Assembly (NCBI GenBank): GCA_963814585.1
Contig: CAWFDF010000011.1
Span: 1-64,000 of the forward strand
DNA: 64,000 bases
Direction of reading: 5' to 3'
Source: an uncultured delta proteobacterium
Lineage (GTDB): Bacteria; Myxococcota; Myxococcia; Myxococcales; Anaeromyxobacteraceae
Shown: positions 1-64,000 of the stretch, in pieces
Layout of the letters: each line of letters starts with the position of its first letter
How positions within the stretch are numbered: the stretch's first letter is position 1
Position numbers and translations under genes: made by a program
The notes under the pieces: generated by a model
Seen by the model: only the letters and a program-made list of their open reading frames with translations
Database searches by the model: none
What the model was told of the DNA's origin: nothing

Positions 1-724
1 TGGCACTATGTTTTTGCTATTCCGGTGGCGAGGATTTCCCGGAAACCGATCAACTAAATATCAGGAAATCAATTGGGAACTTACCAGTTTGAGATGGATA
101 AAAGACTTTACTAAAATTACAACGACTTTTTACCTGAGCCATCCATGGGAAGATAATTCCGGTTTGAATTGGCACAACTGGCCTGACAACTTGCTTGGGC
201 TGCATATTAATTTTAAAAACGACAAAAAACTGATTACCGATTTTGTTTATGAATTTACCAATACACGTCAGCAAAGTATCATAGATTCCCTTTATTCACT
301 GGATGAAAATTCAGGACAATGGAAAATGAACGAATTTGATAATTATTACAATCACGGCATTTATCGTTCAGGGTTTACTTATACCAACAGGTTATGAGTT
401 CACCGCTTTTCTTTCCCTTAAAGTTGAGCAATGGCATTTCTCTTGGAATCCGTTCGAACCGTTTTTTTTCCCACCACATTGGAGCAAGAGGCAATTTTTC
501 GGAAAATATCAGTTGGAAAGGAATGCTTACTTATATTCAGCATCTGGGAGTATGGTCTAATTCCATATAAATCAAGTCAAAGTCAGATTTCAGGACTTTT
601 TGAATTGCGTTATGTCAATCCTTCATTTCCTGTAGAAATTGGATTTTCAACAGGATGCTGATTTTAGAAATTATAATGGGAAGAAACCTGGGATTTAAGT
701 TTCTCAATTACAAAAAACTGGTAA
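1..724 (+). CDS. Capsule assembly Wzi-family outer-membrane protein, 3' part (5'-truncated, several apparent frameshifts)
   Basis: HPWEDNSG, YEFTNTRQQS and DNYYNHGIYRSGFTY motifs in ORF 8..397; homology-like sequence continues in other frames (336..560, 431..661); lies upstream of a WecA-like gene. Confidence 0.6.
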
Positions 725-1123
725 ACCTTGTTAATTATTTAATGAATCCATAAAATGTTTATAAATAATTTGTTTAACTTTATTAGTTGGAATAAAAACA
801 AAATGTGAAAATGTGGACATAAAAAAAAAATTGGTCAGCTTTTTCATTTTATGTGTTAATAAAAAAAAATTGAATATGTTATTTTATAGTGTAATTTGCA
901 ATTTTATTTAAATGACATTAAATATTATTCGACTAAGAAAATTATATTGCACTTAAAATAAACCTTATCTATTAATTAATGTTTTTTAATCTTAAAGAAT
1001 GTTATTTCTTTAATTATAGAATTACAAATTGATTGAAGTTAATATTATTTTACTGAACTTTGGTGATTATTTTAGTTTGTTGATTTATTAGAGTAAATCA
1101 GGTTTTACACCCAAAATTTAGAT

Positions 1124-2223
1124 ATGGAACTTATTTTAACAATTGGAGCATTTATTATCGGATTTATTTTGGTAATGATTTCTATCCCTCCAATAATAAG
1201 AGTTGCTCATGCAAAGCACCTTTTTGAGCCATTCGAAGAAAGAAAAATACACACGAAGACTGTACCACCTATGGGAGGAGTTGCAATTTTTATTGGATTC
1301 ACCCTTAGCAGTATTATTGCGACTGATGGCATTAGTTTCGATGCCTTAAAATACATTATTGCATCTGTTATTATCATGTTCTTTATCGGGTTAAAAGATG
1401 ATTTAATGGATATATCTGCCCGAAAGAAATTAATGGTACAGATTTTTGCAGCAGTAATACTTATAACGTTGGGAAATGTTCGGTTTACCCATCTTCATGG
1501 AATTTTCGGAACAGGCGAAATTGGTTACATAACAAGTTTGATTTTATCGATTTTTGCAATGGTTGTAATAATAAATGCATTTAATTTAATTGATGGTATT
1601 GATGGATTAGCTTCGGCTTTGGCAATGCTTGCTGCAACCACTTTTGGAATTTGGTTTTATATTGCGGGTAATACACAGTTTTCAATCCTTTCATTTGCCT
1701 TGGTGGGCAGTCTTGCTGGTTTCTTTATTTACAATGTTTTTGGGCATCGAATAAACTATTTATGGGTGATACAGGTTCTTTAATTATTGGCTTGGTTATT
1801 TCAGCTCTGGTTGTTAAATTTCAACGAATTTAATATCGATAATTCAATTCTGTATGCTGTCCAGGCTGCACCTGCTGTTTCGTTTGCAATTATTATTGTT
1901 CCACTTGTTGATACATTGCGGGTAATGACCATTCGGATTTCAAATAAAAAATCGCCATTTTCACCGGATAATAATCACATTCATCACCGCTTACTGGAAT
2001 TGGTACCCAGCCATTTAAAAGTTACTATGATTATTGTAGCTTTTAATGCTGTTGGTAATTGCATTTGCATTGTTACTTAACCAATTGACATTCAATGTAA
2101 ATATTCAATTTGTGCTGGTGTTAATTCTGGGAGTGATTATTTTCATTAATACCATCTTTAATTTTGAGAATTAAATCTTCCGAAAAATTAAAAGATCCAA
2201 AACAAATCAATCAATTCACTTAA
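1124..2223 (+). CDS. Undecaprenyl-phosphate GlcNAc-1-phosphate transferase (MraY/WecA-like, glycosyltransferase family 4); apparent frameshifts near 1750 and 2055
   Basis: RKIH..VPPMGGVAIF, GLKDDL, NAFNLIDGIDGLA and PFSPDNNHIHHRLL motifs; many hydrophobic helices; ORFs 1124..1783 and 1787..2080. Confidence 0.88.
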
Positions 2224-3000
2224 GACACTGAATTCTTCTAATTCTCCCATCAATCCAAATACATTACCAACCATTACTTTAATTCCAGTTTCAATTGTTT
2301 TTTCATAATCAGGATTTAAGAGAGGTGAATGCAACGGAAATGGCTGTTTTCCCTCTGATTTGAGTTTCTTCATTAATTCCGGTTCTGTACTTCCAAGCCA
2401 GATAAGGCAAATTGGAATATTTCCAGAAGTCTTTCCATATTTCCCAAAATCTTCACCTACCATTGCAGGTGAGGTTTTTACAATATTCGTTTCACCAATC
2501 GTTTTTGTTGCTATATCCCTGATTTTTAAACTTAGATCATCATTATTGATAACAGGCGGGGTTTCAGCTTTTTCAATTTCCACCAGTGGCAAGCTGATCT
2601 TAGGCATACCAGCCATTTGTGCTGCCGACCTGCTGATTCTTTTAATGGCTGAAATAACTTTTTCAATTGCTCATCTGAATAATACCGGAGGGTAAGTTCC
2701 AGTTTTACTTCGTCAGGAATGATATTCGGCCGCGTTCCGCCATGAATTGAACCCACTGTAACTACGACAGGTTCCAGTGGACTGATTTCGCGGCTTACAA
2801 TGGTTTGTAAATCGAGTACAATTCGCGATGCAATAACAATCGGGTCAATGCATTTTTCAGGATATGCACCATGACCACCTTTACCAAAGACTTTTATTGT
2901 TGCAGTTTTAACACCGGCAAAAATTGGTCCTCCAACCAATCCGATTTTACCTGATTCAAGTTCGGGATTGATGTGGAAAGCCAATGCATAATCGGGTTTT
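2188..3000 (-). CDS. M20 family amidohydrolase, C-terminal part (5'-truncated at junction; apparent frameshift near 2670)
   Basis: KPDYALAFH, GKGGHGAYPEKCIDPIV, SIHGGTRPNIIPD, MVGEDFG and LHSP motifs. Confidence 0.88.
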
Positions 3001-4190
3001 GCCGCCGACGCCCCACGCCAGGTCGGGCAGGACCGCGATCAGGGCGACGCAGCACACCGCCGCCGCGGCGCACGCCGGGCACCCGGCGCCGCAGCGTGAC
3101 GACCGCGCCGCCGCCGGCGACGCGCGTAGCCCGGGCAGCGCCAGCGCCACCCACTTCTGGCCGTCGCGCAGCACGCCCAGGCCCGGCACCGCGCGGACCA
3201 TCGCCTCGCACCGCCGCCAGACCCGGGCCCGGTGGCCATCAGCGCGGGCACCACGACCGCGACGCCGGCCAGCACCAGCAGCGGCACGCGCCGCGCGGCG
3301 GCGGATCGCCGCCGGCAGGCCCACCGCCACCACGGCCGAGCAGGACGACCGTCGGCGACCAGCGCGAAAAGCGTTGTCCGCGAGCCGGGTACCGCCTCGG
3401 CGTTCCAGATGCCGCCGAGGCCGGCCAGGCTGCCCAGGGTGCCGAGGCCCGGTTCGGCGCGCGCCGCGAACGCCGCGACCGCCCGTCGGCCTGCGACGAC
3501 GACAGCGAGTCGCGCCAGCGCCGACGCCGCCAGCCACGGCAGCGCCGCGAGCACGCGCGGCGACCCAGCGGCACCGCCGCGCACAGCCAGCGCGACCGAC
3601 CCGCACCGGGCGCCGACGCAGCACGCCAGCGCGACCGACGGCGGCCAGCATCAGCCCGGTCGGCGTCAGCCCGGCCAGCGCGATCCAGAACACCAGCGCA
3701 CCGACCACCGGCCCACGCGGCTCCCGGTGTCGCGCAACCGCAGCACCGCCGCGCGCCACCCACGGCAGGCAGCCGTAGCCGACCAGCAGACTCCAGTGCC
3801 CCTGCAGCAGACGTTCGGCGACATACGGATTCCAGATCGCGAGCGTCGCCGCCACGAACTGGCCGGCGCAGTCCCGCGTCGGGCAGCACCGTCGCCGACC
3901 AGCCGCGCCGCACCCCAGCCGGCCAGCCACAGCCCGGCGATCAGCAGCGCCTTGACCACCACGCCGCCGTCGACGACCGTGCGACGCCAGCGCGACGAGC
4001 GAAGTCCTGCGGCAGCGCCCGCGGCGCGGCCTCGGACAGGCCGAGCGCCGCGTCGGACAGGTAGGACCGCGGCGTCGACACCGCGTCGCGCAGCAGCAGA
4101 TAGCCCGGGCGCCAGCAGCGGCGCCGGTCACCACCAGGGCCAGCGCCAGCGCGTACGCCGGCGCACCAGCGATCGGCCTGCGGCGCGGTA
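3001..4190 (-). CDS. Mycobacterial Rv0226c-like multi-pass membrane protein (3'-truncated at junction, several frameshifts)
   Basis: WNPYVAERLLQGHWSLLVGYGCLPW, GGIWNAEAVP, LRDGQKWVALA and LPDLAWGV segments; synteny with Rv0227c/Rv0228 homologues. Confidence 0.75.
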
Positions 4191-4197
4191 GACGCGG

Positions 4198-5411
4198 TCA
4201 GACCGGTCTGTCCGGCGGCAGATCGGTCGGCCGCTGCGCGGGCAGCTTCTCGGTCTTGCGCCTCGGCGCGCGGGCACCGGTCCGGTGTCGCGCCTCGGGC
4301 GTCCGAAGAAGCCGTGATCGGCCTCGTCGAGGCCGGGGTCGATCAGCGCGGACTCGGCGCGCAGGCTGAACGAGCCGAGCAGCGCGCCGCCGACCAGCGC
4401 GACCAGGCCGAGCGCGGTGAACGTGATCGGCAGGATGCGGCCCCACAGCGCCGACCCGGTCGCGCTCGTCGCGGGCGGCGGCCACCTGCGACTCGACGGT
4501 CTCCTCGTTGGAGGTCACCGTGTAGTCGACGAACGTCACCTCGGGCTTGAGCGCGTCGCGGGCGTAGTAGTGGTTGGCGTGCTCCTCGGACTTGACGATG
4601 GTGCCCGACACCGGGTCGACCCAGAAGGTGCGCTGCGCGGCGTAGTAGCGGGTCATCGTGATCGGCTCTTCGGGCTCGCCGGGCACGCCCCACAGCGCGG
4701 CGCGCGCGGTGACCTGCGCTGTCCTCGTCGTCGTCGTACAGCGACGCGTACTTGACCGGCTCGACCAGCTTGCCGTCGGCGTCGTAGCCGACGTTCTGGG
4801 TGAACCGGTAGGTGGTCAGCCCGTTGACGTCTTCTTCGCCGTCGTAGTTGGCGTCGAACGCCTTCTGCGCGATCGGGTCGAAGAACGGGTAGGTCTTCTT
4901 CTCGGTGTCGAACGGGAAGCGGTAGGCCAGCCCCTCGTGCGGCAGCGCGATGTTGGTCGGCGGCTGCGTCGTCCTCGATGCTGCGCGGCTTCTGCACCGC
5001 GCCGCCGGGGTTGGTGTCGCTGGACACCGCCAGCGCGGTCTTGCGGTTGAGCGTGACGGTGTCGACCATGCGCCAGCAGCAGACCGTTGTCCTGCTGCTT
5101 GTCGGTGCGCCGCAGCGTGGTGCCGACCTGCAGGGTCACCACGTCGGCGTTGGACGGCGACTCGACGCTGATCTGCTGCTGCAGAGACCAGCGGCACGTT
5201 CTTGTCGACGACGAACTTCTGGCGCGTCAGCGACGCCGGGTCGAAGCGCGGTGCCGGTGCCGTCGCTGACCAGCGTGGTGTCGATGTCGAGCGGGATCTT
5301 GGCGATCTTGCCCTTGGTGTAGGTGGACAGCAGCAGCGCGGCGATCAGCAGGGCGGCTCCGAGTCCCATGAGTCCGCACGCCGCGATACGCAGCGCCACT
5401 GCGCGGTTCAA
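4198..5411 (-). CDS. lmcA: DUF3068/PorA-family membrane-anchored protein, Rv0227c (LmcA) homologue; frameshifted
   Basis: LNRAVALRIAACGLMGLGAALLIAALLL N-terminal TM; KIPLDIDTTLVSDG, HEGLAYRFPFDTEKKTYPFFD and RTFWVDPVSGTIV; TTG start at 5411 after GGAGG. Confidence 0.75.
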
Positions 5412-5563
5412 ACCGTGCCTCCCTTCGCGTCGCCGGTCGAGCTGCCAGCAAACCCGTCTCGACCCTAACAGCACAAGCTAAGGCCGTCGCTTGACCCTAG
5501 CGCAGTCCGGTCGGTGGCCCGGTACCCGTTTCGCGACGATCATGCGGGCACACTGGTCGTGCC

Positions 5564-6757
5564 GTGAGCGACGCCGCGACGCGTGCGGCGCCGGACGTGT
5601 CGGCGGCACGCGCAGCTTCCTGCCCGCCGTCGAGGGGATGCGCGCCTGCGCGGCCATCGGCGTCGTCGTCACCCACGTCGCGTTCCAGACCGGGCACACC
5701 GGCGGAGTCACCGGCCGGCTGCTCGGCCGCTTCGACCTCGCGGTCGCGGTGTTCTTCGCGCTGTCGGGCTTCCTGCTGTGGCGCGGTCACGCCGCCGCGG
5801 CCCGCGGGCTGCGGCCCGCCCGCCGACCGGGCACTACCTGCGGTCGCGCATCGTGCGCATCATGCCGGGCTACCTGGTGGCGGTCGTGGTGATCCTGACG
5901 CTGCTGCCCGACGCCAAGGCCGACCTGACGGTGTGGCTGGCCAACCTGACGCTGACCCAGATCTACGTGCCGCTGACGCTGACCGCCGGGCTGACCCAGA
6001 TGTGGAGCCTGTCGGTCGAGGTCAGCTTCTATCTGGCGCTGCCGCTGCTGGCGCTGCTGGCCCGCCGGCTGCCGGTGCGGGCGCGGATCCCGGTGATCGT
6101 CGCCGTCGCGGTGGCCAGCCTGGCGCTGGGGGCTGCATGCCCGTTCGACGCCCCGTTCGGCGTCAACCCGCTGAACTGGCCGCCGGCGTTCTTGTCCTGG
6201 TTCGCCGCGGGCATGCTGCTCGCCGAGCTGACCGTCAGCCCGGTCGGGTGGGTGCACCGGCTGGCCCGGCGCCGCGGTGCTGATGGCGGCGATCGCGGTG
6301 GTCGCCTTCCTGGTGGCGGCCTCACCGCTGGCCGGGCCGGAAGGTCTGACGCCCGGGCACGGTGGGCCAGTTCATCGTCAAGACCGCGATGGGGGCGATG
6401 CGTGGCCGGCGCGCTGCTGGCACCGCTGGTGCTGGACCGACCCGACACCCCGCACCGGATTCTGGGCAGCCCGATGATGGTGACGCTCGGGCCGCTGGTC
6501 CTACGGCCTGTTCGTCTGGCACCTGGCCGCGCTGGCGATGGTGTTCCCGGTGATCGGCGAGTTCGCGTTCAACGGCCACATGCCGGTGGTGCTGGTGCTG
6601 ACGGTGGTGTTCGGCTTCGCGATCGCCGCGGTCAGCTACGCGCTGGTGGAGTCGCCGTGCCGGAATGCGTTGCGCCGCTGGGAGTACGACGAGTCACGAC
6701 GCGACACCGCTGGACAGCTCGGTCACCGACGAGCCCGAGCCTGCCGTCGCGCGATGA
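5564..6757 (+). CDS. tmaT: Acyltransferase-3 family membrane acetyltransferase, Rv0228 (TmaT) homologue; frameshifted
   Basis: FLPAVEGMRACAA.GVVVTHVAF, FFALSGFLL, RIVRIMPGY, QMWSLSVEVSFY and SYALVE motifs; divergent from the Rv0227c homologue as in M. tuberculosis. Confidence 0.78.
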
Positions 6758-8211
6758 CCTCGTCGCGCACCGCGGACCGGCGCGCCTTGCCCGCGTCGTC
6801 GCGCAGCGGCCGGTCGACGAACTCCACGGTGCGCGGCACCTTGTAGGCCGGCGAGCCGGTCGGCGCAGGAACGCGATCACCGCCGCCTCGTCGAGCGCCG
6901 CGTCGGTGCCTGCACCATCGCGTGCGGCACCTGGCCCAGATCGTCGTGCGGGCACGCCGACGACCAGGCAGGACAGCACCTCCGGATGCTCGGCCAGCGC
7001 CGACTCGATCTCGGCCGGGTACACGTTGCGGCCGCCGACGGTGAACATGTCGACCCGGCGGTCGGTGAGGTAGAGGAAGCCGTCCGTCGTCGAAGTAGCC
7101 GAGATCGCCCAGCGAGTCCCAGCCGTCGCGGCGTCTTGGCGGTGCTGCCGACGTAGCGGTAGGTCGGGCGCGCTGCCCGGGGCCGGGCGCATGTAGATCT
7201 CGCCGACCACGCCGGGCGGGCACTCGTTGCCGTCGTCGTCGAGCACCTTCATCTCGCCGGCGACGACCACGCCGACCGAACCCGGGATGGGTCAGCCACT
7301 GGTCGCCGGAGATGAACGTCAGCGCCTGTAATTCGGTGCCGCCGTACAGTTCCCAGACCACCTCGGGGCCGAGCAGCTCGATCCAGGCCTGCTTGATCGC
7401 CGGCGGGCACGGTGCGGCCAGATGCCAGAACCGGCGGATCGACGACAGGTCGTAGGCGTCCGGGTCGGCGCGGTAGACCGGCAGCAGTCGCTGCATGATC
7501 GTCGGCACCGTCGCCAGGAACGTGACCCGGTGCTCGGTGACCAGGCGCAGGAACTCGTGCGGGTCGAACCGCGGCATCAGCACCAGGTGGTGGCCCATGC
7601 AGCAGGCCCGATCGGCGAACGTGGTGAAACCGGTGTTGTGGCTCAACGGCACCGACAGCAGGTTGACGTCGCCCTCCTGCGCGCCCAGCGGATAGCCGAT
7701 CGCGGCGGGCACCCGGCTGTCGCCGCCCGCCTCGATCAGCTTGGGCCGCCCGGTGCTGCCGCCGGACGCCATCGACTTCCACACCGGCGACACCGCTTCG
7801 GGCAGCGGCGCATCGGACAGCGCCGGGTCGGGCGTGAAATCCGCTGGCACGCTGGGTGTCTACCCGCGCGGATCGGCGCGGCCGACGAGCAGCGCGCGCG
7901 GCCGCAGCTCCAGCAGTGCGGCGAACTCGGCGTCGGGCAGCCGCGGCCGACAGCGGCTGCGGGACCGCGCCCAGCTTCCAGCACGCCAGCACCGCCTGCA
8001 CCCACTCGATCGAGTTCGGCATCGCGATCGTCACGTAGTCACCGGTGCCGACGCCGAGTTCGGCGTAGGCGCGGGCCAGCCGGTTGGTCGACGGCGTCGA
8101 GCTCGGCTCGGGTGAGGGTGCGGCCGTCGCAGGTGACCGCGGGCGCGTCGGGGTCCGCGGCGGCCAGGGCGGAGACCTGGGTGCCGATCGGCGGGACAGC
8201 GCGTCGGCCAC
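6723..8211 (-). CDS. AMP-binding acyl-CoA ligase (bile-acid CoA ligase-like); frameshifted
   Basis: SGGSTGRPK P-loop, ELYGGTE, SLGDLGY, DMFTVGGRNVYPAEIE and DAGKARR motifs. Confidence 0.85.
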
Positions 8212-8212
8212 G

Positions 8213-9196
8213 TCAGTAGCCGCCCTGGGTGGCGAAGATCCTGCGCGGGTTGTCGACCAGCATGGTGGTGATCTGCTCGTCGGTGACGCCGCGCTGCTCG
8301 CAGCGCGGGGAGCACGTCGTTGTGGATGTGCAGGTAGTGCCAGTTCGGCAGCGACCACCGGCAGCAGTCTCTTCGGGCAGCGCAGTCGATGAAGCACGAG
8401 GCGTCGTGGGACAGCACCATCTTGTCGGCGTGGCCGCGCTCGCACATCGTGCGCCACGGTGTCGACCCGGTCCTCGAACGGCAGGATAGACGTCGACGCC
8501 GAACCGGTCCATCCCGATGTAGGAGCCGTTGGCGATCAGCTCCTCGAGGTAGCCGATGTCGGTGGTGTCGCCGCAGTGGCCGATGACGACCCGGGACAGG
8601 TCGACGCCCTCCTCGGCGAAGATCCGCTGCTGCTCGAGGCCGCGCCGGGTCGCGGCGTGGGTGTGCGTCGAGATCGGCACGCCGGTCTGCCGGTGCGCCT
8701 GGGCGACGGCGCGCAGCACCCGTTCGACGCCGGGGTCACGCCCGGTTCGTCGGTGGCGCACTTGAGGATCGCGGCCTTGATGCCGGTGTCGGCGATGCCC
8801 TGCTCGATGTCGCGGACGAACATGCTCGGTCATCGGTCTCGGGCCGCCGAGCAGCGTGCCCGGGCCGCGGAAGTGGAAGTACATCGGCACGTCGTTGTAG
8901 GTGTAGACGCCGGTGGCGACGACGATGTTGAGGTCGGTCGGCCGCGGCGATCCGGGCGATGCGGGGGATGTAGCGACCGAGCCCGATCACGGTGAGGTCG
9001 ACGATGGTGTCGACGCCGCGGACTTGAGCTCGTTGAGCCGCGCGATGGCGTCGGCCTCGCGCCTGGCTTCGTCGCCCCAGACCTCGGGATAGTTCTCCAT
9101 GATCTCGGGCGACAGGACGAACACGTGCTCGTGCATGAGCGTGACGCCGAGGTCGGCGGCGTCGATCGGCTCCGCGCGCGGTGTTCACCTGGGCAC
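8213..9196 (-). CDS. php: Phosphotriesterase-related metallo-hydrolase (Rv0230c/Php-like); frameshifted
   Basis: LGVTLMHEHVF, TIVDLTVIGLGR, ILKCATD, ISTHTHA, VIGHCGD, GMDRFG and LSHDASCF motifs. Confidence 0.85.
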
Positions 9197-9227
9197 ACGC
9201 AGCCGATGCTCAGGTCGCTCGACCGAC

Positions 9228-12200
9228 TCAGGGGCTGTGAATCGTCGTCGGTTTCGGTCCGACGGTATTCGGCACCACCGGAGGCCGCCAGCACGGCCGA
9301 CCGAGATCAGCGCCAGCAGCTGCACCCCCGCGCGAATGCCCGACGTAGCCGTCGACCGACCGCCACGGGTATCTGCGAGCACCGCGCCCGCCAGGATCAG
9401 CCCGCCCGCAGCGGTGCCGACGCGTCGACCGCGTCGCGACAGCGCGGCCGCGCGCGCAGCAGGTAGCCGCAGCCCGAGCGCGGCGCCGACGACCACCACG
9501 CCCGCCGACCCCGGAGATCAGCGCACCCGACGGCGAGCACCGCCGCGCCGGCGCCGACCGGCCCGGGCTGCCACGGGCTGCGCCGGCTCGTCCGGCGCGG
9601 ACGCGGCGCGCGCGGGCAGCAAGCGCCAGCAGCACCAGCAGCGGCAGCAGCGCCAGCCCGCCGACCAGCCCGGCCCGGTAGGTCGTGTTCGAGCGCGAAG
9701 GTCAGCGTGACGGTGCCCGACGGTGCCCGCGGGCAGCACCCAGCCCTGCTGCCAGCCGTTGACGGTGACCGGCGTCAGCGCCGCGCCGTCGTCGGTCGTG
9801 CGCGGTCCAGCCCGGGTTGACGCTCTCGGGCACCACCAGCACCCGCGCCGCCGTGCGACGGCGGCGACGTCGACCTCGCGGTGGTCGGCCGTCCACGCGC
9901 CGGTCGTCGCGGGAGTCGTTGGCGCCGCTGGCAATTCGGCGCGCCAGCGGGCCGGCCAGCTGAACCCCGTCGACGATGAACGCCGGCGCCGGGGCTGATC
10001 AGCAGCTCCTGCTCGCCCGGCGGGCAGCGCGATCGGGCTCGGCGCCGCAGGGCGTGGCCGGCGATCGGTTCGCCGTCGAGCAGCGCGCCGACGGTGGTGT
10101 TCACCGAGGTCTGCACGAACTGGCCCGGCGACGCCGATGATCGGGCCCTGTGCCGCACGGCGATGGTGATGGCCCGGGCCCGGTTGCGGGCGGCGTCGGC
10201 GGCGGCGATCGGCGCGCCGTCGGCGTCGAGCGCCGACGACCTCGGCCAGGCCCGGCGGCTTGACCTGGTCGAAACCCAGTGCGGTGCGGTCGATGACGTC
10301 GTCCCAGTCGAGCAGGCGACATCTTGATGGTGTCGGTGACCCGGGGCTTGAGCTCGAACGGTCTGCGGTGCCCGTCCGGTCCAGGCGGCCGCACCTGCGG
10401 CCCGTCGCCGAGGTCGACGGCCACCAGCGTCGGATGTGCGGGCAGCTCGGACGAACTCGGGGTCAGCCGCAGCGCGGCCACCTCCGTCGGGCGCGGGCAG
10501 CGTCAGCGTCAGGTCGGCGCGGCGTCCGGTGCTGCACGACGCGCTGCGGCGCGGTCCACGACGTGCGCGGGTCGCCGTCGGTGGCGGCGTAGGCGGAGCC
10601 CAGCACGTCGATCGAGTCGGCGTCACCGTCGGCGCGCGCGGTGCCCGGCTGGCGCGATCAGGTCGGCCAGGTTGGGGCCCTGGCGCGGCGCGCACCCACA
10701 CCGTCGGCGTCACCGCGATCGGCTCGGGCACCGTCAGCGTCCGGCTCAGGTTGACCGGCTCCTCGGGCGCCAGCGCCATGCGTCGCCGCGCACCGCACGC
10801 CGTCGGGGCCGTCGGCGCAGCCCGGGCCGGCCCAGCAGTTCGGAGCCCAGATCCCACTGCGCGACAGCCGAACCCGGCGGCGGGCCGGGCACCTCGACGG
10901 TGTGCCGGAGGTTGACCGGGTGGGCGAACCCGTTGGCGTCGTACTGGGTGACGGTGAGGTCGGTGATGCCGAACTGCACACCGGGGGAGCCGTCGTCGGT
11001 GCGCCGCCGCGGTGATCCGCACCCACGGCGTCTCGCCGTAGGGCAGCGCGACGGTCAGCGGCTTGCCCGGCTCGTCGAACCGCACCGTGCTGGTGCCGTT
11101 GACGGTCGACGACCTCGAGCCGTCGCACCTGCGCGCCGACGGCGGTGGCGCTCGGGGTGATGGTGAGCGTGGCGTTGGTGACCGGGTGGTCGAAGTCGAC
11201 CTGCAGCCACTGGCCGACCGCGGACTGCAGCGCGTTGGACACCCAGCTGGTCGACGGAGTCGCCGTCGATGGCCGCGGCCGGCGCCGGTCGCCGGCGCGA
11301 CGTTGGGCAGCGCGGTGGAATCCGCCGCCGAACTCGACACCGAGAGCCGGCCGCCGGTCCAGCCGCCGTAGACCGGGTCGGCGCCCGGCGGCCGGATAGT
11401 CGGGCACCCGGTTGAAGGTGTTGCCGCGCGTCGCCTGCGGCGCGGATCGCCGACGAGTGGTCGTCGACGCGGCCGTAGTCGGTTTCGCGGGCCACCGGGG
11501 TGTCGGTGACGGTGACGCACCGGGGCGCGGCAGCCCGGCGCGCGCGGCGTCCGCGGTCAGCAGCATCGGGCCCGAGCGGCGGCTGGCCCGAGCAGCCGGC
11601 GCCGCTCGTCGAGGCGCAGCAGCGCCTCGGGCCCGCCGTCGACGCGGGCCATCGCGTCGGCGTCGGTCAGATACGGCGCACCGGGACTGCCGTCGCGCGC
11701 GTCGACGCGGTAGATCTCGACCGCCGGGTAGCGCGGCCGCAGCCCGCTGTCGGTGATGAACCCGTCCAGCGTGCCCGGGCCGACCGGGTCGCCGAACTCG
11801 GCGACCTTCGTCAGGCCCGGCGAGCCGTCGATGGCGCGGTGCACCAGGATCGGACGCGCCGACCGCGACGTCTCGGGGTCCAGGTCGTTGCGCACGACCA
11901 CGTACGAAATACCTTGCCGGGCAAGGGTATCGGCGAGTCCGGCGGACGGCCGTCCGGCCGCGAACAGCCGCTGCACCGAGTCCAGCGCGCGGATGGTCTC
12001 CGGCGGGGTCAGCGGGATCGAGTCGCGCACACCCCACGGGCTGTCGCCGAGCACCTGCAGCGGTTCGTCGTGGCTGTTGCCCCACACCTGGGTGGCGAAC
12101 GGCGCGCCGGGCACCACCAGCACCCGGCCCGGCGTCGGGCTGCCGGTGTTGTGCTCGTCGAGCCAGTCGGCGGCGTCGTGCCAGTACTGCGGGATCGCGG

Positions 12201-12670
12201 CGAACGCGCCCGGCGGGGTCAGCCGGCCCGTCCAGGCCAGCGACGTGGCGGCGGCCAGCGCGACCAGCACCACGATGCCGACGGCCACCCGCTTGTCGTC
12301 CTCGGGGTGGGCGAACGCCCGCGATCCACACCGGCCGCGGCACGCTGCCCGGCAGCGGGATGCGGCCGAGCAGATGCGCCAGCCCGAGCACCAGCGGCAT
12401 CCGGATCAGCGGTTCGAGCTTGTGCACGTTGCGCAGCGGGGTGCCGTCGGCGTCGAGGAACGTCTGCACCTGATGCGCGATCGGCGAACCGAGGCCGCCG
12501 GAGTAGCCGAGCCGCCAGCAGCACGACGCCGATCAGCAGCATCGTGATCAGCCGGCCGCGGGCGGGCATCGACCGCAACGCCAGGCCGGCCAGGCCGGCC
12601 GCCGCCACCAGCGTGGTCGCCAGCACCGCCACCGACCCGGTGACCAGCGACGCGCCCGCGGTGGCGTTCG
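9228..12670 (-). CDS. aftD: Arabinofuranosyltransferase AftD (Rv0236c), 5'-truncated at junction; many frameshifts
   Basis: FLDADGTPLRNVHKLEPLIR, IPQYWHDAADWL, QVWGNSHDEPLQ, YVVVRNDLDP, F5/8-type AVGQWLQVDF and PESVNPGW/VNGWQQGW motifs. Confidence 0.88.
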
Positions 12671-12849
12671 TTGAAAACAAAAATACGGGGGAATTCCTTG
12701 CAATTCGCAACGGTCAAATCTATTACCCAAGTCAGCAAACAGAAATTAATAAACTGAAGGAACTCCAAACCTCTATGAACGGAAAACGTCGAGTGGTCCA
12801 TATCACGATCATTGGTGAGGACTTCAATGAATCTGGAGATAAGGAATGA
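12671..12849 (+). CDS. Hypothetical protein, C-terminal fragment
   Basis: Open frame ENKNTGEFLAIRNG...GDKE ending in TGA that overlaps the next ATG (ATGA). Confidence 0.5.
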
Positions 12850-13079
12850 GAAAGTTTTTCCTGGTTCGTAACAAAGATGTATCCGGTTGTTCAGGTACCG
12901 GAGTCGTTGCAGAGGGAGTTGTTTTTTCAGACGGGCAGGCCATCTTGAAATGGCTTCGTGAGCCATATTCGCTTGGGATTTACCAATCCATTAAACACCT
13001 GCTTAATGTGCATGGGCACGAAGGTAATACCAAAGTTCAATTTATCGATAGCCCGGTTCGTGTATCGAACCGGCGTTAG
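12846..13079 (+). CDS. Small conserved phage/MGE-type hypothetical protein (DVSGxSGTGxVAEG...HGH)
   Basis: 77 aa; FxLxRxxDVSGCSGTGVVAEGVVFSDG...W...HGHEGNT pattern that I recall from phage hypothetical proteins. Confidence 0.65.
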   Translation: MRKFFLVRNKDVSGCSGTGVVAEGVVFSDGQAILKWLREPYSLGIYQSIKHLLNVHGHEGNTKVQFIDSPVRVSNRR

Positions 13080-13103
13080 TTAGATCTCACAAAGGAGGAT
13101 CAC

Positions 13104-13868
13104 ATGGCAGCAAAAGTCATCACAATTAGCAATCAGAAAGGTGGCGTTGGAAAAACGACCACAGCCGTCAGCCTGGCGCACTACCTGGCCCGCAAAGGTA
13201 ACAAAGTACTTCTCATTGATCTCGATCCGCAGGGACAGTGCGCAACGAATTTGGGTTTGAAACAGGAACAGGGAGCTTTTTATCTACTTGTCATCGCCCA
13301 GGTTTCCCCCAGAGATGTCAATTTTATTCGTGATGTGCAACGTGAATCTGGGCGGGAAAACTTGAGTATCATCCCAGGCGACCAAATGACTGGTTCTGCC
13401 CAAACCACAATCATGGAAAAGCCAATCTCCCATATTCGGGAAACATTACGGGCTTTCCAAAATAGTGTAGATTATGTCATTTTCGACACATCACCTTCAT
13501 TAGGCGGTTTGCAGGAACGGGCTATTTGGGCTGCGGATTCTGTGGTTATCCCTTGTGCAACGGAGTTTGCCTCGCTGGAATCAGCAGCGAACACCATCAA
13601 AACCATGCAAGGCCTCAGGACGGAGAAAGGGTGGAAAGGTGGTCTTTTGGGAATCCTCCCCACTTTTTTCGATGATAAAACCCGTGAATCCCGTAATTCC
13701 ATGAAAGATCTGCACAACCAATTTGGTGACAAAGTGATGCCGCCAATCCATGCAGCCACAGTTCTCAGAGAGTGTTGGTCAACTGGACAAACCATTTTTG
13801 AATATGCTCCCGATTCGAGAGCAGCTCAAGAATACGAAGTATTTGCCGGGCTGGTCAGGAAATATTAG
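13104..13868 (+). CDS. parA: ParA/Soj family partition ATPase
   Basis: Deviant Walker A NQKGGVGKTTT, LIDLDPQG, DYVIFDTSPSLG; AAGGAGG RBS. Confidence 0.93.
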   Translation: MAAKVITISNQKGGVGKTTTAVSLAHYLARKGNKVLLIDLDPQGQCATNLGLKQEQGAFYLLVIAQVSPRDVNFIRDVQRESGRENLSIIPGDQMTGSAQTTIMEKPISHIRETLRAFQNSVDYVIFDTSPSLGGLQERAIWAADSVVIPCATEFASLESAANTIKTMQGLRTEKGWKGGLLGILPTFFDDKTRESRNSMKDLHNQFGDKVMPPIHAATVLRECWSTGQTIFEYAPDSRAAQEYEVFAGLVRKY

Positions 13869-13876
13869 GGGGCATT

Positions 13877-14543
13877 ATGCGTAGAGATGCTTTCTCTCGT
13901 TTGCGAGGTTCTGATGCAGATGAGAATGATTCTATTCAATCATCCAGTCAATCTGCCTTCTCGGTGGACCATCTTCCCCAACCAAAAAGCCCATTGGATT
14001 TTATTCCTTCTGCTGTCCCGACAAAGAAGCGCGACCGGAAATGGGAGAGATCCCACCAGGATGAAGTGGCCACTTATCGCGGGATCATTCCAGAGGCTCG
14101 CCAGGCGTTAGTTTCCCTCGCTGAAATGATAGAAGTTCCGGTGGATGATGTGGCCCGGGCATTTCTTGAATTTGGTGTTTCAAATTATGGGACTGGTGAA
14201 ATAAAGCTAACTCCTTATCCCAAAGCTCAGCGCATGACTTTATTCCCTCAAGAACCAAGGGAGAATGTTGAGACAAAAAAAAGGTGGCTGCAAGAGAGTT
14301 TTTCCTGTTGCTAAAAAGACTGGGAAAAAGCAGAAAAAATCAGAAAGTAAAGCTTGGGAATTTCGTGTGACATATCGTCTTCCCCGCGCCGTGAAAGATG
14401 ACATCAAACAGATAGCCGACCGGCATTATGTTCCTGTCGGGGAATTGGTACTTTACTTTTTTCGCTATAGCCTGGACGCTTACCAGTCGGGTAAATTGAT
14501 CCTTACTCCACATCCCAAGAACACAGGAAATACCCTTTTTTAG
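13877..14543 (+). CDS. Putative ParA partner with two ribbon-helix-helix-like modules (apparent frameshift near 14295)
   Basis: Two similar modules: VATYRGI..EARQALVSLAEMIEVPVDDVARAFLEFG...G.IKLTPYP...TLF and VTYRLP..VKDDIKQIADRHYVPVGELVLYFFRYS...GKLILTPHP...TLF. Confidence 0.6.
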
Positions 14544-14612
14544 ATGCACACAAAATATGGAAATTCATATGTTGGTCAAACTTCGGAAATTAATTATTTG
14601 TGGTTGGCAGTA

Positions 14613-14693
14613 CGTCAGCGGCATTGTAGACGTGCCGCTGACGGTATGTAGACGTTGACGCTGACCTATCCGCTGACGTTGCCGCTGACGTTG
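14613..14693. repeat. Cluster of five CGCTGAC-core repeats (one inverted); candidate centromere/operator
   Basis: Perfect 11-bp inverted repeat CGTCAGCGGCA 14613-14623 / TGCCGCTGACG 14633-14643; CGCTGAC at 14659; tandem CCGCTGACGTTG at 14670 and 14682. Confidence 0.8.
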
Positions 14694-14838
14694 AGCTTCA
14701 CAGAAAGCCCGTAGACAGGTTTATTGAGACAAAGATGAGCAATACACCCCTTAACCGTGAGAGAGTTCCTGAACGCCAATTTTTTGCTTTTTCAATTCGC
14801 ATTTTCTGCACAAATCGGGCCAGGCGAAGTGAGGCAAT

Positions 14839-16971
14839 ATGACAATACCCGAATCTCAAAAATGGTCATCTGAACAGATTTGGGGATATGTCTTGTCGAC
14901 GCTTCAGCTGGATATGTCCAAGGCGAATTTTGATACATGGGTAAAATCCGCTGAGGTCATGTCCTTTGATGGCGAAACCTTCGTTGTTGGGTGTTATAAC
15001 GACTACGGGCGGGAATGGTTGGAAAGTCGGTTAAAGGCAACCATCCAACGAATGATCACCGGAGCAATCAATCGTCCGGTGGTGGTTGAATTTAAATTGT
15101 TCAATCAAGATTATCCACAAATAGTAGAAGCAGACGCAGAAATTGATGATCCAAAAGTGGATCAGGCGAGCGACGCTGAATGCGCTGAACTCGAACCGGT
15201 GTTTGCCTCATTACGCGATGCTCTGATCGAACCGGATCGTGTTGTCAAACTGCCTACCTATTTTTTGCGCTGGCTCCCATATGTTGGTGCCAAGACAATT
15301 TTTGAACTCATGGGTCTCTGGCAGGAATTTTACCTCAACAGCAAAGGCAAACAACCCAGAGCTGGAGAGAAAGTTTCAACACGCATCGAAAGAATTGGAA
15401 TTTGGTCAGGCGTCAGCCGGGCGCAGCTTTTTAGAGACCTGGAAGTAGATCAACCATTATCGTGGTTCATCAAAAAAATTGAGACTGATTATGAGATGGA
15501 TCGAAAGACCGGGCGGGCGAAAAAATCCTCCAACAAGTATGCTTTGTATGGCGTCCCCTTGACCCCGGGTGATGCTGAAGATCTGAGTACCTTTCTTCTT
15601 CAAAATGGAATACGGGAAAATCCTCATCAGGCTCTTCGGATAGCGTTACAGGTTCAACCTGGTGAAATTCTTCAATACCCATATCGCCAACCATCCGAAA
15701 GTTTTAAAATATTGGTTCCCCATCGCAAAACGATCCAGGATGTAATATCCGTTTTGATTGGTCGCCGATTGGATGAGGAGCTATCAGATCTGGTTGATCA
15801 ATTGGCAGATCGCCTTTTGGGAACGGGTGACTTCATCCTTGTCCGGTGGTATTTCCTGAAACACTGGCTTCCAATTCTTGGCCATAACCCGGCGATGTTA
15901 GTCATCCTATTACGCAATCTGTGTTACTTCAACGATGAGACAGGGGAAATTCGGGATGAAGTTTGGATTGAAAAAGGTTATGAAGAAATCGCCGCACGGC
16001 TTGGAATAGATAATCATCGTCAAGTATGGTCAATGGTTTCCAGCAGTGTTCGGACGTGGCGCACCCTCTGAAGCTCATACAGAAAATACAGATCGAGAAA
16101 ACGAAAGGAGGCAGCGGATTAAAGATTCTCTGGCTGCCTTTCTGGAACGAACAGATTATCGTTCGACTGGTCAATCTGGGTATGCCTGGTTTTTCCGAGT
16201 ACAGCGAATGGACACCCTCATCCCCGAACATGAAATGGTGAAACATGCCGCAGCTCATCTTTTTGCTCAGGCTGAAGATCAACAGGTTTTGATAGATTTG
16301 TATTCATTTTTGGAATGGTTGCCGAATGATTGTTTTGAGACTCTCAAAAAAGATCCAATGCTTGTTTTGAGACTGTCAAAAATTGACAATGATTGTATTG
16401 AGACTCTCGAAACCCTATTCAATGATTGTTTTGAGATGGTCAAACCCTTACCGAATGCTTGTTTTGAGACTCTTTTAAAGATTCTTAAAGCCTTTAAAGA
16501 TTCCCAAAAAGATAAAAGATACCTCCACCAACCAAGATTCATTTGGTTTTCGTCGATCATTGCCAAAAGAAGGGGCGGATGGGCGGTATATTTTTCAGGA
16601 ATGGAATTTAAAGTCATTTATTGGCAAATATTAATCCACAAGAATCGTGATGTTCTTCTCAAGCAAGAGGAAAATTCTATTCCCTTTCTGTCCTGGATTC
16701 TCTACGGTATTGCCACATCCGCCATCCAGAATCCTGTTAGCCTGGCAATCTCTAAACTTAAAACATCACCCAAACAAAGCGCTGGGGGAGTTTTCGAGCG
16801 AGTAGCAAGAATACCTGCGGACCAATTTATTAAAAATCTGTAGAAAGAGAAATGTCCTATTGGGGTCCATCAGACACCGATTGGCGGACTATATTCCGCT
16901 CGGTCGACCAAGAGCGGAAACAATTGTTAATCGATATTCTTGGAATTTCATTTCATCAAGCTGGAGAGTGA
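14839..16971 (+). CDS. Candidate replication initiator: N-terminal DnaA domain I plus two winged-helix-like modules, no AAA+ (frameshifts near 16030 and 16840)
   Basis: WGYVLSTLQLDMSKANFDTWVK...YGREWLESRL (DnaA_N pattern); repeated YFLRWLPYVG / YFLKHWLPILG modules each followed by HTH-like helices; internal iteron array; neighbours parA and ssb. Confidence 0.7.
16325..16474 (+). repeat. Five 21-bp direct repeats (iterons), consensus AATG(A/C)TTGTTTTGAGACTCTC
   Basis: Copies start at 16325, 16357, 16388, 16421 and 16454 (periods 32, 31, 33, 33 bp); followed by an AT-rich tract with TTAAAG at 16475, 16485 and 16494. Confidence 0.88.
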
Positions 16972-17071
16972 GTAATGATCTCAAACGAAACTTAGTGCAT
17001 GGGCTGTGGCTCAATTATCAAACGAGCCGTATTGAAAAATCATCACATTCAATTTGGGAAAGGAACCGATT

Positions 17072-17530
17072 ATGCCAATTGGAAATATGACCTGGAATCG
17101 CGGAGATATTACCGGCGATATTTATTACGATTTGATCCGTAAGGATGGAAAACCTGACTTGCCGGTTGTCCGGCTGATCCTGATGATCAATGGCCTGGGA
17201 GAGGTAAAACCTGTCTATGGTTTGAGAATCATTGCTTATGGTGCATTAGCAGAGCTGGCTTATGGCCATCTGCAGAAAGGTAGCCGTATTGGGGTCGAAG
17301 GGCACATCCAGATCCGCGAACGAGAAGATGTTGGCTCGTTCGCTTTTGAAGTGGTGGCTAACCACATTGAATTTATTCGCAAGATTGATTACGAAAAAGG
17401 GAGCCAGGTCATCGCTTCTCTTCGCAACCGAAACATGGCGCAGCCAGTTCCTGGAAAAGAATGGGAAGCAATACAGGAAGTCACCAGCGCTTCGATGCAA
17501 GGCGTCCGAAAACCGGTATGGGTGGAATGA
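17072..17530 (+). CDS. ssb: Single-stranded DNA-binding protein (OB fold), lacking the acidic C-terminal tip
   Basis: IIAYGALAELAYGHLQKGSRIGVEGHIQ...FEVVANHIEFI; AAGGA RBS before ATG 17072. Confidence 0.75.
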   Translation: MPIGNMTWNRGDITGDIYYDLIRKDGKPDLPVVRLILMINGLGEVKPVYGLRIIAYGALAELAYGHLQKGSRIGVEGHIQIREREDVGSFAFEVVANHIEFIRKIDYEKGSQVIASLRNRNMAQPVPGKEWEAIQEVTSASMQGVRKPVWVE

Positions 17531-17534
17531 GCTG

Positions 17535-18065
17535 ATGGAAGAAAAAGGTGATTTTACGATTTCTGAAACCCGATTGCAGCAAATCGGTATCATCTCGTTG
17601 GTTCTGATGATCTTATTTACTTCCATCGGCTATTTTGTTTCTCCGCGTGATGAAAATGACCAACCAGTATTATTGCTTCCTGAGGTAAAAGCCTTTGATG
17701 ACTACCGGATGAAAACTCAGGATTGGTTGATCCAGATAAACACCCTGGATGGAGAGATTGCAAGCATTTTATCAGGAACCAGTCACGGAGACTTGTTTTC
17801 TCAGTCCCACCAGACCCAACAAATGCTTCAGCATGCAGTCGAACTGACAAAAGATATTGATCAGGTGAAAGTACCAGCAGCTGCTTCGGGTATCCATGAA
17901 CAGATGTATTCAACTTCCATGGCTTATCTTGAAGTGGCGCGGATGGTGATGCGCTGGGTCGGTGCGCCTGAACAGGCAACAAAAGACCAAATCGATTTAA
18001 AACTCACACAAGTTCGTCAAAATAAATCAGCCCTGGAGAAAAGCCAATGGATCAATCGTCCTTAA
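17535..18065 (+). CDS. Hypothetical membrane-anchored helical protein
   Basis: N-terminal TM IGIISLVLMILFTSIGYFV followed by amphipathic helices; tightly packed in the operon. Confidence 0.65.
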   Translation: MEEKGDFTISETRLQQIGIISLVLMILFTSIGYFVSPRDENDQPVLLLPEVKAFDDYRMKTQDWLIQINTLDGEIASILSGTSHGDLFSQSHQTQQMLQHAVELTKDIDQVKVPAAASGIHEQMYSTSMAYLEVARMVMRWVGAPEQATKDQIDLKLTQVRQNKSALEKSQWINRP

Positions 18066-19369
18066 CCGATGTTCAGCGCCAACAGGCAGATGCCCTTGCG
18101 AATGCTTATCAGGGTGATATGGACAAAGAAAGCACCCTTCACCGTCAAGATATCAGTCATGCCTATTCGGTGGCTCACAATGCACTCATTTCCCTGATGC
18201 AACTTCTAAACCAGGATGAGGTAGAGAGATTGCAGAAATCAGGCAAATCAATCTACGCAATGGATGACCGTGAAGCTCAAAAATTGATCACCGAATGGAT
18301 AAAAAAGATGCGCGAAAAAGCAATCAATGGCGCATCCACGGCGGATAGAGTTGAGGCTATGGTTTCCCAAATCAAAGCATTAGAAAAGGAAAGGGATCGA
18401 TTACAGAAGGAATCTATCCAACAAAAAGCCATGATAGTAGACCTAAAACAAACTGTTCATGGGTTGAGGGCGCAGGTGGCGACCCTGGAACAGACTTTGG
18501 GTAAGGTGAAGGATAAAGAGAAAGATCGCACTCCCCAACAAGCGGTTGTAGTTCAAAACGTGCCGCCAATGAATCAAGGGATGGCCGAACCGGAGTGGAT
18601 GGCTGATTGGAGAGGAAAAAACACATTCGAACGTGATTCGGAGATATTGCGTATCATAGGTGAAACCGGTTTTTCTAGGCGGCCAGTCATCATCCAAATG
18701 GCAGCGAAAAAATTGGGGAAAAATCCCAATAACACTTCACTGGTCGATGCACTCAATCGCATTGGCGGTGAAGAAAGTGAAAAAGGGCTGCATTTCATCG
18801 AAAAAGTGGAAGGCTTTGAAAAACAGGGTTTCGATCTCGGAGGGGCATTACCGATTATCCTACGATTAACTGAGAGGGGCAGACATGCCTATTGGATGTT
18901 GACAGGTATAAATGCCCGAGAGTGCGAATTTGATGAATTAATCAAACATCATAAGTCACCAGAGCATACCCTTTTAAATTTAATGGTTCGAGATCAACTG
19001 GTCAATATCGGTGGTTATGAAATATTACTCAACTCACCTGGCCTTACACTACCAGATGGAGAAAAATTCGTTCCAGATATTGTCGCTCTGGACACGGCTA
19101 AAGCAGAAGTGCTCTATATTGAGGTGGAGCGCAATGCTGGGAAGGATGAAGCGTACCGCATTCAAAAATGGAGAAATTTTTATTCCGCTACTCATGGGAA
19201 GATATACATTTACTGCGACCGTAGCTCTTTTATGAAAAACAAGTTGATCGGCGAAGTCAACCAGGCTTTGAAAGATTATCATTATTCCTCTTATTTCAGT
19301 AATTACGAAGATGTGTTTAAAGGAATTCGTGGACCGGATGGCGGTATCTGGATCCAAAAGAGAGATTAA
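18047..19369 (+). CDS. Coiled-coil + wHTH + PD-(D/E)XK nuclease; Replic_Relax/MOB_C-like relaxase candidate
   Basis: Heptad region around aa 100-160; LRLTERG wing; HKSPEHTLL; PD-x14-EVER-x3-K matches the D-x(6-17)-E-x-E motif of MOB_C relaxases. Confidence 0.62.
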   Translation: MDQSSLTDVQRQQADALANAYQGDMDKESTLHRQDISHAYSVAHNALISLMQLLNQDEVERLQKSGKSIYAMDDREAQKLITEWIKKMREKAINGASTADRVEAMVSQIKALEKERDRLQKESIQQKAMIVDLKQTVHGLRAQVATLEQTLGKVKDKEKDRTPQQAVVVQNVPPMNQGMAEPEWMADWRGKNTFERDSEILRIIGETGFSRRPVIIQMAAKKLGKNPNNTSLVDALNRIGGEESEKGLHFIEKVEGFEKQGFDLGGALPIILRLTERGRHAYWMLTGINARECEFDELIKHHKSPEHTLLNLMVRDQLVNIGGYEILLNSPGLTLPDGEKFVPDIVALDTAKAEVLYIEVERNAGKDEAYRIQKWRNFYSATHGKIYIYCDRSSFMKNKLIGEVNQALKDYHYSSYFSNYEDVFKGIRGPDGGIWIQKRD

Positions 19370-19386
19370 TTTTATTGCTTGCAACC

Positions 19387-19500
19387 CCTATAGGTATTTT
19401 TGAAATCGAAAAAACCTAACCGAAAATACCAGGTTAATTCGGCGAAAATACCCGGTGGAGTCTATAGTAAGAAAATACGACTATAGAAATCGAAAATAAC
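19387..19500. repeat. Direct and inverted repeat cluster; candidate oriT or operator
   Basis: GAAAATA at 19422, 19444, 19471, 19492; palindrome CCTATAGG 19387-19394; GGTATTTT 19393 / AAAATACC 19423; TCTATAGT 19461 / ACTATAGA 19480. Confidence 0.55.
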
Positions 19501-19529
19501 TACGGAAAGAAATCATACAAGGAGGACAG

Positions 19530-19805
19530 ATGGGGGAAACTTTAATTCGGGTTGAACCTGCAAAACATATGTACCGTTGGTATGCAGTGGGCATCCAAAC
19601 CACTTTGGTGGATGGTATTGCGGTTGTGATTGGTTGGGGTAGTCTAAAGTCATCGCTCCAACAATGGAGAACTCATCAAGTTAATTCTTTGGATGAGGCA
19701 AATATGATTAAGGACAAAATTCTCCTTACAAAATTTAAAAAAGGTTATGTTGGCGTAGTTAGACCTGTAAATTACCATGCTTCCCGCAATAGAAATTATG
19801 GATAA
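19530..19805 (+). CDS. Stand-alone WGR-domain protein (WGS variant)
   Basis: RVEPAKHMYRWYAVGIQTTL...IGWGSL...KFKKGY pattern; AAGGAGG RBS. Confidence 0.7.
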   Translation: MGETLIRVEPAKHMYRWYAVGIQTTLVDGIAVVIGWGSLKSSLQQWRTHQVNSLDEANMIKDKILLTKFKKGYVGVVRPVNYHASRNRNYG

Positions 19806-19837
19806 AAAGCCAGTTTTTAGTTACAGATCTGATCAAT

Positions 19838-20492
19838 TCATCCTAAGCTTTTAACAAGCAGGTCAACTCCGGTAGAAGGATTGGGGAAATCTTCCCAGTA
19901 TCCCTCATGCAGAGAGCGAAGTGATTCGGCGTTATCGATTGCCTGCCCGGTTTGTTCTTGTACAAGGCGGTAAACCGCCATAGATTTAGAGTAATTCGGA
20001 ATATGATGGGCAAGACTATGTATTACTTCTACCGCGTTGGTGAATGCTCTGCCGGTGCGTTCAAAATGTAATAACAGCCAATATTCAAAAGCCGGATTGG
20101 ACAAAGCCAGTTGAAAATTGCGTTTTCCTGGCAAATGCCAGGGCTTGTTCCAGGGAGTGGTGAGTACCAACCTGTTCAATATCAAATACACACCAGGCTT
20201 CGTCATTTGTTGGATCCCAATCCAGTTTTTGCCTTTCAGCTTCCATGTATTGGACCAGGTAGATAGGAGTAACTAAATTTTCTCCTCCTGGGATAATCAG
20301 AACACGGATATTTTTGCGTCGCAAAGCGCTCCGAAGTGCATTGAAATAATTCGGCTCGGTTTGTTTTCCTTCACATACAATCAGGATGGTTTTTTTAGGG
20401 GTCAGCAGGTTCCCACGACGCTGATAGTTTTCTCGATTTTTACCACGGTCGAACAGTGGATCTCGGCCTGATGGTTTCTTCTTACGGCTCAT
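19838..20492 (-). CDS. rloB: RloB-family (TOPRIM-like) protein; apparent frameshift near 20130
   Basis: ILIVCEGKQTEPNYF, WCVFDIE and SNPAFEYWLLLHF motifs; C-terminal NPSTGVDLLV. Confidence 0.85.
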
Positions 20493-21714
20493 GAGTACCT
20501 TCTCCTGCAAAAAGTGAGAAGACATCGCCAAGGAATGGGATGGCACCATACCGACCTTGCAAGTAACCTTTGGCTAGTGATTCGCCCTTCCGTGGACTGT
20601 AATCCAAAAGCGAATACAGGTGAGTTGCACCGTTCTGGTCTTTCTCTGTAAACCAGATTTGATCTCGTCGAAAGAGAGCGTTATCGAGTAAGGTCGTGTC
20701 GTGTGTATTGAAAATCAATTGAGCGTTTTTTTTATTGACTGCCGGGTTGTGAAACATTTCTACAATTGCACGAACCAGAAGTGGGTGCATACTGGCATCC
20801 ATCTCATCAACAATTAAGATATCACCTTTCTCGAGCGCCGTTAAAACCAATTGGCTGAGGTAGAGAATATGCCGGGTACCGTTAGATTCAGAGGATAATG
20901 GGAACGCCACGACTGTTTTATCCTGAGCTTGATGTAACACTTCAATTCTTTCGCCAACCATTTGTAGTTTATTATCTGGCAGAGCCGGGTCTTTCATCCG
21001 GTAATCCCAGATGCCCAGGTCTGCATAACGTAACAAATCACGAATACCCTCATGGTGGCTTTCATCCAGGGTATCGATAAAGAGGTTGGTAGTCAGGAGT
21101 GGGTTTAGCTCAAGCAAAACACCTGAGAACCACTGGTAGACTGCAGAAAGTATCGGGTGTTTGAAGGTGGCTGCTACAGAAAGGAAAAGCGCATTGTCAC
21201 GGGTCAGCGTACTGATTTTTTCGTTTTGACCTTTGAGTGATGGGCCAAAGTAATACTCTTCCTTCTGGGTGTCTTTGTTCCAGGCGCGCTGGAAATATGG
21301 CACTGTTCTGCCTTTGGGTGAAGCATACAAATATTCAGTCCAAACCCGTTTGCGATCTACCGATAGACCATATTGATAACGGATACCATCCTGGATAAAC
21401 GTGATTTCAAAAGTAGAGGGTGCATTTGCACTGGTTGGGTCCAGGAGGAATGGCTGAGCATCGATGAGGTCATCCGGTTTTCGATTAGCTGATTCGCGAA
21501 CAAAATCTCGTAAAAATTTTAGAGCTTCCAATATCTTTGTTTTGCCTGAAGCGTTGGGGCCATAAATCACCACACTACGCAGCAATTTCATTTTGGCCGA
21601 AGCAGGGGTTGCGATGATATTGTCAGAAAGGGTTTGATCTGAACTGGCATTCAGACTTAATACCTGTTCATCTTTGAAACAGCGGTAATTTTGCATTCGA
21701 AATTCGACTAACAT
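20482..21714 (-). CDS. AAA_21/ABC-type ATPase (RloA/AbiLi-like)
   Basis: IYGPNASGKT, ESNGT signature, IVDEMDASMHP, QLIFNTHD, FRRDQIWFTEKD and YLQGRYGAIP; overlaps rloB start. Confidence 0.88.
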   Translation of the reverse strand: MLVEFRMQNYRCFKDEQVLSLNASSDQTLSDNIIATPASAKMKLLRSVVIYGPNASGKTKILEALKFLRDFVRESANRKPDDLIDAQPFLLDPTSANAPSTFEITFIQDGIRYQYGLSVDRKRVWTEYLYASPKGRTVPYFQRAWNKDTQKEEYYFGPSLKGQNEKISTLTRDNALFLSVAATFKHPILSAVYQWFSGVLLELNPLLTTNLFIDTLDESHHEGIRDLLRYADLGIWDYRMKDPALPDNKLQMVGERIEVLHQAQDKTVVAFPLSSESNGTRHILYLSQLVLTALEKGDILIVDEMDASMHPLLVRAIVEMFHNPAVNKKNAQLIFNTHDTTLLDNALFRRDQIWFTEKDQNGATHLYSLLDYSPRKGESLAKGYLQGRYGAIPFLGDVFSLFAGEGTHEP

Positions 21715-21741
21715 CGCGTATACCTCCTTGACTATACTACA

Positions 21742-21770
21742 ATATTACAATAAAACTGCAAAAAAGTCAA
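21742..21770 (-). promoter_or_regulatory. Sigma70-like promoter of the RloA/RloB pair
   Basis: TTGACT-N17-TAATAT on the minus strand, upstream of the AAGGAGGT RBS. Confidence 0.5.
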
Positions 21771-21855
21771 ATAGATAAGAGGTCAGTGTCGATTAAATAT
21801 TTATTGTCGGAATTTAAAATGGTGACTGACGTGCAAACAAATATCCGTAAATCTA

Positions 21856-22511
21856 TCATCTATGGTTAGAGGCATCATAGTTCTTTATAATTGCTTGATC
21901 GTCTGATTCGTAGTCGGCAAATTGTCCTAAAATGTAAGTATTAAATCCATTGTTTGTCAGATGATGAATTTGGATTTTTCCGCCAATGTATACCCTCTCA
22001 TTTTTAGGGAGAGTATTCTGTATTGCCCTTTGCTCGTCCATCATTTTAATAATATCCTTAGGAAATTCAAACCCTTCAGGAATTTGGCACACTGGCTTAA
22101 CCCCCACACCATATTGTAGAGATTCTGATTTGAAGCTCTTTGTGGACCTGTAAGCGTATGAATGAATTGTTCCGTCTTCTTCGGAAAAACCAAAATGGTA
22201 GACTGTGGTCGTGATATTCTCCTCAATTGAGAATTCTTTTTTGTAATCACTCCATATATTATTAAGAATACTGGGAGTATGATAATTTAAGTTGTCTATA
22301 CCTCGAACAATCATCTTATCGGTTAATTGCGATAAACCATCTACCGAGAACCCCGCCCATTCCAGTGCCACAAATAAGCATTCGTAGGTGAGGAACGATA
22401 AAATGTCGGCTTTGTCAGTGAACATAAACGGTTCACCATTTGTTGTTGTCGCAAGTGTATCTGTCGCGACAAATACCTGATCTTTATTGGTATAAAAATT
22501 AGTGATGACAT
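21856..22511 (-). CDS. Proteasome-beta-like Ntn-hydrolase candidate (true start 22511; frameshifts near 22495, 22405 and 22322)
   Basis: Reconstructed N-terminus MSSLIFYTNKDQVFVATDTLATTTNGEPFMFTDKA..IVPHLRMLICGTG gives Ser1/Asp17/Lys33 after Met removal; C-terminal YIGGKIQIHHLTNNG. Confidence 0.55.
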
Positions 22512-22664
22512 AATTTTCTATGAATACCTTTTGGGGTGAAATGCGATAACAATTGTTCGTAAGAAGATAGCCAACTGGATGAGGGGGGCATCCAAATGGC
22601 TATGTGATTAGTATACTATTGACGGTTCTTTTTCGACAAGAATTATAAAAGATAAGTTCTACAT

Positions 22665-23086
22665 TCAGATTATGTGTTTATAATCTACTAAAAACTCTTG
22701 TGGAAGTAGCACTTTGATCGCGGAATTGCCCATAAAAGCGAAGTGTTTCAAATTTCCAGTAATAAGAACCTCAGCATGGCTGCAAATTGCGATCTCTGCA
22801 AATGGTAAATCCCCTGGGTCGTTTATAAGATCTTGTTGGAATTCCACCGGTTGACTTTGAACCCACAAGGCTGAATAAGCAATAAACCTGAGAGTCGCAT
22901 CAGATTCGAGTCGGAAAAGAACATTAACCGCGGCCGATGAAGCACTTGAGTATATTCCTCAAAAATTCGTTCATCGAGCGCTAATCGGATTTTGCTGTCT
23001 AAAACGGCATTCAGGATGATGGCCGGATTGCTATTGCGCTTAAGCAGTGAAGAAACGAGTACGTTTGTATCGAGAACGATCAGCAT
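22665..23086 (-). CDS. PIN-domain toxin (putative type II TA); apparent frameshift near 22900
   Basis: IVLDTNVLVS, EEY..VL.RP, DPGDLPF and LITGNLKHF motifs. Confidence 0.85.
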
Positions 23087-23087
23087 A

Positions 23088-23506
23088 TTAAGATTGTTTC
23101 CTCGTTTCCCGAATTTCTGCTTCGATGTCTTCCTCCGTCAATTCAACAGAAGAAACCGAATCCTCGGCAGAGCGAATTGCTTCAACCGCAGCTTGTGCCT
23201 TCAACTGTAGCGATTGAAAAAGCATAATCCGTTCTTCGGGAAGCAAGTTAAATTCCTGGTCAGAACATCGGCACTCACGTTTTGAGAACGAGCAATCACA
23301 TCCACAATTTGAATTCCCCTGGCTTGCAAAGATTTGCCTAGTGTAGTTAATAGATCGTCGGCTGCCAGATCTAGTGTTTTAATCACCACACCATTTTCTG
23401 TACTGACAAAGGTAACCAAATCACCTTTTTTCAAATCAGCTGTCGGCGAATCGTTCAGGGGTATGGTTACCTGACCCTTTTCTTGAACTCGAACTGTGCT
23501 AATCAT
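23088..23506 (-). CDS. AbrB/MazE/SpoVT-family antitoxin (frameshifted)
   Basis: VRVQEKGQVTIP...LKKGDLVTF; C-terminal LTEEDIEAEIRETRKQS; stop lies 1 nt before the PIN start; GGAGGT RBS. Confidence 0.8.
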
Positions 23507-23520
23507 TTGAACCTCCAAAA

Positions 23521-23548
23521 GTCATACCGTCATACTTTTATTATAACA
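23521..23548 (-). promoter_or_regulatory. Extended -10 promoter and direct-repeat operator of the TA operon
   Basis: TGtTATAAT at 23548-23540 (minus); GTCATAC twice at 23521 and 23529. Confidence 0.5.
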
Positions 23549-23582
23549 CTGTTTTTGAGTGGATTAAATTTGTTGTTCATGC

Positions 23583-24044
23583 TTATTTGCCTGCGACTAG
23601 TACCGGCCTCATATTACAAGCAGGATGATGTTTAGCCAGCATGGTCCAAGATAATCTCTCAATTACATTCCACCAGATTCCCGGTATCTCATGCCATTTT
23701 GCGCCGGCAACATTCTTTGGGATATCCGGATCCGGGGCAGTCACATGAGCAAGAAAACCTTTTGGATTCACGGCCACATCAACATAGACCACTGAATAGA
23801 TTGGGCCAATTAAACCTAAGGACAAGAACATACCCCATCCACATCGAGAAGGCTGAATAGTTTTGGCTGCATCAATCCGATCAGCCATGAATTCCCAGTA
23901 GGTCAAACCCTGTGGGGCCCCGCTAACCTGCATCGGTTGATTGCCCTTGTACGCAACAAAGAGAAATGAAGCGATCAGGGTTATGGTCACCAGGGTGCCA
24001 ATCGTTTTACCGATAAGTCCAAAGAACATGCTTATCAATTTCAT
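23583..24044 (-). CDS. Hypothetical membrane protein
   Basis: ATG 24044 after AGGAG; two hydrophobic segments; 153 aa. Confidence 0.65.
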   Translation of the reverse strand: MKLISMFFGLIGKTIGTLVTITLIASFLFVAYKGNQPMQVSGAPQGLTYWEFMADRIDAAKTIQPSRCGWGMFLSLGLIGPIYSVVYVDVAVNPKGFLAHVTAPDPDIPKNVAGAKWHEIPGIWWNVIERLSWTMLAKHHPACNMRPVLVAGK

Positions 24045-24051
24045 TTTTCTC

Positions 24052-24273
24052 CTATTCTGTGCGGTCGATTTTGTATTGATCTTGAGGATCAATATTTTCG
24101 CGAACGGCTCGATTAAATCGAATTTCTTCTCGGTACATTCGATCCAGAGCGACTTCGAGTACATCGCTCTCGCTTCTTCCCATATATAGCGCCATCTCTT
24201 TTAATTGGCCTATGCCTGCTACGCTTAAACGGAATGATTTAACTGGTTTTCCTGGAGAATTTGTTCTTGGCAT
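24052..24273 (-). CDS. Ribbon-helix-helix (CopG-like) regulator
   Basis: KSFRLS..GIGQLKEMALYMGRSESDVLEVALDRMY; AAGGAGG RBS; divergent from the putative transfer operon. Confidence 0.72.
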   Translation of the reverse strand: MPRTNSPGKPVKSFRLSVAGIGQLKEMALYMGRSESDVLEVALDRMYREEIRFNRAVRENIDPQDQYKIDRTE

Positions 24274-24444
24274 TTTTGCCTCCTTATAGCGTATAGTAAT
24301 ACTAGAGTATACATAAGTCAATAGGCAATTTCTATTTTAAGCCAGAAGTAACCTTGGAAATCTAAATTAAATTGCTTTGACATTTTGATAATCAATCCAT
24401 ACCGCAGGTTCTAATCTAATATTCGGATTATTATAAACTGCAAC

Positions 24445-24477
24445 TTGGCAAAACGTAAACACAATGCTATAATAGCA
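24445..24477 (+). promoter_or_regulatory. Near-consensus sigma70 promoter of the putative transfer operon with a palindrome over the -10 box
   Basis: TTGGCA (24445)-N17-TATAAT (24468) with TG extension; TGCTAT-A-ATAGCA palindrome 24465-24477. Confidence 0.7.
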
Positions 24478-24541
24478 CTATTATTACCGTGATGTAATTA
24501 CCTGGTCGCAACCATCGGCAGCTAATTTCTTTTTGATCCCT

Positions 24542-24600
24542 AAAGCGACCACTTGTGAGACTTGTTTTTTGTAGTCTTGCAGGTGGTCGCTTTTATTTTG
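24542..24600 (+). terminator. Intrinsic terminator inside the 5' leader (attenuator candidate)
   Basis: 21-bp stem 24542-24562 / 24573-24593 whose three non-Watson-Crick positions are all G-U on the + strand; followed by a U-rich tract; lies between the promoter and the GGAGGTG RBS. Confidence 0.75.
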
Positions 24601-24628
24601 TTAATTTCAACCCTTACGGAGGTGTATC

Positions 24629-25172
24629 TTGCGTGATGTCCATCTATCTCGAAAAAACCTGGTTATGCTGGCCAGCATCGTTCTGGTGGTTGTACTTGGA
24701 ATCCTGACGGTCAACTTTCTGGGAACCAATGGTTCCACAGCAACACCGACCCCTTCACCTGATGATACGAAGGCTTCGGATGCAGTCATTGCCGGTGTGG
24801 AGGCGTTCTACAACATCAATTATCAGGAAGGGAAGGATACCATGGCTTAATCGCTTCTGCGCAGTCAGTAGCAACAGTGGGTGCCAATTCCTGAAAACCG
24901 GTTCTACCGCCTTGTGGAAACGATTTGAAGACATGCAGACCATTACCCAGGGCAAAGCAATGCCTCAGGAGAAAGTGCGTTCGACTGCAGATGAACAGGT
25001 TTGGCGAGTCTCGATCACATTAACCCAGCCACTGCCAGGCAGTGAAAAAACCAGCGATGAAGCGTATGCCCTGGTCGTGCGAGAGAAGGATGTTTGGAAG
25101 TTCGATCGTTTCCTGATGGATAAAGAAATCAAGGGTCTAAAAAGTGGAACGAAACAGGGACAAACAAAATGA
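24629..25172 (+). CDS. Membrane-anchored exported protein, possibly NTF2-like (VirB8/TcpC-like); frameshift near 24843
   Basis: TTG start after GGAGGTG; single TM, PTPSP linker, then helices followed by strands ending ALVVREKDVWKFDRF. Confidence 0.45.
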
Positions 25173-26443
25173 GTAAGACCCCAAGGTCATTTTTTTCTTT
25201 TTTACTCGTTGTAATACTTCTCTCCGCCATCACCCCCAACGTGGCTATGGCCCAAGGCCAGGATCCCTGGGGAGAAGTGTTTGACTCCAACGGCAACCTG
25301 GTTCCCGGGATGATCGACCTGGGTGTGACGACGGAAAACCCATCCTGGATGAATGTCGAACTGCCCTTCAATCAATCCTTGAGCCTGGAAGCCAACTACC
25401 ACCGGTTTCAAACGGAAAGCGGCAATATCGTCGTTTTGCCTTCGGCATCGACTTTATTCTTCATGGCGATGAATCCACAGGAAAGCGGTCTTGCCAATTC
25501 GGTGGGAATGGTCGGAAATGGATATGGCGGCATTATTACTTTCCTGGGGGCAGTTGCCGGCGACAGCATTGATTGGAAGCGTCTGCAACAATCCCATCCG
25601 GAATATCAGCAACCGGCGGATTTTTGGAACGCGGTCATCAATGGACAGGAAAATGTGTGGACCTGGTTTTCCGGTTTTGGTTTTATCACCAACTTACTCT
25701 CGATGTCCTGGAATGATGCCGCTCTTCGTTCTGCTTACTTGATGTACCTGAATGGCGCGAAAGATTGTGCGTCGATCCCCGGAGGCTGTTCCGGTGTGGC
25801 TACCCCACCGCCTCCGCCCAGACTATGCCCGGATACTTCAATCACCGTTCAACAGCCGACAGCAACCATTCAGAAGATTGCTCCCAATAATCCATTGGTG
25901 GTCGGGCAGGATACCCAGGATCGTCGCGGCGCGGATGTGCAGGTTTCCATTACGGTCCCGCCGGTGATCTTTACCTGGTATGAACCGATTTACGAAGAAC
26001 AGGAAGTTTGTACGACACCGTTAAACGGTGGAACACCTACCTGTACGACCGAATCGGTCTTTAAGGAATGCAGACAGCATGTCGAGCACCTGCCGGATGC
26101 GGTGGCTTCTGTTCAGGCGACGGCATCTCTCAGTGGTGACAGCAAAGCCTGGATACAGAGCAAATTGGGGCAAACCCATTATGGCGCTTATATTCATCAG
26201 GAAAGCTTTACCCTGATCCCCGGTTACGGAAATTGGTCGGGTGGATGTGATGGCGGTGGAACCTGCCGGGCGACTGGCACTGCTTTGCGAGTTCCCTTTG
26301 CGGATCCCGGCACCTTTGAACTGCGCATGCGTGGTATGACAAGAGGAACCAGCTTTATGGGGATGCCGATCACCCAGCCGCGCACCCTCAGTGCGGATGG
26401 AACATTACAGGTGTATGTCACCCTGCCGGCTCTGGTGCCTTAA
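25169..26443 (+). CDS. Secreted Cys-containing protein of unknown function
   Basis: Signal peptide (..NVAMA-Q); poly-Pro linker; paired Cys; beta-rich C-terminal half. Confidence 0.7.
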   Translation: MSKTPRSFFSFLLVVILLSAITPNVAMAQGQDPWGEVFDSNGNLVPGMIDLGVTTENPSWMNVELPFNQSLSLEANYHRFQTESGNIVVLPSASTLFFMAMNPQESGLANSVGMVGNGYGGIITFLGAVAGDSIDWKRLQQSHPEYQQPADFWNAVINGQENVWTWFSGFGFITNLLSMSWNDAALRSAYLMYLNGAKDCASIPGGCSGVATPPPPPRLCPDTSITVQQPTATIQKIAPNNPLVVGQDTQDRRGADVQVSITVPPVIFTWYEPIYEEQEVCTTPLNGGTPTCTTESVFKECRQHVEHLPDAVASVQATASLSGDSKAWIQSKLGQTHYGAYIHQESFTLIPGYGNWSGGCDGGGTCRATGTALRVPFADPGTFELRMRGMTRGTSFMGMPITQPRTLSADGTLQVYVTLPALVP

Positions 26444-26560
26444 ATGATCCACTTGATTCTCAGTATCCTTGCCGCTGCTGGTCTGCTCTTGCTCTTGGGA
26501 ATTCTGGGCTTTGGTGCGCTCCTCATCCTGTGTACATCCGGTGAACCGGATGAAGAATAA
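26444..26560 (+). CDS. 38-aa hydrophobic peptide (below the ORF-track cutoff)
   Basis: ATG immediately after the upstream TAA; MIHLILSILAAAGLLLLLGILGFGALLILCTSGEPDEE; fills the gap exactly. Confidence 0.5.
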   Translation: MIHLILSILAAAGLLLLLGILGFGALLILCTSGEPDEE

Positions 26561-26572
26561 ATTACGAATGTT

Positions 26573-27256
26573 ATGAACGATATTTTTGTCCTCTTTGGCG
26601 ATTTCATGGCAGCTCTGCCGACCTATCTGCTCAATGGTCTGTTGGTCAGCGTGTACGGGTTGATTGACATTGCGCCGGCGCTATTGAGCATCGGATGCGC
26701 GGCTCTGATCGCCTTTCTGATCGACCAAAATATCCAAAATCGCGCCATGTTTCGACCCGGGCGTGGGGGTAGGGAGATCGCCTCTCCCGACCCTCACACC
26801 GCCCAGGTGATGACCATTACCGTATTGGTGATTTGGGTTTTATGCCAATGGGGAATGGGCGCTCCGGTGCCCTGGATTGGGGCGGCGATGTGGCTTTTTG
26901 GGGCAATCGCTTTGCTGGTCGTTCACACCCAGGAACCGACCATCCTCTGGAATGTGAAATCCGGGATCGCGATTTATGCTCTGGCCGTGATTGGCAGCCG
27001 CCTTTACCTGGCCTATACAGCCCAACTATCGGCAGAACAATGGGCAGCCTTGATCGGTTCGGCGGAGAGTGCAGCCTCGGTTATTTCCAATACGCGCGGC
27101 AATGTCACCACGATCATCCTTTGGGCTTTATGGCTGGTTATTCCTCTTGGTTATTTTGCGATGCTGCTTCAGCAGATTTTTCTCAACCCGATGTCTCTTG
27201 TCAACCCGATGGCGAGTATGCAAGAACTCTTACAGCGGTATCGGGTACGGCGATAG
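26573..27256 (+). CDS. Polytopic membrane protein (putative transfer-apparatus component)
   Basis: 227 aa with about six hydrophobic segments. Confidence 0.7.
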   Translation: MNDIFVLFGDFMAALPTYLLNGLLVSVYGLIDIAPALLSIGCAALIAFLIDQNIQNRAMFRPGRGGREIASPDPHTAQVMTITVLVIWVLCQWGMGAPVPWIGAAMWLFGAIALLVVHTQEPTILWNVKSGIAIYALAVIGSRLYLAYTAQLSAEQWAALIGSAESAASVISNTRGNVTTIILWALWLVIPLGYFAMLLQQIFLNPMSLVNPMASMQELLQRYRVRR

Positions 27257-27390
27257 GGCAGTAAATGGAAACGATTCGACTGGATACAGTGGTCTCGTTG
27301 GATTTACTACTCTATTCCATTGTGGATGAGTGGCTAATTATTTCTCAACGTAGGCTGGTCAATCTTATCTTGAACGTCAGGAGGTCAATT

Positions 27391-27681
27391 ATGAAGGAAA
27401 TTGTGGAAGGGTTACGTGGTCCGGCTTTGGGTGTGGTCTTTGTGATCATTGCTCTGGCCGGAACCATCGTCGTTGCTGCTTTTGCGGCTCTGGTAGCTCA
27501 GATGAGTTTGCTGCTGCGGTTGCGGCCCCGGGAAACCAATCCCAACACGCAAACGAACAACGGTTATCGGGTTGCCGAATCTCGCCAATCCTCACCTTCT
27601 ACGCTTTATCGCTCTCCCAAGGATTCGGTTTCCGAGCAGACAAGCGCAGATGTGATCGACGGAATTTGGTGGCAGGTGTAG
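27391..27681 (+). CDS. Small membrane protein
   Basis: AGGAGG RBS before ATG 27391; long hydrophobic stretch followed by a polar tail. Confidence 0.6.
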   Translation: MKEIVEGLRGPALGVVFVIIALAGTIVVAAFAALVAQMSLLLRLRPRETNPNTQTNNGYRVAESRQSSPSTLYRSPKDSVSEQTSADVIDGIWWQV

Positions 27682-27788
27682 TAAAACGATACGTTCATCC
27701 TGAACACAGGGCATCTCTTGCGCACGCAAGGGGTGTCTCGCGAGCTCACCAGGCCTGTCTGGCGATCTGACGAGACATCTGGAGATAT

Positions 27789-29160
27789 ATGGCAAATATT
27801 CTGAACAATATCTCTCACAAAATTCCATGGATCCGGTCATCCCAACCGCTGACCATTCCGGATGATTTACGCATCCAGCAGGCCGGGATTCAATTCGATC
27901 CAGACCGGCATGAGCTGGACTACATCTGGCTCAATATGGTCGAACAGGAAGCCGGGCAAATCTACAGTGGTTATCGGGTGATTCGCCTTTTGCAATTCAA
28001 GTACATTCCGATGGATGTTCGACGTGATGCCGGGTTGTTGCAGAAGATGCGCACGGCGCTGCGCGGTGTTTATGGCGCCGGGGTCAACCTGGTCTACCTG
28101 GCAGCCGGCATCTTTGACCCGGCGATTGGGATTGTGCAGTGTTATGGGGTGACTTCCTTTGCTGAGACACGTGATTTGGCTGCAGAGCGTTCACGACGTG
28201 ACCTGGCAGTGCTGAAATCGACCCTGGCCGGAGCATACCGCCAGACCCGCCTGGAACCCTTGACGGTTGAGATCGCGGAATGGATTGTCAAGGCGTTCCA
28301 GACCATGTCATTCCCGATCGTTACCGTCGGGCATCCGGACCCTCGTGAAAATGCCCGTGGAGGGGATGCAAAACTGAATGATCCCCTGGCCGGATCCACT
28401 CAAATGCAGCAATTCTCCCTCCAGCAGAACGAACTGCTCTTTCGCGGGATGAGCAGCCTGCGGGAAGAATTTCTGCTCATGCTATTGGCCAATCATGTCC
28501 GCCTGGAAGATATCGCCACGATGCTGGCAGCCCAGGCGGAAAATACATCGGTCTATGCTTCTCGCCAGATGGGCGTGCGAGCCGCATCGTTTGGCGTTAG
28601 CCTACCTGCGATCCTGACCGGCGGCTTGTCCGAGAATGCCTCCAATTCGTATGGCACCAATCATTCGACCGGTCTGGCCGAAGGTCAGGGATCTACCGAT
28701 GGCGTAGCTGACACAACCGGCCAGGCACATACGACTGGGCATGCCAGCACGCGCGGCTGGTCGCATACAGTCGGCGTAGCAGAGACAATGGTACCGGACA
28801 GGCCAATACCGTTGGGTTCGCGGAAACGAATGGGGTTGCCCAGACGCATGGCGTAACCGTAACCGATGGCACTTCCCATACCGACTCGTCCAGTTCGGGC
28901 ACGACCCATTCAGATAGTTCCGGTTACGGCGTCAATGGTGGGCTTGGCGGCAGTATTGCGCCGGCAGGCGTAGGGCTCAGCGGAAACGTGGGTGGAAATG
29001 CCAATTGGGGCAGTTCAGATGGCGTTACCAGTAGCGCCGGATCGGCGGATACGACGTCGCATTCCGTGTCGGTCAGCGACTGCAACCAGCACAAGTCATG
29101 CGACTACAAATAGTCAGGCGCAAACCAATTCCGCCAGCCATTCGATCACTCAGTCGGAAC
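27789..29160 (+). CDS. Large protein with a Ser/Thr/Gly-rich periodic region (3'-truncated; frameshifts near 28787 and 29070)
   Basis: Globular N-terminal ~280 aa, then hexad repeats ([30 protein letters not shown] ... [24 protein letters not shown]). Confidence 0.65.
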
Positions 29161-29835
29161 TGGCGCCGGTGAAGGCCCCCTTCTCGTACCCGAACAGCTC
29201 CGACTCGAGCAGGCTCTCGGGGATGGCGCCGCAGTTGACGGCCACGAACGGCCCACGGGCGCGCGCCGAGCGATCGTGGATGAGCCGGGCCGCCAGCTCC
29301 TTGCCGGTGCCGCTCTCGCCGATCAGCAGCACGCTGGCGTTGCTGGGCGCCACCTGCCGCAGCGTCTCCAGCATGGCGCGGAAGGACGGGGCGGCGCCGA
29401 GCAGGCCGCCGTCGCCGCCCGGCTCCAGGGCGGCCAGCCGCGCCCGCAGCGCGCGGTTCTCGGCCACCAGCGACGCCTTCTCCAGCGCCTGGCGCACGCT
29501 CTTCACCACCGCCTGCCGCTTGAGCGGCTTGGTGATGAGCTTCAGGCGCCCTCCTTCATGGCGGCCACCGCCGACTCGACGGTGCCGAAGGCGGTCATCA
29601 GCACCACCTCGATCTCCGGCGAGACGGCCTTCAGGGCGCGCAGCAGCGACTCGCCGCTCATGCCCGGCATCATCAGGTCGGTGACCACCACCGAGGGGTG
29701 CTCGCGCCGGGCCACCTCGAGCGCCTCGGCGCCGGAGCTGGCCTGCGCGACGCGCCAGCCCTCGCGCTCGAAGATCTTCCCGAGCGACTCGAGGTTGGGG
29801 CGCTCGTCGTCGACGATCAGGACGAGAGGCGACAC
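29161..29835 (-). CDS. Sigma54-dependent NtrC-family response regulator (3'-truncated at junction; frameshift near 29545)
   Basis: [15 protein letters not shown] and LMTAFG receiver motifs; [24 protein letters not shown]. Confidence 0.92.
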
Positions 29836-29858
29836 GCGAGCAGCATACACCTCGTGGT

Positions 29859-30041
29859 CTAGGGAGCCCGGGCCGGGCCGGCGGGCGTGGCCGCCGGGGA
29901 GGCTGGCCGCCGAAGGCCTGCCGGAGCTCGGGGCCGAAGACCGCCAGCGCGCCGCCGGCGGCCAACGCCAGGAAGGCGACCAGCAGCAGCAGCTCCGCCA
30001 GCCCCTGGCGGGAGGGCGGGGCCGGATTCCTGGTTGCTCAT
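29859..30041 (-). CDS. Small Flp-pilin-like membrane peptide (frameshifted)
   Basis: Alternative frame reads [34 protein letters not shown], resembling GQGxxEY-hydrophobic-FG Flp pilins. Confidence 0.35.
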
Positions 30042-30065
30042 GACCAACCGTGAACCGCGGCCTGG

Positions 30066-30460
30066 CTACTCGGCCGTCGGCGCGTCGGCGGCCGGGGCCT
30101 CGGCGCCCTCGGCGGCGGCCTCGACCTTCTTCGGCTTGCCGGCGGTCGCCTTGGCGCGCTTGGCGGCGCGGTTCTCGGAGGCGGTCGCCGCCTTCTTGGC
30201 GGGCGCCGCGGCCGGGCGCGGCCTTCTTGGGATCCGGGGCCGCGCGTCAGGGTCGCCGACGAGGCGTTGCCGTAGCGGGTCTTGAACTTCTCGATGCGGC
30301 CGGCGGTGTCCATGATCTTCTGCTTGCCCGTGAAGAACGGGTGGCAGGTGGAGCAGATCTCGACGTGGAAGTCGCCGCGGACGGAGCGGGTCTCGATGAG
30401 GTTGCCGCAGGCGCAGAGGATCTTGGCCGGCTTGTAGTCGGGGTGGATGCCTTCCTTCAT
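30066..30460 (-). CDS. rpmE: 50S ribosomal protein L31 (zinc-binding type) with Ala/Lys-rich tail; frameshift near 30240
   Basis: MKEGIHPDY...CACG...[26 protein letters not shown]. Confidence 0.95.
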
Positions 30461-30598
30461 GACGTCCTTCTCCTGGGCCGCTTGCACCGCGCCGGAGGGC
30501 GGCGGTGGTCCGGGCACCGCTGTGGGAACCGCGGGATCTAGTCGGATCGGGCGGTTACGTCAACCCCCTGGCCCCGCCCGGCCGGGCCGCCTCGCCGC

Positions 30599-31913
30599 CT
30601 ACTTGCCGCCGCCGGCCACCATCATCTTGAAGAACTCGTCGTGGCTCTTCACCTGGCGGAACTTGTCGAGCATGAACTTCATGGCCTCGACGTTGTCGAG
30701 CCCGTTCAGGATGGTCTGGCGCAGGATGTAGATCTTGGAGAGCCAGTCGGGCGGCAGCAGCAGCTCTTCCTTGCGGGTGCCGCGACTTGTCGATGTCCAT
30801 GCACGGGAAGATGCGCTTCTCCATGAGCTTGCGGTCGAGGACGATCTCCGATGTTGCCGGTGCCCTTGAACTCCTCGAAGATGACCTCGTCCATGCGGCT
30901 GCCGGTGTCGACCAGCGCGGTGGCGATGATGGTCAGGCAGCCGCCCTCCTCGATGTTGCGGGCCGCGCCGAAGAAGCGCTTGGGCTTGTGGAGGGCGTTG
31001 GAGTCCACGCCGCCGGAGAGGATCTTGCCGCGAGGGCGGGACCACGGTGTTGTAGGCGCGCGCCAGGCGGGTGATGGAGTCGAGCAGGATCACCACGTCG
31101 CGCTTGTGTTCCACCAGCCGCTTGGCCTTCTCGATGACCATCTCGGCCACCTGCACGTGGCGGGTGGCGGGCTCGTCGAAGGTGGAGCTGATGACCTCGC
31201 CCTTCACGGTCCGCTCCATGTCGGTGACTTCCTCGGGCCGCTCGTCGATGAGCAGCACGATCAGCTTGACCTCGGGGTGGTTGGTGGTGATGGCGTTGGC
31301 GATGTTCTGCAGCAGCATCGTCTTGCCGGCGCGCGGCGGCGAGACGATCAGGCAGCGCTGGCCCTTGCCGATGGGCGCGATCAGGTCCACGATGCGGGTG
31401 GTCATGTTCTTGGGGTCGTGCTCGAGCTGGAGCCGCTCGTTCGGGTAGAGCGGGGTCAGGTTGTCGAAGAGGATCTTGTCCTGGTTCTCCTCGGGCGGTC
31501 GAGCCGTTGATCGACTCGACCTTGAGCAGGGCGAAGTAGCGCTCGCCCTCCTTGGGCGGCCGGATCGTGCCGCGCAGCGTGTCGCCGGTGCGCAGGTTGA
31601 AGCGCCGGATCTGCGACGGCGAGACGTAGATGTCGTCGGGGCCCGGGAGGTAGTTGTAGTCGGGGCTGCGCAGGAAGCCGAAGCCGTCGGGCAGCACCTC
31701 CAGCGTCCCCTCGCCTCCGACCTCCATCTCCTCCTTCTTCTCCTCGGCCACCCTGGAGCGGGCGGTGAGGATGGCGAAGATCAGGTCCTGCTTCTTGAGC
31801 GAGCTGGCCCCCTCGATGTCGAGGGAGCGGGCCAGGGCCGCCAGCTCGGCCACCTTCAGGTGCTTCAGCTCGGGGATGGAGGCGGTGGCGGGCGCGGCGG
31901 CGTCGGTGGACAT
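30599..31913 (-). CDS. rho: Transcription termination factor Rho (several apparent frameshifts)
   Basis: [57 protein letters not shown] and [10 protein letters not shown]. Confidence 0.96.
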
Positions 31914-32167
31914 GGAACCGTCCGTGAGGTGAGGCCAGGCGGCTGGTCGAGGCGCGGCGCTGGCTGGTGGATCGTCGCTCGGGAAGCGAGGAGGGGAGGC
32001 CCTGACGGTACGGCGTGGCCGCGGGCCTGTCAACGAGCCGCCGGACGGGAGCTCCACTCCGGCCCGGCGCCGCTCCACGCGCCGTCACCCACACCCATGG
32101 TGCGGGTGCTGCGGACCGGCCGCGGTGTCATGGGAACGAGGTACGAGGGCGAGGTGCGTGGGTGTAG

Positions 32168-36564
<4,397 letters not shown>

Positions 36565-36788
36565 GCGCGCGGCACCGACCGCAGGGGCCGTCCGTCCGGC
36601 CAGCCCCCCGACCGCGCTTCGAGGTGCGCGGGCGACCGCCAGCGACCGTTCGCGCCCCGCGCCGCCCGTGAAGTTGCGGCCCGCGAGCGGCGCGTGGTAC
36701 GGCTCGCCTCCTGCACGCCGTCCGCGCCTCGCGGCCGGCGCCTCCCACGGCGGGCACCCGGCGGTTCGACTCCGCCGCCCGACGAGCC

Positions 36789-39494
36789 ATGACCGACGCC
36801 TCCCGGCGCGCCGCGCCGCCCCCCACCGCCACGCTCGACGACCTCATCCTCCTCGCCGAGAAGCCGACCCGGTACGTCGGCTGCGAGTTCGGCGCCGTGA
36901 AGAAGGACCTGGCCGCGGCGCGGGTCCGCTTCGCGCTGGGCTTCCCGGACACCTACGAGGTCGGCATGTCCAACCTCGGGTTCCGGCTCCTCTACCACCT
37001 GCTCAACGACCAGGCCGGCATCGCCTGCGAGCGGGTCTTCCTGCCCTGGCCGGACCTCGAGGCCCTGCTGCGCGGGCGAGGCCTGCCGCTCTTCACGCTC
37101 GAGTCGCGCGCCCCGGTCCGTGACTTCGACGTGCTCGGCCTCACCCTGCAGTTCGAGCTCTGCTACACCAGCGCGCTGGCGGTGCTCGACCTCTCCGGGA
37201 TCCCGCTGCTGGCCGCCGGTCGCGGCGACCAGGACCCCATCGTCCTCGGCGGCGGCCCCTGCGCCTACAACCCCGAGCCCATCGCCGACTTCTTCGACGC
37301 CTTCGCCGTGGGCGAGGGCGAGGAGGTGGCGGTGGAGATCGCCGAGGCCATCGCCGACTCCGGCTTCCGCCGCGGCGGCGCCACCCGGGCCCAGCTGCTG
37401 GAGCGGCTGGCCGGCATCCCCGGCGTCTACGTGCCGAGCTTCTTCGCGCCGCGCTACCACGCCGGATCGCGGGCCCTGGCCGGCATCGACGCGCTGCGCC
37501 CCGGGTACGAGCGCGTCGAGCGGCGGGTCATGCCCGACCTCGACACGCTCCCGACCAGCGCCTACACCAACCCCATGGTGCCGTTCATGGCGACGGTGCA
37601 CGATCGGCTCCCGGTCGAGCTGCAGCGGGGCTGCACGCGCGGCTGCCGCTTCTGCCAGGTGGGGATGATCACCCGGCCCACCCGCCAGCGCAGCCCGGCC
37701 AGGGTGCTGGAGCTGGCCGAGACCGGCCTGCGCGCCTCGGGCTACGAGGAGGTGGGGCTGCTCTCGCTCTCCTCCGGCGACTACGCCTGCCTCGACCCGC
37801 TGCTCGACGACTTCATCGGCCGCTACGAGGGCGAGAAGATCGCCATGTCGCTGCCGTCGCTGCGCACCGAGACCATGTCGGACTCGCTGGCCGAGAAGAT
37901 TGGCCGCATCCGCAAGACCGGCTTCACGCTGGCGCCCGAGGCGGCCACCGAGCGGATGCGCGCCGTCATCAACAAGGGGAACCACGAGGCGGACCTGCTC
38001 CAGGCGGTCGAGTCGATCTTCAAGAACGGCTGGTCGCTGCTCAAGCTCTACTTCATGATCGGCCTGCCCGAGGAGCGCGACGAGGACGTGGTGGCGATCG
38101 CCGCGCTGGCCCAGAAGTGCCTGGCGGCGGCCCGTCGCGTGCTGCCCAAGGGGCAGGGCTCGGCCGCCATCCACCTCGGCGCCTCGACCTTCGTGCCCAA
38201 GCCCTTCACGCCCTTCCAGTGGGAGCCCATGATCCGGCCGGAGGAGACCCGGCGCCGGCAGGCGCTGGTCACGGCGGCGCTGGGCGGGCGCGGCGGCGCC
38301 ATCCAGTTCAAGCCGCACGACTCGCGCCAGTCCTCCATCGAGGGGGCGCTGGCGCTCGGCGATCGGCGCGTCGGCACCGCGGTGCTCCACGCCTTCCGGG
38401 CCGGGCAGCGGCTCGACGGCTGGACCGAGTGGTTCGACGAGGGGCGCTGGCTGGCCGCCTTCGCCGAGTGCGAGCGGATCCACGGCGTCGGCATCGACTT
38501 CTTCGCCCACCGGCGGCGGCCGTTCGACGAGGTGCTGCCCTGGGACCGGATCGACTGCGGCGTCACCAAGGCCTACCTGCAGGAGCAGATGGAGGCGGCG
38601 CGGTCGCTGACCGAGGTGCCCGATTGCGTGCTGGCCCCGTGCACCGCCTGCGGCGCCTGCGACTTCAAGGTGGTGAAGAACCGGGTCTACGAGCCGAAGG
38701 ACTACGTCAAGGCGCCCGCCCTTCCGCCACGCCCGCCGGAGTCGCCGCTCCGGAGCCACGTCCGCATCCGCTACGCCAAGCTCGGGCGGCTGGTGGCGCT
38801 CTCCCACCTCGAGACCATGCACTCGCTGCTGCGGGCCTTCCGCCGGGCCGGGCTGCACATGGCCTACTCGCAGGGCTACCACCCGAAGCCGAAGATCTCC
38901 TTCGGGCCCGCCCTCTCGGTCGGCATCGAGAGCCGGGCCGAGCTGCTCGACCTGGAGCTGGTCGGGGAGGCCGACGAGGCCGATATCGCCCGGCGGGTGA
39001 CGACGGCGCTGCCGGAGGGGCTGAAGCTCCTCTCGGTCGAGCTGCTCCAGCCGGGTGAGCCATCGATCGGCGAGGCGCTCCGGGCCGTCCACTATGTCGC
39101 TGAATTCACTGATGTTTCATGGACCAGTGAACGACTCCGGGACAGGGTCGAGGCCTTCCTGGCGGCCGACTCGGCGGTGATCCAGCGGGTCAAGCCACCC
39201 AAGAACAAGGACCGGCGGCGCCACCAGCGGGTTGCAGGGACCGGGCAAAGAGAGATAAACCTCAAGGAAATCGTGACTCACCTCGGCGTCGAAGGGCCGA
39301 GCCGGGTCGCGTTCAGCTTGCGGGCGGATCCCTCGGGGAGCGCGCGTCCAGCCGAGGTGCTGGCGGCGGTCTTCGGCGAAGCAGGAAGGCCGCCCACGGG
39401 AGTACGACTTCTGAAGGAGGGCGTGAGCCTGGCGAAGACCGAGCGGACCGGACCCACGGGCCAGCCGCGCGCTCCTCGCTACCTCGACGCCTGA
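36789..39494 (+). CDS. TIGR03960-type radical SAM protein fused to a C-terminal DUF2344/TIGR03936 domain
   Basis: FPDTYEVGMSNLG, RGCTRGCRFC, FTLAPEA, FVPKPFTPFQW; C-terminal YSQGYHPKPKISF; usual position upstream of Rne/Rng. Confidence 0.9.
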   Translation: MTDASRRAAPPPTATLDDLILLAEKPTRYVGCEFGAVKKDLAAARVRFALGFPDTYEVGMSNLGFRLLYHLLNDQAGIACERVFLPWPDLEALLRGRGLPLFTLESRAPVRDFDVLGLTLQFELCYTSALAVLDLSGIPLLAAGRGDQDPIVLGGGPCAYNPEPIADFFDAFAVGEGEEVAVEIAEAIADSGFRRGGATRAQLLERLAGIPGVYVPSFFAPRYHAGSRALAGIDALRPGYERVERRVMPDLDTLPTSAYTNPMVPFMATVHDRLPVELQRGCTRGCRFCQVGMITRPTRQRSPARVLELAETGLRASGYEEVGLLSLSSGDYACLDPLLDDFIGRYEGEKIAMSLPSLRTETMSDSLAEKIGRIRKTGFTLAPEAATERMRAVINKGNHEADLLQAVESIFKNGWSLLKLYFMIGLPEERDEDVVAIAALAQKCLAAARRVLPKGQGSAAIHLGASTFVPKPFTPFQWEPMIRPEETRRRQALVTAALGGRGGAIQFKPHDSRQSSIEGALALGDRRVGTAVLHAFRAGQRLDGWTEWFDEGRWLAAFAECERIHGVGIDFFAHRRRPFDEVLPWDRIDCGVTKAYLQEQMEAARSLTEVPDCVLAPCTACGACDFKVVKNRVYEPKDYVKAPALPPRPPESPLRSHVRIRYAKLGRLVALSHLETMHSLLRAFRRAGLHMAYSQGYHPKPKISFGPALSVGIESRAELLDLELVGEADEADIARRVTTALPEGLKLLSVELLQPGEPSIGEALRAVHYVAEFTDVSWTSERLRDRVEAFLAADSAVIQRVKPPKNKDRRRHQRVAGTGQREINLKEIVTHLGVEGPSRVAFSLRADPSGSARPAEVLAAVFGEAGRPPTGVRLLKEGVSLAKTERTGPTGQPRAPRYLDA

Positions 39495-39701
39495 AGGTTT
39501 CGAGCTTCTCAACGATTCATGCCCCGGGACCGGGCCGCGGAACGCGCGGCCGCCCGGCGCGAAGGGTGGCGGATTCGTGAGCTTCTGCTCCGAACAAGAT
39601 CCGAAGGCTCCGGCGCCGCCGGGGACGCTTCGATCGCGGTTGGCCGATCCGGCCGACCTCGCTCCACTCGCGCCACCGGCCCGGGCTCACAGGGGTCCGC
39701 C

Positions 39702-42254
39702 ATGGCCGAGAACAAGAGCAGCCTCGTAATCAACGCCGCAGGCGCGGAGACCCGCGTCGCGCTGATCGAGAACGGGACGATCCACGAGTACTACCTCGAG
39801 CGAAAGCGCGAGAAGGGGATCGTCGGCAACATCTACAAGGGGCGCGTGGTCCGGGTCCTCCCGGGCATGCAGGCCGCCTTCGTCGACATCGGGCTGGAGA
39901 AGGCCGCCTTCCTCTACGTCGGCGACGTCTACGGCGATCCCGACTTCTCCGAGGAGTTCGAGCTGACCGAGGGCGAGCACCCCGTCGGCGCGCCGGAGGT
40001 CCCGACCGAGGAGGAGGCGGAGCAGCAGGAGCTGCGGGCCCAGGCCGAGGCCAGCGCGCCGCCCGCCGAGGGTGCGCTGCCCGAGGGCATGCCGGCCGGC
40101 GAAGGGGTCGCGCCCGCCGACGGAGCCGATGGGGCCACGTCCGAGCCCGTCGAGCCGCTGGCCTCGATGGAGCCGGGGGACGAGGCTCCGGCCGGCGAGG
40201 CGTTGCCGGCCCGGGAGGAGGCGCCAGCGAGCGAGCGGGCCGAGGCCGCCGAGCCCCTGGCAGGGGTCGAGCCCCTGGTCGAGGCCGCGCCGGAGGCCGG
40301 GGTCGCGCGGGCCGAGGCGAGCACCACCGAGCTGCCGCCGCCGCTGCCGCCGCTCCTTCCGGCCGCGCCCCGGGAGCCGCTGCCACCGCTCTCGGCGGAC
40401 GAGCTGGCCCTGATCGGGATCCCGACGCAGCCGCCCGAGGCGGCCGCCGTGACGGGCGAGGCCGGTGGCGTGGATGCCGCCGGCGTCGGGCCGGAGGCCG
40501 CCGCCGCCGGGACGTCCGCGCCGCAGGGCGAGGCGCCCGCCGCCGGCCAGATCGCGGCGCCGGCTCGCGAGGCGGCGCGAGAGGCTCGCGAGCCGAGGGG
40601 CGATCGCGAGGGGAAGGGCGAGCGCAAGGGACGTGACCGGGAGCGGAACGGCAAGGACCGAGGCCGCGGCGGGCATGGCCACGGCGGCCACCGCGAAGAG
40701 CGCAAGCCCAAGGAGATGAAGAACATCCAGGACCTGCTCAAGGAGGGGCAGGAGGTGATCGTCCAGGTCGCCAAGGACCCCATCGGCACCAAGGGCGCCC
40801 GCATCACCAGCCACATCTCGCTGCCGGGCCGGCACCTGGTCTTCATGCCGACGGTGGACCACATCGGGATCTCGCGCCGCATCGAGCGCGACGGCGAGCG
40901 GCGTCGCCTGCGCGAGATCGTCGACCGGATGCGCCCGGAGGGGACCGGCTTCATCGTCCGGACCGTGGCCGACGGCGTGGACGCCGAGAAGCTCGAGGCC
41001 GACATCCGCTTCCTCATCCAGGTCTGGAACGAGATCATCCGGACCAAGGACAAGGTGGGCGCCCCGGCGCTGCTGCACGGCGACCTCGACCTGATCCTGC
41101 GCGCCACCCGCGACCTCTTCACCTCCGAGGTCGGCAAGATGGTGATCGACGACCGCGACGAGTACGAGCGGATCCTGCGCTTCGTGCACGAGCAGGCGCC
41201 GCACCTCGAGTCGCAGATCGAGCTCTACACCGGCGAGGAGCCGGTGCTCGACGCCTACGGGATCGAGCAGGAGCTGAAGCGGGCCGGGCAGCGCAAGGTC
41301 TGGCTGAAGAGCGGCGGCTACATCATCATCGATCAGGCCGAGGCGCTCACCGCGGTGGACGTCAACTCGGGGCGCTACGTCGGCAAGAAGAGCCTCGAGG
41401 AGACCATCACCAAGATCAACGTCGAGGCGGCCAAGGAGATCGTCTACCAGCTCCGGCTGCGGAACATCGGCGGCATCATCATCATCGACTTCATCGACAT
41501 GGACAAGGCCCAGAACCGCGACAAGGTCTTCAAGTCCTTGCAGGAGGCGCTGGGGCGGGACAAGGCCAAGACCAACGTCCTCAAGATCTCCGAGCTGGGG
41601 CTGGTGGAGATGACCCGCAAGCGCGTCCGCGAGTCGACCACGCGGATGATGAACGAGCCGTGCAGCTACTGCGACGGCAAGGGGCACCTCAAGTCCAAGA
41701 TCACGGTGGCCTACGAGGTCTTCCGCGAGATCCGGCGCGAGTCGGCCCACTTCCAGGATCCGGTGCTGGTGGTCAACTGTCACCCCGAGGTGGCCAACAT
41801 CCTCCAGGGCGCGGAGCGCGACGAGCTGCGCTACCTGATGGACCGCTGCAACAAGACCATCCAGGTGAAGGCGCAGGGCAGCTACCACCAGGAGCAGTTC
41901 GACATCTACGGCCGCCACGAGCGGATCGAGCAGGGGCGCGACGGCGTGGGGAGCCCGGCGGGCGGCGGCGGGTCCGGAGCCAGCGGCGGTGGTGGCGGCG
42001 GCGAGCGGCACGACCGCGGTGGCGAGCGGCACGACCGCGGCGGTGAGCGGGGTGGCGACCGCGGCGGTGAGCGCGGCGGTCGCGATCGTGGTGGGCGTGG
42101 CCGGAATCGCGGTGGCCGTGGCGGGGGCGGAGGAGCTGGCGGCGGCGGTGGTGGTCGCGCAGAGAACCGCGCCGACCGGGGAAGCGAGAAGAGCGCCGAG
42201 AAGAGCGGCGAGGCCGCGCCCGCGCCGGCGACGGAAGGTGGCGAGAAGCCCTAG
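39702..42254 (+). CDS. Ribonuclease E/G family
   Basis: GNIYKGRVVRVLPGMQAAFVDIG, VQVAKDPIGTKGAR, VDVNSG, LRLRNIGGIIIIDFIDM; long low-complexity insert and Arg/Gly-rich tail. Confidence 0.95.
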   Translation: MAENKSSLVINAAGAETRVALIENGTIHEYYLERKREKGIVGNIYKGRVVRVLPGMQAAFVDIGLEKAAFLYVGDVYGDPDFSEEFELTEGEHPVGAPEVPTEEEAEQQELRAQAEASAPPAEGALPEGMPAGEGVAPADGADGATSEPVEPLASMEPGDEAPAGEALPAREEAPASERAEAAEPLAGVEPLVEAAPEAGVARAEASTTELPPPLPPLLPAAPREPLPPLSADELALIGIPTQPPEAAAVTGEAGGVDAAGVGPEAAAAGTSAPQGEAPAAGQIAAPAREAAREAREPRGDREGKGERKGRDRERNGKDRGRGGHGHGGHREERKPKEMKNIQDLLKEGQEVIVQVAKDPIGTKGARITSHISLPGRHLVFMPTVDHIGISRRIERDGERRRLREIVDRMRPEGTGFIVRTVADGVDAEKLEADIRFLIQVWNEIIRTKDKVGAPALLHGDLDLILRATRDLFTSEVGKMVIDDRDEYERILRFVHEQAPHLESQIELYTGEEPVLDAYGIEQELKRAGQRKVWLKSGGYIIIDQAEALTAVDVNSGRYVGKKSLEETITKINVEAAKEIVYQLRLRNIGGIIIIDFIDMDKAQNRDKVFKSLQEALGRDKAKTNVLKISELGLVEMTRKRVRESTTRMMNEPCSYCDGKGHLKSKITVAYEVFREIRRESAHFQDPVLVVNCHPEVANILQGAERDELRYLMDRCNKTIQVKAQGSYHQEQFDIYGRHERIEQGRDGVGSPAGGGGSGASGGGGGGERHDRGGERHDRGGERGGDRGGERGGRDRGGRGRNRGGRGGGGGAGGGGGGRAENRADRGSEKSAEKSGEAAPAPATEGGEKP

Positions 42255-42434
42255 TGCCGCGCCCCAGGCAAGATGCCTGCTGCGAGAGCCGATCCTCTCG
42301 CTGCGGCAGGCGGCCTCGTCGGTCCGCTGCTCAGCGTAGCGCTGCTACGCTTCCGCTGCTCCCTCCTCGGGCGCCAGCCTCGCTTCGGTCTCGGCTCTCT
42401 CGTCACGTCATCTTGCCTGGGGCGCGGCACTAGG
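42250..42434. mobile_element. 185-bp MITE-like element with 26-bp perfect terminal inverted repeats
   Basis: CCTAGTGCCGCGCCCCAGGCAAGATG (42250-42275) and its exact reverse complement (42409-42434); related copy at 52984-53078. Confidence 0.75.
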
Positions 42435-42595
42435 CAGGCGAGCCATGGCGGAAGGGTCCGGGCAGCGTGCCGGGAGGGCCCAGCCGGCGCCCACGCGTTA
42501 TGCCCGTGGAACCCTTGCTGATTTCGGGATGTTCGGCTAGTCTCGCTCCACCCCAAAGCGGTCTGAAGGAGCTGGATCGCCAACGCGGAGCGCCG

Positions 42596-42922
42596 ATGCT
42601 GAAGTCGGATCTCATCAACATCCTCGTCGTGAAGCGCGGTGTGACCCAGAAGCAGGCGGAGTCCACCATCGAGACCATCTTCGACTCGATGAAGGACGCC
42701 CTCTGTCGCGGCGAGAACATCGAAATCCGCGGACTTGGCGCCTTCCACGTGAAGCACTACGAGGGCTACCAGGGCCGCAACCCGAAGACCGGCGAGGTCA
42801 TCCCGGTCAAGCCGAAGCGCGGCATCCTCTTCAGGACCGGCAAGGAGCTGCGCGACCGGGTCAACCTGGGCGAGGAGCCGGGCGGAGGATCCACGCCCCC
42901 GGCAGGCCCGGCTAGCGCCTAG
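42596..42922 (+). CDS. ihfB: Integration host factor beta / HU family DNA-binding protein
   Basis: MLKSDLI...IEIRGLGAF...GRNPKTGE...FRTGKELRDRVN. Confidence 0.85.
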   Translation: MLKSDLINILVVKRGVTQKQAESTIETIFDSMKDALCRGENIEIRGLGAFHVKHYEGYQGRNPKTGEVIPVKPKRGILFRTGKELRDRVNLGEEPGGGSTPPAGPASA

Positions 42923-42975
42923 CCCCCGTCCCGACCGGCCAGTCGCCTCCGAAGCGCCCGTGGACCGGGCGCTTT

Positions 42976-45058
42976 TCAAGCCGCCAGCTCGAGTCGCCCG
43001 ACCGGGCGGATCGGCTGATCCGCCGGCAGCTCGTCGTAGGCGAGCACCTGGAGCCTCGGCCAGCGCGGCGCCACCAGCAGCCGGACCGCGCGCCGCACGT
43101 CGCCGCTCGCCAGCAGGACCGGGCCGTCACCCGCCTCCCCCAGGGCCCGCTCCAGCGCCTCGAGCAGGCGAGCCGCCCGCGCCGGCTCGAGCGCAGGCCA
43201 CTCGCCCAGCATCGACTCCCGGACCGCCTGCTCGGCCCCAGGATCGAGGAGGAGCGCGGGGAGGGCGTGGCCGCCGCCGGCCCGGTGACCGATCTGGCGG
43301 CGGAGCGCCCGCCGTGCCGCCGCCGCGAGCACCGCGGCACCCCGGGCGCCGCCGCCTCCCTCCAGCAGCGACTCCAGGATGCTCCGGAGCGGCCGGATCG
43401 ACACGCCCTCCTCCAGCAGGCGGCGCAGGACCTCGGCCAGGAGCGCCGGCGCCACCTGCCGCGACACCTCGCGCACCAGGGCGGGGGCCTGCGACTCGAG
43501 TCCGTCGAGCAGCGCCTGGGCCTCCTGGACGCCCACCAGCAGGCCGGCGTTCCGCTCCAGCTCGGCGGCGCAGGCGGCGGCGATCCGCTCCAGGGGGCCG
43601 AGCAGCGGTCCGAGCGCCCGCGCCCGCGCCGCCTCCTGCTCCGACACCACGGCCGCCCTCCTCCCGCTGGCCGGCTCGAGCTCGGGCCGCATGGCGATCC
43701 CCGCCAGCGCCAGATCGTCGAGGGGAGCGAGCGAGAGCCGCTCGTCGAGCGAGACCTGGCCGCGCGCCGACGGGACGTCGTGGATCAGCAGGACCCACTG
43801 GCCGGGCTCCAGCGGGGCCTCGCGGATCAGGAGCGTCGGCGCCACGACGCCCAGCTCGCGCCAGAGCCGCTGGCGCAGCGCCGTGACCAGCTCGTGCACG
43901 AAGTCGTCCCGGCCGGCGCGGGCCAGGGCCAGGAGGTCGCCAGCCAGCTCCAGCACCACGGCGCCGGTCTCGTCACCGGGGATCGAGCCAACCCCGCCCG
44001 CGGCCTCACCGGCCACGCCGCGACCCGGCGCGCCCGGGACACCGTGGACGGGCAGCCTCCCCGGGAGGCGGCGCAGCCCGCGCCAGCACAGGGCACCGGC
44101 CACGACGGCGAGGACCAGGAACGGCGGGGCCGGAAGGCCGGGCGTCAGGGCGATGCCGCCGAGCAGCAGCGCCACCACCGCCAGCGCCCGGGGATCGCCG
44201 AGGAGCTGCCGTCCCACCTCGCTGCCGAGCCGCTCGGCGTCCTCCGCAGAGGCCACCCGCGTCACGGCCACGCCGGCGGCCACCGCCACCAGCAGCGCCG
44301 GCAGCTGCGCGGTGAGACCGTCGCCGACCGCCAGCAACACGGCTCGCTCCGCCGCCACGCCGAGGGGCCGGCCACGCAGCGTGAGCGCGACCAGTCCGCC
44401 CACGGCATTGACCAGCACGATGGCCACGCCGGCGATGGCGTCCCCCTTCACGAACTTGAGGGCGCCGTCCATGGCGCCGTAGAGCTGGCTCTCCCGCTCC
44501 AGGGCCCGGCGCCGCCGCGAGGCGCCCGCGCCGTCGATCAGCCCGGCCCGCAGGTCGGCGTCGATGGCCATCTGCTTGCCGGGGAGGGCGTCGAGCGTGA
44601 AGCGCGCCGCCACCTCCGCCACGCGCTCCGCGCCCTTGGCCACCACCAGGAGCTGGACCAGCGTGAGGATGGCGAAGACCACCGCACCGGCCACCGGGCT
44701 CCCCTGGACCACGACCCGGCCGAAGGCCTCGATGACCCGTCCTGCCTCACCCCGGGTCAGGACGAGCCGGGTCGACGAGACCGAGAGGGCCAGCCGCAGC
44801 AGGGTGGTGAGCAGCAGGATCGACGGGAAGCTCGCGAAGGCCAGCGCATCGCGGGACAGCAGCGTGACCACCAGCACCGTGGCGGCCAGCGCCAGCGAGA
44901 GCGCCAGGCCGGCGTCGAGCAGGGCGGGCGGGACTGGCGCCACCAGCATCACCACCAGGGCGACGACCGCCAGCGCGAAGCCGGCATCGCCGGTGCCGCG
45001 AAGCGCCGGCGTCGCCTGAACCGCGGAGGCGGTCGAGGAGGGGGCGGATCCAGCTCAA
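42976..45058 (-). CDS. sctV: Type III export gate SctV/FlhA (frameshift near 44990)
   Basis: FPSILLLTTLLRLAL, GAERVAEVAARFTLDALPGKQMAIDADL, YGAMDGALKFVKGDAIAG. Confidence 0.92.
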
Positions 45059-46090
45059 GCGGAACCCGGGGCATGGAGGCCGTGAAGGTGGGCGAGCACC
45101 GCGGCGGCGGCGTCGTAGAGCTCCTCGGGGATCTCGTCGCCCACCTCGGCGAGGCGGTGGAGCGCGCGCGCCAGCGGTGGGTCGCGGACGACGGGCACCC
45201 CGGCGCGGCGGGCCTGCGAGCGGAGCCGCGCCGCGGCGCGCCCGGTGCCCTTCGCCAGCACGCGGGGGGCCTCACCCGAGCCGCGCACATGGTGAAGCGC
45301 CACGGCCACGTGGGTCGGGTTGACCACCAGGCAGGTGGCGCGGGCCAGCGGGGCCGCCTCGGCGAGGGCGCGATGGACGCGTCGCCGCTCCGCCTTGTGG
45401 CGCGGGTCGCCCTCGTCGTCCCTCGCCTCGCGGCGGACCTCGTGGCGCGACATGCGCAGCCGCCGCTGGTGGCGCCAGCGGACCAGCAGCCAGTCGGCGC
45501 CTCCGAGCAGCAGGAGCACGCCGGCCAGCCGCCATGCCAGCGGCCAGAGCAAGGCGGCCAGCGCCGGGCCGGGCGCCTCGGCCCGCGGCAGCCGGGCCAG
45601 CGCCGCGGCGGTGGCGCGCCAGCCGTGCAGCGCGGCGGCGATCACCAGCGTCGCCTTGAGCAGGCCGAGCCCGAGGGAGGCGAGCCTCGCCATGGAGAGG
45701 AGCCGGGCCAGGCCACGGACCGGATCGACCCGCTCCAGCCTCGGCGCCAGCGGCGCGAGGCTGCAGAGCCCGCCGGACTGCAGGGCGCCCGCGGCGAGGG
45801 CGGCGGCCAGGGCGGCCAGTCGCCGGGGGAGCGGCGAGGCGCAGCATCGCCAGCGCCGCGGAGAGGAGCGCGCCTCCCGGAGGCCGCTCCGCCCCGGCCG
45901 CGGCCAGCAGGCCGCCGCGGACCTCGCCGGCCAGGGCGCCGAACCACCACGGCCCGCAGGCGGCGAGGGCGGCGAGGCCGGCCAGCAGCGAGACCGCGCC
46001 GCTCAGCTCGCGCGAGATCGCCACCTCGCCGAGCCGCCTGGCCTCGGCCAGTCGCTTCGGCGTGGCCGGCTCGGTCCGGTCGCCGCTCAC
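45055..46090 (-). CDS. sctU: Type III export switch SctU/FlhB (frameshifted)
   Basis: RTEPATPKRL.EARR.G, EGDP and autocleavage motif NPTH. Confidence 0.9.
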
Positions 46091-46877
46091 GGGGACCCTC
46101 CGGGCGCGCCACGCCGGGGAGCCAGCGCCGGGAGCTCCCCGGCCAGCGCCACCAGCGGCCACCAGCCGCCCGGCGCCCGCCGAGGCGGCCAGCGCCATGG
46201 CCAGCAGCCCGAGCGAGGCGCGCGCCGGCTGGGTCAGCTCGGGGAGCTGGAGACCGGGGGCGACGCGCAGCACGGCCGCCACCGCCAGCTCGGCGGCGAG
46301 GACGCCGGCCACCGCCGGGGCCGCCACCGCCACCGCGGCGGTGAGCGCCATCGACGAGGCGCGCAGCGCCAGCTCGGCCACGGGCGCGGCGGCGAAGGGC
46401 GCACCGGCGGGGAGGGCCGCGAAGGAGGACAGCAGGCCGCGCACCACGAGCCGGAGCCCGCCGCCCAGCGCTGCCAGCACGACCAGCTGCTGCACCAGCA
46501 GGTCGCCCAGCGCCGTCTCCCGCTGCCGCAGGGGCGCCACGTGCAGCTCCGCCAGCGTGGCCCCGCGCGCCGGTGTCGGCCAGGCGACCCGCGGCGCGGG
46601 CCGCCTCGAGCGGGGCGGCCACCACCACCGCCAGCCCGGCGCCGAGCGCCAGCTCGCGCCAGGCCAGCGCGGCCAGCGCCATCCCCTCCGCCGCGATCGG
46701 CCGCGCCCCGCCCAGGAGCCAGGCTGCCGTCCCCAGGCCGGCCGCCAGCAGCAGCCGCAGCGGCGCCGGCGCCAGCGGCCCACCGAGGAAGGGCGAGAGG
46801 ACCGCCACGGGCACGAGCCGGAGCGCGTGGAGCAGCGGCGCGGCCAGCGCCTCGGGGGCGAGCGCGGGGCCGATCAC
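46087..46877 (-). CDS. sctT: Type III export protein SctT/FliR (frameshifted)
   Basis: R..P....PFLGG; AAGRLADT.RG; APAVAGVLAAELAV...RVAP.LQ; position between sctS and sctU. Confidence 0.8.
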
Positions 46878-47140
46878 GGCATGCCCCCGGCCGCCAGCGC
46901 CAGCACCTCGGCGGCGAACCTCGCCAGCCGCGCGCCGATCCACGGGCCGGCCACGATGAGGGCACCGGTCACCGCGGCGATGCGCGGGACGGCGCCGAGG
47001 GCGTGCTCCTGGAGCTGGGTGGCCGCCTGGAGGAGCCCGGTGACCAGCCCGACCAGCAGCGCGGCGAGGAGCGGCGGCGCCGAGAGCAGGAGCGCCAGCA
47101 GCAGCGCCTCCCGGCCGAGGTGGAGGACGGTGGCCGTCAT
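46874..47140 (-). CDS. sctS: Type III export protein SctS/FliQ
   Basis: 88 aa; LVGLVTGLLQAATQLQEHAL..VPR. Confidence 0.9.
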   Translation of the reverse strand: MTATVLHLGREALLLALLLSAPPLLAALLVGLVTGLLQAATQLQEHALGAVPRIAAVTGALIVAGPWIGARLARFAAEVLALAAGGMP

Positions 47141-47814
47141 GGCGCCCCGGGCGCGTAGGCCAGCGCCAGGCCTCGAGCCAGCAGCCGCCAGCCGTCCACC
47201 GCCACCAGCAGGAGGAGCTTGAGCGGCAGCGATACCGAGGTCGGCGAGAGCTGGGTCAGGCCCAGCGCCAGCAGCACGTTGGCCACCACCAGGTCGACCA
47301 GCAGGAAGGGCAGGAAGACGAGGAAGCCGATGGTGAAGGCGCGACGCAGCTCCGAGACCATGAAGGCCGGCGCGAGCACCGCCAGGTCGTCGCCGCTCAC
47401 CTCCGCGGCCGGCGCCGCCGGCCGGAGCCGCCGGGCCAGGTCCAGGAAGGCCTCGCGGTCGTCGGCCCGGGCAAAGCGGGCGAGGAAGTCCTTGAGCGGC
47501 ACCGCGGCCCTGGCCCCGGCCGCCAGCGCGCCGGCGTCGCCCCCCGGAGGAGCGGACCGCGCCGCCACCCAGGCCGCCTCGCCCACCGGGGCCATCACTG
47601 CCAGCGTCAGGACCAGCGCCAGCCCGGTGACCGCCGTGGTGGGTGGCACCTGGGGAGCGCCCAGCGCGGAGCGGAGCACCGAGAGGACGACCGAGATCTT
47701 GAGGAAGGAGGTGAGCGTGACCAGCAGGACCGGCACCAGCGCGGTGGCGCCGAGCAGCAGGAGCCAGTCGGCGGGGCGGGCGGCCAGCGGGCCCGCGGGG
47801 AGCGAGGCGATCAC
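47137..47814 (-). CDS. sctR: Type III export protein SctR/FliP
   Basis: TSFLKISVVL..LR.ALG..QVPP, PAFMVSEL..AF.IGF, PFLLVDLVVAN, SLPLKLLL. Confidence 0.92.
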   Translation of the reverse strand: MIASLPAGPLAARPADWLLLLGATALVPVLLVTLTSFLKISVVLSVLRSALGAPQVPPTTAVTGLALVLTLAVMAPVGEAAWVAARSAPPGGDAGALAAGARAAVPLKDFLARFARADDREAFLDLARRLRPAAPAAEVSGDDLAVLAPAFMVSELRRAFTIGFLVFLPFLLVDLVVANVLLALGLTQLSPTSVSLPLKLLLLVAVDGWRLLARGLALAYAPGAP

Positions 47815-48155
47815 GGCTCGGGCTCCGGCCCCATCCACCCCGACTCGGCCAGCAACCGGACGCCGTCCCGCCCCACGCCGAGCAGCATGGGCCGGCCATC
47901 GAGCTCCACCAGCACCGCCGTGGCGTCGCGGGCCAGCGCGGCCCGGGCCAGCACGCGCAGCCTCGGCTGGGGCGCCTCGCCCGATCGGTGGCGGGCCAGC
48001 ACGACCACCGCGCCGAGTCCGAGGGCGACCAGGCCGGCGCGCGCCGCGATCGGTCCCGCCTCGCCCGGCAGGAGGGCCAGGACGCCGCAGCCGAGCGCGC
48101 CGGCGACGAGGAGGGCCACGGGCAGGACGCGAGGCCAGAGCGCGAGCTGGTTCAC
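47811..48155 (-). CDS. FliO-like small membrane protein
   Basis: TM helices then LRVLARAAL....AVLVELDGRPMLLGVG..GVRLL; immediately upstream of fliP/sctR. Confidence 0.6.
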   Translation of the reverse strand: MNQLALWPRVLPVALLVAGALGCGVLALLPGEAGPIAARAGLVALGLGAVVVLARHRSGEAPQPRLRVLARAALARDATAVLVELDGRPMLLGVGRDGVRLLAESGWMGPEPEP

Positions 48156-49135
48156 GGCAGGACCTCCAGCGACAGAACCCGAACGCCGACCGCGCCGTCG
48201 ATCTCCACCAGCTCGCCGCGCCCGATGGGCCGCTCTCCGATCCGCAGGGTCACCAGGCCTCGCCGGTCGAGCTGGACCGGCAGGGCGGCGCCGGGGGCGA
48301 GCCGGGACAGGTCGTTCAGCGTCAGCGGGACCCGGGCCAGCTCCACATCGAGGAGGATTGGCACCTGCGCCAGGTGAGGCTCCATGGTGGTCGTCTCCAC
48401 GAGGAAGGCGCCGTCGGACACGGTTCCGAGGGCGGTGAAGCCGCCGGGGAAGACGAGGCGGTGGCGTCCTTCGGGCGGCGGATCGGCCAGCACCACGTCG
48501 CCCGGGGCCAACGCCCGCAGCTCCTCGGGAAGCAGCGGCGCCGTGCCCCCGCGGAGGGAGGCGAAGAGTGGGAAGGCCGGCAGCGGCTCGGCCAGCCCGG
48601 GCGGGTCGGCCAGCGCCAGGACCGCCGCCGGCGGGAGGAGCAGCCGGGCCCGTCCGCGCACCTCTCCGGCCGCCACGTCGAGGTCGATGGCCAGTGGTGA
48701 CGAGGGGGTCGGCGCGTCGCGCACCAGGCGGGGCGCGAGCCGCTCGCCGACCCGGTCGAGCCCTGCGGCGCCGTCGATGGCGGCAAGCACCAGCAGCTCC
48801 AGCGCCGACTCCTCCAGCGGCGTGAGGGCGGTGGCGCCGATCACCGGCTCACCGCCGCCCGAGAGCTGCGAGACCAGGCGAGCCACCAGTACGGGCTCCA
48901 CCTCGAGCAAGGCCGCGCCGGGGAGCGCGCCGAGCTCGATGGAGAGGCGAAGGAGCGGCCGGACCGGGGCTGCGGCCACCGGGCGGGCCCGGCCGGTGAG
49001 CGTCACCTCCACGCCGAGCACCTCGGCCATGGCGCGGGCCGCTGCGGCGGCCGCTTCGACGCCGGTGGCCCGAGCGCCCGGGTCGAGGGCGGCGAAGCCG
49101 CGTGAGAGGGAGGGGAGGTCGAAGGGGAGCGGCAT
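48152..49135 (-). CDS. sctQ: C-ring/sorting-platform protein SctQ (FliM/FliN SpoA domains)
   Basis: C-terminal VPILLDVELARVPLTL.DL..L.PG...IGRGELVEIDGAVGVRV. Confidence 0.85.
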   Translation of the reverse strand: MPLPFDLPSLSRGFAALDPGARATGVEAAAAAARAMAEVLGVEVTLTGRARPVAAAPVRPLLRLSIELGALPGAALLEVEPVLVARLVSQLSGGGEPVIGATALTPLEESALELLVLAAIDGAAGLDRVGERLAPRLVRDAPTPSSPLAIDLDVAAGEVRGRARLLLPPAAVLALADPPGLAEPLPAFPLFASLRGGTAPLLPEELRALAPGDVVLADPPPEGRHRLVFPGGFTALGTVSDGAFLVETTTMEPHLAQVPILLDVELARVPLTLNDLSRLAPGAALPVQLDRRGLVTLRIGERPIGRGELVEIDGAVGVRVLSLEVLP

Positions 49136-49182
49136 GGACCTGGAGTCTTCACGCGGCGTGCCGCGCACAACCGCCCGGGATC

Positions 49183-49509
49183 TCAGATCGAGCAGGCCAG
49201 GAGATCGGCCGCGGCCCGGACCGCCAGCCGATCCGCGGCCGTCCGGCCTCGACGCTCGAGCTCCAGCCGCCGGAGCAACGGGTGGGGCGGGCAGGGCGGG
49301 CTGGCGCCGGACCGGGCCTGCGTCCCAGGCTCGGCGAGGGAGGCCGCCAGCGCTGCCAGCCGGGCCCGGCGCGGGGCCGTGGCCAGGGCGCTGGCCTGCC
49401 TGGCAGCCTCCGAGCCACCGGGGCCTCCGAGGCGCCCGAGCAGGCGGACCGCCCGGGCCGGCGCCAGCGTCACGGCCAGGGCCACCAACCGGTGTCGCCC
49501 CGCGGTCAC
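49183..49509 (-). CDS. Hypothetical protein in the SctK position
   Basis: GTG overlapping the sctJ stop; helical Ala/Leu/Arg-rich; assignment by position only. Confidence 0.4.
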   Translation of the reverse strand: MTAGRHRLVALAVTLAPARAVRLLGRLGGPGGSEAARQASALATAPRRARLAALAASLAEPGTQARSGASPPCPPHPLLRRLELERRGRTAADRLAVRAAADLLACSI

Positions 49510-50231
49510 CGGGCGACCCCAGCGCGCCCCCGGTCGCGCCAGGCCAGCGCCCCCAGGGCGCAGGCCGCCAGCGCCGCCACCCCGGCCAGCCACGGAGCGA
49601 GGCGCCAGGGTCTCGCCGCCGTCGCAGACCGTGCCGGCACCGCCTCGGCGATGACCACCGCCACCGCTTCGGGTGAGAGCCCCTCGGCCGCGCCGGCCAC
49701 CAGCGACCGCAGGCCCCCCTCGAGGTCGCGCAGCGAGGCACAGGCCGCCGGCCGGCACTTGACGAGGAGCGCCGCTCGCGGCGCGGTCCGCTGGCCCGGA
49801 TGGAGCGGATCCTCGGCCGGCAGCCCGAGGTGGACCCGCGCCTCGACCACACCGTCGAGGGCCTCGATGCTCCTCGCCAGCTCGCCGGAGAGGGCGTGGA
49901 GCCAGCGGGCCCGCTCCTCGACCGGCGTCGGGACCATGCCTCCCTGCCCGAACACCTCCCCCAGCCCTTGCGGCCGGGCACGAGGCAGCTGCCGGGCGGC
50001 CAGCACGCGGTGGGCGCGGCCCGCCTCGCCACGCCGCACGGTCACGGTCCAGGCCGCCTCGGTCCCCTCCTGCCGCGCCTTGCCGGCGGGCACCCCCTCC
50101 TCGTCGAGCGCCACCAGCACCTCGTTGGCCTGCCGCTCGGCGAGGTCGTGGAGCAGGGGCTCGTCACCGCAGCCGGCGAGGAGGGAGCCGACGGCGGCGA
50201 GCGAGAGGAACCGGAGCGGGGCGCAGGACAT
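49506..50231 (-). CDS. sctJ: Inner-membrane ring lipoprotein SctJ (YscJ/PrgK family)
   Basis: Lipobox LLAGC; LAERQANEVLVAL; MVPTPVEERAR...LSGELARSIE.LDGVVEARVH; C-terminal TM; 241 aa, too short for FliF. Confidence 0.88.
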   Translation of the reverse strand: MSCAPLRFLSLAAVGSLLAGCGDEPLLHDLAERQANEVLVALDEEGVPAGKARQEGTEAAWTVTVRRGEAGRAHRVLAARQLPRARPQGLGEVFGQGGMVPTPVEERARWLHALSGELARSIEALDGVVEARVHLGLPAEDPLHPGQRTAPRAALLVKCRPAACASLRDLEGGLRSLVAGAAEGLSPEAVAVVIAEAVPARSATAARPWRLAPWLAGVAALAACALGALAWRDRGRAGVAR

Positions 50232-50240
50232 GACGGGGTC

Positions 50241-50585
50241 CTACACCTGGGCGTTGACCGCCTGCTTCACCGCCTGGACGCCGTGCTCCACCAGCTTGGA
50301 GGCCACGTCGAGCGTCTGCGTGAACCGGTAGGTGTCGGACTGCAGCGCCAGCAGTTCACCAGCCGTGAAGGTCCGGCCAGCGCGGGCGGCCTGCATCACG
50401 CGGTCGATGCGGGCCTGCGCGCTCTCCAGCGAGCCCAGGGCCTGGGCCAGCCGTGTCGCCGGGCCGGGCGGGCCTGGCGGCGGCGCGTGGGCGGCCAGGC
50501 TGACCTCGAAGCGCGCGCCCGCGGTGGGGCGCGGGGTGGTGCAGGGCGCGGCCACGGCGGCCGGAGCCACGGGCGGGACGGTCAC
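50241..50585 (-). CDS. Inner-rod-like protein (SctI/HrpB2-like)
   Basis: ELLALQ..TYRFTQTLDVASKLVEHGVQAVKQAVNAQ; directly upstream of sctJ. Confidence 0.6.
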   Translation of the reverse strand: MTVPPVAPAAVAAPCTTPRPTAGARFEVSLAAHAPPPGPPGPATRLAQALGSLESAQARIDRVMQAARAGRTFTAGELLALQSDTYRFTQTLDVASKLVEHGVQAVKQAVNAQV

Positions 50586-50594
50586 GGGCCCCTC

Positions 50595-51008
50595 CTAGTG
50601 GATGTTGCCGATGGCGGAGCGGGCGGTGTCGTGCTTCACGCGCATGACGTTGGAGAGCGTGGTGAACTCCCGGCTCTCCTGCTGCATCCGCTCCTGAAGC
50701 TGCAGGTAGTGCAGGTTCATGGCCTGCGCCTCCTGCTGCATGGCCCGGGTGGCCTCGAGCAGGTCACCGGGCGAGCCGGTGCCGCCGCTGGCGGCCCCGC
50801 TCACGGAGGTGGCGCTGCCCTTGAGGCCGGCGCGGACGGCTCCGGCCAGGACGTTGCCGAAGGGGACGGCGGGGGCGGCCAGCTCGACGGCGCCGACCAC
50901 CCCGGCGGCGAGGGTGCGGGTGGCCCCCTGCAGCGCCGCCTCGAAGCGGCCCGGCACGGTCTTGCGCTCGGTGCTGGGTGCGACGGTGATCGACTCGACT
51001 CGGCTCAT
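50595..51008 (-). CDS. Needle/rod-subunit-like helical protein
   Basis: C-terminal YLQLQERMQQESREFTTLSNVMRVKHDTARSAIGNI resembles SctF-type C-terminal helices; first gene of the operon; GGAGG RBS. Confidence 0.45.
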   Translation of the reverse strand: MSRVESITVAPSTERKTVPGRFEAALQGATRTLAAGVVGAVELAAPAVPFGNVLAGAVRAGLKGSATSVSGAASGGTGSPGDLLEATRAMQQEAQAMNLHYLQLQERMQQESREFTTLSNVMRVKHDTARSAIGNIH

Positions 51009-51033
51009 GGCGATTCCTCCCGGCCGGGCATGG

Positions 51034-51049
51034 AGCAACCGGCGTGCCC
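51034..51049 (-). promoter_or_regulatory. Sigma54 (-24/-12) promoter of the T3SS-like operon
   Basis: Minus strand GGGCACG-CCGG-TTGCT versus consensus TGGCACG-N4-TTGCW, 25 nt upstream of the first ATG. Confidence 0.75.
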
Positions 51050-51202
51050 GGGAGGCTGTCGCGGAATCGCTGGAGAAGCGCCACGGAGGTCGAGGGGGAA
51101 TCGGCCGCCCGGCGGCCGATCGGGCCGGGCCACGGGCCGGAGCGCCGGAGCGATGATGGGCCCGCGTCGTGGCCCGAGCTGCGGGGCCAGGCGAAGTGGA
51201 CA

Positions 51203-51277
51203 GGGACGGCCTGGCTTGGACTACTCCGGGTCAGGGGGGATGCGGGACGGCCTGGCCTGAACGACTCCGGGTCAGGG
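51203..51277. repeat. 34-bp imperfect tandem repeat (31/34 identical, 41-bp period)
   Basis: GGGACGGCCTGGC(T/C)TG(G/A)AC(T/G)ACTCCGGGTCAGGG at 51203 and 51244. Confidence 0.8.
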
Positions 51278-52948
51278 AATGGCCGGCGCCCCCTCGAGGC
51301 GCGGCTCGCTGGCCGCCTCGCGCAGGCCAGTCGTCCAGTCGATGGCGGCCGCCTGTGGGTTCCCGAAGGGGCGGGCCCGGAAGCGCAGAAGGTGGCCGCG
51401 GGCGCGGAGCGCGTCGGCGGTGGCGGCGTCGAGGCCGAAGGGCTCGACCACCACCTCGTCCGGCTGCCACTGGTGGTGGATGCGGGGCGCGCCGAGCGCC
51501 TGGTCGAGCGGCATGCCGTCGCCGAGGACGTGCATGATCACCTGGGCCACGGTGGAGGGGATGGTGGCGCCGCCCGGCGCCCCCACCGCCAGCACGGCGC
51601 GCCCCGCGGCGTCGAAGACCAGCGTCGGCGCCATCGAGGAGAGCGGCCGCTTGCCCGGCGCCACCGAGTTGACGCCGGTGCCGACCAGGCCGAAGGCGTT
51701 GGGGACGCCCGGGGCGGCGTCGAAGTCGTCCATCTGGTCGTTGAGCAGCAGCCCGGTCCCCGGCACCACCAGGCAGGCGCCGAACCAGCCGTTGACCGTG
51801 GTCGTGAGCGAGACGGCGTTGCCGTCGGCGTCGACCACCGAGACGTGCGAGGTGTGCTGGCCGCCCGGCGCCTCCGGCGAGGGCGGCGCGATGGCCGAAG
51901 ACGGCGTGGCCCGCTCCCCCACCTCGGCCCGGACCCGCCTGGCCCAGTCCGGGCTGGTGAGCTCGGCCGCCGCGGCGTCGGCGGAGGGGAGGAAGGCCGG
52001 GTCGGCGAAGCGGCCGGCCCGCTGGGCGAAGAGCCGGCGCTCCACCTCGACCAGGGCGTGGAGCTGGCCGGCCGGCCGGTAGCCCTGGGCTGCCGTGAAG
52101 TCACCGTCGAGCGCCTGCAGCAACCCGATGACGATGGCGCCGCCGGCCGATGGAGGCGGGAAGGAGGCCACGCGGTGGCCGCGGAAGGTCCCGGTGAGCG
52201 GCGTCCGCTCCACCGTCCGGTAGGCGGCCAGGTCGGCGGCGGTGAGCAGGCCGCCGCGCGCCCGCACCGCGGCCACCAGCTGCCGGGCCAGCGGGCCGCG
52301 GTAGAGCGCCTCGGGATCCCGGCCGAGCAGCCGGAGCGTGCGGGCCAGCTCGGGGCGGCGGAGCGAGTCACCGGGGCGGCGCGGCACGCGCGCGCCGGCC
52401 TCGCCGGGGACCAGGAACTCGGCGGCCGCGGCGGCGTCGCCGCGCAGGCACTCCAGCCGATCCCCGGCGGCCAGCGCGTGGTACGGGCCCACCTGGAACC
52501 CCCGCTCCGCGAGCCTGGCGGCCGGCTCGGCGAGCCTGGCGAGGGCGAGCCGACCGAAGCGGCGGGCCAGCTCGGCGTAGCCCTTCACCGCGCCCGGCAC
52601 CGCCACCGCGAGGCCGCCCTCGGTCGAGCGCCCGGGGGCCGGCCGTCCGGCCTCGAGGAACATGTCGCGGGAGGCCGCCGCGGGCGCCACCTCGCGGAAG
52701 TCGAGCGCCAGCAGCCGCCGCTCCTTCGCCAACCAGACCAGCGCGAAGCCGCCGCCGCCCAGGCCGGAGCTCTCGTTCTGCACCACCGAGAGGGCCAGCG
52801 CGGCGGCCACCGCGGCGTCGACGGCGTTGCCGCCGGCGCGGAGCGCCTCGGCGCCGGCGGCGCTGGCGAGCGGGTGGGCGGTGGCGACGGCCCCGCGCGG
52901 CGAGGCGGCGGTCCCGGCGAGGAGGAGGGCGAGCAGGCAGCCGTTCAT
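51272..52948 (-). CDS. ggt: Gamma-glutamyltransferase
   Basis: GGNAVDAAVA, SGLGGGGF, DFREVAP, HTSHVSVVD (Thr nucleophile), LNDQMDDF, PGKRPLSSM. Confidence 0.95.
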   Translation of the reverse strand: MNGCLLALLLAGTAASPRGAVATAHPLASAAGAEALRAGGNAVDAAVAAALALSVVQNESSGLGGGGFALVWLAKERRLLALDFREVAPAAASRDMFLEAGRPAPGRSTEGGLAVAVPGAVKGYAELARRFGRLALARLAEPAARLAERGFQVGPYHALAAGDRLECLRGDAAAAAEFLVPGEAGARVPRRPGDSLRRPELARTLRLLGRDPEALYRGPLARQLVAAVRARGGLLTAADLAAYRTVERTPLTGTFRGHRVASFPPPSAGGAIVIGLLQALDGDFTAAQGYRPAGQLHALVEVERRLFAQRAGRFADPAFLPSADAAAAELTSPDWARRVRAEVGERATPSSAIAPPSPEAPGGQHTSHVSVVDADGNAVSLTTTVNGWFGACLVVPGTGLLLNDQMDDFDAAPGVPNAFGLVGTGVNSVAPGKRPLSSMAPTLVFDAAGRAVLAVGAPGGATIPSTVAQVIMHVLGDGMPLDQALGAPRIHHQWQPDEVVVEPFGLDAATADALRARGHLLRFRARPFGNPQAAAIDWTTGLREAASEPRLEGAPAIP

Positions 52949-52983
52949 GGGGGAGAGCCTGCCGCGATCGGGGGGTGAGCGCC

Positions 52984-53078
52984 AGTGCCCCGACCCAGGC
53001 AGGATGACGTGACGAGGCCGCCTGCCGCAGCGAGAGGATCGGCTCTCGCACGAGGCATCTTGCCTGGGTCTGGACACT
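52984..53078. mobile_element. Internally deleted, inverted copy of the MITE-like element
   Basis: About 57 nt nearly identical to the reverse complement of 42264-42320 joined to the opposite end; terminal inverted repeats 20/23. Confidence 0.7.
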
Positions 53079-53177
53079 ACGCCGTGGTCGTCCCCACCGG
53101 ACGCTTCGCGCTCGAGGGAGGTGACCGGAGCGACCAGGGAGCTTGCGCCAATCCCGATCAGCGGCGAGGCTGCCCGG

Positions 53178-53897
53178 GTGAGCGTGCTCGTCGCCCTCGT
53201 CTCCTACGGCCTCGCCGCGGTGGTGATCTCCCTCACCTTCCCGGTGGCGCTGCTGCTCCGGCTCGCCACCTTCCCCTTCGACCGCCACCGGCTGCTGGTG
53301 GGATGGTCGCTGGTCTGGCTGGGCCGGTTCTTCATCCGCACCTCGCCCCTCTGGGACGTGACGGTGGAGGGGACCCTGCCGGCGCCGCCCCTGACCTACG
53401 TGGTGGTGCCCAACCACCAGTCGCTGGTGGACGCGCTGGCGGTGGCCTGCCTGCCCGCCAACCTGAAGTGGATCGGCAAGCGCTCGGCCTTCCAGCTTCC
53501 CTGGCTGGGCTGGGCCTTCAGCCTGGCCGGCTACGTGCCGGTGCTGCGCGGGGAGCGGGCCGATGGCCGCCGGGCGCTGGCCCGGCTGCGCCGCTACCTG
53601 GCCGAGGGGGTCCCGGTGGGCCTCTTCGCCGAGGGGACGCGCAGCCGCGACGGGCAGCTCAAGGACTTCAAGGCCGGGCCGTTCAAGCTCGCCGTCGAGG
53701 CGGGCGTGCCGGTCATCCCGGTGGCCATCTCCGGGGCGGGCGCGGCCATGCCGGCCGACCAGGCCTGGATCCGCCCCTCCCGCATCACCGTCCGCATCCT
53801 CGAGCCCATCCCGACCACCGGGATGACGGTGCAGGACGTCGAGCGGCTGCGGGCCGAGGTGCGCCAGCGGCTGCTCGACGCGGTGGAGCCCAGGTAG
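53178..53897 (+). CDS. 1-acyl-sn-glycerol-3-phosphate acyltransferase (PlsC family)
   Basis: NHQSLVD and FAEGTRS motifs; FKAGPF; VPVIPVAI. Confidence 0.9.
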   Translation: MSVLVALVSYGLAAVVISLTFPVALLLRLATFPFDRHRLLVGWSLVWLGRFFIRTSPLWDVTVEGTLPAPPLTYVVVPNHQSLVDALAVACLPANLKWIGKRSAFQLPWLGWAFSLAGYVPVLRGERADGRRALARLRRYLAEGVPVGLFAEGTRSRDGQLKDFKAGPFKLAVEAGVPVIPVAISGAGAAMPADQAWIRPSRITVRILEPIPTTGMTVQDVERLRAEVRQRLLDAVEPR

Positions 53898-54114
53898 GAT
53901 CGCGAGCCCGGGTATGATCGCGCGCCCGGGAGGCAGGGTCGGGGCGGGCGCGGGACGGGAGCCGTGCCGGGCGGGCGGCCCGCAGGAGGACGGGGACGCC
54001 GCTGGCCGACGCGCCACGCCCCGGGTGGCGTAGGATGCGCGGGAAGCCGGGCCGCTGGACCGGGAACGACCAGGCCCGAGGGCGCCGGCGAGCCAGGACG
54101 CACGGGGAGGGAAC

Positions 54115-54531
54115 ATGATCAGCTGGAAGCCGTCCATGGCGGTGGGGATCGACGAGATCGACGAGCAGCACCAGGAGATCATCCGCCGCGCCGGCCAGTT
54201 CCTCGAGAGCCTCGCCGACCGGTCCCGCCAGGACACCGGGATCCTGCTCTCCTACCTGCGCAACTACTGCGTGACGCACTTCGGCGCGGAGGAGGCCTGG
54301 ATGCGCGAGTCGGCCTACCCGGGCCGGGCCGACCACCAGAAGGAGCACGACGCCTTCATCAAGAAGCTGATGGCGCTCAGCGCCGAGCACGAGAAGAAGC
54401 GCGGCCCGGGCCTGAAGGCGGACCAGGTGGCCGTGGTGCTGGAGGAGTGGCTCACCGCGCACGTGGCCGGCTCCGACATCGCGCTGGCCAAGCACCTGCG
54501 GGCCCACGGCCTGCCGGCCCGCCCGGCGTGA
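54115..54531 (+). CDS. Bacteriohemerythrin
   Basis: W...MAVGIDEIDEQH, HFGAEE, HQKEH, WLTAHV..SD. Confidence 0.92.
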   Translation: MISWKPSMAVGIDEIDEQHQEIIRRAGQFLESLADRSRQDTGILLSYLRNYCVTHFGAEEAWMRESAYPGRADHQKEHDAFIKKLMALSAEHEKKRGPGLKADQVAVVLEEWLTAHVAGSDIALAKHLRAHGLPARPA

Positions 54532-54562
54532 GCCCGCGGCGGCCGGGATCGGGGGCGCGGCA

Positions 54563-55678
54563 CTAAGTGACCGCCGCCCCGAAGAGCCGCCCCACCGCGT
54601 AGGTGATGCCGGCCGCCAGCGCCGCCAGCCCCACCATCCGGCCCGCCGAGCGCCAGATGCTGGTGCCGGAGAGGAAGCCCACGAAGCCGCCCACCCCGCC
54701 CAGCACGCCGAAGGCCAGCGCGGTGGAGGCGACCACCGCCGGCGTGCCGGAGGTGAGCAGGAAGGGGACGAGCGGCACGGTGGCGCCGATGGCGAACATC
54801 ACGAACGAGGAGCCGGCGGCGCCCAGCGGCGAGCCGAGGTCCTCGGGGTCGAGCCCCAGCTCCTCGCGCACCAGCGTATCGGCCGCCTGCTCCGGGTTCT
54901 TGAGCAGCTCGGCGGCGACCCGCGAGGCCTGCTCGGTGGAGAGCCCCTTCTGCTTGAAGATGAGCGCCAGCTCGGCGGCCTCCTCCTCCGGCGCCTCCTC
55001 GATCTCGCGCCGCTCCAGCGCCACCTGGCGCGTCAGCAGGTCGCGCTGGCTGGCCACCGAGGAGTACTCGCCGGCCGCCATGGAGAAGGCGCCGGCCAGC
55101 AGCCCGGCGAAGCCGGTCACCATCACGGTGTGCGGCTCGGCTCCGGCGCCGGCCACGCCGAGGATGAGCGAGAGGTTGGAGAGCAGGCCGTCGTTCATGC
55201 CGAAGATGGCGGCGCGGATCGAGCCGGCCCGGCCGCTGCTCCCGTGCCAGCGCTCGCGCACGGCGATGAGGGCGCGGGCGTCGCGGGTCTGGCCGTCGCC
55301 CATCCCGGCCAGCACCACCCGGTGGGCCCGCTCCTCGTCGGCGATGGCCGAGGCGTCGCCGCCCTGGGCGTCGTACTTGTCGGCGTCACCGGCCTCGGCG
55401 TCGAGGATCATGGGCACCACCGCCTCGCTGCCGAGCCGGCGCGCCAGCCAGATGAGGGCGCGGATTCGCGAGGACGGGCGGTCTGGCGGCAGGGCCACCC
55501 CCTCCTTCTCCAGCTTCCGGATCCAGATCTCGGCGTGGCGCCGCTCCGCCTCGGCCAGCTCGGTGAAGCTCCGGGCCTTGGCCGCGTCCTTCTCGTACCT
55601 GGCCATCCCCTCGTAGAGCGCGGCGCCGTCGCGCTCGTCGACGAGGTTCTGCAGCCAGAGGTCGGTGCGGGGATTCAT
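54563..55678 (-). CDS. VIT1/CCC1 family transporter with N-terminal ferritin/rubrerythrin-like domain
   Basis: ExxH motifs (EAERRH, EERAH); [19 protein letters not shown]. Confidence 0.9.
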
Positions 55679-55848
55679 GTGGAGAATCTAGCTTGACGCT
55701 GCTCAGTCCGGCACGCAAATGTCCCCTGTCCACGGCCGGGTCCGACACGGCGGGGCCCCCCCCAAGAGGCCCGGCCCGGGCCCCCGGCCAGGCCGTAGGA
55801 TGCGGAGAACCAGGCGGGCGCCGCTCCTCGGCGCGACGGAGTCGGCGG

Positions 55849-56944
<1,096 letters not shown>

Positions 56945-56963
56945 CCCTCACGGAGACCTCCCC

Positions 56964-58175
56964 ATGCGCAAGCTCACGCTCCTCCTCCTCACCGCCGCGC
57001 TGGCCCTGCCGGGCCTGGCCGCGGCGCAGGGCGCCAGGCTGGTGGTCTGGCACGCCTACCGCGGCGGCGAGAAGGCCGCCTTCGAGAAGGTGATCGCCGC
57101 CTACAACGCCCGCCCCGGCACCAAGGTCAAGGTGGATCCGCTGGCCGTCCCCTTCGACGCCTTCGCCGACAAGGTCTCGGCGGCGGTGCCGCGCGGCAAG
57201 GGGCCGGACGTCTTCATCTACGCCCAGGATCGGATGGGGGGCTGGATCGAGGCCGGCAACACCGTCGAGCCCATCGACTTCTTCGTCGATGACGCCCTCA
57301 AGAAGAGGTTCATCCCCACCACCGTCGAGGCGCTCACCTACCGCGGCAACCTCTGGGGCCTGCCGCTCGACTACAAGGTCATCACCCTCATCTACAACAA
57401 GAAGCTGCTGGCCAGCCCCCCGAAGACCACCGCCGAGCTCACCAGGGTCGGGCAGTCGCTCACCAACAAGGCGGCCGGCAAGTTCGGCCTGGCCTGGGCC
57501 TACAACGACTTCTACTACGTGGCCTCGCTCCTCAACGGCAACGGCGGCGCGGTCTTCGGCCCCGGCACCCGGCCGACGCTCAACGCCCCGGCCAACGTCA
57601 AGGGGATGGAGCAGCTGCAGGCCTGGAACAAGGCCGGCTTCATGCCGGCCGAGCCGTCGGTGGCGCTCATCACCTCGCTCTTCAACGAGGGGAAGGCGGC
57701 CATGGTCTTCTCCGGCCCCTGGTTCCTCGGCGAGATCGCGCCGGGCGTCGACTACGGGCTGGCGCCGCTGCCCGCCATCAGCGAGGCGGGCGGGCAGCCC
57801 ATGCGGCCCTGGATGACGGTGGAGGGCGTCTTCATCGCGGCGCCGTCGAAGCAGAAGGAGGCGGCCTTCGAGTTCGTGAAGTACCTGACCGACGTCGAGG
57901 CGGCCCGGGTGCTGGCGCTGGAGGGGCGCTTCACCCCGGCGGTGAAGGCGGTCTACGACGACCCCGCGGTGGCCCGGGACGCCCAGATCTCCTCGTTCAG
58001 GAGGCAGGTGGAGGTGGCGGTGCCCATGCCGAACGTGCCCGAGATGACCATGGTCTGGTCGCCGGCCACCACCGCCCTCAACAAGATCAACGCCGGGGCC
58101 TCGCCCCGGGACGCCCTCGACGTCGCCCAGAAGGCCGTCGAGAAGGACGTCGCCGGGCTGCGCAAGGGCAAGTAG
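56964..58175 (+). CDS. malE: Maltose/maltodextrin-type ABC substrate-binding protein
   Basis: Signal peptide; [25 protein letters not shown]...[13 protein letters not shown]. Confidence 0.8.
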
Positions 58176-60114
58176 GTGGCCGCGACCCCTCCACGGCGCC
58201 TGCGCTTCGTCCTCGGCCTGGCGCTGGCCCTGGCGCTGGGGCTCGGCGGCGGATCGCTGGCCCTGCGCAGCGAGCGGTCCAGCCTGCTCGAGGAGCTGCA
58301 GGTGCGGCGCGGGATCTCCACGCTGCTGGCGCTGGAGGCGCTGGTGACGCGCGCCGGCGCGGCCTCGCGCGACCTGGTGGCCGCCTGGCAGGCCGGCCAG
58401 CCGGCCGGCACCGAGGCGCGGGTGCTGCGCCTCCAGGGGACCAGCCTGGAGGCCTCCACCGCGCCGCAGGACGTCGGCGAGCGGGCCGCGCCGCGCCGGC
58501 TCGGGCGCGAGGAGAAGCCGCTCTTCGACCGCGCCCAGCGGCTGCGCGCCGCCGTGGCCGGCAACCGCGAGGGCGGGGCCGCCAAGCCCGAGGTGGAGGT
58601 CGAGTGGCTGCCGGGCGGAGGCCTGCGCCTGGCGGCGCCGCTGGAGGAGGACGGGCAGGTGGTGGGGATGGTGCAGCTCGACCTGCCGGCCGCGCCGGCG
58701 CCGGCGCCGCTCCCCTGGTGGCCGCCGCTGGCGGTGGGCTCGGCCGTGCTGGCGCTCTTCGCGCTGCTGGTGGGGCAGCTGCCGGCCCGGGCCTGGCTGT
58801 ACGGGCTGGTCGCGGCCCTCTTCTTCGCCGCCGGGCACGCGGCGGTGGGCGCCCGGGAGGTGAATCACCTGGTGGGGGGCTACCGCATCGCGCAGGTGGC
58901 GCTGCAGGCCCATGTCGCCGGGCTGGGGCGCGAGGCGGCCGCGCTGCTGGCGGCGCGGGGGCTCCCGCCCGGGGCGCCGCTGGCCGAGGGGCGCTGGGAC
59001 GCCGACCTGCGGCGCCGGCCGCGCGGGCTGCTCGACGACCAGGGCGTGCTGCAGGAGGCGCAGGCCGTCGCCGACGCGAGGAAGGCCCGGGGGGACGCCG
59101 TGGGCGCGGTGGTGGCCGCCGGGCTGGTGGGGCTGCTGGCGCTGGTGCTGGTCGGGGCCGGGCTGGCGCGGCGGTTCGGGCGGGCGCTGGTGGTCCACCG
59201 CCAGGCCTACCGCTACGTCGCGCCGGCCATGATCGGCACCACCGTGCTGGTCTTCTTCCCGTTCGTCTACGGCATCGCGCTCAGCTTCACGAGCTCCAAC
59301 ATCTACAACACCGCCGCGCCGCTCACCGAGCTCTGGGTCGGCCTGCGCAACTACGGGGCCATCCTCTCCGACTTCGGCATCGCCCGGCGTGGGGCGGACG
59401 GCACGCTGATCTGGAACTACCTCAACTTCTACTGGACCTTCCTCTTCACGGTGGTCTGGACCATCGCCAACGTGGCCTTCGGCGTCAGCTTCGGCCTGCT
59501 GCTGGCGCTGGTGCTCAACACCAAGGGGCTGGCCTTCCGGCCCATCTACCGGGTGCTGCTGATCCTGCCCTGGGCCATGCCCAACTACATCACCGCGCTC
59601 ATCTGGCGGGGGATGTTCCACCGCCAGTTCGGGGTGGTGAACCAGGCCATGGCGATGGTCGGGCTCGAGCCCATCTCCTGGTTCGACACGCCCGTTCACC
59701 TCCTTCCTCACCGCCTACGCCACCAACGGCTGGCTCAGCTTCCCGTTCATGATGGTGGTCTCGCTGGGCGCCCTGCAGTCGATCCCGGCCGACCTCTACG
59801 AGGCGGCCCGCGTCGACGGCGCCACCCGCTGGCAGCAGTTCACCGCCATCACGCTGCCCTCGCTCAAGCCGGCGCTGGTCCCGGCGGTGATCCTCTCGGT
59901 GGTCTGGACCTTCAACATGTTCAACATCATCTTCCTGGTGACCGGCGGCGAGCCCAACGGCGCCACCGAGATCCTCATCACGCAGGCCTACAAGTTCGCC
60001 TTCCAGAAGTACCAGTACGGCTACGCGGCGGCCTACGCGACCATCATCTTCGGCATCCTGCTGGTCTACGGGAACGTCCAGAACCGGGTCACCAAGGCCA
60101 CGGAGGGTGTCTAG
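58176..60114 (+). CDS. malF: Sugar ABC permease with long N-terminal extension (frameshift near 59700)
   Basis: YRVLLILPWAMP, WLSFPFMM, LYEAARVDGA, FNMFNII. Confidence 0.8.
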
Positions 60115-61002
60115 ATGGCGGCGACCGGCGCACGCGAGGAGAAGGTGCCGCACGGGCTGCTCCACGCCTTCCTGGTGCTGGTGGTTCTCTACACCGTCTA
60201 CCCGGTGCTCTGGGTCATCACCATCGCCTTCTCCGGGAAGCAGAGCCTGGCCATCGCCGACCTGCCGGCCGATCCCGGCTTCCTCGACCGGCTCCGCGCC
60301 GTCACCCCGTGGCCGGCCCAGTGGTCGGCGGCCAACTTCGTCTCGGTCTTCGGCGACCAGCCCTTCGCCCGCTGGGTGCTGAACAGCCTGGCGGTCTCGG
60401 TGGCCACCACGCTGGTGGGGGTCTTCCTCTCCTGCACCGCGGCCTACGCCTTCTCCCGCTTCAAGTTCCCGGGGCGGCGGGCCGGCATGATGGCCTTCCT
60501 GGTGTCGCAGATGTTCCCGGGCGTGCTCACCCTCATCCCGCTCTACATCATCATCGTGCAGTGGCTGGGGCTGGGCTCGACGCGGCTCGGCCTGATCATC
60601 GTCTACGCCACCACCTCGATCCCCTTCTCGGTCTGGATGCTGAAGGGTTACTTCGACACCATCCCCAAGGAGCTGGAGGAGGCGGCCATCATCGAGGGGG
60701 CCGGCCCGGGGATGATCTTCTGGCGCATCGTGCTGCCGCTGGCGCTGCCGGCCATCGCCATCACGGCGCTCTTCTCCTTCATGACCGCCTGGAACGAGTT
60801 CATCCTGGCCGCCACCTTCATGGACCAGGAGGAGATGTACACGGCGCCGGTGGCCCTGCGCTTCTTCGTGGGCGGCTTTCAGCAGCAGTGGGGCTTCTTC
60901 GCCGCCGGGTCGATCATCGTCTCCATCCCGGTGGTGCTGCTCTTCCTCTACCTGCAGAAGTACCTGGTGGGCGGCCTCACCGCCGGCAGCGTCAAGGGGT
61001 AG
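60115..61002 (+). CDS. malG: Sugar ABC permease
   Basis: SQMFP, WMLKGYFDTIPKELEEAA.IEGA, WNEFILA, GLTAGSVKG. Confidence 0.88.
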   Translation: MAATGAREEKVPHGLLHAFLVLVVLYTVYPVLWVITIAFSGKQSLAIADLPADPGFLDRLRAVTPWPAQWSAANFVSVFGDQPFARWVLNSLAVSVATTLVGVFLSCTAAYAFSRFKFPGRRAGMMAFLVSQMFPGVLTLIPLYIIIVQWLGLGSTRLGLIIVYATTSIPFSVWMLKGYFDTIPKELEEAAIIEGAGPGMIFWRIVLPLALPAIAITALFSFMTAWNEFILAATFMDQEEMYTAPVALRFFVGGFQQQWGFFAAGSIIVSIPVVLLFLYLQKYLVGGLTAGSVKG

Positions 61003-62251
61003 ACGGCCCTGGCGCAGGCGCCGGGCCGGGGGCGGGCGAGGTGGCCGGAGGGGCCGGTGGGGGCGGGCCCGGGGCCGTCGCGGGGGGGTCGAAGCGGACG
61101 CGCGCGCCGGCGGTGACCTGCCCGGCTCCCTCGACCACGCTGGCCACCGCCCCCTGGTCCAGCACCTGCACCACCACCAGGCGGGCCACCGGCTCGCCCC
61201 GGGGCCCCAGCACCTGGCCGAGCTGCATGGGCTGGAGCTCCTTCACCGGACCGGCCACGGTGACCATGGAGCCGGAGACGTCGACCACCGTGAAGGGGGC
61301 CTTCGAGGGCGCGGCAGGCGCGGCGTCCTGCGAGGGGCGCGGCGCCGGCGCCGGCCCGGGCGGCCGGGCGTAGACGAAGGGGACCTGGGCCCACGTCCCG
61401 CCCGCCGTCCGGTAGGAGCCCAGCACCTCGCCCTGGTCGACGCCGGCCGGCAGGAGCACGTCCACCACGCGCGGGAAGGCGTCTCCCGGGGGGGCGCCGC
61501 CGAAGGTCCAGGCCTCGCGCAGCGAGAGGACGGGCATGGTGAAGGCGTCGGCCTCGAAGCCGCCGGTGAGCCGGTCGACGGCCTTGAGGTTCCGCTCCCA
61601 GGTGGCCCCGGAGACGTGGACCGAGTAGCCCCAGTCCGAGGTGGGGAGGCCGCCCAGCTGGTCGGCCGGGATGCGGGCGACCAGGGTCCGCCCCCGCAGC
61701 TGCAGCCGGTCCGGGAAGATCATCCTGCGGGAGGCGGCGGGGAGGGCCCAGGCGGTCACCTCCTCGGCGAGGCCCGGCTGCGGCGTGAGGATCACCGCCC
61801 GCTTCCAGGTGCGCCCGCCGGCGAAGGCGACGCGGCGGCCGGGCACGCAGGCGGTGTGGCCCTCCGGCGAGTCCGGGTCGGTGTCGAGGTAGATGTCGAC
61901 GTTCTGCAGGTAGAGGTTGTTCCAGAGGCGGGCCGGCGTGGAGTTGAGCCGGTGGAGGTCCTGCGGCACCCGGATGTCGGCGCCCAGCGTGACCTCGAAG
62001 AGGACGTCGTCGCCGTCCACCAGCACGGCGAGGCGCCGCAGGTCGAAGTCGCCGGGCTGGAACTGGGTGTCGCCGGGCGGCTCGTAGCTGCCGGGGCCCC
62101 GGGCGTCGTCGCGGGCGTCCTCGAAGGCGGCCACCAGGCGCGGTCCGGCGCGGGCCGGTTCACCCGGGCCGGTCGCGGTGCCGGGGGCGGCGCAGCCGAG
62201 CGCGGCGGCAAGGGACGCGGACGCCAGCACGAGGAGGGTGGTGCCACGCAT
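60992..62251 (-). CDS. Lipoprotein with glucodextranase/amylopullulanase DOMON-like domain
   Basis: Lipobox AALGC; DARDDARGPGSYEPP...FDL; LQNVDIYLD; PRVVDVL. Confidence 0.72.
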   Translation of the reverse strand: MRGTTLLVLASASLAAALGCAAPGTATGPGEPARAGPRLVAAFEDARDDARGPGSYEPPGDTQFQPGDFDLRRLAVLVDGDDVLFEVTLGADIRVPQDLHRLNSTPARLWNNLYLQNVDIYLDTDPDSPEGHTACVPGRRVAFAGGRTWKRAVILTPQPGLAEEVTAWALPAASRRMIFPDRLQLRGRTLVARIPADQLGGLPTSDWGYSVHVSGATWERNLKAVDRLTGGFEADAFTMPVLSLREAWTFGGAPPGDAFPRVVDVLLPAGVDQGEVLGSYRTAGGTWAQVPFVYARPPGPAPAPRPSQDAAPAAPSKAPFTVVDVSGSMVTVAGPVKELQPMQLGQVLGPRGEPVARLVVVQVLDQGAVASVVEGAGQVTAGARVRFDPPATAPGPPPPAPPATSPAPGPAPAPGPSTP

Positions 62252-62319
62252 GGGGACTCCGGACAAGAAGAGGGCCGGCGGGAGATTGCCCCGCCGGCCC
62301 AGGATACGGCGGATGTGGA

Positions 62320-63309
62320 TCAGTTGCAGGTGGTGGCAGGAGCGATTGGCGGGGCGACGACGTAGGTGTTCAGGTCGCCGGCCGCCTGCTTCACGACGGT
62401 GGCCGGCGTCCAGGCGGCAGCGCCGCTGAGCTTGGTGGCCGCGGTCACGCCCGTGGTCGGGGGGCCGCCGGTGCCGACCTTGTACTCCTTGGAGGTCGTG
62501 CCGTCGGCCGCGTAGAAGACGAAGACGAACTGCGGGCTGGCACAGGAGCCGAGCAGGCCGGTGTGGTAAAGCTGGTTGCCCGCGCCCGCGGCGGCCGAGA
62601 GGGTGAAGCTGTAGACACCGCCGGCGGCGGTGGTGGCGACCTCGTACCAGCCCCACCCCGACCCCTTCACCTTGATGCCACCGGCGAAGTCCCAGGGCGC
62701 CGGCGTGCAGGGCGCCGGTGAGCAGGTGTTCGGCTCCAGGTTGGCGGTGTCGAGGGTGAGCTGCAGGTCGGTGGTGCCGAACGTGTCGAGCACCAGGGGG
62801 GAGGCGGTGATGGCGGCCGTGGCGCCCGCCGCGACGGCGAAGGTGCCGTTGGAGCCCTTCCAGATCCAGCCGTCGCCGAAGGCGTGGTCGATCATGCCGT
62901 ACTCGTAGGTGGTCGTCCCGCTGGCCGGCGGGTAGACGAAGATGGTGGCGCCGAACACGCCGTCGCCGGCGGCCTCGCCGGCCCCTTCGTGGCCACCCGC
63001 GGTCCACGGGCCATCGTCGTAGAGCGGGGCGTGCGGGCCGTTGCCGCCGTTCCAGTCGCCGGCGTGGAAGGCCACCCGGGTGACGGCGTCATACATGAAC
63101 GAGCCCTTCCACTGGGCCTCGCCGGCCTTGTAGACGTCGTTCGGGTCGGTCATCGAGATGGAGACCGGGACGGTGCAGGGGGGGATCTTGTTGGTCTGCC
63201 AGGCCGAGGCCTTGCAGTTGGGGTCGGCATACGGCGTGGTGTCGGTTTCGTCGCTGCAGGCCACCAGGCCGAGCGAGGCCAGGGCGGCGAGTACCAGGAT
63301 GCGCTTCAT
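62320..63309 (-). CDS. Beta-rich surface lipoprotein, probably carbohydrate-associated
   Basis: Lipobox LVAC; LYDDG...GDGVF motif; Trp/Gly/Thr-rich. Confidence 0.65.
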   Translation of the reverse strand: MKRILVLAALASLGLVACSDETDTTPYADPNCKASAWQTNKIPPCTVPVSISMTDPNDVYKAGEAQWKGSFMYDAVTRVAFHAGDWNGGNGPHAPLYDDGPWTAGGHEGAGEAAGDGVFGATIFVYPPASGTTTYEYGMIDHAFGDGWIWKGSNGTFAVAAGATAAITASPLVLDTFGTTDLQLTLDTANLEPNTCSPAPCTPAPWDFAGGIKVKGSGWGWYEVATTAAGGVYSFTLSAAAGAGNQLYHTGLLGSCASPQFVFVFYAADGTTSKEYKVGTGGPPTTGVTAATKLSGAAAWTPATVVKQAAGDLNTYVVAPPIAPATTCN

Positions 63310-63366
63310 GGGGTGCTGCTCCTTTCGACTTCGAGGACGCCCGGTCACCGACCCGGGCGCTGGTGG

Positions 63367-64000
63367 TCATGGGCCCGTGCAAGCCACGGTGAGGGGCCCC
63401 ACGGACGTCGGCGTGTGCCAGGTTGAAGCGCACAGGCACATGCTGGCGTCCGCGAACTTCTGCTCGTGGACCTCCGGCGCGCCGCACTGCCCGCCGTGCA
63501 GGTCGGTGGTCCAGGTGATGACGTTGCCGGACAGGCTGCCGTTGAGGTTGGCCTTGTCCTTGTTGGTGGCCTCGTCGCCGAAGACGTCGCGGCGGTAGAC
63601 GAAGTTGTCGCCGCCCACGTCGACGACCTCGAGGAGCCGGGAGTTGCCGGGCCACTCCTCGCTGCCGGTCCAGGGGGCGCCGCGGGTTCCCCACGTGTAC
63701 TTGTAGCCGAGGCGGATGCCGCGCGGCATGTCGACGGTGAGGGTCCAGACGTTGTCGTTGGCCTTCTCGTCGCCGTTGGTGCCGTCGTCGTACATGGGGA
63801 TGGTGTTGGGGACGCCGTTGCCGAGCGGCAGGGCCCACTGCGGCTCCTGGTTCGGGGAGTCGGCGTGGATCCAGCCCACGAAGAACATCTGCTTGCCGGG
63901 CTTGTCGGTGGCCCACTTGAAGCGGTTCACCACCCCGCAGTTGCCGTCCTGCCCGCCGGGTCGGAAGTCGGCCGTGAAGAGGACGCGGACCCGGGCCGGA
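63367..64000 (-). CDS. C-terminal part of an exported protein with a YDDG..GD..AND.VW motif (5' end outside window)
   Basis: MYDDGTNGDEKANDNVWT, YKYTWG, EWPGNSRLL; Cys-containing tail. Confidence 0.6.
   Translation of the reverse strand, partial: PARVRVLFTADFRPGGQDGNCGVVNRFKWATDKPGKQMFFVGWIHADSPNQEPQWALPLGNGVPNTIPMYDDGTNGDEKANDNVWTLTVDMPRGIRLGYKYTWGTRGAPWTGSEEWPGNSRLLEVVDVGGDNFVYRRDVFGDEATNKDKANLNGSLSGNVITWTTDLHGGQCGAPEVHEQKFADASMCLCASTWHTPTSVGPLTVACTGP

Follow-up and report, generated by a model that had tools for sequence, protein, structure and literature searches.

A Tad-ATPase module with a possible role in DNA transfer in an integrative element of Anaerolineae, found at the start of a chimeric contig

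Actinomycete ICEs (AICEs) are replicative integrative elements that transfer double-stranded DNA. How can an integrative element move to another cell if it encodes no standard type IV secretion system? A precedent for transfer by HerA and nuclease is the transjugation of ICETh1/TdtA in Thermus thermophilus, for which it is reported that the ATPase and nucleases are needed for DNA donation, and that there is no relaxase (PMC5365140). ICETh1 is like the element described here in its integration at a tRNA gene (with 47-bp repeats in ICETh1), in its ATPase, an FtsK-HerA hexamer in ICETh1, and, on the reading preferred below, in the lack of a T4SS. However, ICETh1 is a 14 kb, apparently non-replicative element using NurA, Tth111II and the competence pili of the recipient, whereas the element here measures 77-126 kb and encodes an initiator, partition genes, Tad pili and membrane proteins of its own. 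The dsDNA transfer by Streptomyces TraB (PMC5365140) would be alike in using one translocase and no T4SS, but the putative pump here is not FtsK (PF01580 matches lie outside the core), and the element adds Tad pili and a nuclease. Tad/Flp (type IVc) pilus loci have the same gene set, and NCBIfam TIGR03819, the TadA family conjugal transfer-associated ATPase, is the nearest named family of CpaF; here there are often two Tad sets, and within the ICE they are placed behind the genes t1-t4 listed below and a HerA-like ATPase. This ATPase is a member of NCBIfam NF033849 (ser_rich_anae_1), a family named just 'serine-rich protein', whose accession was not found in the literature searched. pXO16, considered as a further precedent, gave no plasmid match and no literature match with Tad.

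The window, meaning the whole stretch of 64,000 nucleotides that was analysed, is the start of contig C11 in an assembly assigned to an uncultured delta proteobacterium (GCA_963814585.1, CAWFDF010000011.1:1-64000). The piece at 12671-29160 has the following features; locus counts rest on the best 80 of 188 ATPase loci.

12670..12671, no strand: chimeric junction on the left, from an actinobacterial aftD piece into the element, by GC step and short-read contig end
12846..13079, +: conserved 77-aa ORF before parA, phrog_7499 of unknown function, 60-77% identity in relatives
13104..13868, +: ParA partition ATPase, PF13614 (E 4e-39), 60-84% identity in six elements
13877..14543, +: putative ParA partner, in two frames here, a single gene of 222-231 aa in relatives
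14626..14691, +: six spaced 11-12-nt repeats, candidate centromere (parS-like), by repeat analysis
14839..16975 (end approximate), +: putative replication initiator with N-terminal DnaA domain I, PF11638 (E 3e-6)
16324..16485, +: five iterons within the initiator gene, spacing 32/31/33/33, by spacing and codon tests
17054..17530, +: single-stranded DNA-binding protein, PF00436
17535..18065, +: single-pass membrane protein in the ssb/nuclease interval, conserved in relatives
18047..19369, +: coiled coil, winged helix and PD-(D/E)XK nuclease, candidate MOBC-like relaxase, model pLDDT 82
19530..19805, +: WGR-domain protein, variable, PF05406
19838..21714, -: RloA/RloB, an AbiL-like anti-phage pair, by AAA_21, PF13707 and PADLOC AbiLi/AbiLii
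21856..22425, -: cargo protein of unknown type, phrog_13702 only
22665..23518, -: AbrB/MazE-PIN toxin-antitoxin pair, frameshifted here, by PIN_3 and AbrB/MazE matches
23583..24321, -: divergent conserved pair, a small DNA-binding-like regulator and a two-helix membrane protein, in 25/80 and 35/80 loci (best 80 of 188)
24445..24600, +: extended -10 promoter and attenuator-like leader, by promoter scan and hairpin prediction
24629..25172, +: t1, ~180-aa protein with a single membrane pass, in split form here, a fold of NTF2-like type being a lead only
25169..26443, +: t2, exported and cysteine-rich, no known family, in 56/80 loci (best 80 of 188)
26573..27256, +: t3, polytopic membrane protein, candidate channel, in 62/80 loci (best 80 of 188)
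27391..27681, +: t4, small membrane protein directly before the ATPase, in 29/80 loci (best 80 of 188)
27789..29160, +: N-terminal part of the serine-rich HerA-like ATPase (NF033849), 95% identity to P0001
29160..29162, no strand: chimeric junction on the right, from the element into a noisy copy of C4 (a host contig), by duplication of C4 and short-read contig end

Does this piece belong to the genome in which it was found? Its genes are genuine while its genomic context is an artefact: it is foreign DNA, rich in errors, in a contig whose start is chimeric, and the host genome is not its source. By GC profile it is a 46% GC block with sharp edges inside a 73% GC assembly. That it is a true island of the host finds some support in its seat in C11 without N gaps. 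Against this, genes are severed at both junctions and the two flanks are unrelated to each other: a piece of 34% GC (1-3000) and one with an actinobacterial AftD gene severed at its junction (3001-12670) stand to the left, and that to the right (29162-35864) is a noisy duplicate of C4:80920-87654 (92.3% identity, 93 gaps), in which a sigma-54 regulator, whole in C4, is severed. Short-read contigs also end at both junctions, contig 1 of run X1 aligning from 12671 on (55/667 nt unaligned) and contig 30 of run X7 up to 29159 (118/2646 nt unaligned). There is neither an att site nor an integrase in the block, and the remainder of the ATPase gene was not found in the genome. The C4 duplicate, the short-read contig ends and the missing ATPase remainder rule out such an island for practical purposes. 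What had been read as a truncation of the element at the right edge is the chimeric junction onto the duplicate of C4. The low-GC tails of contigs C13 and C16, considered as continuations, gave no match and hold unrelated genes. Many split ORFs of the piece are sequencing errors: all four short-read runs have indels against the window at 16514, 16616, 16640, 20123 (splitting RloB) and 28786, the last within the ATPase.

By sequence comparison, the piece is the att-proximal 16.5 kb, at one end, of a 77-126 kb integrative element of Anaerolineae, and its homologues keep a common gene order across six related elements, in agreement with the Anaerolineae origin proposed earlier. In all four elements tested, att direct repeats (46, 79, 46 and 21 bp) are found at tRNA-Met or tRNA-Ser, adjoined by tyrosine or serine recombinases, and these fit the earlier suggestion of a mobile, ICE-type element; a search for att repeats in G048 and G162 found none. 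The window piece ends before att, which in relatives lies a few hundred bases beyond the left junction (position in G001). The element is thus very probably an ICE, which would be able to excise and transfer. Across 36-54 kb, the elements from Leptolinea, Flexilinea and Bellilinea share 91.6-94.6% identity and their ATPases are 98% identical, while rpoB of these genera is 70.5-74.0% identical; recent horizontal spread between genera is demonstrated at this level of comparison.

The maintenance genes recognised in the preliminary description, parA, ssb and WGR, stand by their Pfam matches (PF13614, PF00436, PF05406). Its supposed tandem RHH pair is one gene in relatives, lying in two frames in the window, and gave no Pfam or PHROG match. 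A repeat cluster lies at the equivalent place in G001, G002, G004, G005 and G003:C7. The initiator, of ~700-740 aa in relatives and frameshifted in the window, belongs to no standard Rep family, as had been noticed; its profile matches DnaA domain I (E 8e-21), and a homologue adjoins parAB on the circular plasmid CP069395.1 (E 4.5e-83), while a first locus scan queried with the initiator gave no match. As part of a joint reading given below and at the same strength, it might be an undescribed family that borrows DnaA domain I. The iterons foreseen with the initiator are real and located inside its gene. Their spacing is identical in 4/6 homologues, and the other two have four copies; identical codons number 165/192 in the iterons versus 660/1711 elsewhere. 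Frame and codon tests speak against taking these 33-nt repeats for protein repeats. To judge from sequence, these intragenic repeats are true iterons under DNA-level constraint, with a putative role in repeat binding and replication.

On the minus strand, the cargo genes RloA/RloB and PIN/AbrB are confirmed as called earlier, and an AbrB/MazE-PIN pair of 71-72% identity adjoins parA in G004, while the supposed Ntn hydrolase is not upheld, with no Pfam, NCBIfam, PADLOC or PDB match. The promoter proposed for the following operon stands: the site at 24445-24473 ranks first among 26, matching the extended -10 at 11/12; the number of sites equals the chance expectation of 25.8, but the -10 of this one is kept in relatives. 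In the leader, which has no Rfam match, a terminator hairpin (24542-24593) has an alternative 6-bp pairing; this antiterminator pairing is uninformative because it is invariant. Beyond the leader, the ATPase is preceded by t2 in 53/55, t1 in 48/55 and t3 in 47/55 loci (among the best 80 of 188). A usable match was not found for t2 in the Atlas, and t1 and t3 profiles gave nothing meaningful against PDB and Pfam; a weak homologue of t3 is on pRUMAL01 (E 4.5e-6).

MOBC relaxases carry the motif D-x-ExE-x-K. The nuclease called from the preliminary reading of 18047-19369 is seconded by the structure model, in which the nuclease part resembles SdaI (Z 7.9, rmsd 3.8, 114 aligned); Foldseek returned nothing at E<=0.001, and in a wide fold search the winged helix dominates the matches. 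The D-x-ExE-x-K motif is present in 15/17 members and on both megaplasmids discussed below, while G048 and G162 have divergent copies, found only by a more sensitive search and lacking the catalytic motif. Comparison with 21 frames of CloDF13 gave as best match a fragment 3' of mobB (E 0.00086, probability 23.5%). The nuclease is a candidate for a MOBC-like relaxase with a putative nicking role; with pAD1 TraX and CloDF13 MobC (PMC12857230) it has in common the PD-(D/E)XK fold and the PD...ExE...K motif, and it differs in its long N-terminal coiled coil. It also differs in having no adjoining coupling protein and in scoring below the Replic_Relax cut-off, where just 1/17 members matches (E 0.004); the Replic_Relax profile had no match in the elements, nor was an oriT found in them.

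The last ORF of the window is the N-terminus of a large ATPase, ~1180 aa when whole. Against NF033849, P0001 scores 1369 bits and the incomplete window piece 345 (cut-off 650). With low-complexity PDB matches to its serine tract disregarded, the ATPase profile matches HerA/DUF87 ATPases only. Past the cut in relatives, this single HerA-like ATPase is followed by Tad pilus genes, with cpaB, cpaE, cpaF, tadB, tadC, tadE/G and A24 peptidase in the usual order; for the window itself these lie beyond the junction. Of the best 80 of 188 loci, 53 have enough flank; 47 of these carry Tad genes after the ATPase, and in six no Tad gene adjoins it. Around a Pontibacillus homologue Tad genes are lacking, and in G002 and G003:C7 the Tad region is broken up by cargo or insertions. 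TIGR03819 is the top match of both CpaF copies, at 148 and 130 bits, below the cut-off of 373. A Flp pilin was not identified in the Anaerolineae elements, where ORF calls omitted proteins <60 aa; a Flp major pilin is annotated on pB6464.

Is this nevertheless a type IV secretion system in disguise? Searches of the complete relatives bear out that there is no standard MPF type, and the coupling and VirB4-type ATPases expected beyond the edge were not seen: PF19044 has no match in 5/5 genomes, PF12696 and full-length PF10412 have none inside the elements, and PF10412, PF12696 and PF01580 none in their core. A full coupling gene was seen at one place only, G002:C3:254 kb, a long way from the element. 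As in Gram-positive T4SSs (pCW3 Tcp, MPF FA/FATA) and R388 Trw, bitopic, polytopic and small membrane proteins precede a large ATPase and a cell-wall hydrolase is encoded, but sequence homology was undetected apart from the P-loop. The main rival to our reading, unlikely in our estimate, is a very divergent monoderm T4SS passing ssDNA nicked by the MOBC-like relaxase, with t1 as VirB8-like, t3 as VirB6-like, t4 as VirB3-like, SLT as VirB1 and the serine-rich ATPase as VirB4 and coupling protein in one, the Tad pilus only stabilising mating pairs. The gene order, with a small membrane protein and then a large ATPase, agrees with this, as do the SLT gene in the core, the SSB adjoining the nuclease, SnoaL_4, which at a score of 0.84 is one of the closest named clusters to t1 in the Atlas and no more than a lead, and weak AAA_10 matches of 28/30 ATPases. 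VirB4 and coupling proteins are members of the FtsK/HerA superfamily (PMC12857230), so that a HerA-like score leaves VirB4 ancestry possible. On the other side, no VirB4 or TrwB chain is among the PDB profile matches of the ATPase, and hhalign, of low sensitivity with single reference proteins, gave E values of 0.12 (TrwK) and 0.29 (TcpF) for the ATPase, 0.4-0.58 for t1 against TrwG/TcpC and 0.39-0.52 for t3 against TrwI/TcpH, with no homology to TcpA/C/D/E/F/H or TrwB/G/I/K detected past the P-loop. Profile searches for VirB8-, VirB6- and VirB3-like channel proteins gave no matches.

The reading we prefer, at a probability of roughly 0.5, is self-transfer assisted by Tad pili and pumped by the HerA-like ATPase, without a standard type IV system. 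The recombinase would excise a circle, on which the DnaA-domain-I initiator would bind the intragenic iterons and bring in the helicase machinery of the host; ParA would segregate the circle together with its partner and the 12-nt repeats. The attenuator would then release the transfer operon, Tad pili and an Ig/PKD adhesin would draw cells together, and a lytic transglycosylase would open the wall. The MOBC-like nuclease, with SSB, would cut the circle, and the single HerA-like ATPase would pump DNA through a t1-t4 channel, covering the jobs of both VirD4 and VirB4. A function of the Tad-ATPase module in transfer, by whichever machinery, seems probable. It is a different matter, and distinctly improbable to us, that the module is a fitness trait for adhesion, competence-like uptake or contact-dependent protein delivery, with the element spreading otherwise by a helper element, vesicles or uptake of released circles. 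Tad loci are mostly for adhesion in the literature searched, the ATPase has a long tract (residues 261-520) of 49% serine/threonine/glycine, odd for a DNA pump, and the initiator family occurs at G003:C1 with an FtsK gene and no adjoining Tad. But it is the module, not cargo, that forms the conserved core of the six elements and of the compact G162 version (~34 kb from integrase to parA), and other transfer genes were not found within the elements. The module is also linked to ssb and nuclease across two phyla, the ssb-membrane-nuclease and ATPase-Tad runs recurring on Alkaliphilus and Ruminococcus megaplasmids of Bacillota (nuclease E 8.5e-21 and 7.9e-17). Returning to self-transfer by Tad and HerA, we entertain, a little short of even odds, that these Chloroflexota ICEs and Bacillota megaplasmids have a new class of conjugation machine, with a Tad pilus in place of a mating-pair system, one serine-rich HerA-like ATPase acting as substrate receptor as well as pump, and a restriction-like nuclease in place of the HUH relaxase.

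The piece is a warning that the assembly has a contig with a chimeric start. Digesters, sediments and aquifers are rich in Anaerolineae, and a description of their conjugative elements was not found in the literature searched; the elements here carry cargo for metal transport, defence and secretion from genus to genus. Carriers available in culture are Leptolinea HRD-7, Flexilinea flocculi TC1, Longilinea arvoryzae and Ruminococcus albus 7, and therefore the element is testable, and the initiator with its iterons could yield a cloning replicon for Anaerolineae. If the Tad-HerA module does move DNA, it would be a gene-transfer route overlooked by MOB/MPF typing: such elements would be typed as non-mobilizable, as with pB6464, and the route could explain the spread of some 'non-mobilizable' megaplasmids.

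From which organism does the segment at 12671-29160 come? The window opens contig C11 of a 4.34 Mb assembly with 73% GC, and its GC content, about 72% at first, drops to 46% from 12671 on and recovers at 29160. An actinobacterial aftD gene (PF11847) is truncated at the left junction and a sigma-54 regulator at the right one, the latter having an intact copy on contig C4, of which positions 80920-87654 are duplicated at window 29162-35864 (92.3% identity, 93 gaps). The first 3 kb form a separate piece of 34% GC. Parts of the block are present in 20 runs from 13 studies, mainly of lake and sediment. In the four runs aligned to the window, depth is even across 12671-29160, one contig ceases to match at 12671 and another at 29159, both extending further, and several indels contradict the window sequence in all four. 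The block is therefore a real molecule of another organism that a chimera joined to this contig, and most of its split genes reflect sequence errors. In window 1-35864 four unrelated pieces follow one another (34% GC, actinobacterial with aftD, the element, and a noisy C4 copy), probably from a chimeric long read, and any finding there calls for caution. Two other low-GC, foreign-looking pieces close to contig ends, G000:C13:142251-152750 with type II secretion genes and G000:C16:105251-109750 with RHS-like repeat genes (G000 is the same assembly), are likely additional contamination, and a repeat of about 185 bp at window 42250-42435, with numerous copies across the host genome, is probably a MITE or REP-like element.

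The genes of the block on which the argument turns are:
14839..16975, + strand: putative replication initiator (end approximate)
18047..19369, + strand: nuclease (coiled coil, winged helix, PD-(D/E)XK)
27789..29160, + strand: N-terminal part of a serine-rich HerA-like ATPase

This final ORF encodes the N-terminal part of a member of NCBIfam NF033849, a protein about 1180 aa long with 233 homologues (top identity 95%). Among the best 80 of 188 ATPase loci in species genomes, titles are nearly all Chloroflexi or Anaerolineae, the exceptions being one Desulfonema and one 'bacterium', which agrees with the Anaerolineae-like source proposed in the preliminary description. Of 301 Chloroflexota genomes sampled, 6, including the centre genome, hold a protein above the family cut-off.

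Gene order was compared over 100-200 kb stretches of six elements. All share a 77-aa ORF, parA, its partner, the initiator, ssb, a membrane protein, the nuclease and variable cargo, and then a divergent regulator pair, t1-t4 (single-pass, exported cysteine-rich, polytopic and small membrane proteins), the ATPase, cpaB, cpaE and cpaF. Beyond cpaF, five of them have tadB, tadC, another set of Tad genes, TadE/G, an Ig/PKD protein and a lytic transglycosylase, while the element of genome G002 has lost most of this part; genes for a beta clamp, for RadC, for a DUF6094-SNF2 protein and for recombinases lie farther along. Where at least 4.5 kb of sequence follows the ATPase, 47 of 53 loci have Tad genes, and where 3.5 kb precedes it, t2, t1 and t3 are present in 53, 48 and 47 of 55. 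The synteny is conserved. In the four elements whose ends were examined, direct repeats of 46, 79, 46 and 21 bp flank segments of 126, 77, 121 and 122 kb, the site being tRNA-Met or tRNA-Ser; in a further element, that of G004, the contig stops before the element end. The left end of the window piece falls short of one att end by a few hundred bases. Copies in three genera share 91.6-94.6% identity over 36-54 kb, whereas their rpoB genes share 70.5-74.0%, a contrast which shows recent horizontal spread among these genera. A conserved block of beta clamp, RadC, Rad52-like protein and DUF6094-SNF2 methylase-helicase was noted at G001:C1:427147-439531 and G004:C71:143218-153358, and at G005:C1:1022775-1054000 the cargo region behind the nuclease is occupied by a large cluster, probably for type VII secretion, including a triple-FtsK (EssC-like) protein.

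The initiator is recognisable only in its first 90 residues, a DnaA domain I. Its family has 2591 representatives at E<=0.001, perhaps many of them reached via this domain alone, and 134 at 1e-30; a circular Chloroflexota plasmid of 180 kb carries one homologue next to parAB. DnaA domain I touches helicase machinery, and we infer the same contact for the element's initiator. In 4 of 6 homologues the five intragenic repeats are spaced alike (32/31/33/33), one copy falls in a different reading frame from the others, and identical residues have identical codons in 165/192 comparisons within repeats vs 660/1711 elsewhere (four homologues, the pairs not being independent). This shows constraint at the DNA level, as expected for iterons, and the iterons of the preliminary description hold up, sited inside the gene. 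Elsewhere, at G003:C1:602822-610118, two membrane/exported genes follow a distant copy of the DnaA-domain-I initiator, and after them come genes for an FtsK-family ATPase, for ParA and for an integrase; this may be a small element driven by FtsK that adjoins another Tad element.

At window 24465-24600 lies a previously unlisted, attenuator-like RNA leader with a covarying terminator stem. In 23 of 49 loci the leader of the putative transfer operon fits a common pattern. Across 13 chosen sequences pairing in the stem is 87%, both bases having changed in 5 of the 12 pairs, and the alternative pairing is invariant. Attenuation has reportedly been found in the conjugation operon of pLS20.

How might the element DNA be moved? 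The ATPase retains Walker A and B motifs, and its profile matches HerA/DUF87 structures (best E 1.4e-6) and neither TrwK nor TcpF. VirB4-type and coupling ATPases had been predicted beyond the truncation; in five genomes the VirB4 profile PF19044 has zero matches, and coupling-protein and FtsK matches all lie outside the conserved core, leaving the prediction unsupported. A Tad-assisted pump would move the DNA with no standard T4SS, a reading to which we give about an even chance. A very divergent T4SS is the main rival, with a lower probability.

Among 72,556 plasmids, the ATPase gene occurs on only 3. Two of them, the Bacillota megaplasmids pB6464 and pRUMAL01, carry ssb-membrane-nuclease and then ATPase-cpaB-cpaE-cpaF-tadB-tadC-peptidase; pB6464 is typed as non-mobilizable, and a MOBP relaxase is encoded elsewhere on pRUMAL01. 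Since SSB, nuclease, membrane proteins, HerA-like motor and pilus are kept together across two phyla on elements where our searches found no other transfer genes, the module would most simply be a transfer machine, and an adhesion or secretion role is improbable. On an 898-kb Pontibacillus plasmid (L134:10382-16016), ssb and two hypothetical genes accompany a distant homologue of the ATPase (E 4e-44), with no Tad genes near it. Ahead of t3, window 26444-26560 holds a hydrophobic ORF of about 38 aa, and the corresponding spot on pB6464 one of 66 aa.

The predicted nuclease structure comprises a coiled coil, a winged helix resembling TubR (Z 9.5, rmsd 2.3, 84 aligned) and a restriction-like domain resembling SdaI (Z 7.9, rmsd 3.8, 114 aligned) in the model, and the nuclease motif is found in 15 of 17 aligned members. 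Among 21 CloDF13 mob-region frames, the best match is a fragment after mobB (E 0.00086, probability 23.5%), which shares the motif and which we take to be MobC, a name that the CloDF13 record itself does not give. Replic_Relax, the Pfam MOBC profile, matches just 1 of the 17 members, and two distant elements have a nuclease homologue without the motif plus another nuclease-like gene, both of which count against a MOBC reading. In these (L147, G162:C7:44651-46057; L143, G048:C1:2033718), the ssb-linked nuclease lacks its motif, and a different winged-helix protein of 468-492 aa with a nuclease motif, encoded near the initiator, possibly replaces it functionally. MOBC relaxases are described as PD-(D/E)XK enzymes acting without a covalent intermediate (PMC12857230).

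The nearest experimentally tested analogue is ICETh1 (PMC5365140). Neither the element nor NF033849 as a transfer ATPase was found described in the freely accessible full texts that were searched. The present analysis contributes the att sites and element sizes, the comparison with rpoB, the test of the iterons, and the recognition of a MOBC-like nuclease and of the chimera. The element is taken to be an ICE, with a real chance of representing a new class of transfer machine.

Follow-up and report, generated by a model that had tools for sequence, protein, structure and literature searches.

Does a gene broken over several reading frames, lying between an Abi-like pair and a toxin-antitoxin module, encode a proteasome-like Ntn hydrolase, and does such an enzyme serve in defence? 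The question arose from an original prediction for a 64,000-nucleotide stretch of contig CAWFDF010000011.1 (assembly GCA_963814585.1, hereafter called the window), which proposed a solo protease or transpeptidase, possibly a new defence effector, with Ser, Asp and Lys at positions 1, 17 and 33. The features considered are listed below, with the conservation of individual residues among relatives.

21856..22511, minus strand: proteasome-beta-like Ntn hydrolase gene, about 216 residues, whose reading frame is broken by likely read errors, namely indels at 22493, 22403-22416 and 22321
22506..22508, minus strand: Ser1 codon; once Met is removed, Ser1 is the predicted N-terminal nucleophile; relatives have Ser in 359 and Thr in 37 of 399
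22459..22461, minus strand: Asp17 codon; Asp in 414 of 414 relatives
22410..22412, minus strand: Lys33 codon as relatives read; Lys in 418 of 420
22361..22369, minus strand: G46-T47-G48 motif; Gly48, likely the equivalent of Gly47 (oxyanion hole), in 422 of 422
22093..22098, minus strand: family-specific Lys136-Pro137, in 410 and 421 of 422; it ends a strand that, judged by strand order, carries Gly-Ser129-Gly in the proteasome
21979..21987, minus strand: I173-G174-G175 motif preceding the last two strands, in 401, 421 and 419 of 422
21773..22575, no strand: swappable cargo slot; related contigs retain both flanks with different DNA inside
22560..22610, no strand: hairpin at the upstream edge of the slot, 22-bp arms, common to contigs with different cargo
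20482..21714, minus strand: AbiLi / RloA-like AAA_21 ATPase, downstream neighbour (Pfam AAA_21 4.8e-40; PADLOC AbiLi 1.3e-100)
19838..20549, minus strand: AbiLii / RloB, split by an indel near 20123
22665..23518, minus strand: PIN toxin and AbrB/MazE-like gene, upstream; PIN split by indels near 22907-22923

Reading frames of the window gene

The minus-strand reading begins with M-S-S-L-I-F at an ATG at 22511. It passes into a second frame, from 22497, with A-T-D-T-L-A; a third contains I-V-P-H-L-R and G-T-G, and the last has I-G-G-K and reaches a stop at 21856; these pieces were located where the original prediction had placed them. The listed open reading frame, from 22425, is a late start with a garbled middle. 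A search with this frame gave 146 candidates, 128 of them relatives, nearly all of 210-220 residues and opening M-S-S-L-I-F. The best relative, P0001, is intact at 216 residues and aligned across the broken stretch with 86% identity over 213 columns, the out-of-frame part of the window included.

The window was compared with near-identical public contigs. One additional base was found in the homopolymer at 22493 in X2/X4, X3 and X6; X2 and X4 look like a single data set filed twice, while X3 and X6 carry the base independently, with 0-1 substitutions. Relative to the window, the X2 contig (21478-22646), the sole one covering the whole gene, gains one base at 22493 and is short of five at 22403-22416 and of one at 22321. 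The repair first proposed, a single extra T, agrees with these contigs at the homopolymer; the gene has three break points rather than one or two. A lysine does occupy position 33 as claimed, but the F-T-D-K-A first read around it was garbled (relatives have F-T-T-K-A), and its codon, 22412-22410, lies one base from the one originally given.

Similar indels were observed in the adjoining AbiLii, PIN and WGR genes against every covering contig, and frameshifts occur throughout the 16-kb segment that holds them. Since near-identical contigs lack the indels and neighbouring genes are similarly affected, read error is the likely cause of the breaks in the window gene. Decay of the window copy into a pseudogene of a real family would account for the three breaks, broken copies do exist elsewhere (G677, L020 and L029), and the closest public run, which shares only 0.38 of the window's words, is not the window's own sample; given the few substitutions, the affected neighbours and a segment ridden with frameshifts from end to end, this reading is highly improbable.

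The arrangement Ser/Thr1-Asp/Glu17-Lys33 occurred by chance after 14 of 48,557 open ATG starts in the window's genome (G000) and after 0 of 228 in the low-GC segment, where the broken window gene itself is uncountable. Contigs of RNA run X20 cover abiL and not the proteasome-like gene, and such contigs cannot show absent expression. Promoter-like sites near the gene were at chance level (9 against 6.6 +/- 2.7), and a site at 22639-22610 consequently carries no weight.

The low-GC segment and its cargo slot

The gene sits in a 16-kb stretch of GC 0.44 within an assembly of GC 0.73. Along the contig, GC is 0.33 at 1-3000, 0.44 in a conjugative-type element at about 12650-28900, and 0.73 in the host DNA beyond. 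Genes of the segment include ParA, a DnaA_N-bearing initiator and SSB. To its left lies an actinobacterial aftD fragment cut at 12674, and a profile search found the first 255 profile positions of aftD nowhere in the genome. The shift in GC and the truncated aftD indicate that the contig is probably chimeric and that G000 is probably not the true host of the segment, so that a host cannot safely be assigned to genes in the first 29 kb. Among close relatives of the gene, several come from Anaerolineae and others from Acidobacteria; in 401 genomes of the Anaerolineae-type class, the window DNA gave short matches only, in four genomes.

The flanks were as originally described, with AbiLi and AbiLii downstream and the PIN and AbrB/MazE-like pair upstream, the antitoxin match falling below the Pfam cut-off. 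A small WGR-domain gene (19530-19805), which has indels relative to its relatives, faces the AbiL pair. The boundaries of the cargo slot are drawn from contig X5, with 1514 other bases between 21777 and 22575, from X1, with a joint 21773-22567, and from loose contig ends at 21773 (X6) and 22575 (X4). These neighbours give the window gene a cargo setting and are not its partners.

At the upstream edge, the hairpin may mark a hotspot where these elements recombine or take up insertions. Contig breaks around it fall at 22568-22575 and 22598-22603, and X2/X4 have a 1331-bp insertion at 22646-22660. The hairpin was also considered as an attC site and rejected, being too short and having contigs that diverge at different points; a home-made fold test detected no attC-like site after the window's own copy.

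Conservation and annotation of the family

A profile of 94 relatives recovered 1057 representatives at 50% identity (E <= 0.001), 295 of them at E <= 1e-30. Intact relatives are about 215 residues long. Conservation was measured in an alignment of 422 distinct proteins of 190-260 residues, drawn from 467, near-identical sequences included. The start residue is directly followed by Ser or Thr in 375 of the 422; position 1 after Met was another residue in three of the 399 proteins counted, and Arg170 is present in 380 of 420. Among 125 diverse rows with a mean identity of 31%, position 1 is Ser (93) or Thr (32) and nothing else. At least five switches between Ser and Thr were counted at this position, and 15 on a quick tree, a pattern that selection for the hydroxyl would predict. 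The alignment thus bears out the predicted conservation of Ser/Thr1, Asp17, Lys33 and a Gly47 equivalent in homologues.

No family in Pfam, NCBIfam or PADLOC fits these relatives. None of the 94 members matched PF00227 at E up to 1, and PADLOC 2.0 (2023 library) gave two stray single-member matches among the same 94, at E 0.004 and 0.02. Two profiles searched against solved-structure sequences returned nothing below E 0.35. A weak search for longer forms fused to a sensor or effector domain, in which 7993 candidates were scored, gave 0 matches.

All 94 members scanned matched PHROG 13702 ('terminase large subunit'), with a best E of 2.9e-62. PHROG 13702 is the same family, and it was 'terminase' that was rejected: in Lactobacillus prophage Lj928 the 219-residue gene comes ahead of the small-terminase gene and of a distinct large-terminase gene of 1269 bp, and an Ntn fold is predicted. 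The Lj928 gene, Ljo_1441 (L063 5001-5657), is labelled terminase large subunit in GenBank, yet it is a member of the Ntn family.

Predicted structure

Two relatives were modelled with AlphaFold, P0001 (pLDDT 96.6) and P0121 (pLDDT 97.1), and the models were compared with 48,161 chains. The best match was to proteasome beta (Z 17.3, rmsd 2.6, 171 residues aligned; Z 17.3-17.5 across both models), followed by Anbu (Z 15.7, rmsd 3.0, 175 aligned), HslV (Z 12.7, rmsd 3.0, 156 aligned), BPH (Z 11.6, rmsd 3.8, 165 aligned) and connectase (Z 8.5, rmsd 3.2, 127 aligned; Z 8.2-8.5 across both models). A second comparison repeated this ranking, Foldseek agreed on the fold (best E 5.6e-9), and an Atlas model of P0032 had a TM of 0.66 to proteasome beta clusters. 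Small-molecule Ntn amidases were also among the structural matches, at Z 7-9. In the alignments with HslV, Anbu, BPH and connectase, residue 1 of each enzyme pairs with model residue 2, the first residue aligned. An hhalign comparison of the profile with four HslV sequences and one BPH-like sequence gave a probability of 0.7%, and the alignment failed. Based upon the models, the family is predicted to fold like one proteasome beta subunit with a four-layer Ntn core, as originally proposed; neither a non-Ntn fold nor a lack of conservation at Ser/Thr1, Asp17 and Lys33 turned up.

Helices H3 and H4 form the main contacts between the two beta rings, and H1-H4 are found in all homologues except connectase and PPH/RPC, according to the available portion of PMC8665760. 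In both models H1 and H2 are present (53-64 and 70-92). Neither has a helix between the strand at 133-137 and the helix at 152-163, so that H3 is missing from both. The strand bearing Lys136-Pro137 is followed in both by a 14-residue loop, a single helix and then the Gly-Gly motif, with a further helix at the C-terminus.

In the proteasome, Thr1-Lys33-Asp17 acts together with a Ser129/Asp166 proton shuttle, and Ser1 is reactive and less efficient (Huber et al., PMC4792962, in its available part). At the strand-order sites of Ser129, Asp166 and Ser169 the models have Lys136-Pro137, Arg170 and Ile173. Going by strand order only, Lys136-Pro137 and Arg170 would occupy the places of the proton shuttle, and the conserved Ser120 could substitute in the second triad. 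Models that lack H3 and have these residues at the presumed place of the Ser129/Asp166 shuttle make a barrel protease unlikely.

Relation to known proteasome-like families

The family is proteasome-like in the broad sense and belongs neither to HslV/20S nor to connectase. With 20S proteasome beta subunits and HslV (PF00227) it shares the fold, the N-terminal nucleophile, Asp17, Lys33, the oxyanion glycine, and the late Gly-Gly with two strands. Identity to them is only 6-16%, however, the second triad Ser129/Asp166/Ser169 is apparently replaced, and the likely oxyanion glycine is Gly48, one residue later than proteasome Gly47. Proteasomes are strictly Thr1, as stated in the part of PMC4792962 consulted, whereas this family is mostly Ser1. 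No alpha subunit, HslU or other AAA+ unfoldase was a neighbour in 59 loci. Anbu (PDB 5LOY) and BPH (PDB 5OVS) are likewise bacterial beta-like subunits without a known unfoldase, but both retain H3/H4 and build large assemblies (PMC8665760, consulted in part); they are 6-10% identical to the present family, which is sporadic mobile cargo.

Connectase (DUF2121) is a ringless, sequence-specific proteasome-beta homologue with Ser1 or Thr1, a monomer that ligates rather than hydrolyses (PMC7980362, partial text), and it offers a model of how the present protein might act. It has lost H1/H2, and two inserted helices cover its active site, whereas the window family has H1/H2 and lacks H3; it is also archaeal, with MtrA as its target (same partial text).

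Novelty of the family, suggested in the original prediction, is doubtful. In 2021, 22 bacterial and archaeal proteasome-like subfamilies with Thr1 or Ser1 were named, their function not known (Fuchs, Alva and Lupas, PMC8665760), and Ser1 is known from connectase, as far as the accessible parts of that paper and of PMC7980362 go. Judged on size, taxonomy and the Firmicute link, the gene probably belongs to one of these subfamilies, with GPH the first candidate. As described in the available text of PMC8665760, GPH, DAH and FC5 are divergent prokaryotic beta-like proteins with Thr1/Ser1, Asp17, Lys33, Gly47 and no propeptide. GPH is gammaproteobacterial there, with 159 sequences at 90% identity, in keeping with the abundance of Vibrio, Shewanella, Providencia, Aeromonas and Pseudomonas among the present relatives. 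In the same text Firmicute clusters led to GPH and DAH, and in the Atlas a neighbouring Bacillota cluster has 12% PF00227. Differences are also apparent: the subfamilies of that text keep H1-H4, whereas the models of the window family lack H3, and DAH has an extra C-terminal domain that is missing from the models. The paper's representatives of these subfamilies (WP_152342571.1, WP_085249540.1 and WP_106036939.1) were not among the accessions listed for 30 clusters (up to 15 members and four accessions each; 708 hits).

Mobility and genomic context

Across 30 GTDB and 29 viral loci, no conserved neighbour was observed save prophage tail genes. The absence of a fixed partner among the loci compared upholds the description of the gene as solo.

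Of 67 distinct non-viral loci, 13 had an attC-like site after the gene, as had one of 13 viral loci, compared with three among 271 gene ends drawn at random; the count excludes partial loci and near-duplicates. This was the same home-made fold test, with the energy cut relaxed midway from -0.15 to -0.14 per base, and 11 of the 67 pass the original cut. In L027, from Halomonas, matching core sites lie on both sides of the cassette, and the attC was confirmed by eye. Relatives, not the window copy, are thus integron-type cassettes in some loci, with a single ORF, an attC and an upstream core site. An Rfam search at the cassette edges of seven loci found nothing.

Pseudomonas-type prophages carry the gene in reverse orientation, in a slot between tail K and the next tail gene, in four of 80 loci (L144-L223) that were fetched by the Pseudomonas tail K protein, some of which end inside the slot. 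The slot is hypervariable, its length lying between 15 bp and 4.3 kb. In other loci it is filled by such genes as those for an AbiU2 HEPN protein, a protein of superinfection immunity, nucleases resembling NucS and HsdR, and a TIR-like protein; six of 109 such occupants matched PADLOC at E 1e-4. More than 100 protein clusters were found in this slot, most without a Pfam or PADLOC match, and together they form a reservoir of candidate genes for defence or exclusion. Seven further prophage loci have the gene after the tape-measure gene, and in Lj928 it adjoins a gene annotated SieB.

Matches in plasmids came to 141 records, most of them near-identical copies carried by large conjugative plasmids of enterobacteria; IncHI2 and IncX7 plasmids are among the carriers, and the one looked at closely is IncHI2. 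On plasmid pK29 (L061 8001-8636) the gene adjoins a site-specific integrase module, and CTX-M-3 lies about 6 kb away in this record, with no resistance link implied. Only five of 50,697 phage records matched, all from two temperate Lactobacillus phages and none with a Pseudomonas member. The gene is rare: it was found in two of 400 and none of 400 genomes in samples of two gammaproteobacterial orders, centre genomes excluded.

Association with defence genes

Proteins within three ORFs of the gene were collected as neighbours, 143 from 30 GTDB loci and 126 from 34 further loci (three duplicates and loci below 3.3 kb dropped). As controls, 30 regions picked arbitrarily in the GTDB host genomes supplied 139 proteins, after removal of 15 from three regions; three host genomes gave no usable control region, the metagenome loci had no matched control, and counts were made by hand. 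With PADLOC at E 1e-10, matches were seen for 24 of 269 neighbour proteins and eight of 139 controls (p 0.18), or 18 of 64 loci and seven of 30 (p 0.41). When half-profile coverage was added, the counts were 18 of 269 and three of 139 for proteins (p 0.036), and 14 of 64 and three of 30 for loci (p 0.13). With E 1e-30 in addition, they were 14 of 269 and one of 139 (p 0.015), and 12 of 64 and one of 30 (p 0.037). The stricter filters were picked after seeing the data, and the predicted enrichment of homologues in defence islands therefore held under these post hoc filters and was not significant in the raw counts.

Clear defence neighbours were DISARM (L025), retron I-C with a type IV restriction enzyme (L018), PD-T4-2 (L085), a type III methyltransferase (L117) and HEC-05 (L132). 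In L018 the gene lies between the type IV restriction enzyme and the retron, and in L025, a Thr1 member, it lies inside the DISARM locus. The link with defence genes is real in kind, modest and filter-dependent. The DISARM locus also contains, reversed and with an HTH-IrrE gene, a 984-residue protein (L025 1564-4515) with a partial Dsr1 match (1.6e-21).

Integron cassettes are reported to include phage-resistance genes, although most cassettes are uncharacterised (PMC12614218; bioRxiv 10.64898/2026.03.17.712381; both available in part). The main text of the integron-screen preprint does not mention proteasome, Ntn or protease, and its supplements could bear on this. In the mostly open-access literature searched for a defence role or description of the gene family, only the Fuchs papers were found.

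Proposed function

The reading preferred here, tentatively and at a little under even confidence, is that the product is a stand-alone, cytoplasmic, propeptide-free, substrate-specific Ntn peptidase outside any barrel, with a protective and likely anti-phage role. Methionine aminopeptidase removes Met ahead of Ser or Thr, and would expose Ser1 here with no propeptide involved. By analogy with proteasome chemistry, Lys33, held by Asp17, would activate the Ser1 hydroxyl, with Gly48 serving as the oxyanion hole. A double-ring chamber for degradation, as in HslV, is not expected, since ring-stacking H3 and a linked ATPase are both missing. [quoted passage not shown] Carriage in swappable slots, as a prophage moron and beside defence genes speaks for this reading; against it stand the raw PADLOC counts, the copies among housekeeping genes, the low share of slot occupants with a PADLOC match, the acetyltransferases, glyoxalases and antirepressors that share slot and integrons, and the weak search that gave no fused form. 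The fuller proposal, in which a proteasome-beta offshoot without the ring-stacking helix and with a rewired proton shuttle became a one-gene antiviral enzyme that cuts or links a phage or host protein via Ser1, is possible and distinctly more doubtful.

Other Ntn hydrolases, for example penicillin acylases and bile-salt hydrolases, act on amides. The product could likewise be an amidase, acting on small molecules or peptides to detoxify or recycle an amide compound, and its gene could spread as niche-adaptive cargo that has nothing to do with phages. Such cargo is at home in the same places, insofar as the prophage slot and integrons also carry GNAT and other acetyltransferases, glyoxalases, antirepressors and DinB-like genes; many copies of the gene lie among metabolic genes, several copies sit in housekeeping surroundings (L005, L012, L021 and L026), and the raw defence enrichment is not significant. 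Amidases do appear among the structural matches, but proteasome-family chains score far higher (Z 12-17), the Asp17/Lys33 pair is a proteasome-type active site in the part of PMC4792962 consulted, and no conserved metabolic neighbour was found. Reversed prophage morons and placement in DISARM would also fit conflict genes better, and the amidase reading is unlikely, while remaining the strongest competitor.

Less probable again is service to the mobile element itself, by a peptidase or ligase that disables a host defence protein, excludes rival elements or acts in the maturation of a protein which the element itself encodes. Carriage on the IncHI2 and IncX7 plasmids, in prophages beside tail or packaging genes, and on the window's conjugative-type element is consistent with such service. 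The near absence of the gene from phage records argues against it, as does its occurrence, reversed, in so few of the related prophage loci, so that it is no required virion factor; an anti-defence gene would moreover bring no gain to attC cassettes or chromosomal singletons. A general self-assembling ring of proteasome, HslV or BPH type, clearing damaged proteins under stress, is very unlikely: the highest structural similarity is to ring-forming beta subunits, and H1 and H2 are present, but both models lack H3, the gene has no linked partner, ATPase or otherwise, and it occurs in 0.5% of the genomes sampled at most.

Implications

The protective peptidase proposed above probably belongs to the subfamilies that Fuchs et al. 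(2021; PMC8665760, in the portion available) described as without suggestive genomic context. The gene family now has one, moving alone via integrons, prophage morons, plasmids and defence islands. Neither the accessible part of that paper nor the literature searched was found to mention a loss of H3, carriage as cassette or moron, or a role in defence. The 'terminase' label of PHROG 13702 looks wrong and is corrected here. If true, the antiviral reading would be the first phage-defence role of the proteasome family in bacteria, as far as the searches could find, and would make the family a source of new sequence-specific proteases or ligases. Connectase, the only characterised monomeric relative, is a useful protein ligase, and the chemistry of the present family is therefore worth knowing even if the defence role fails.
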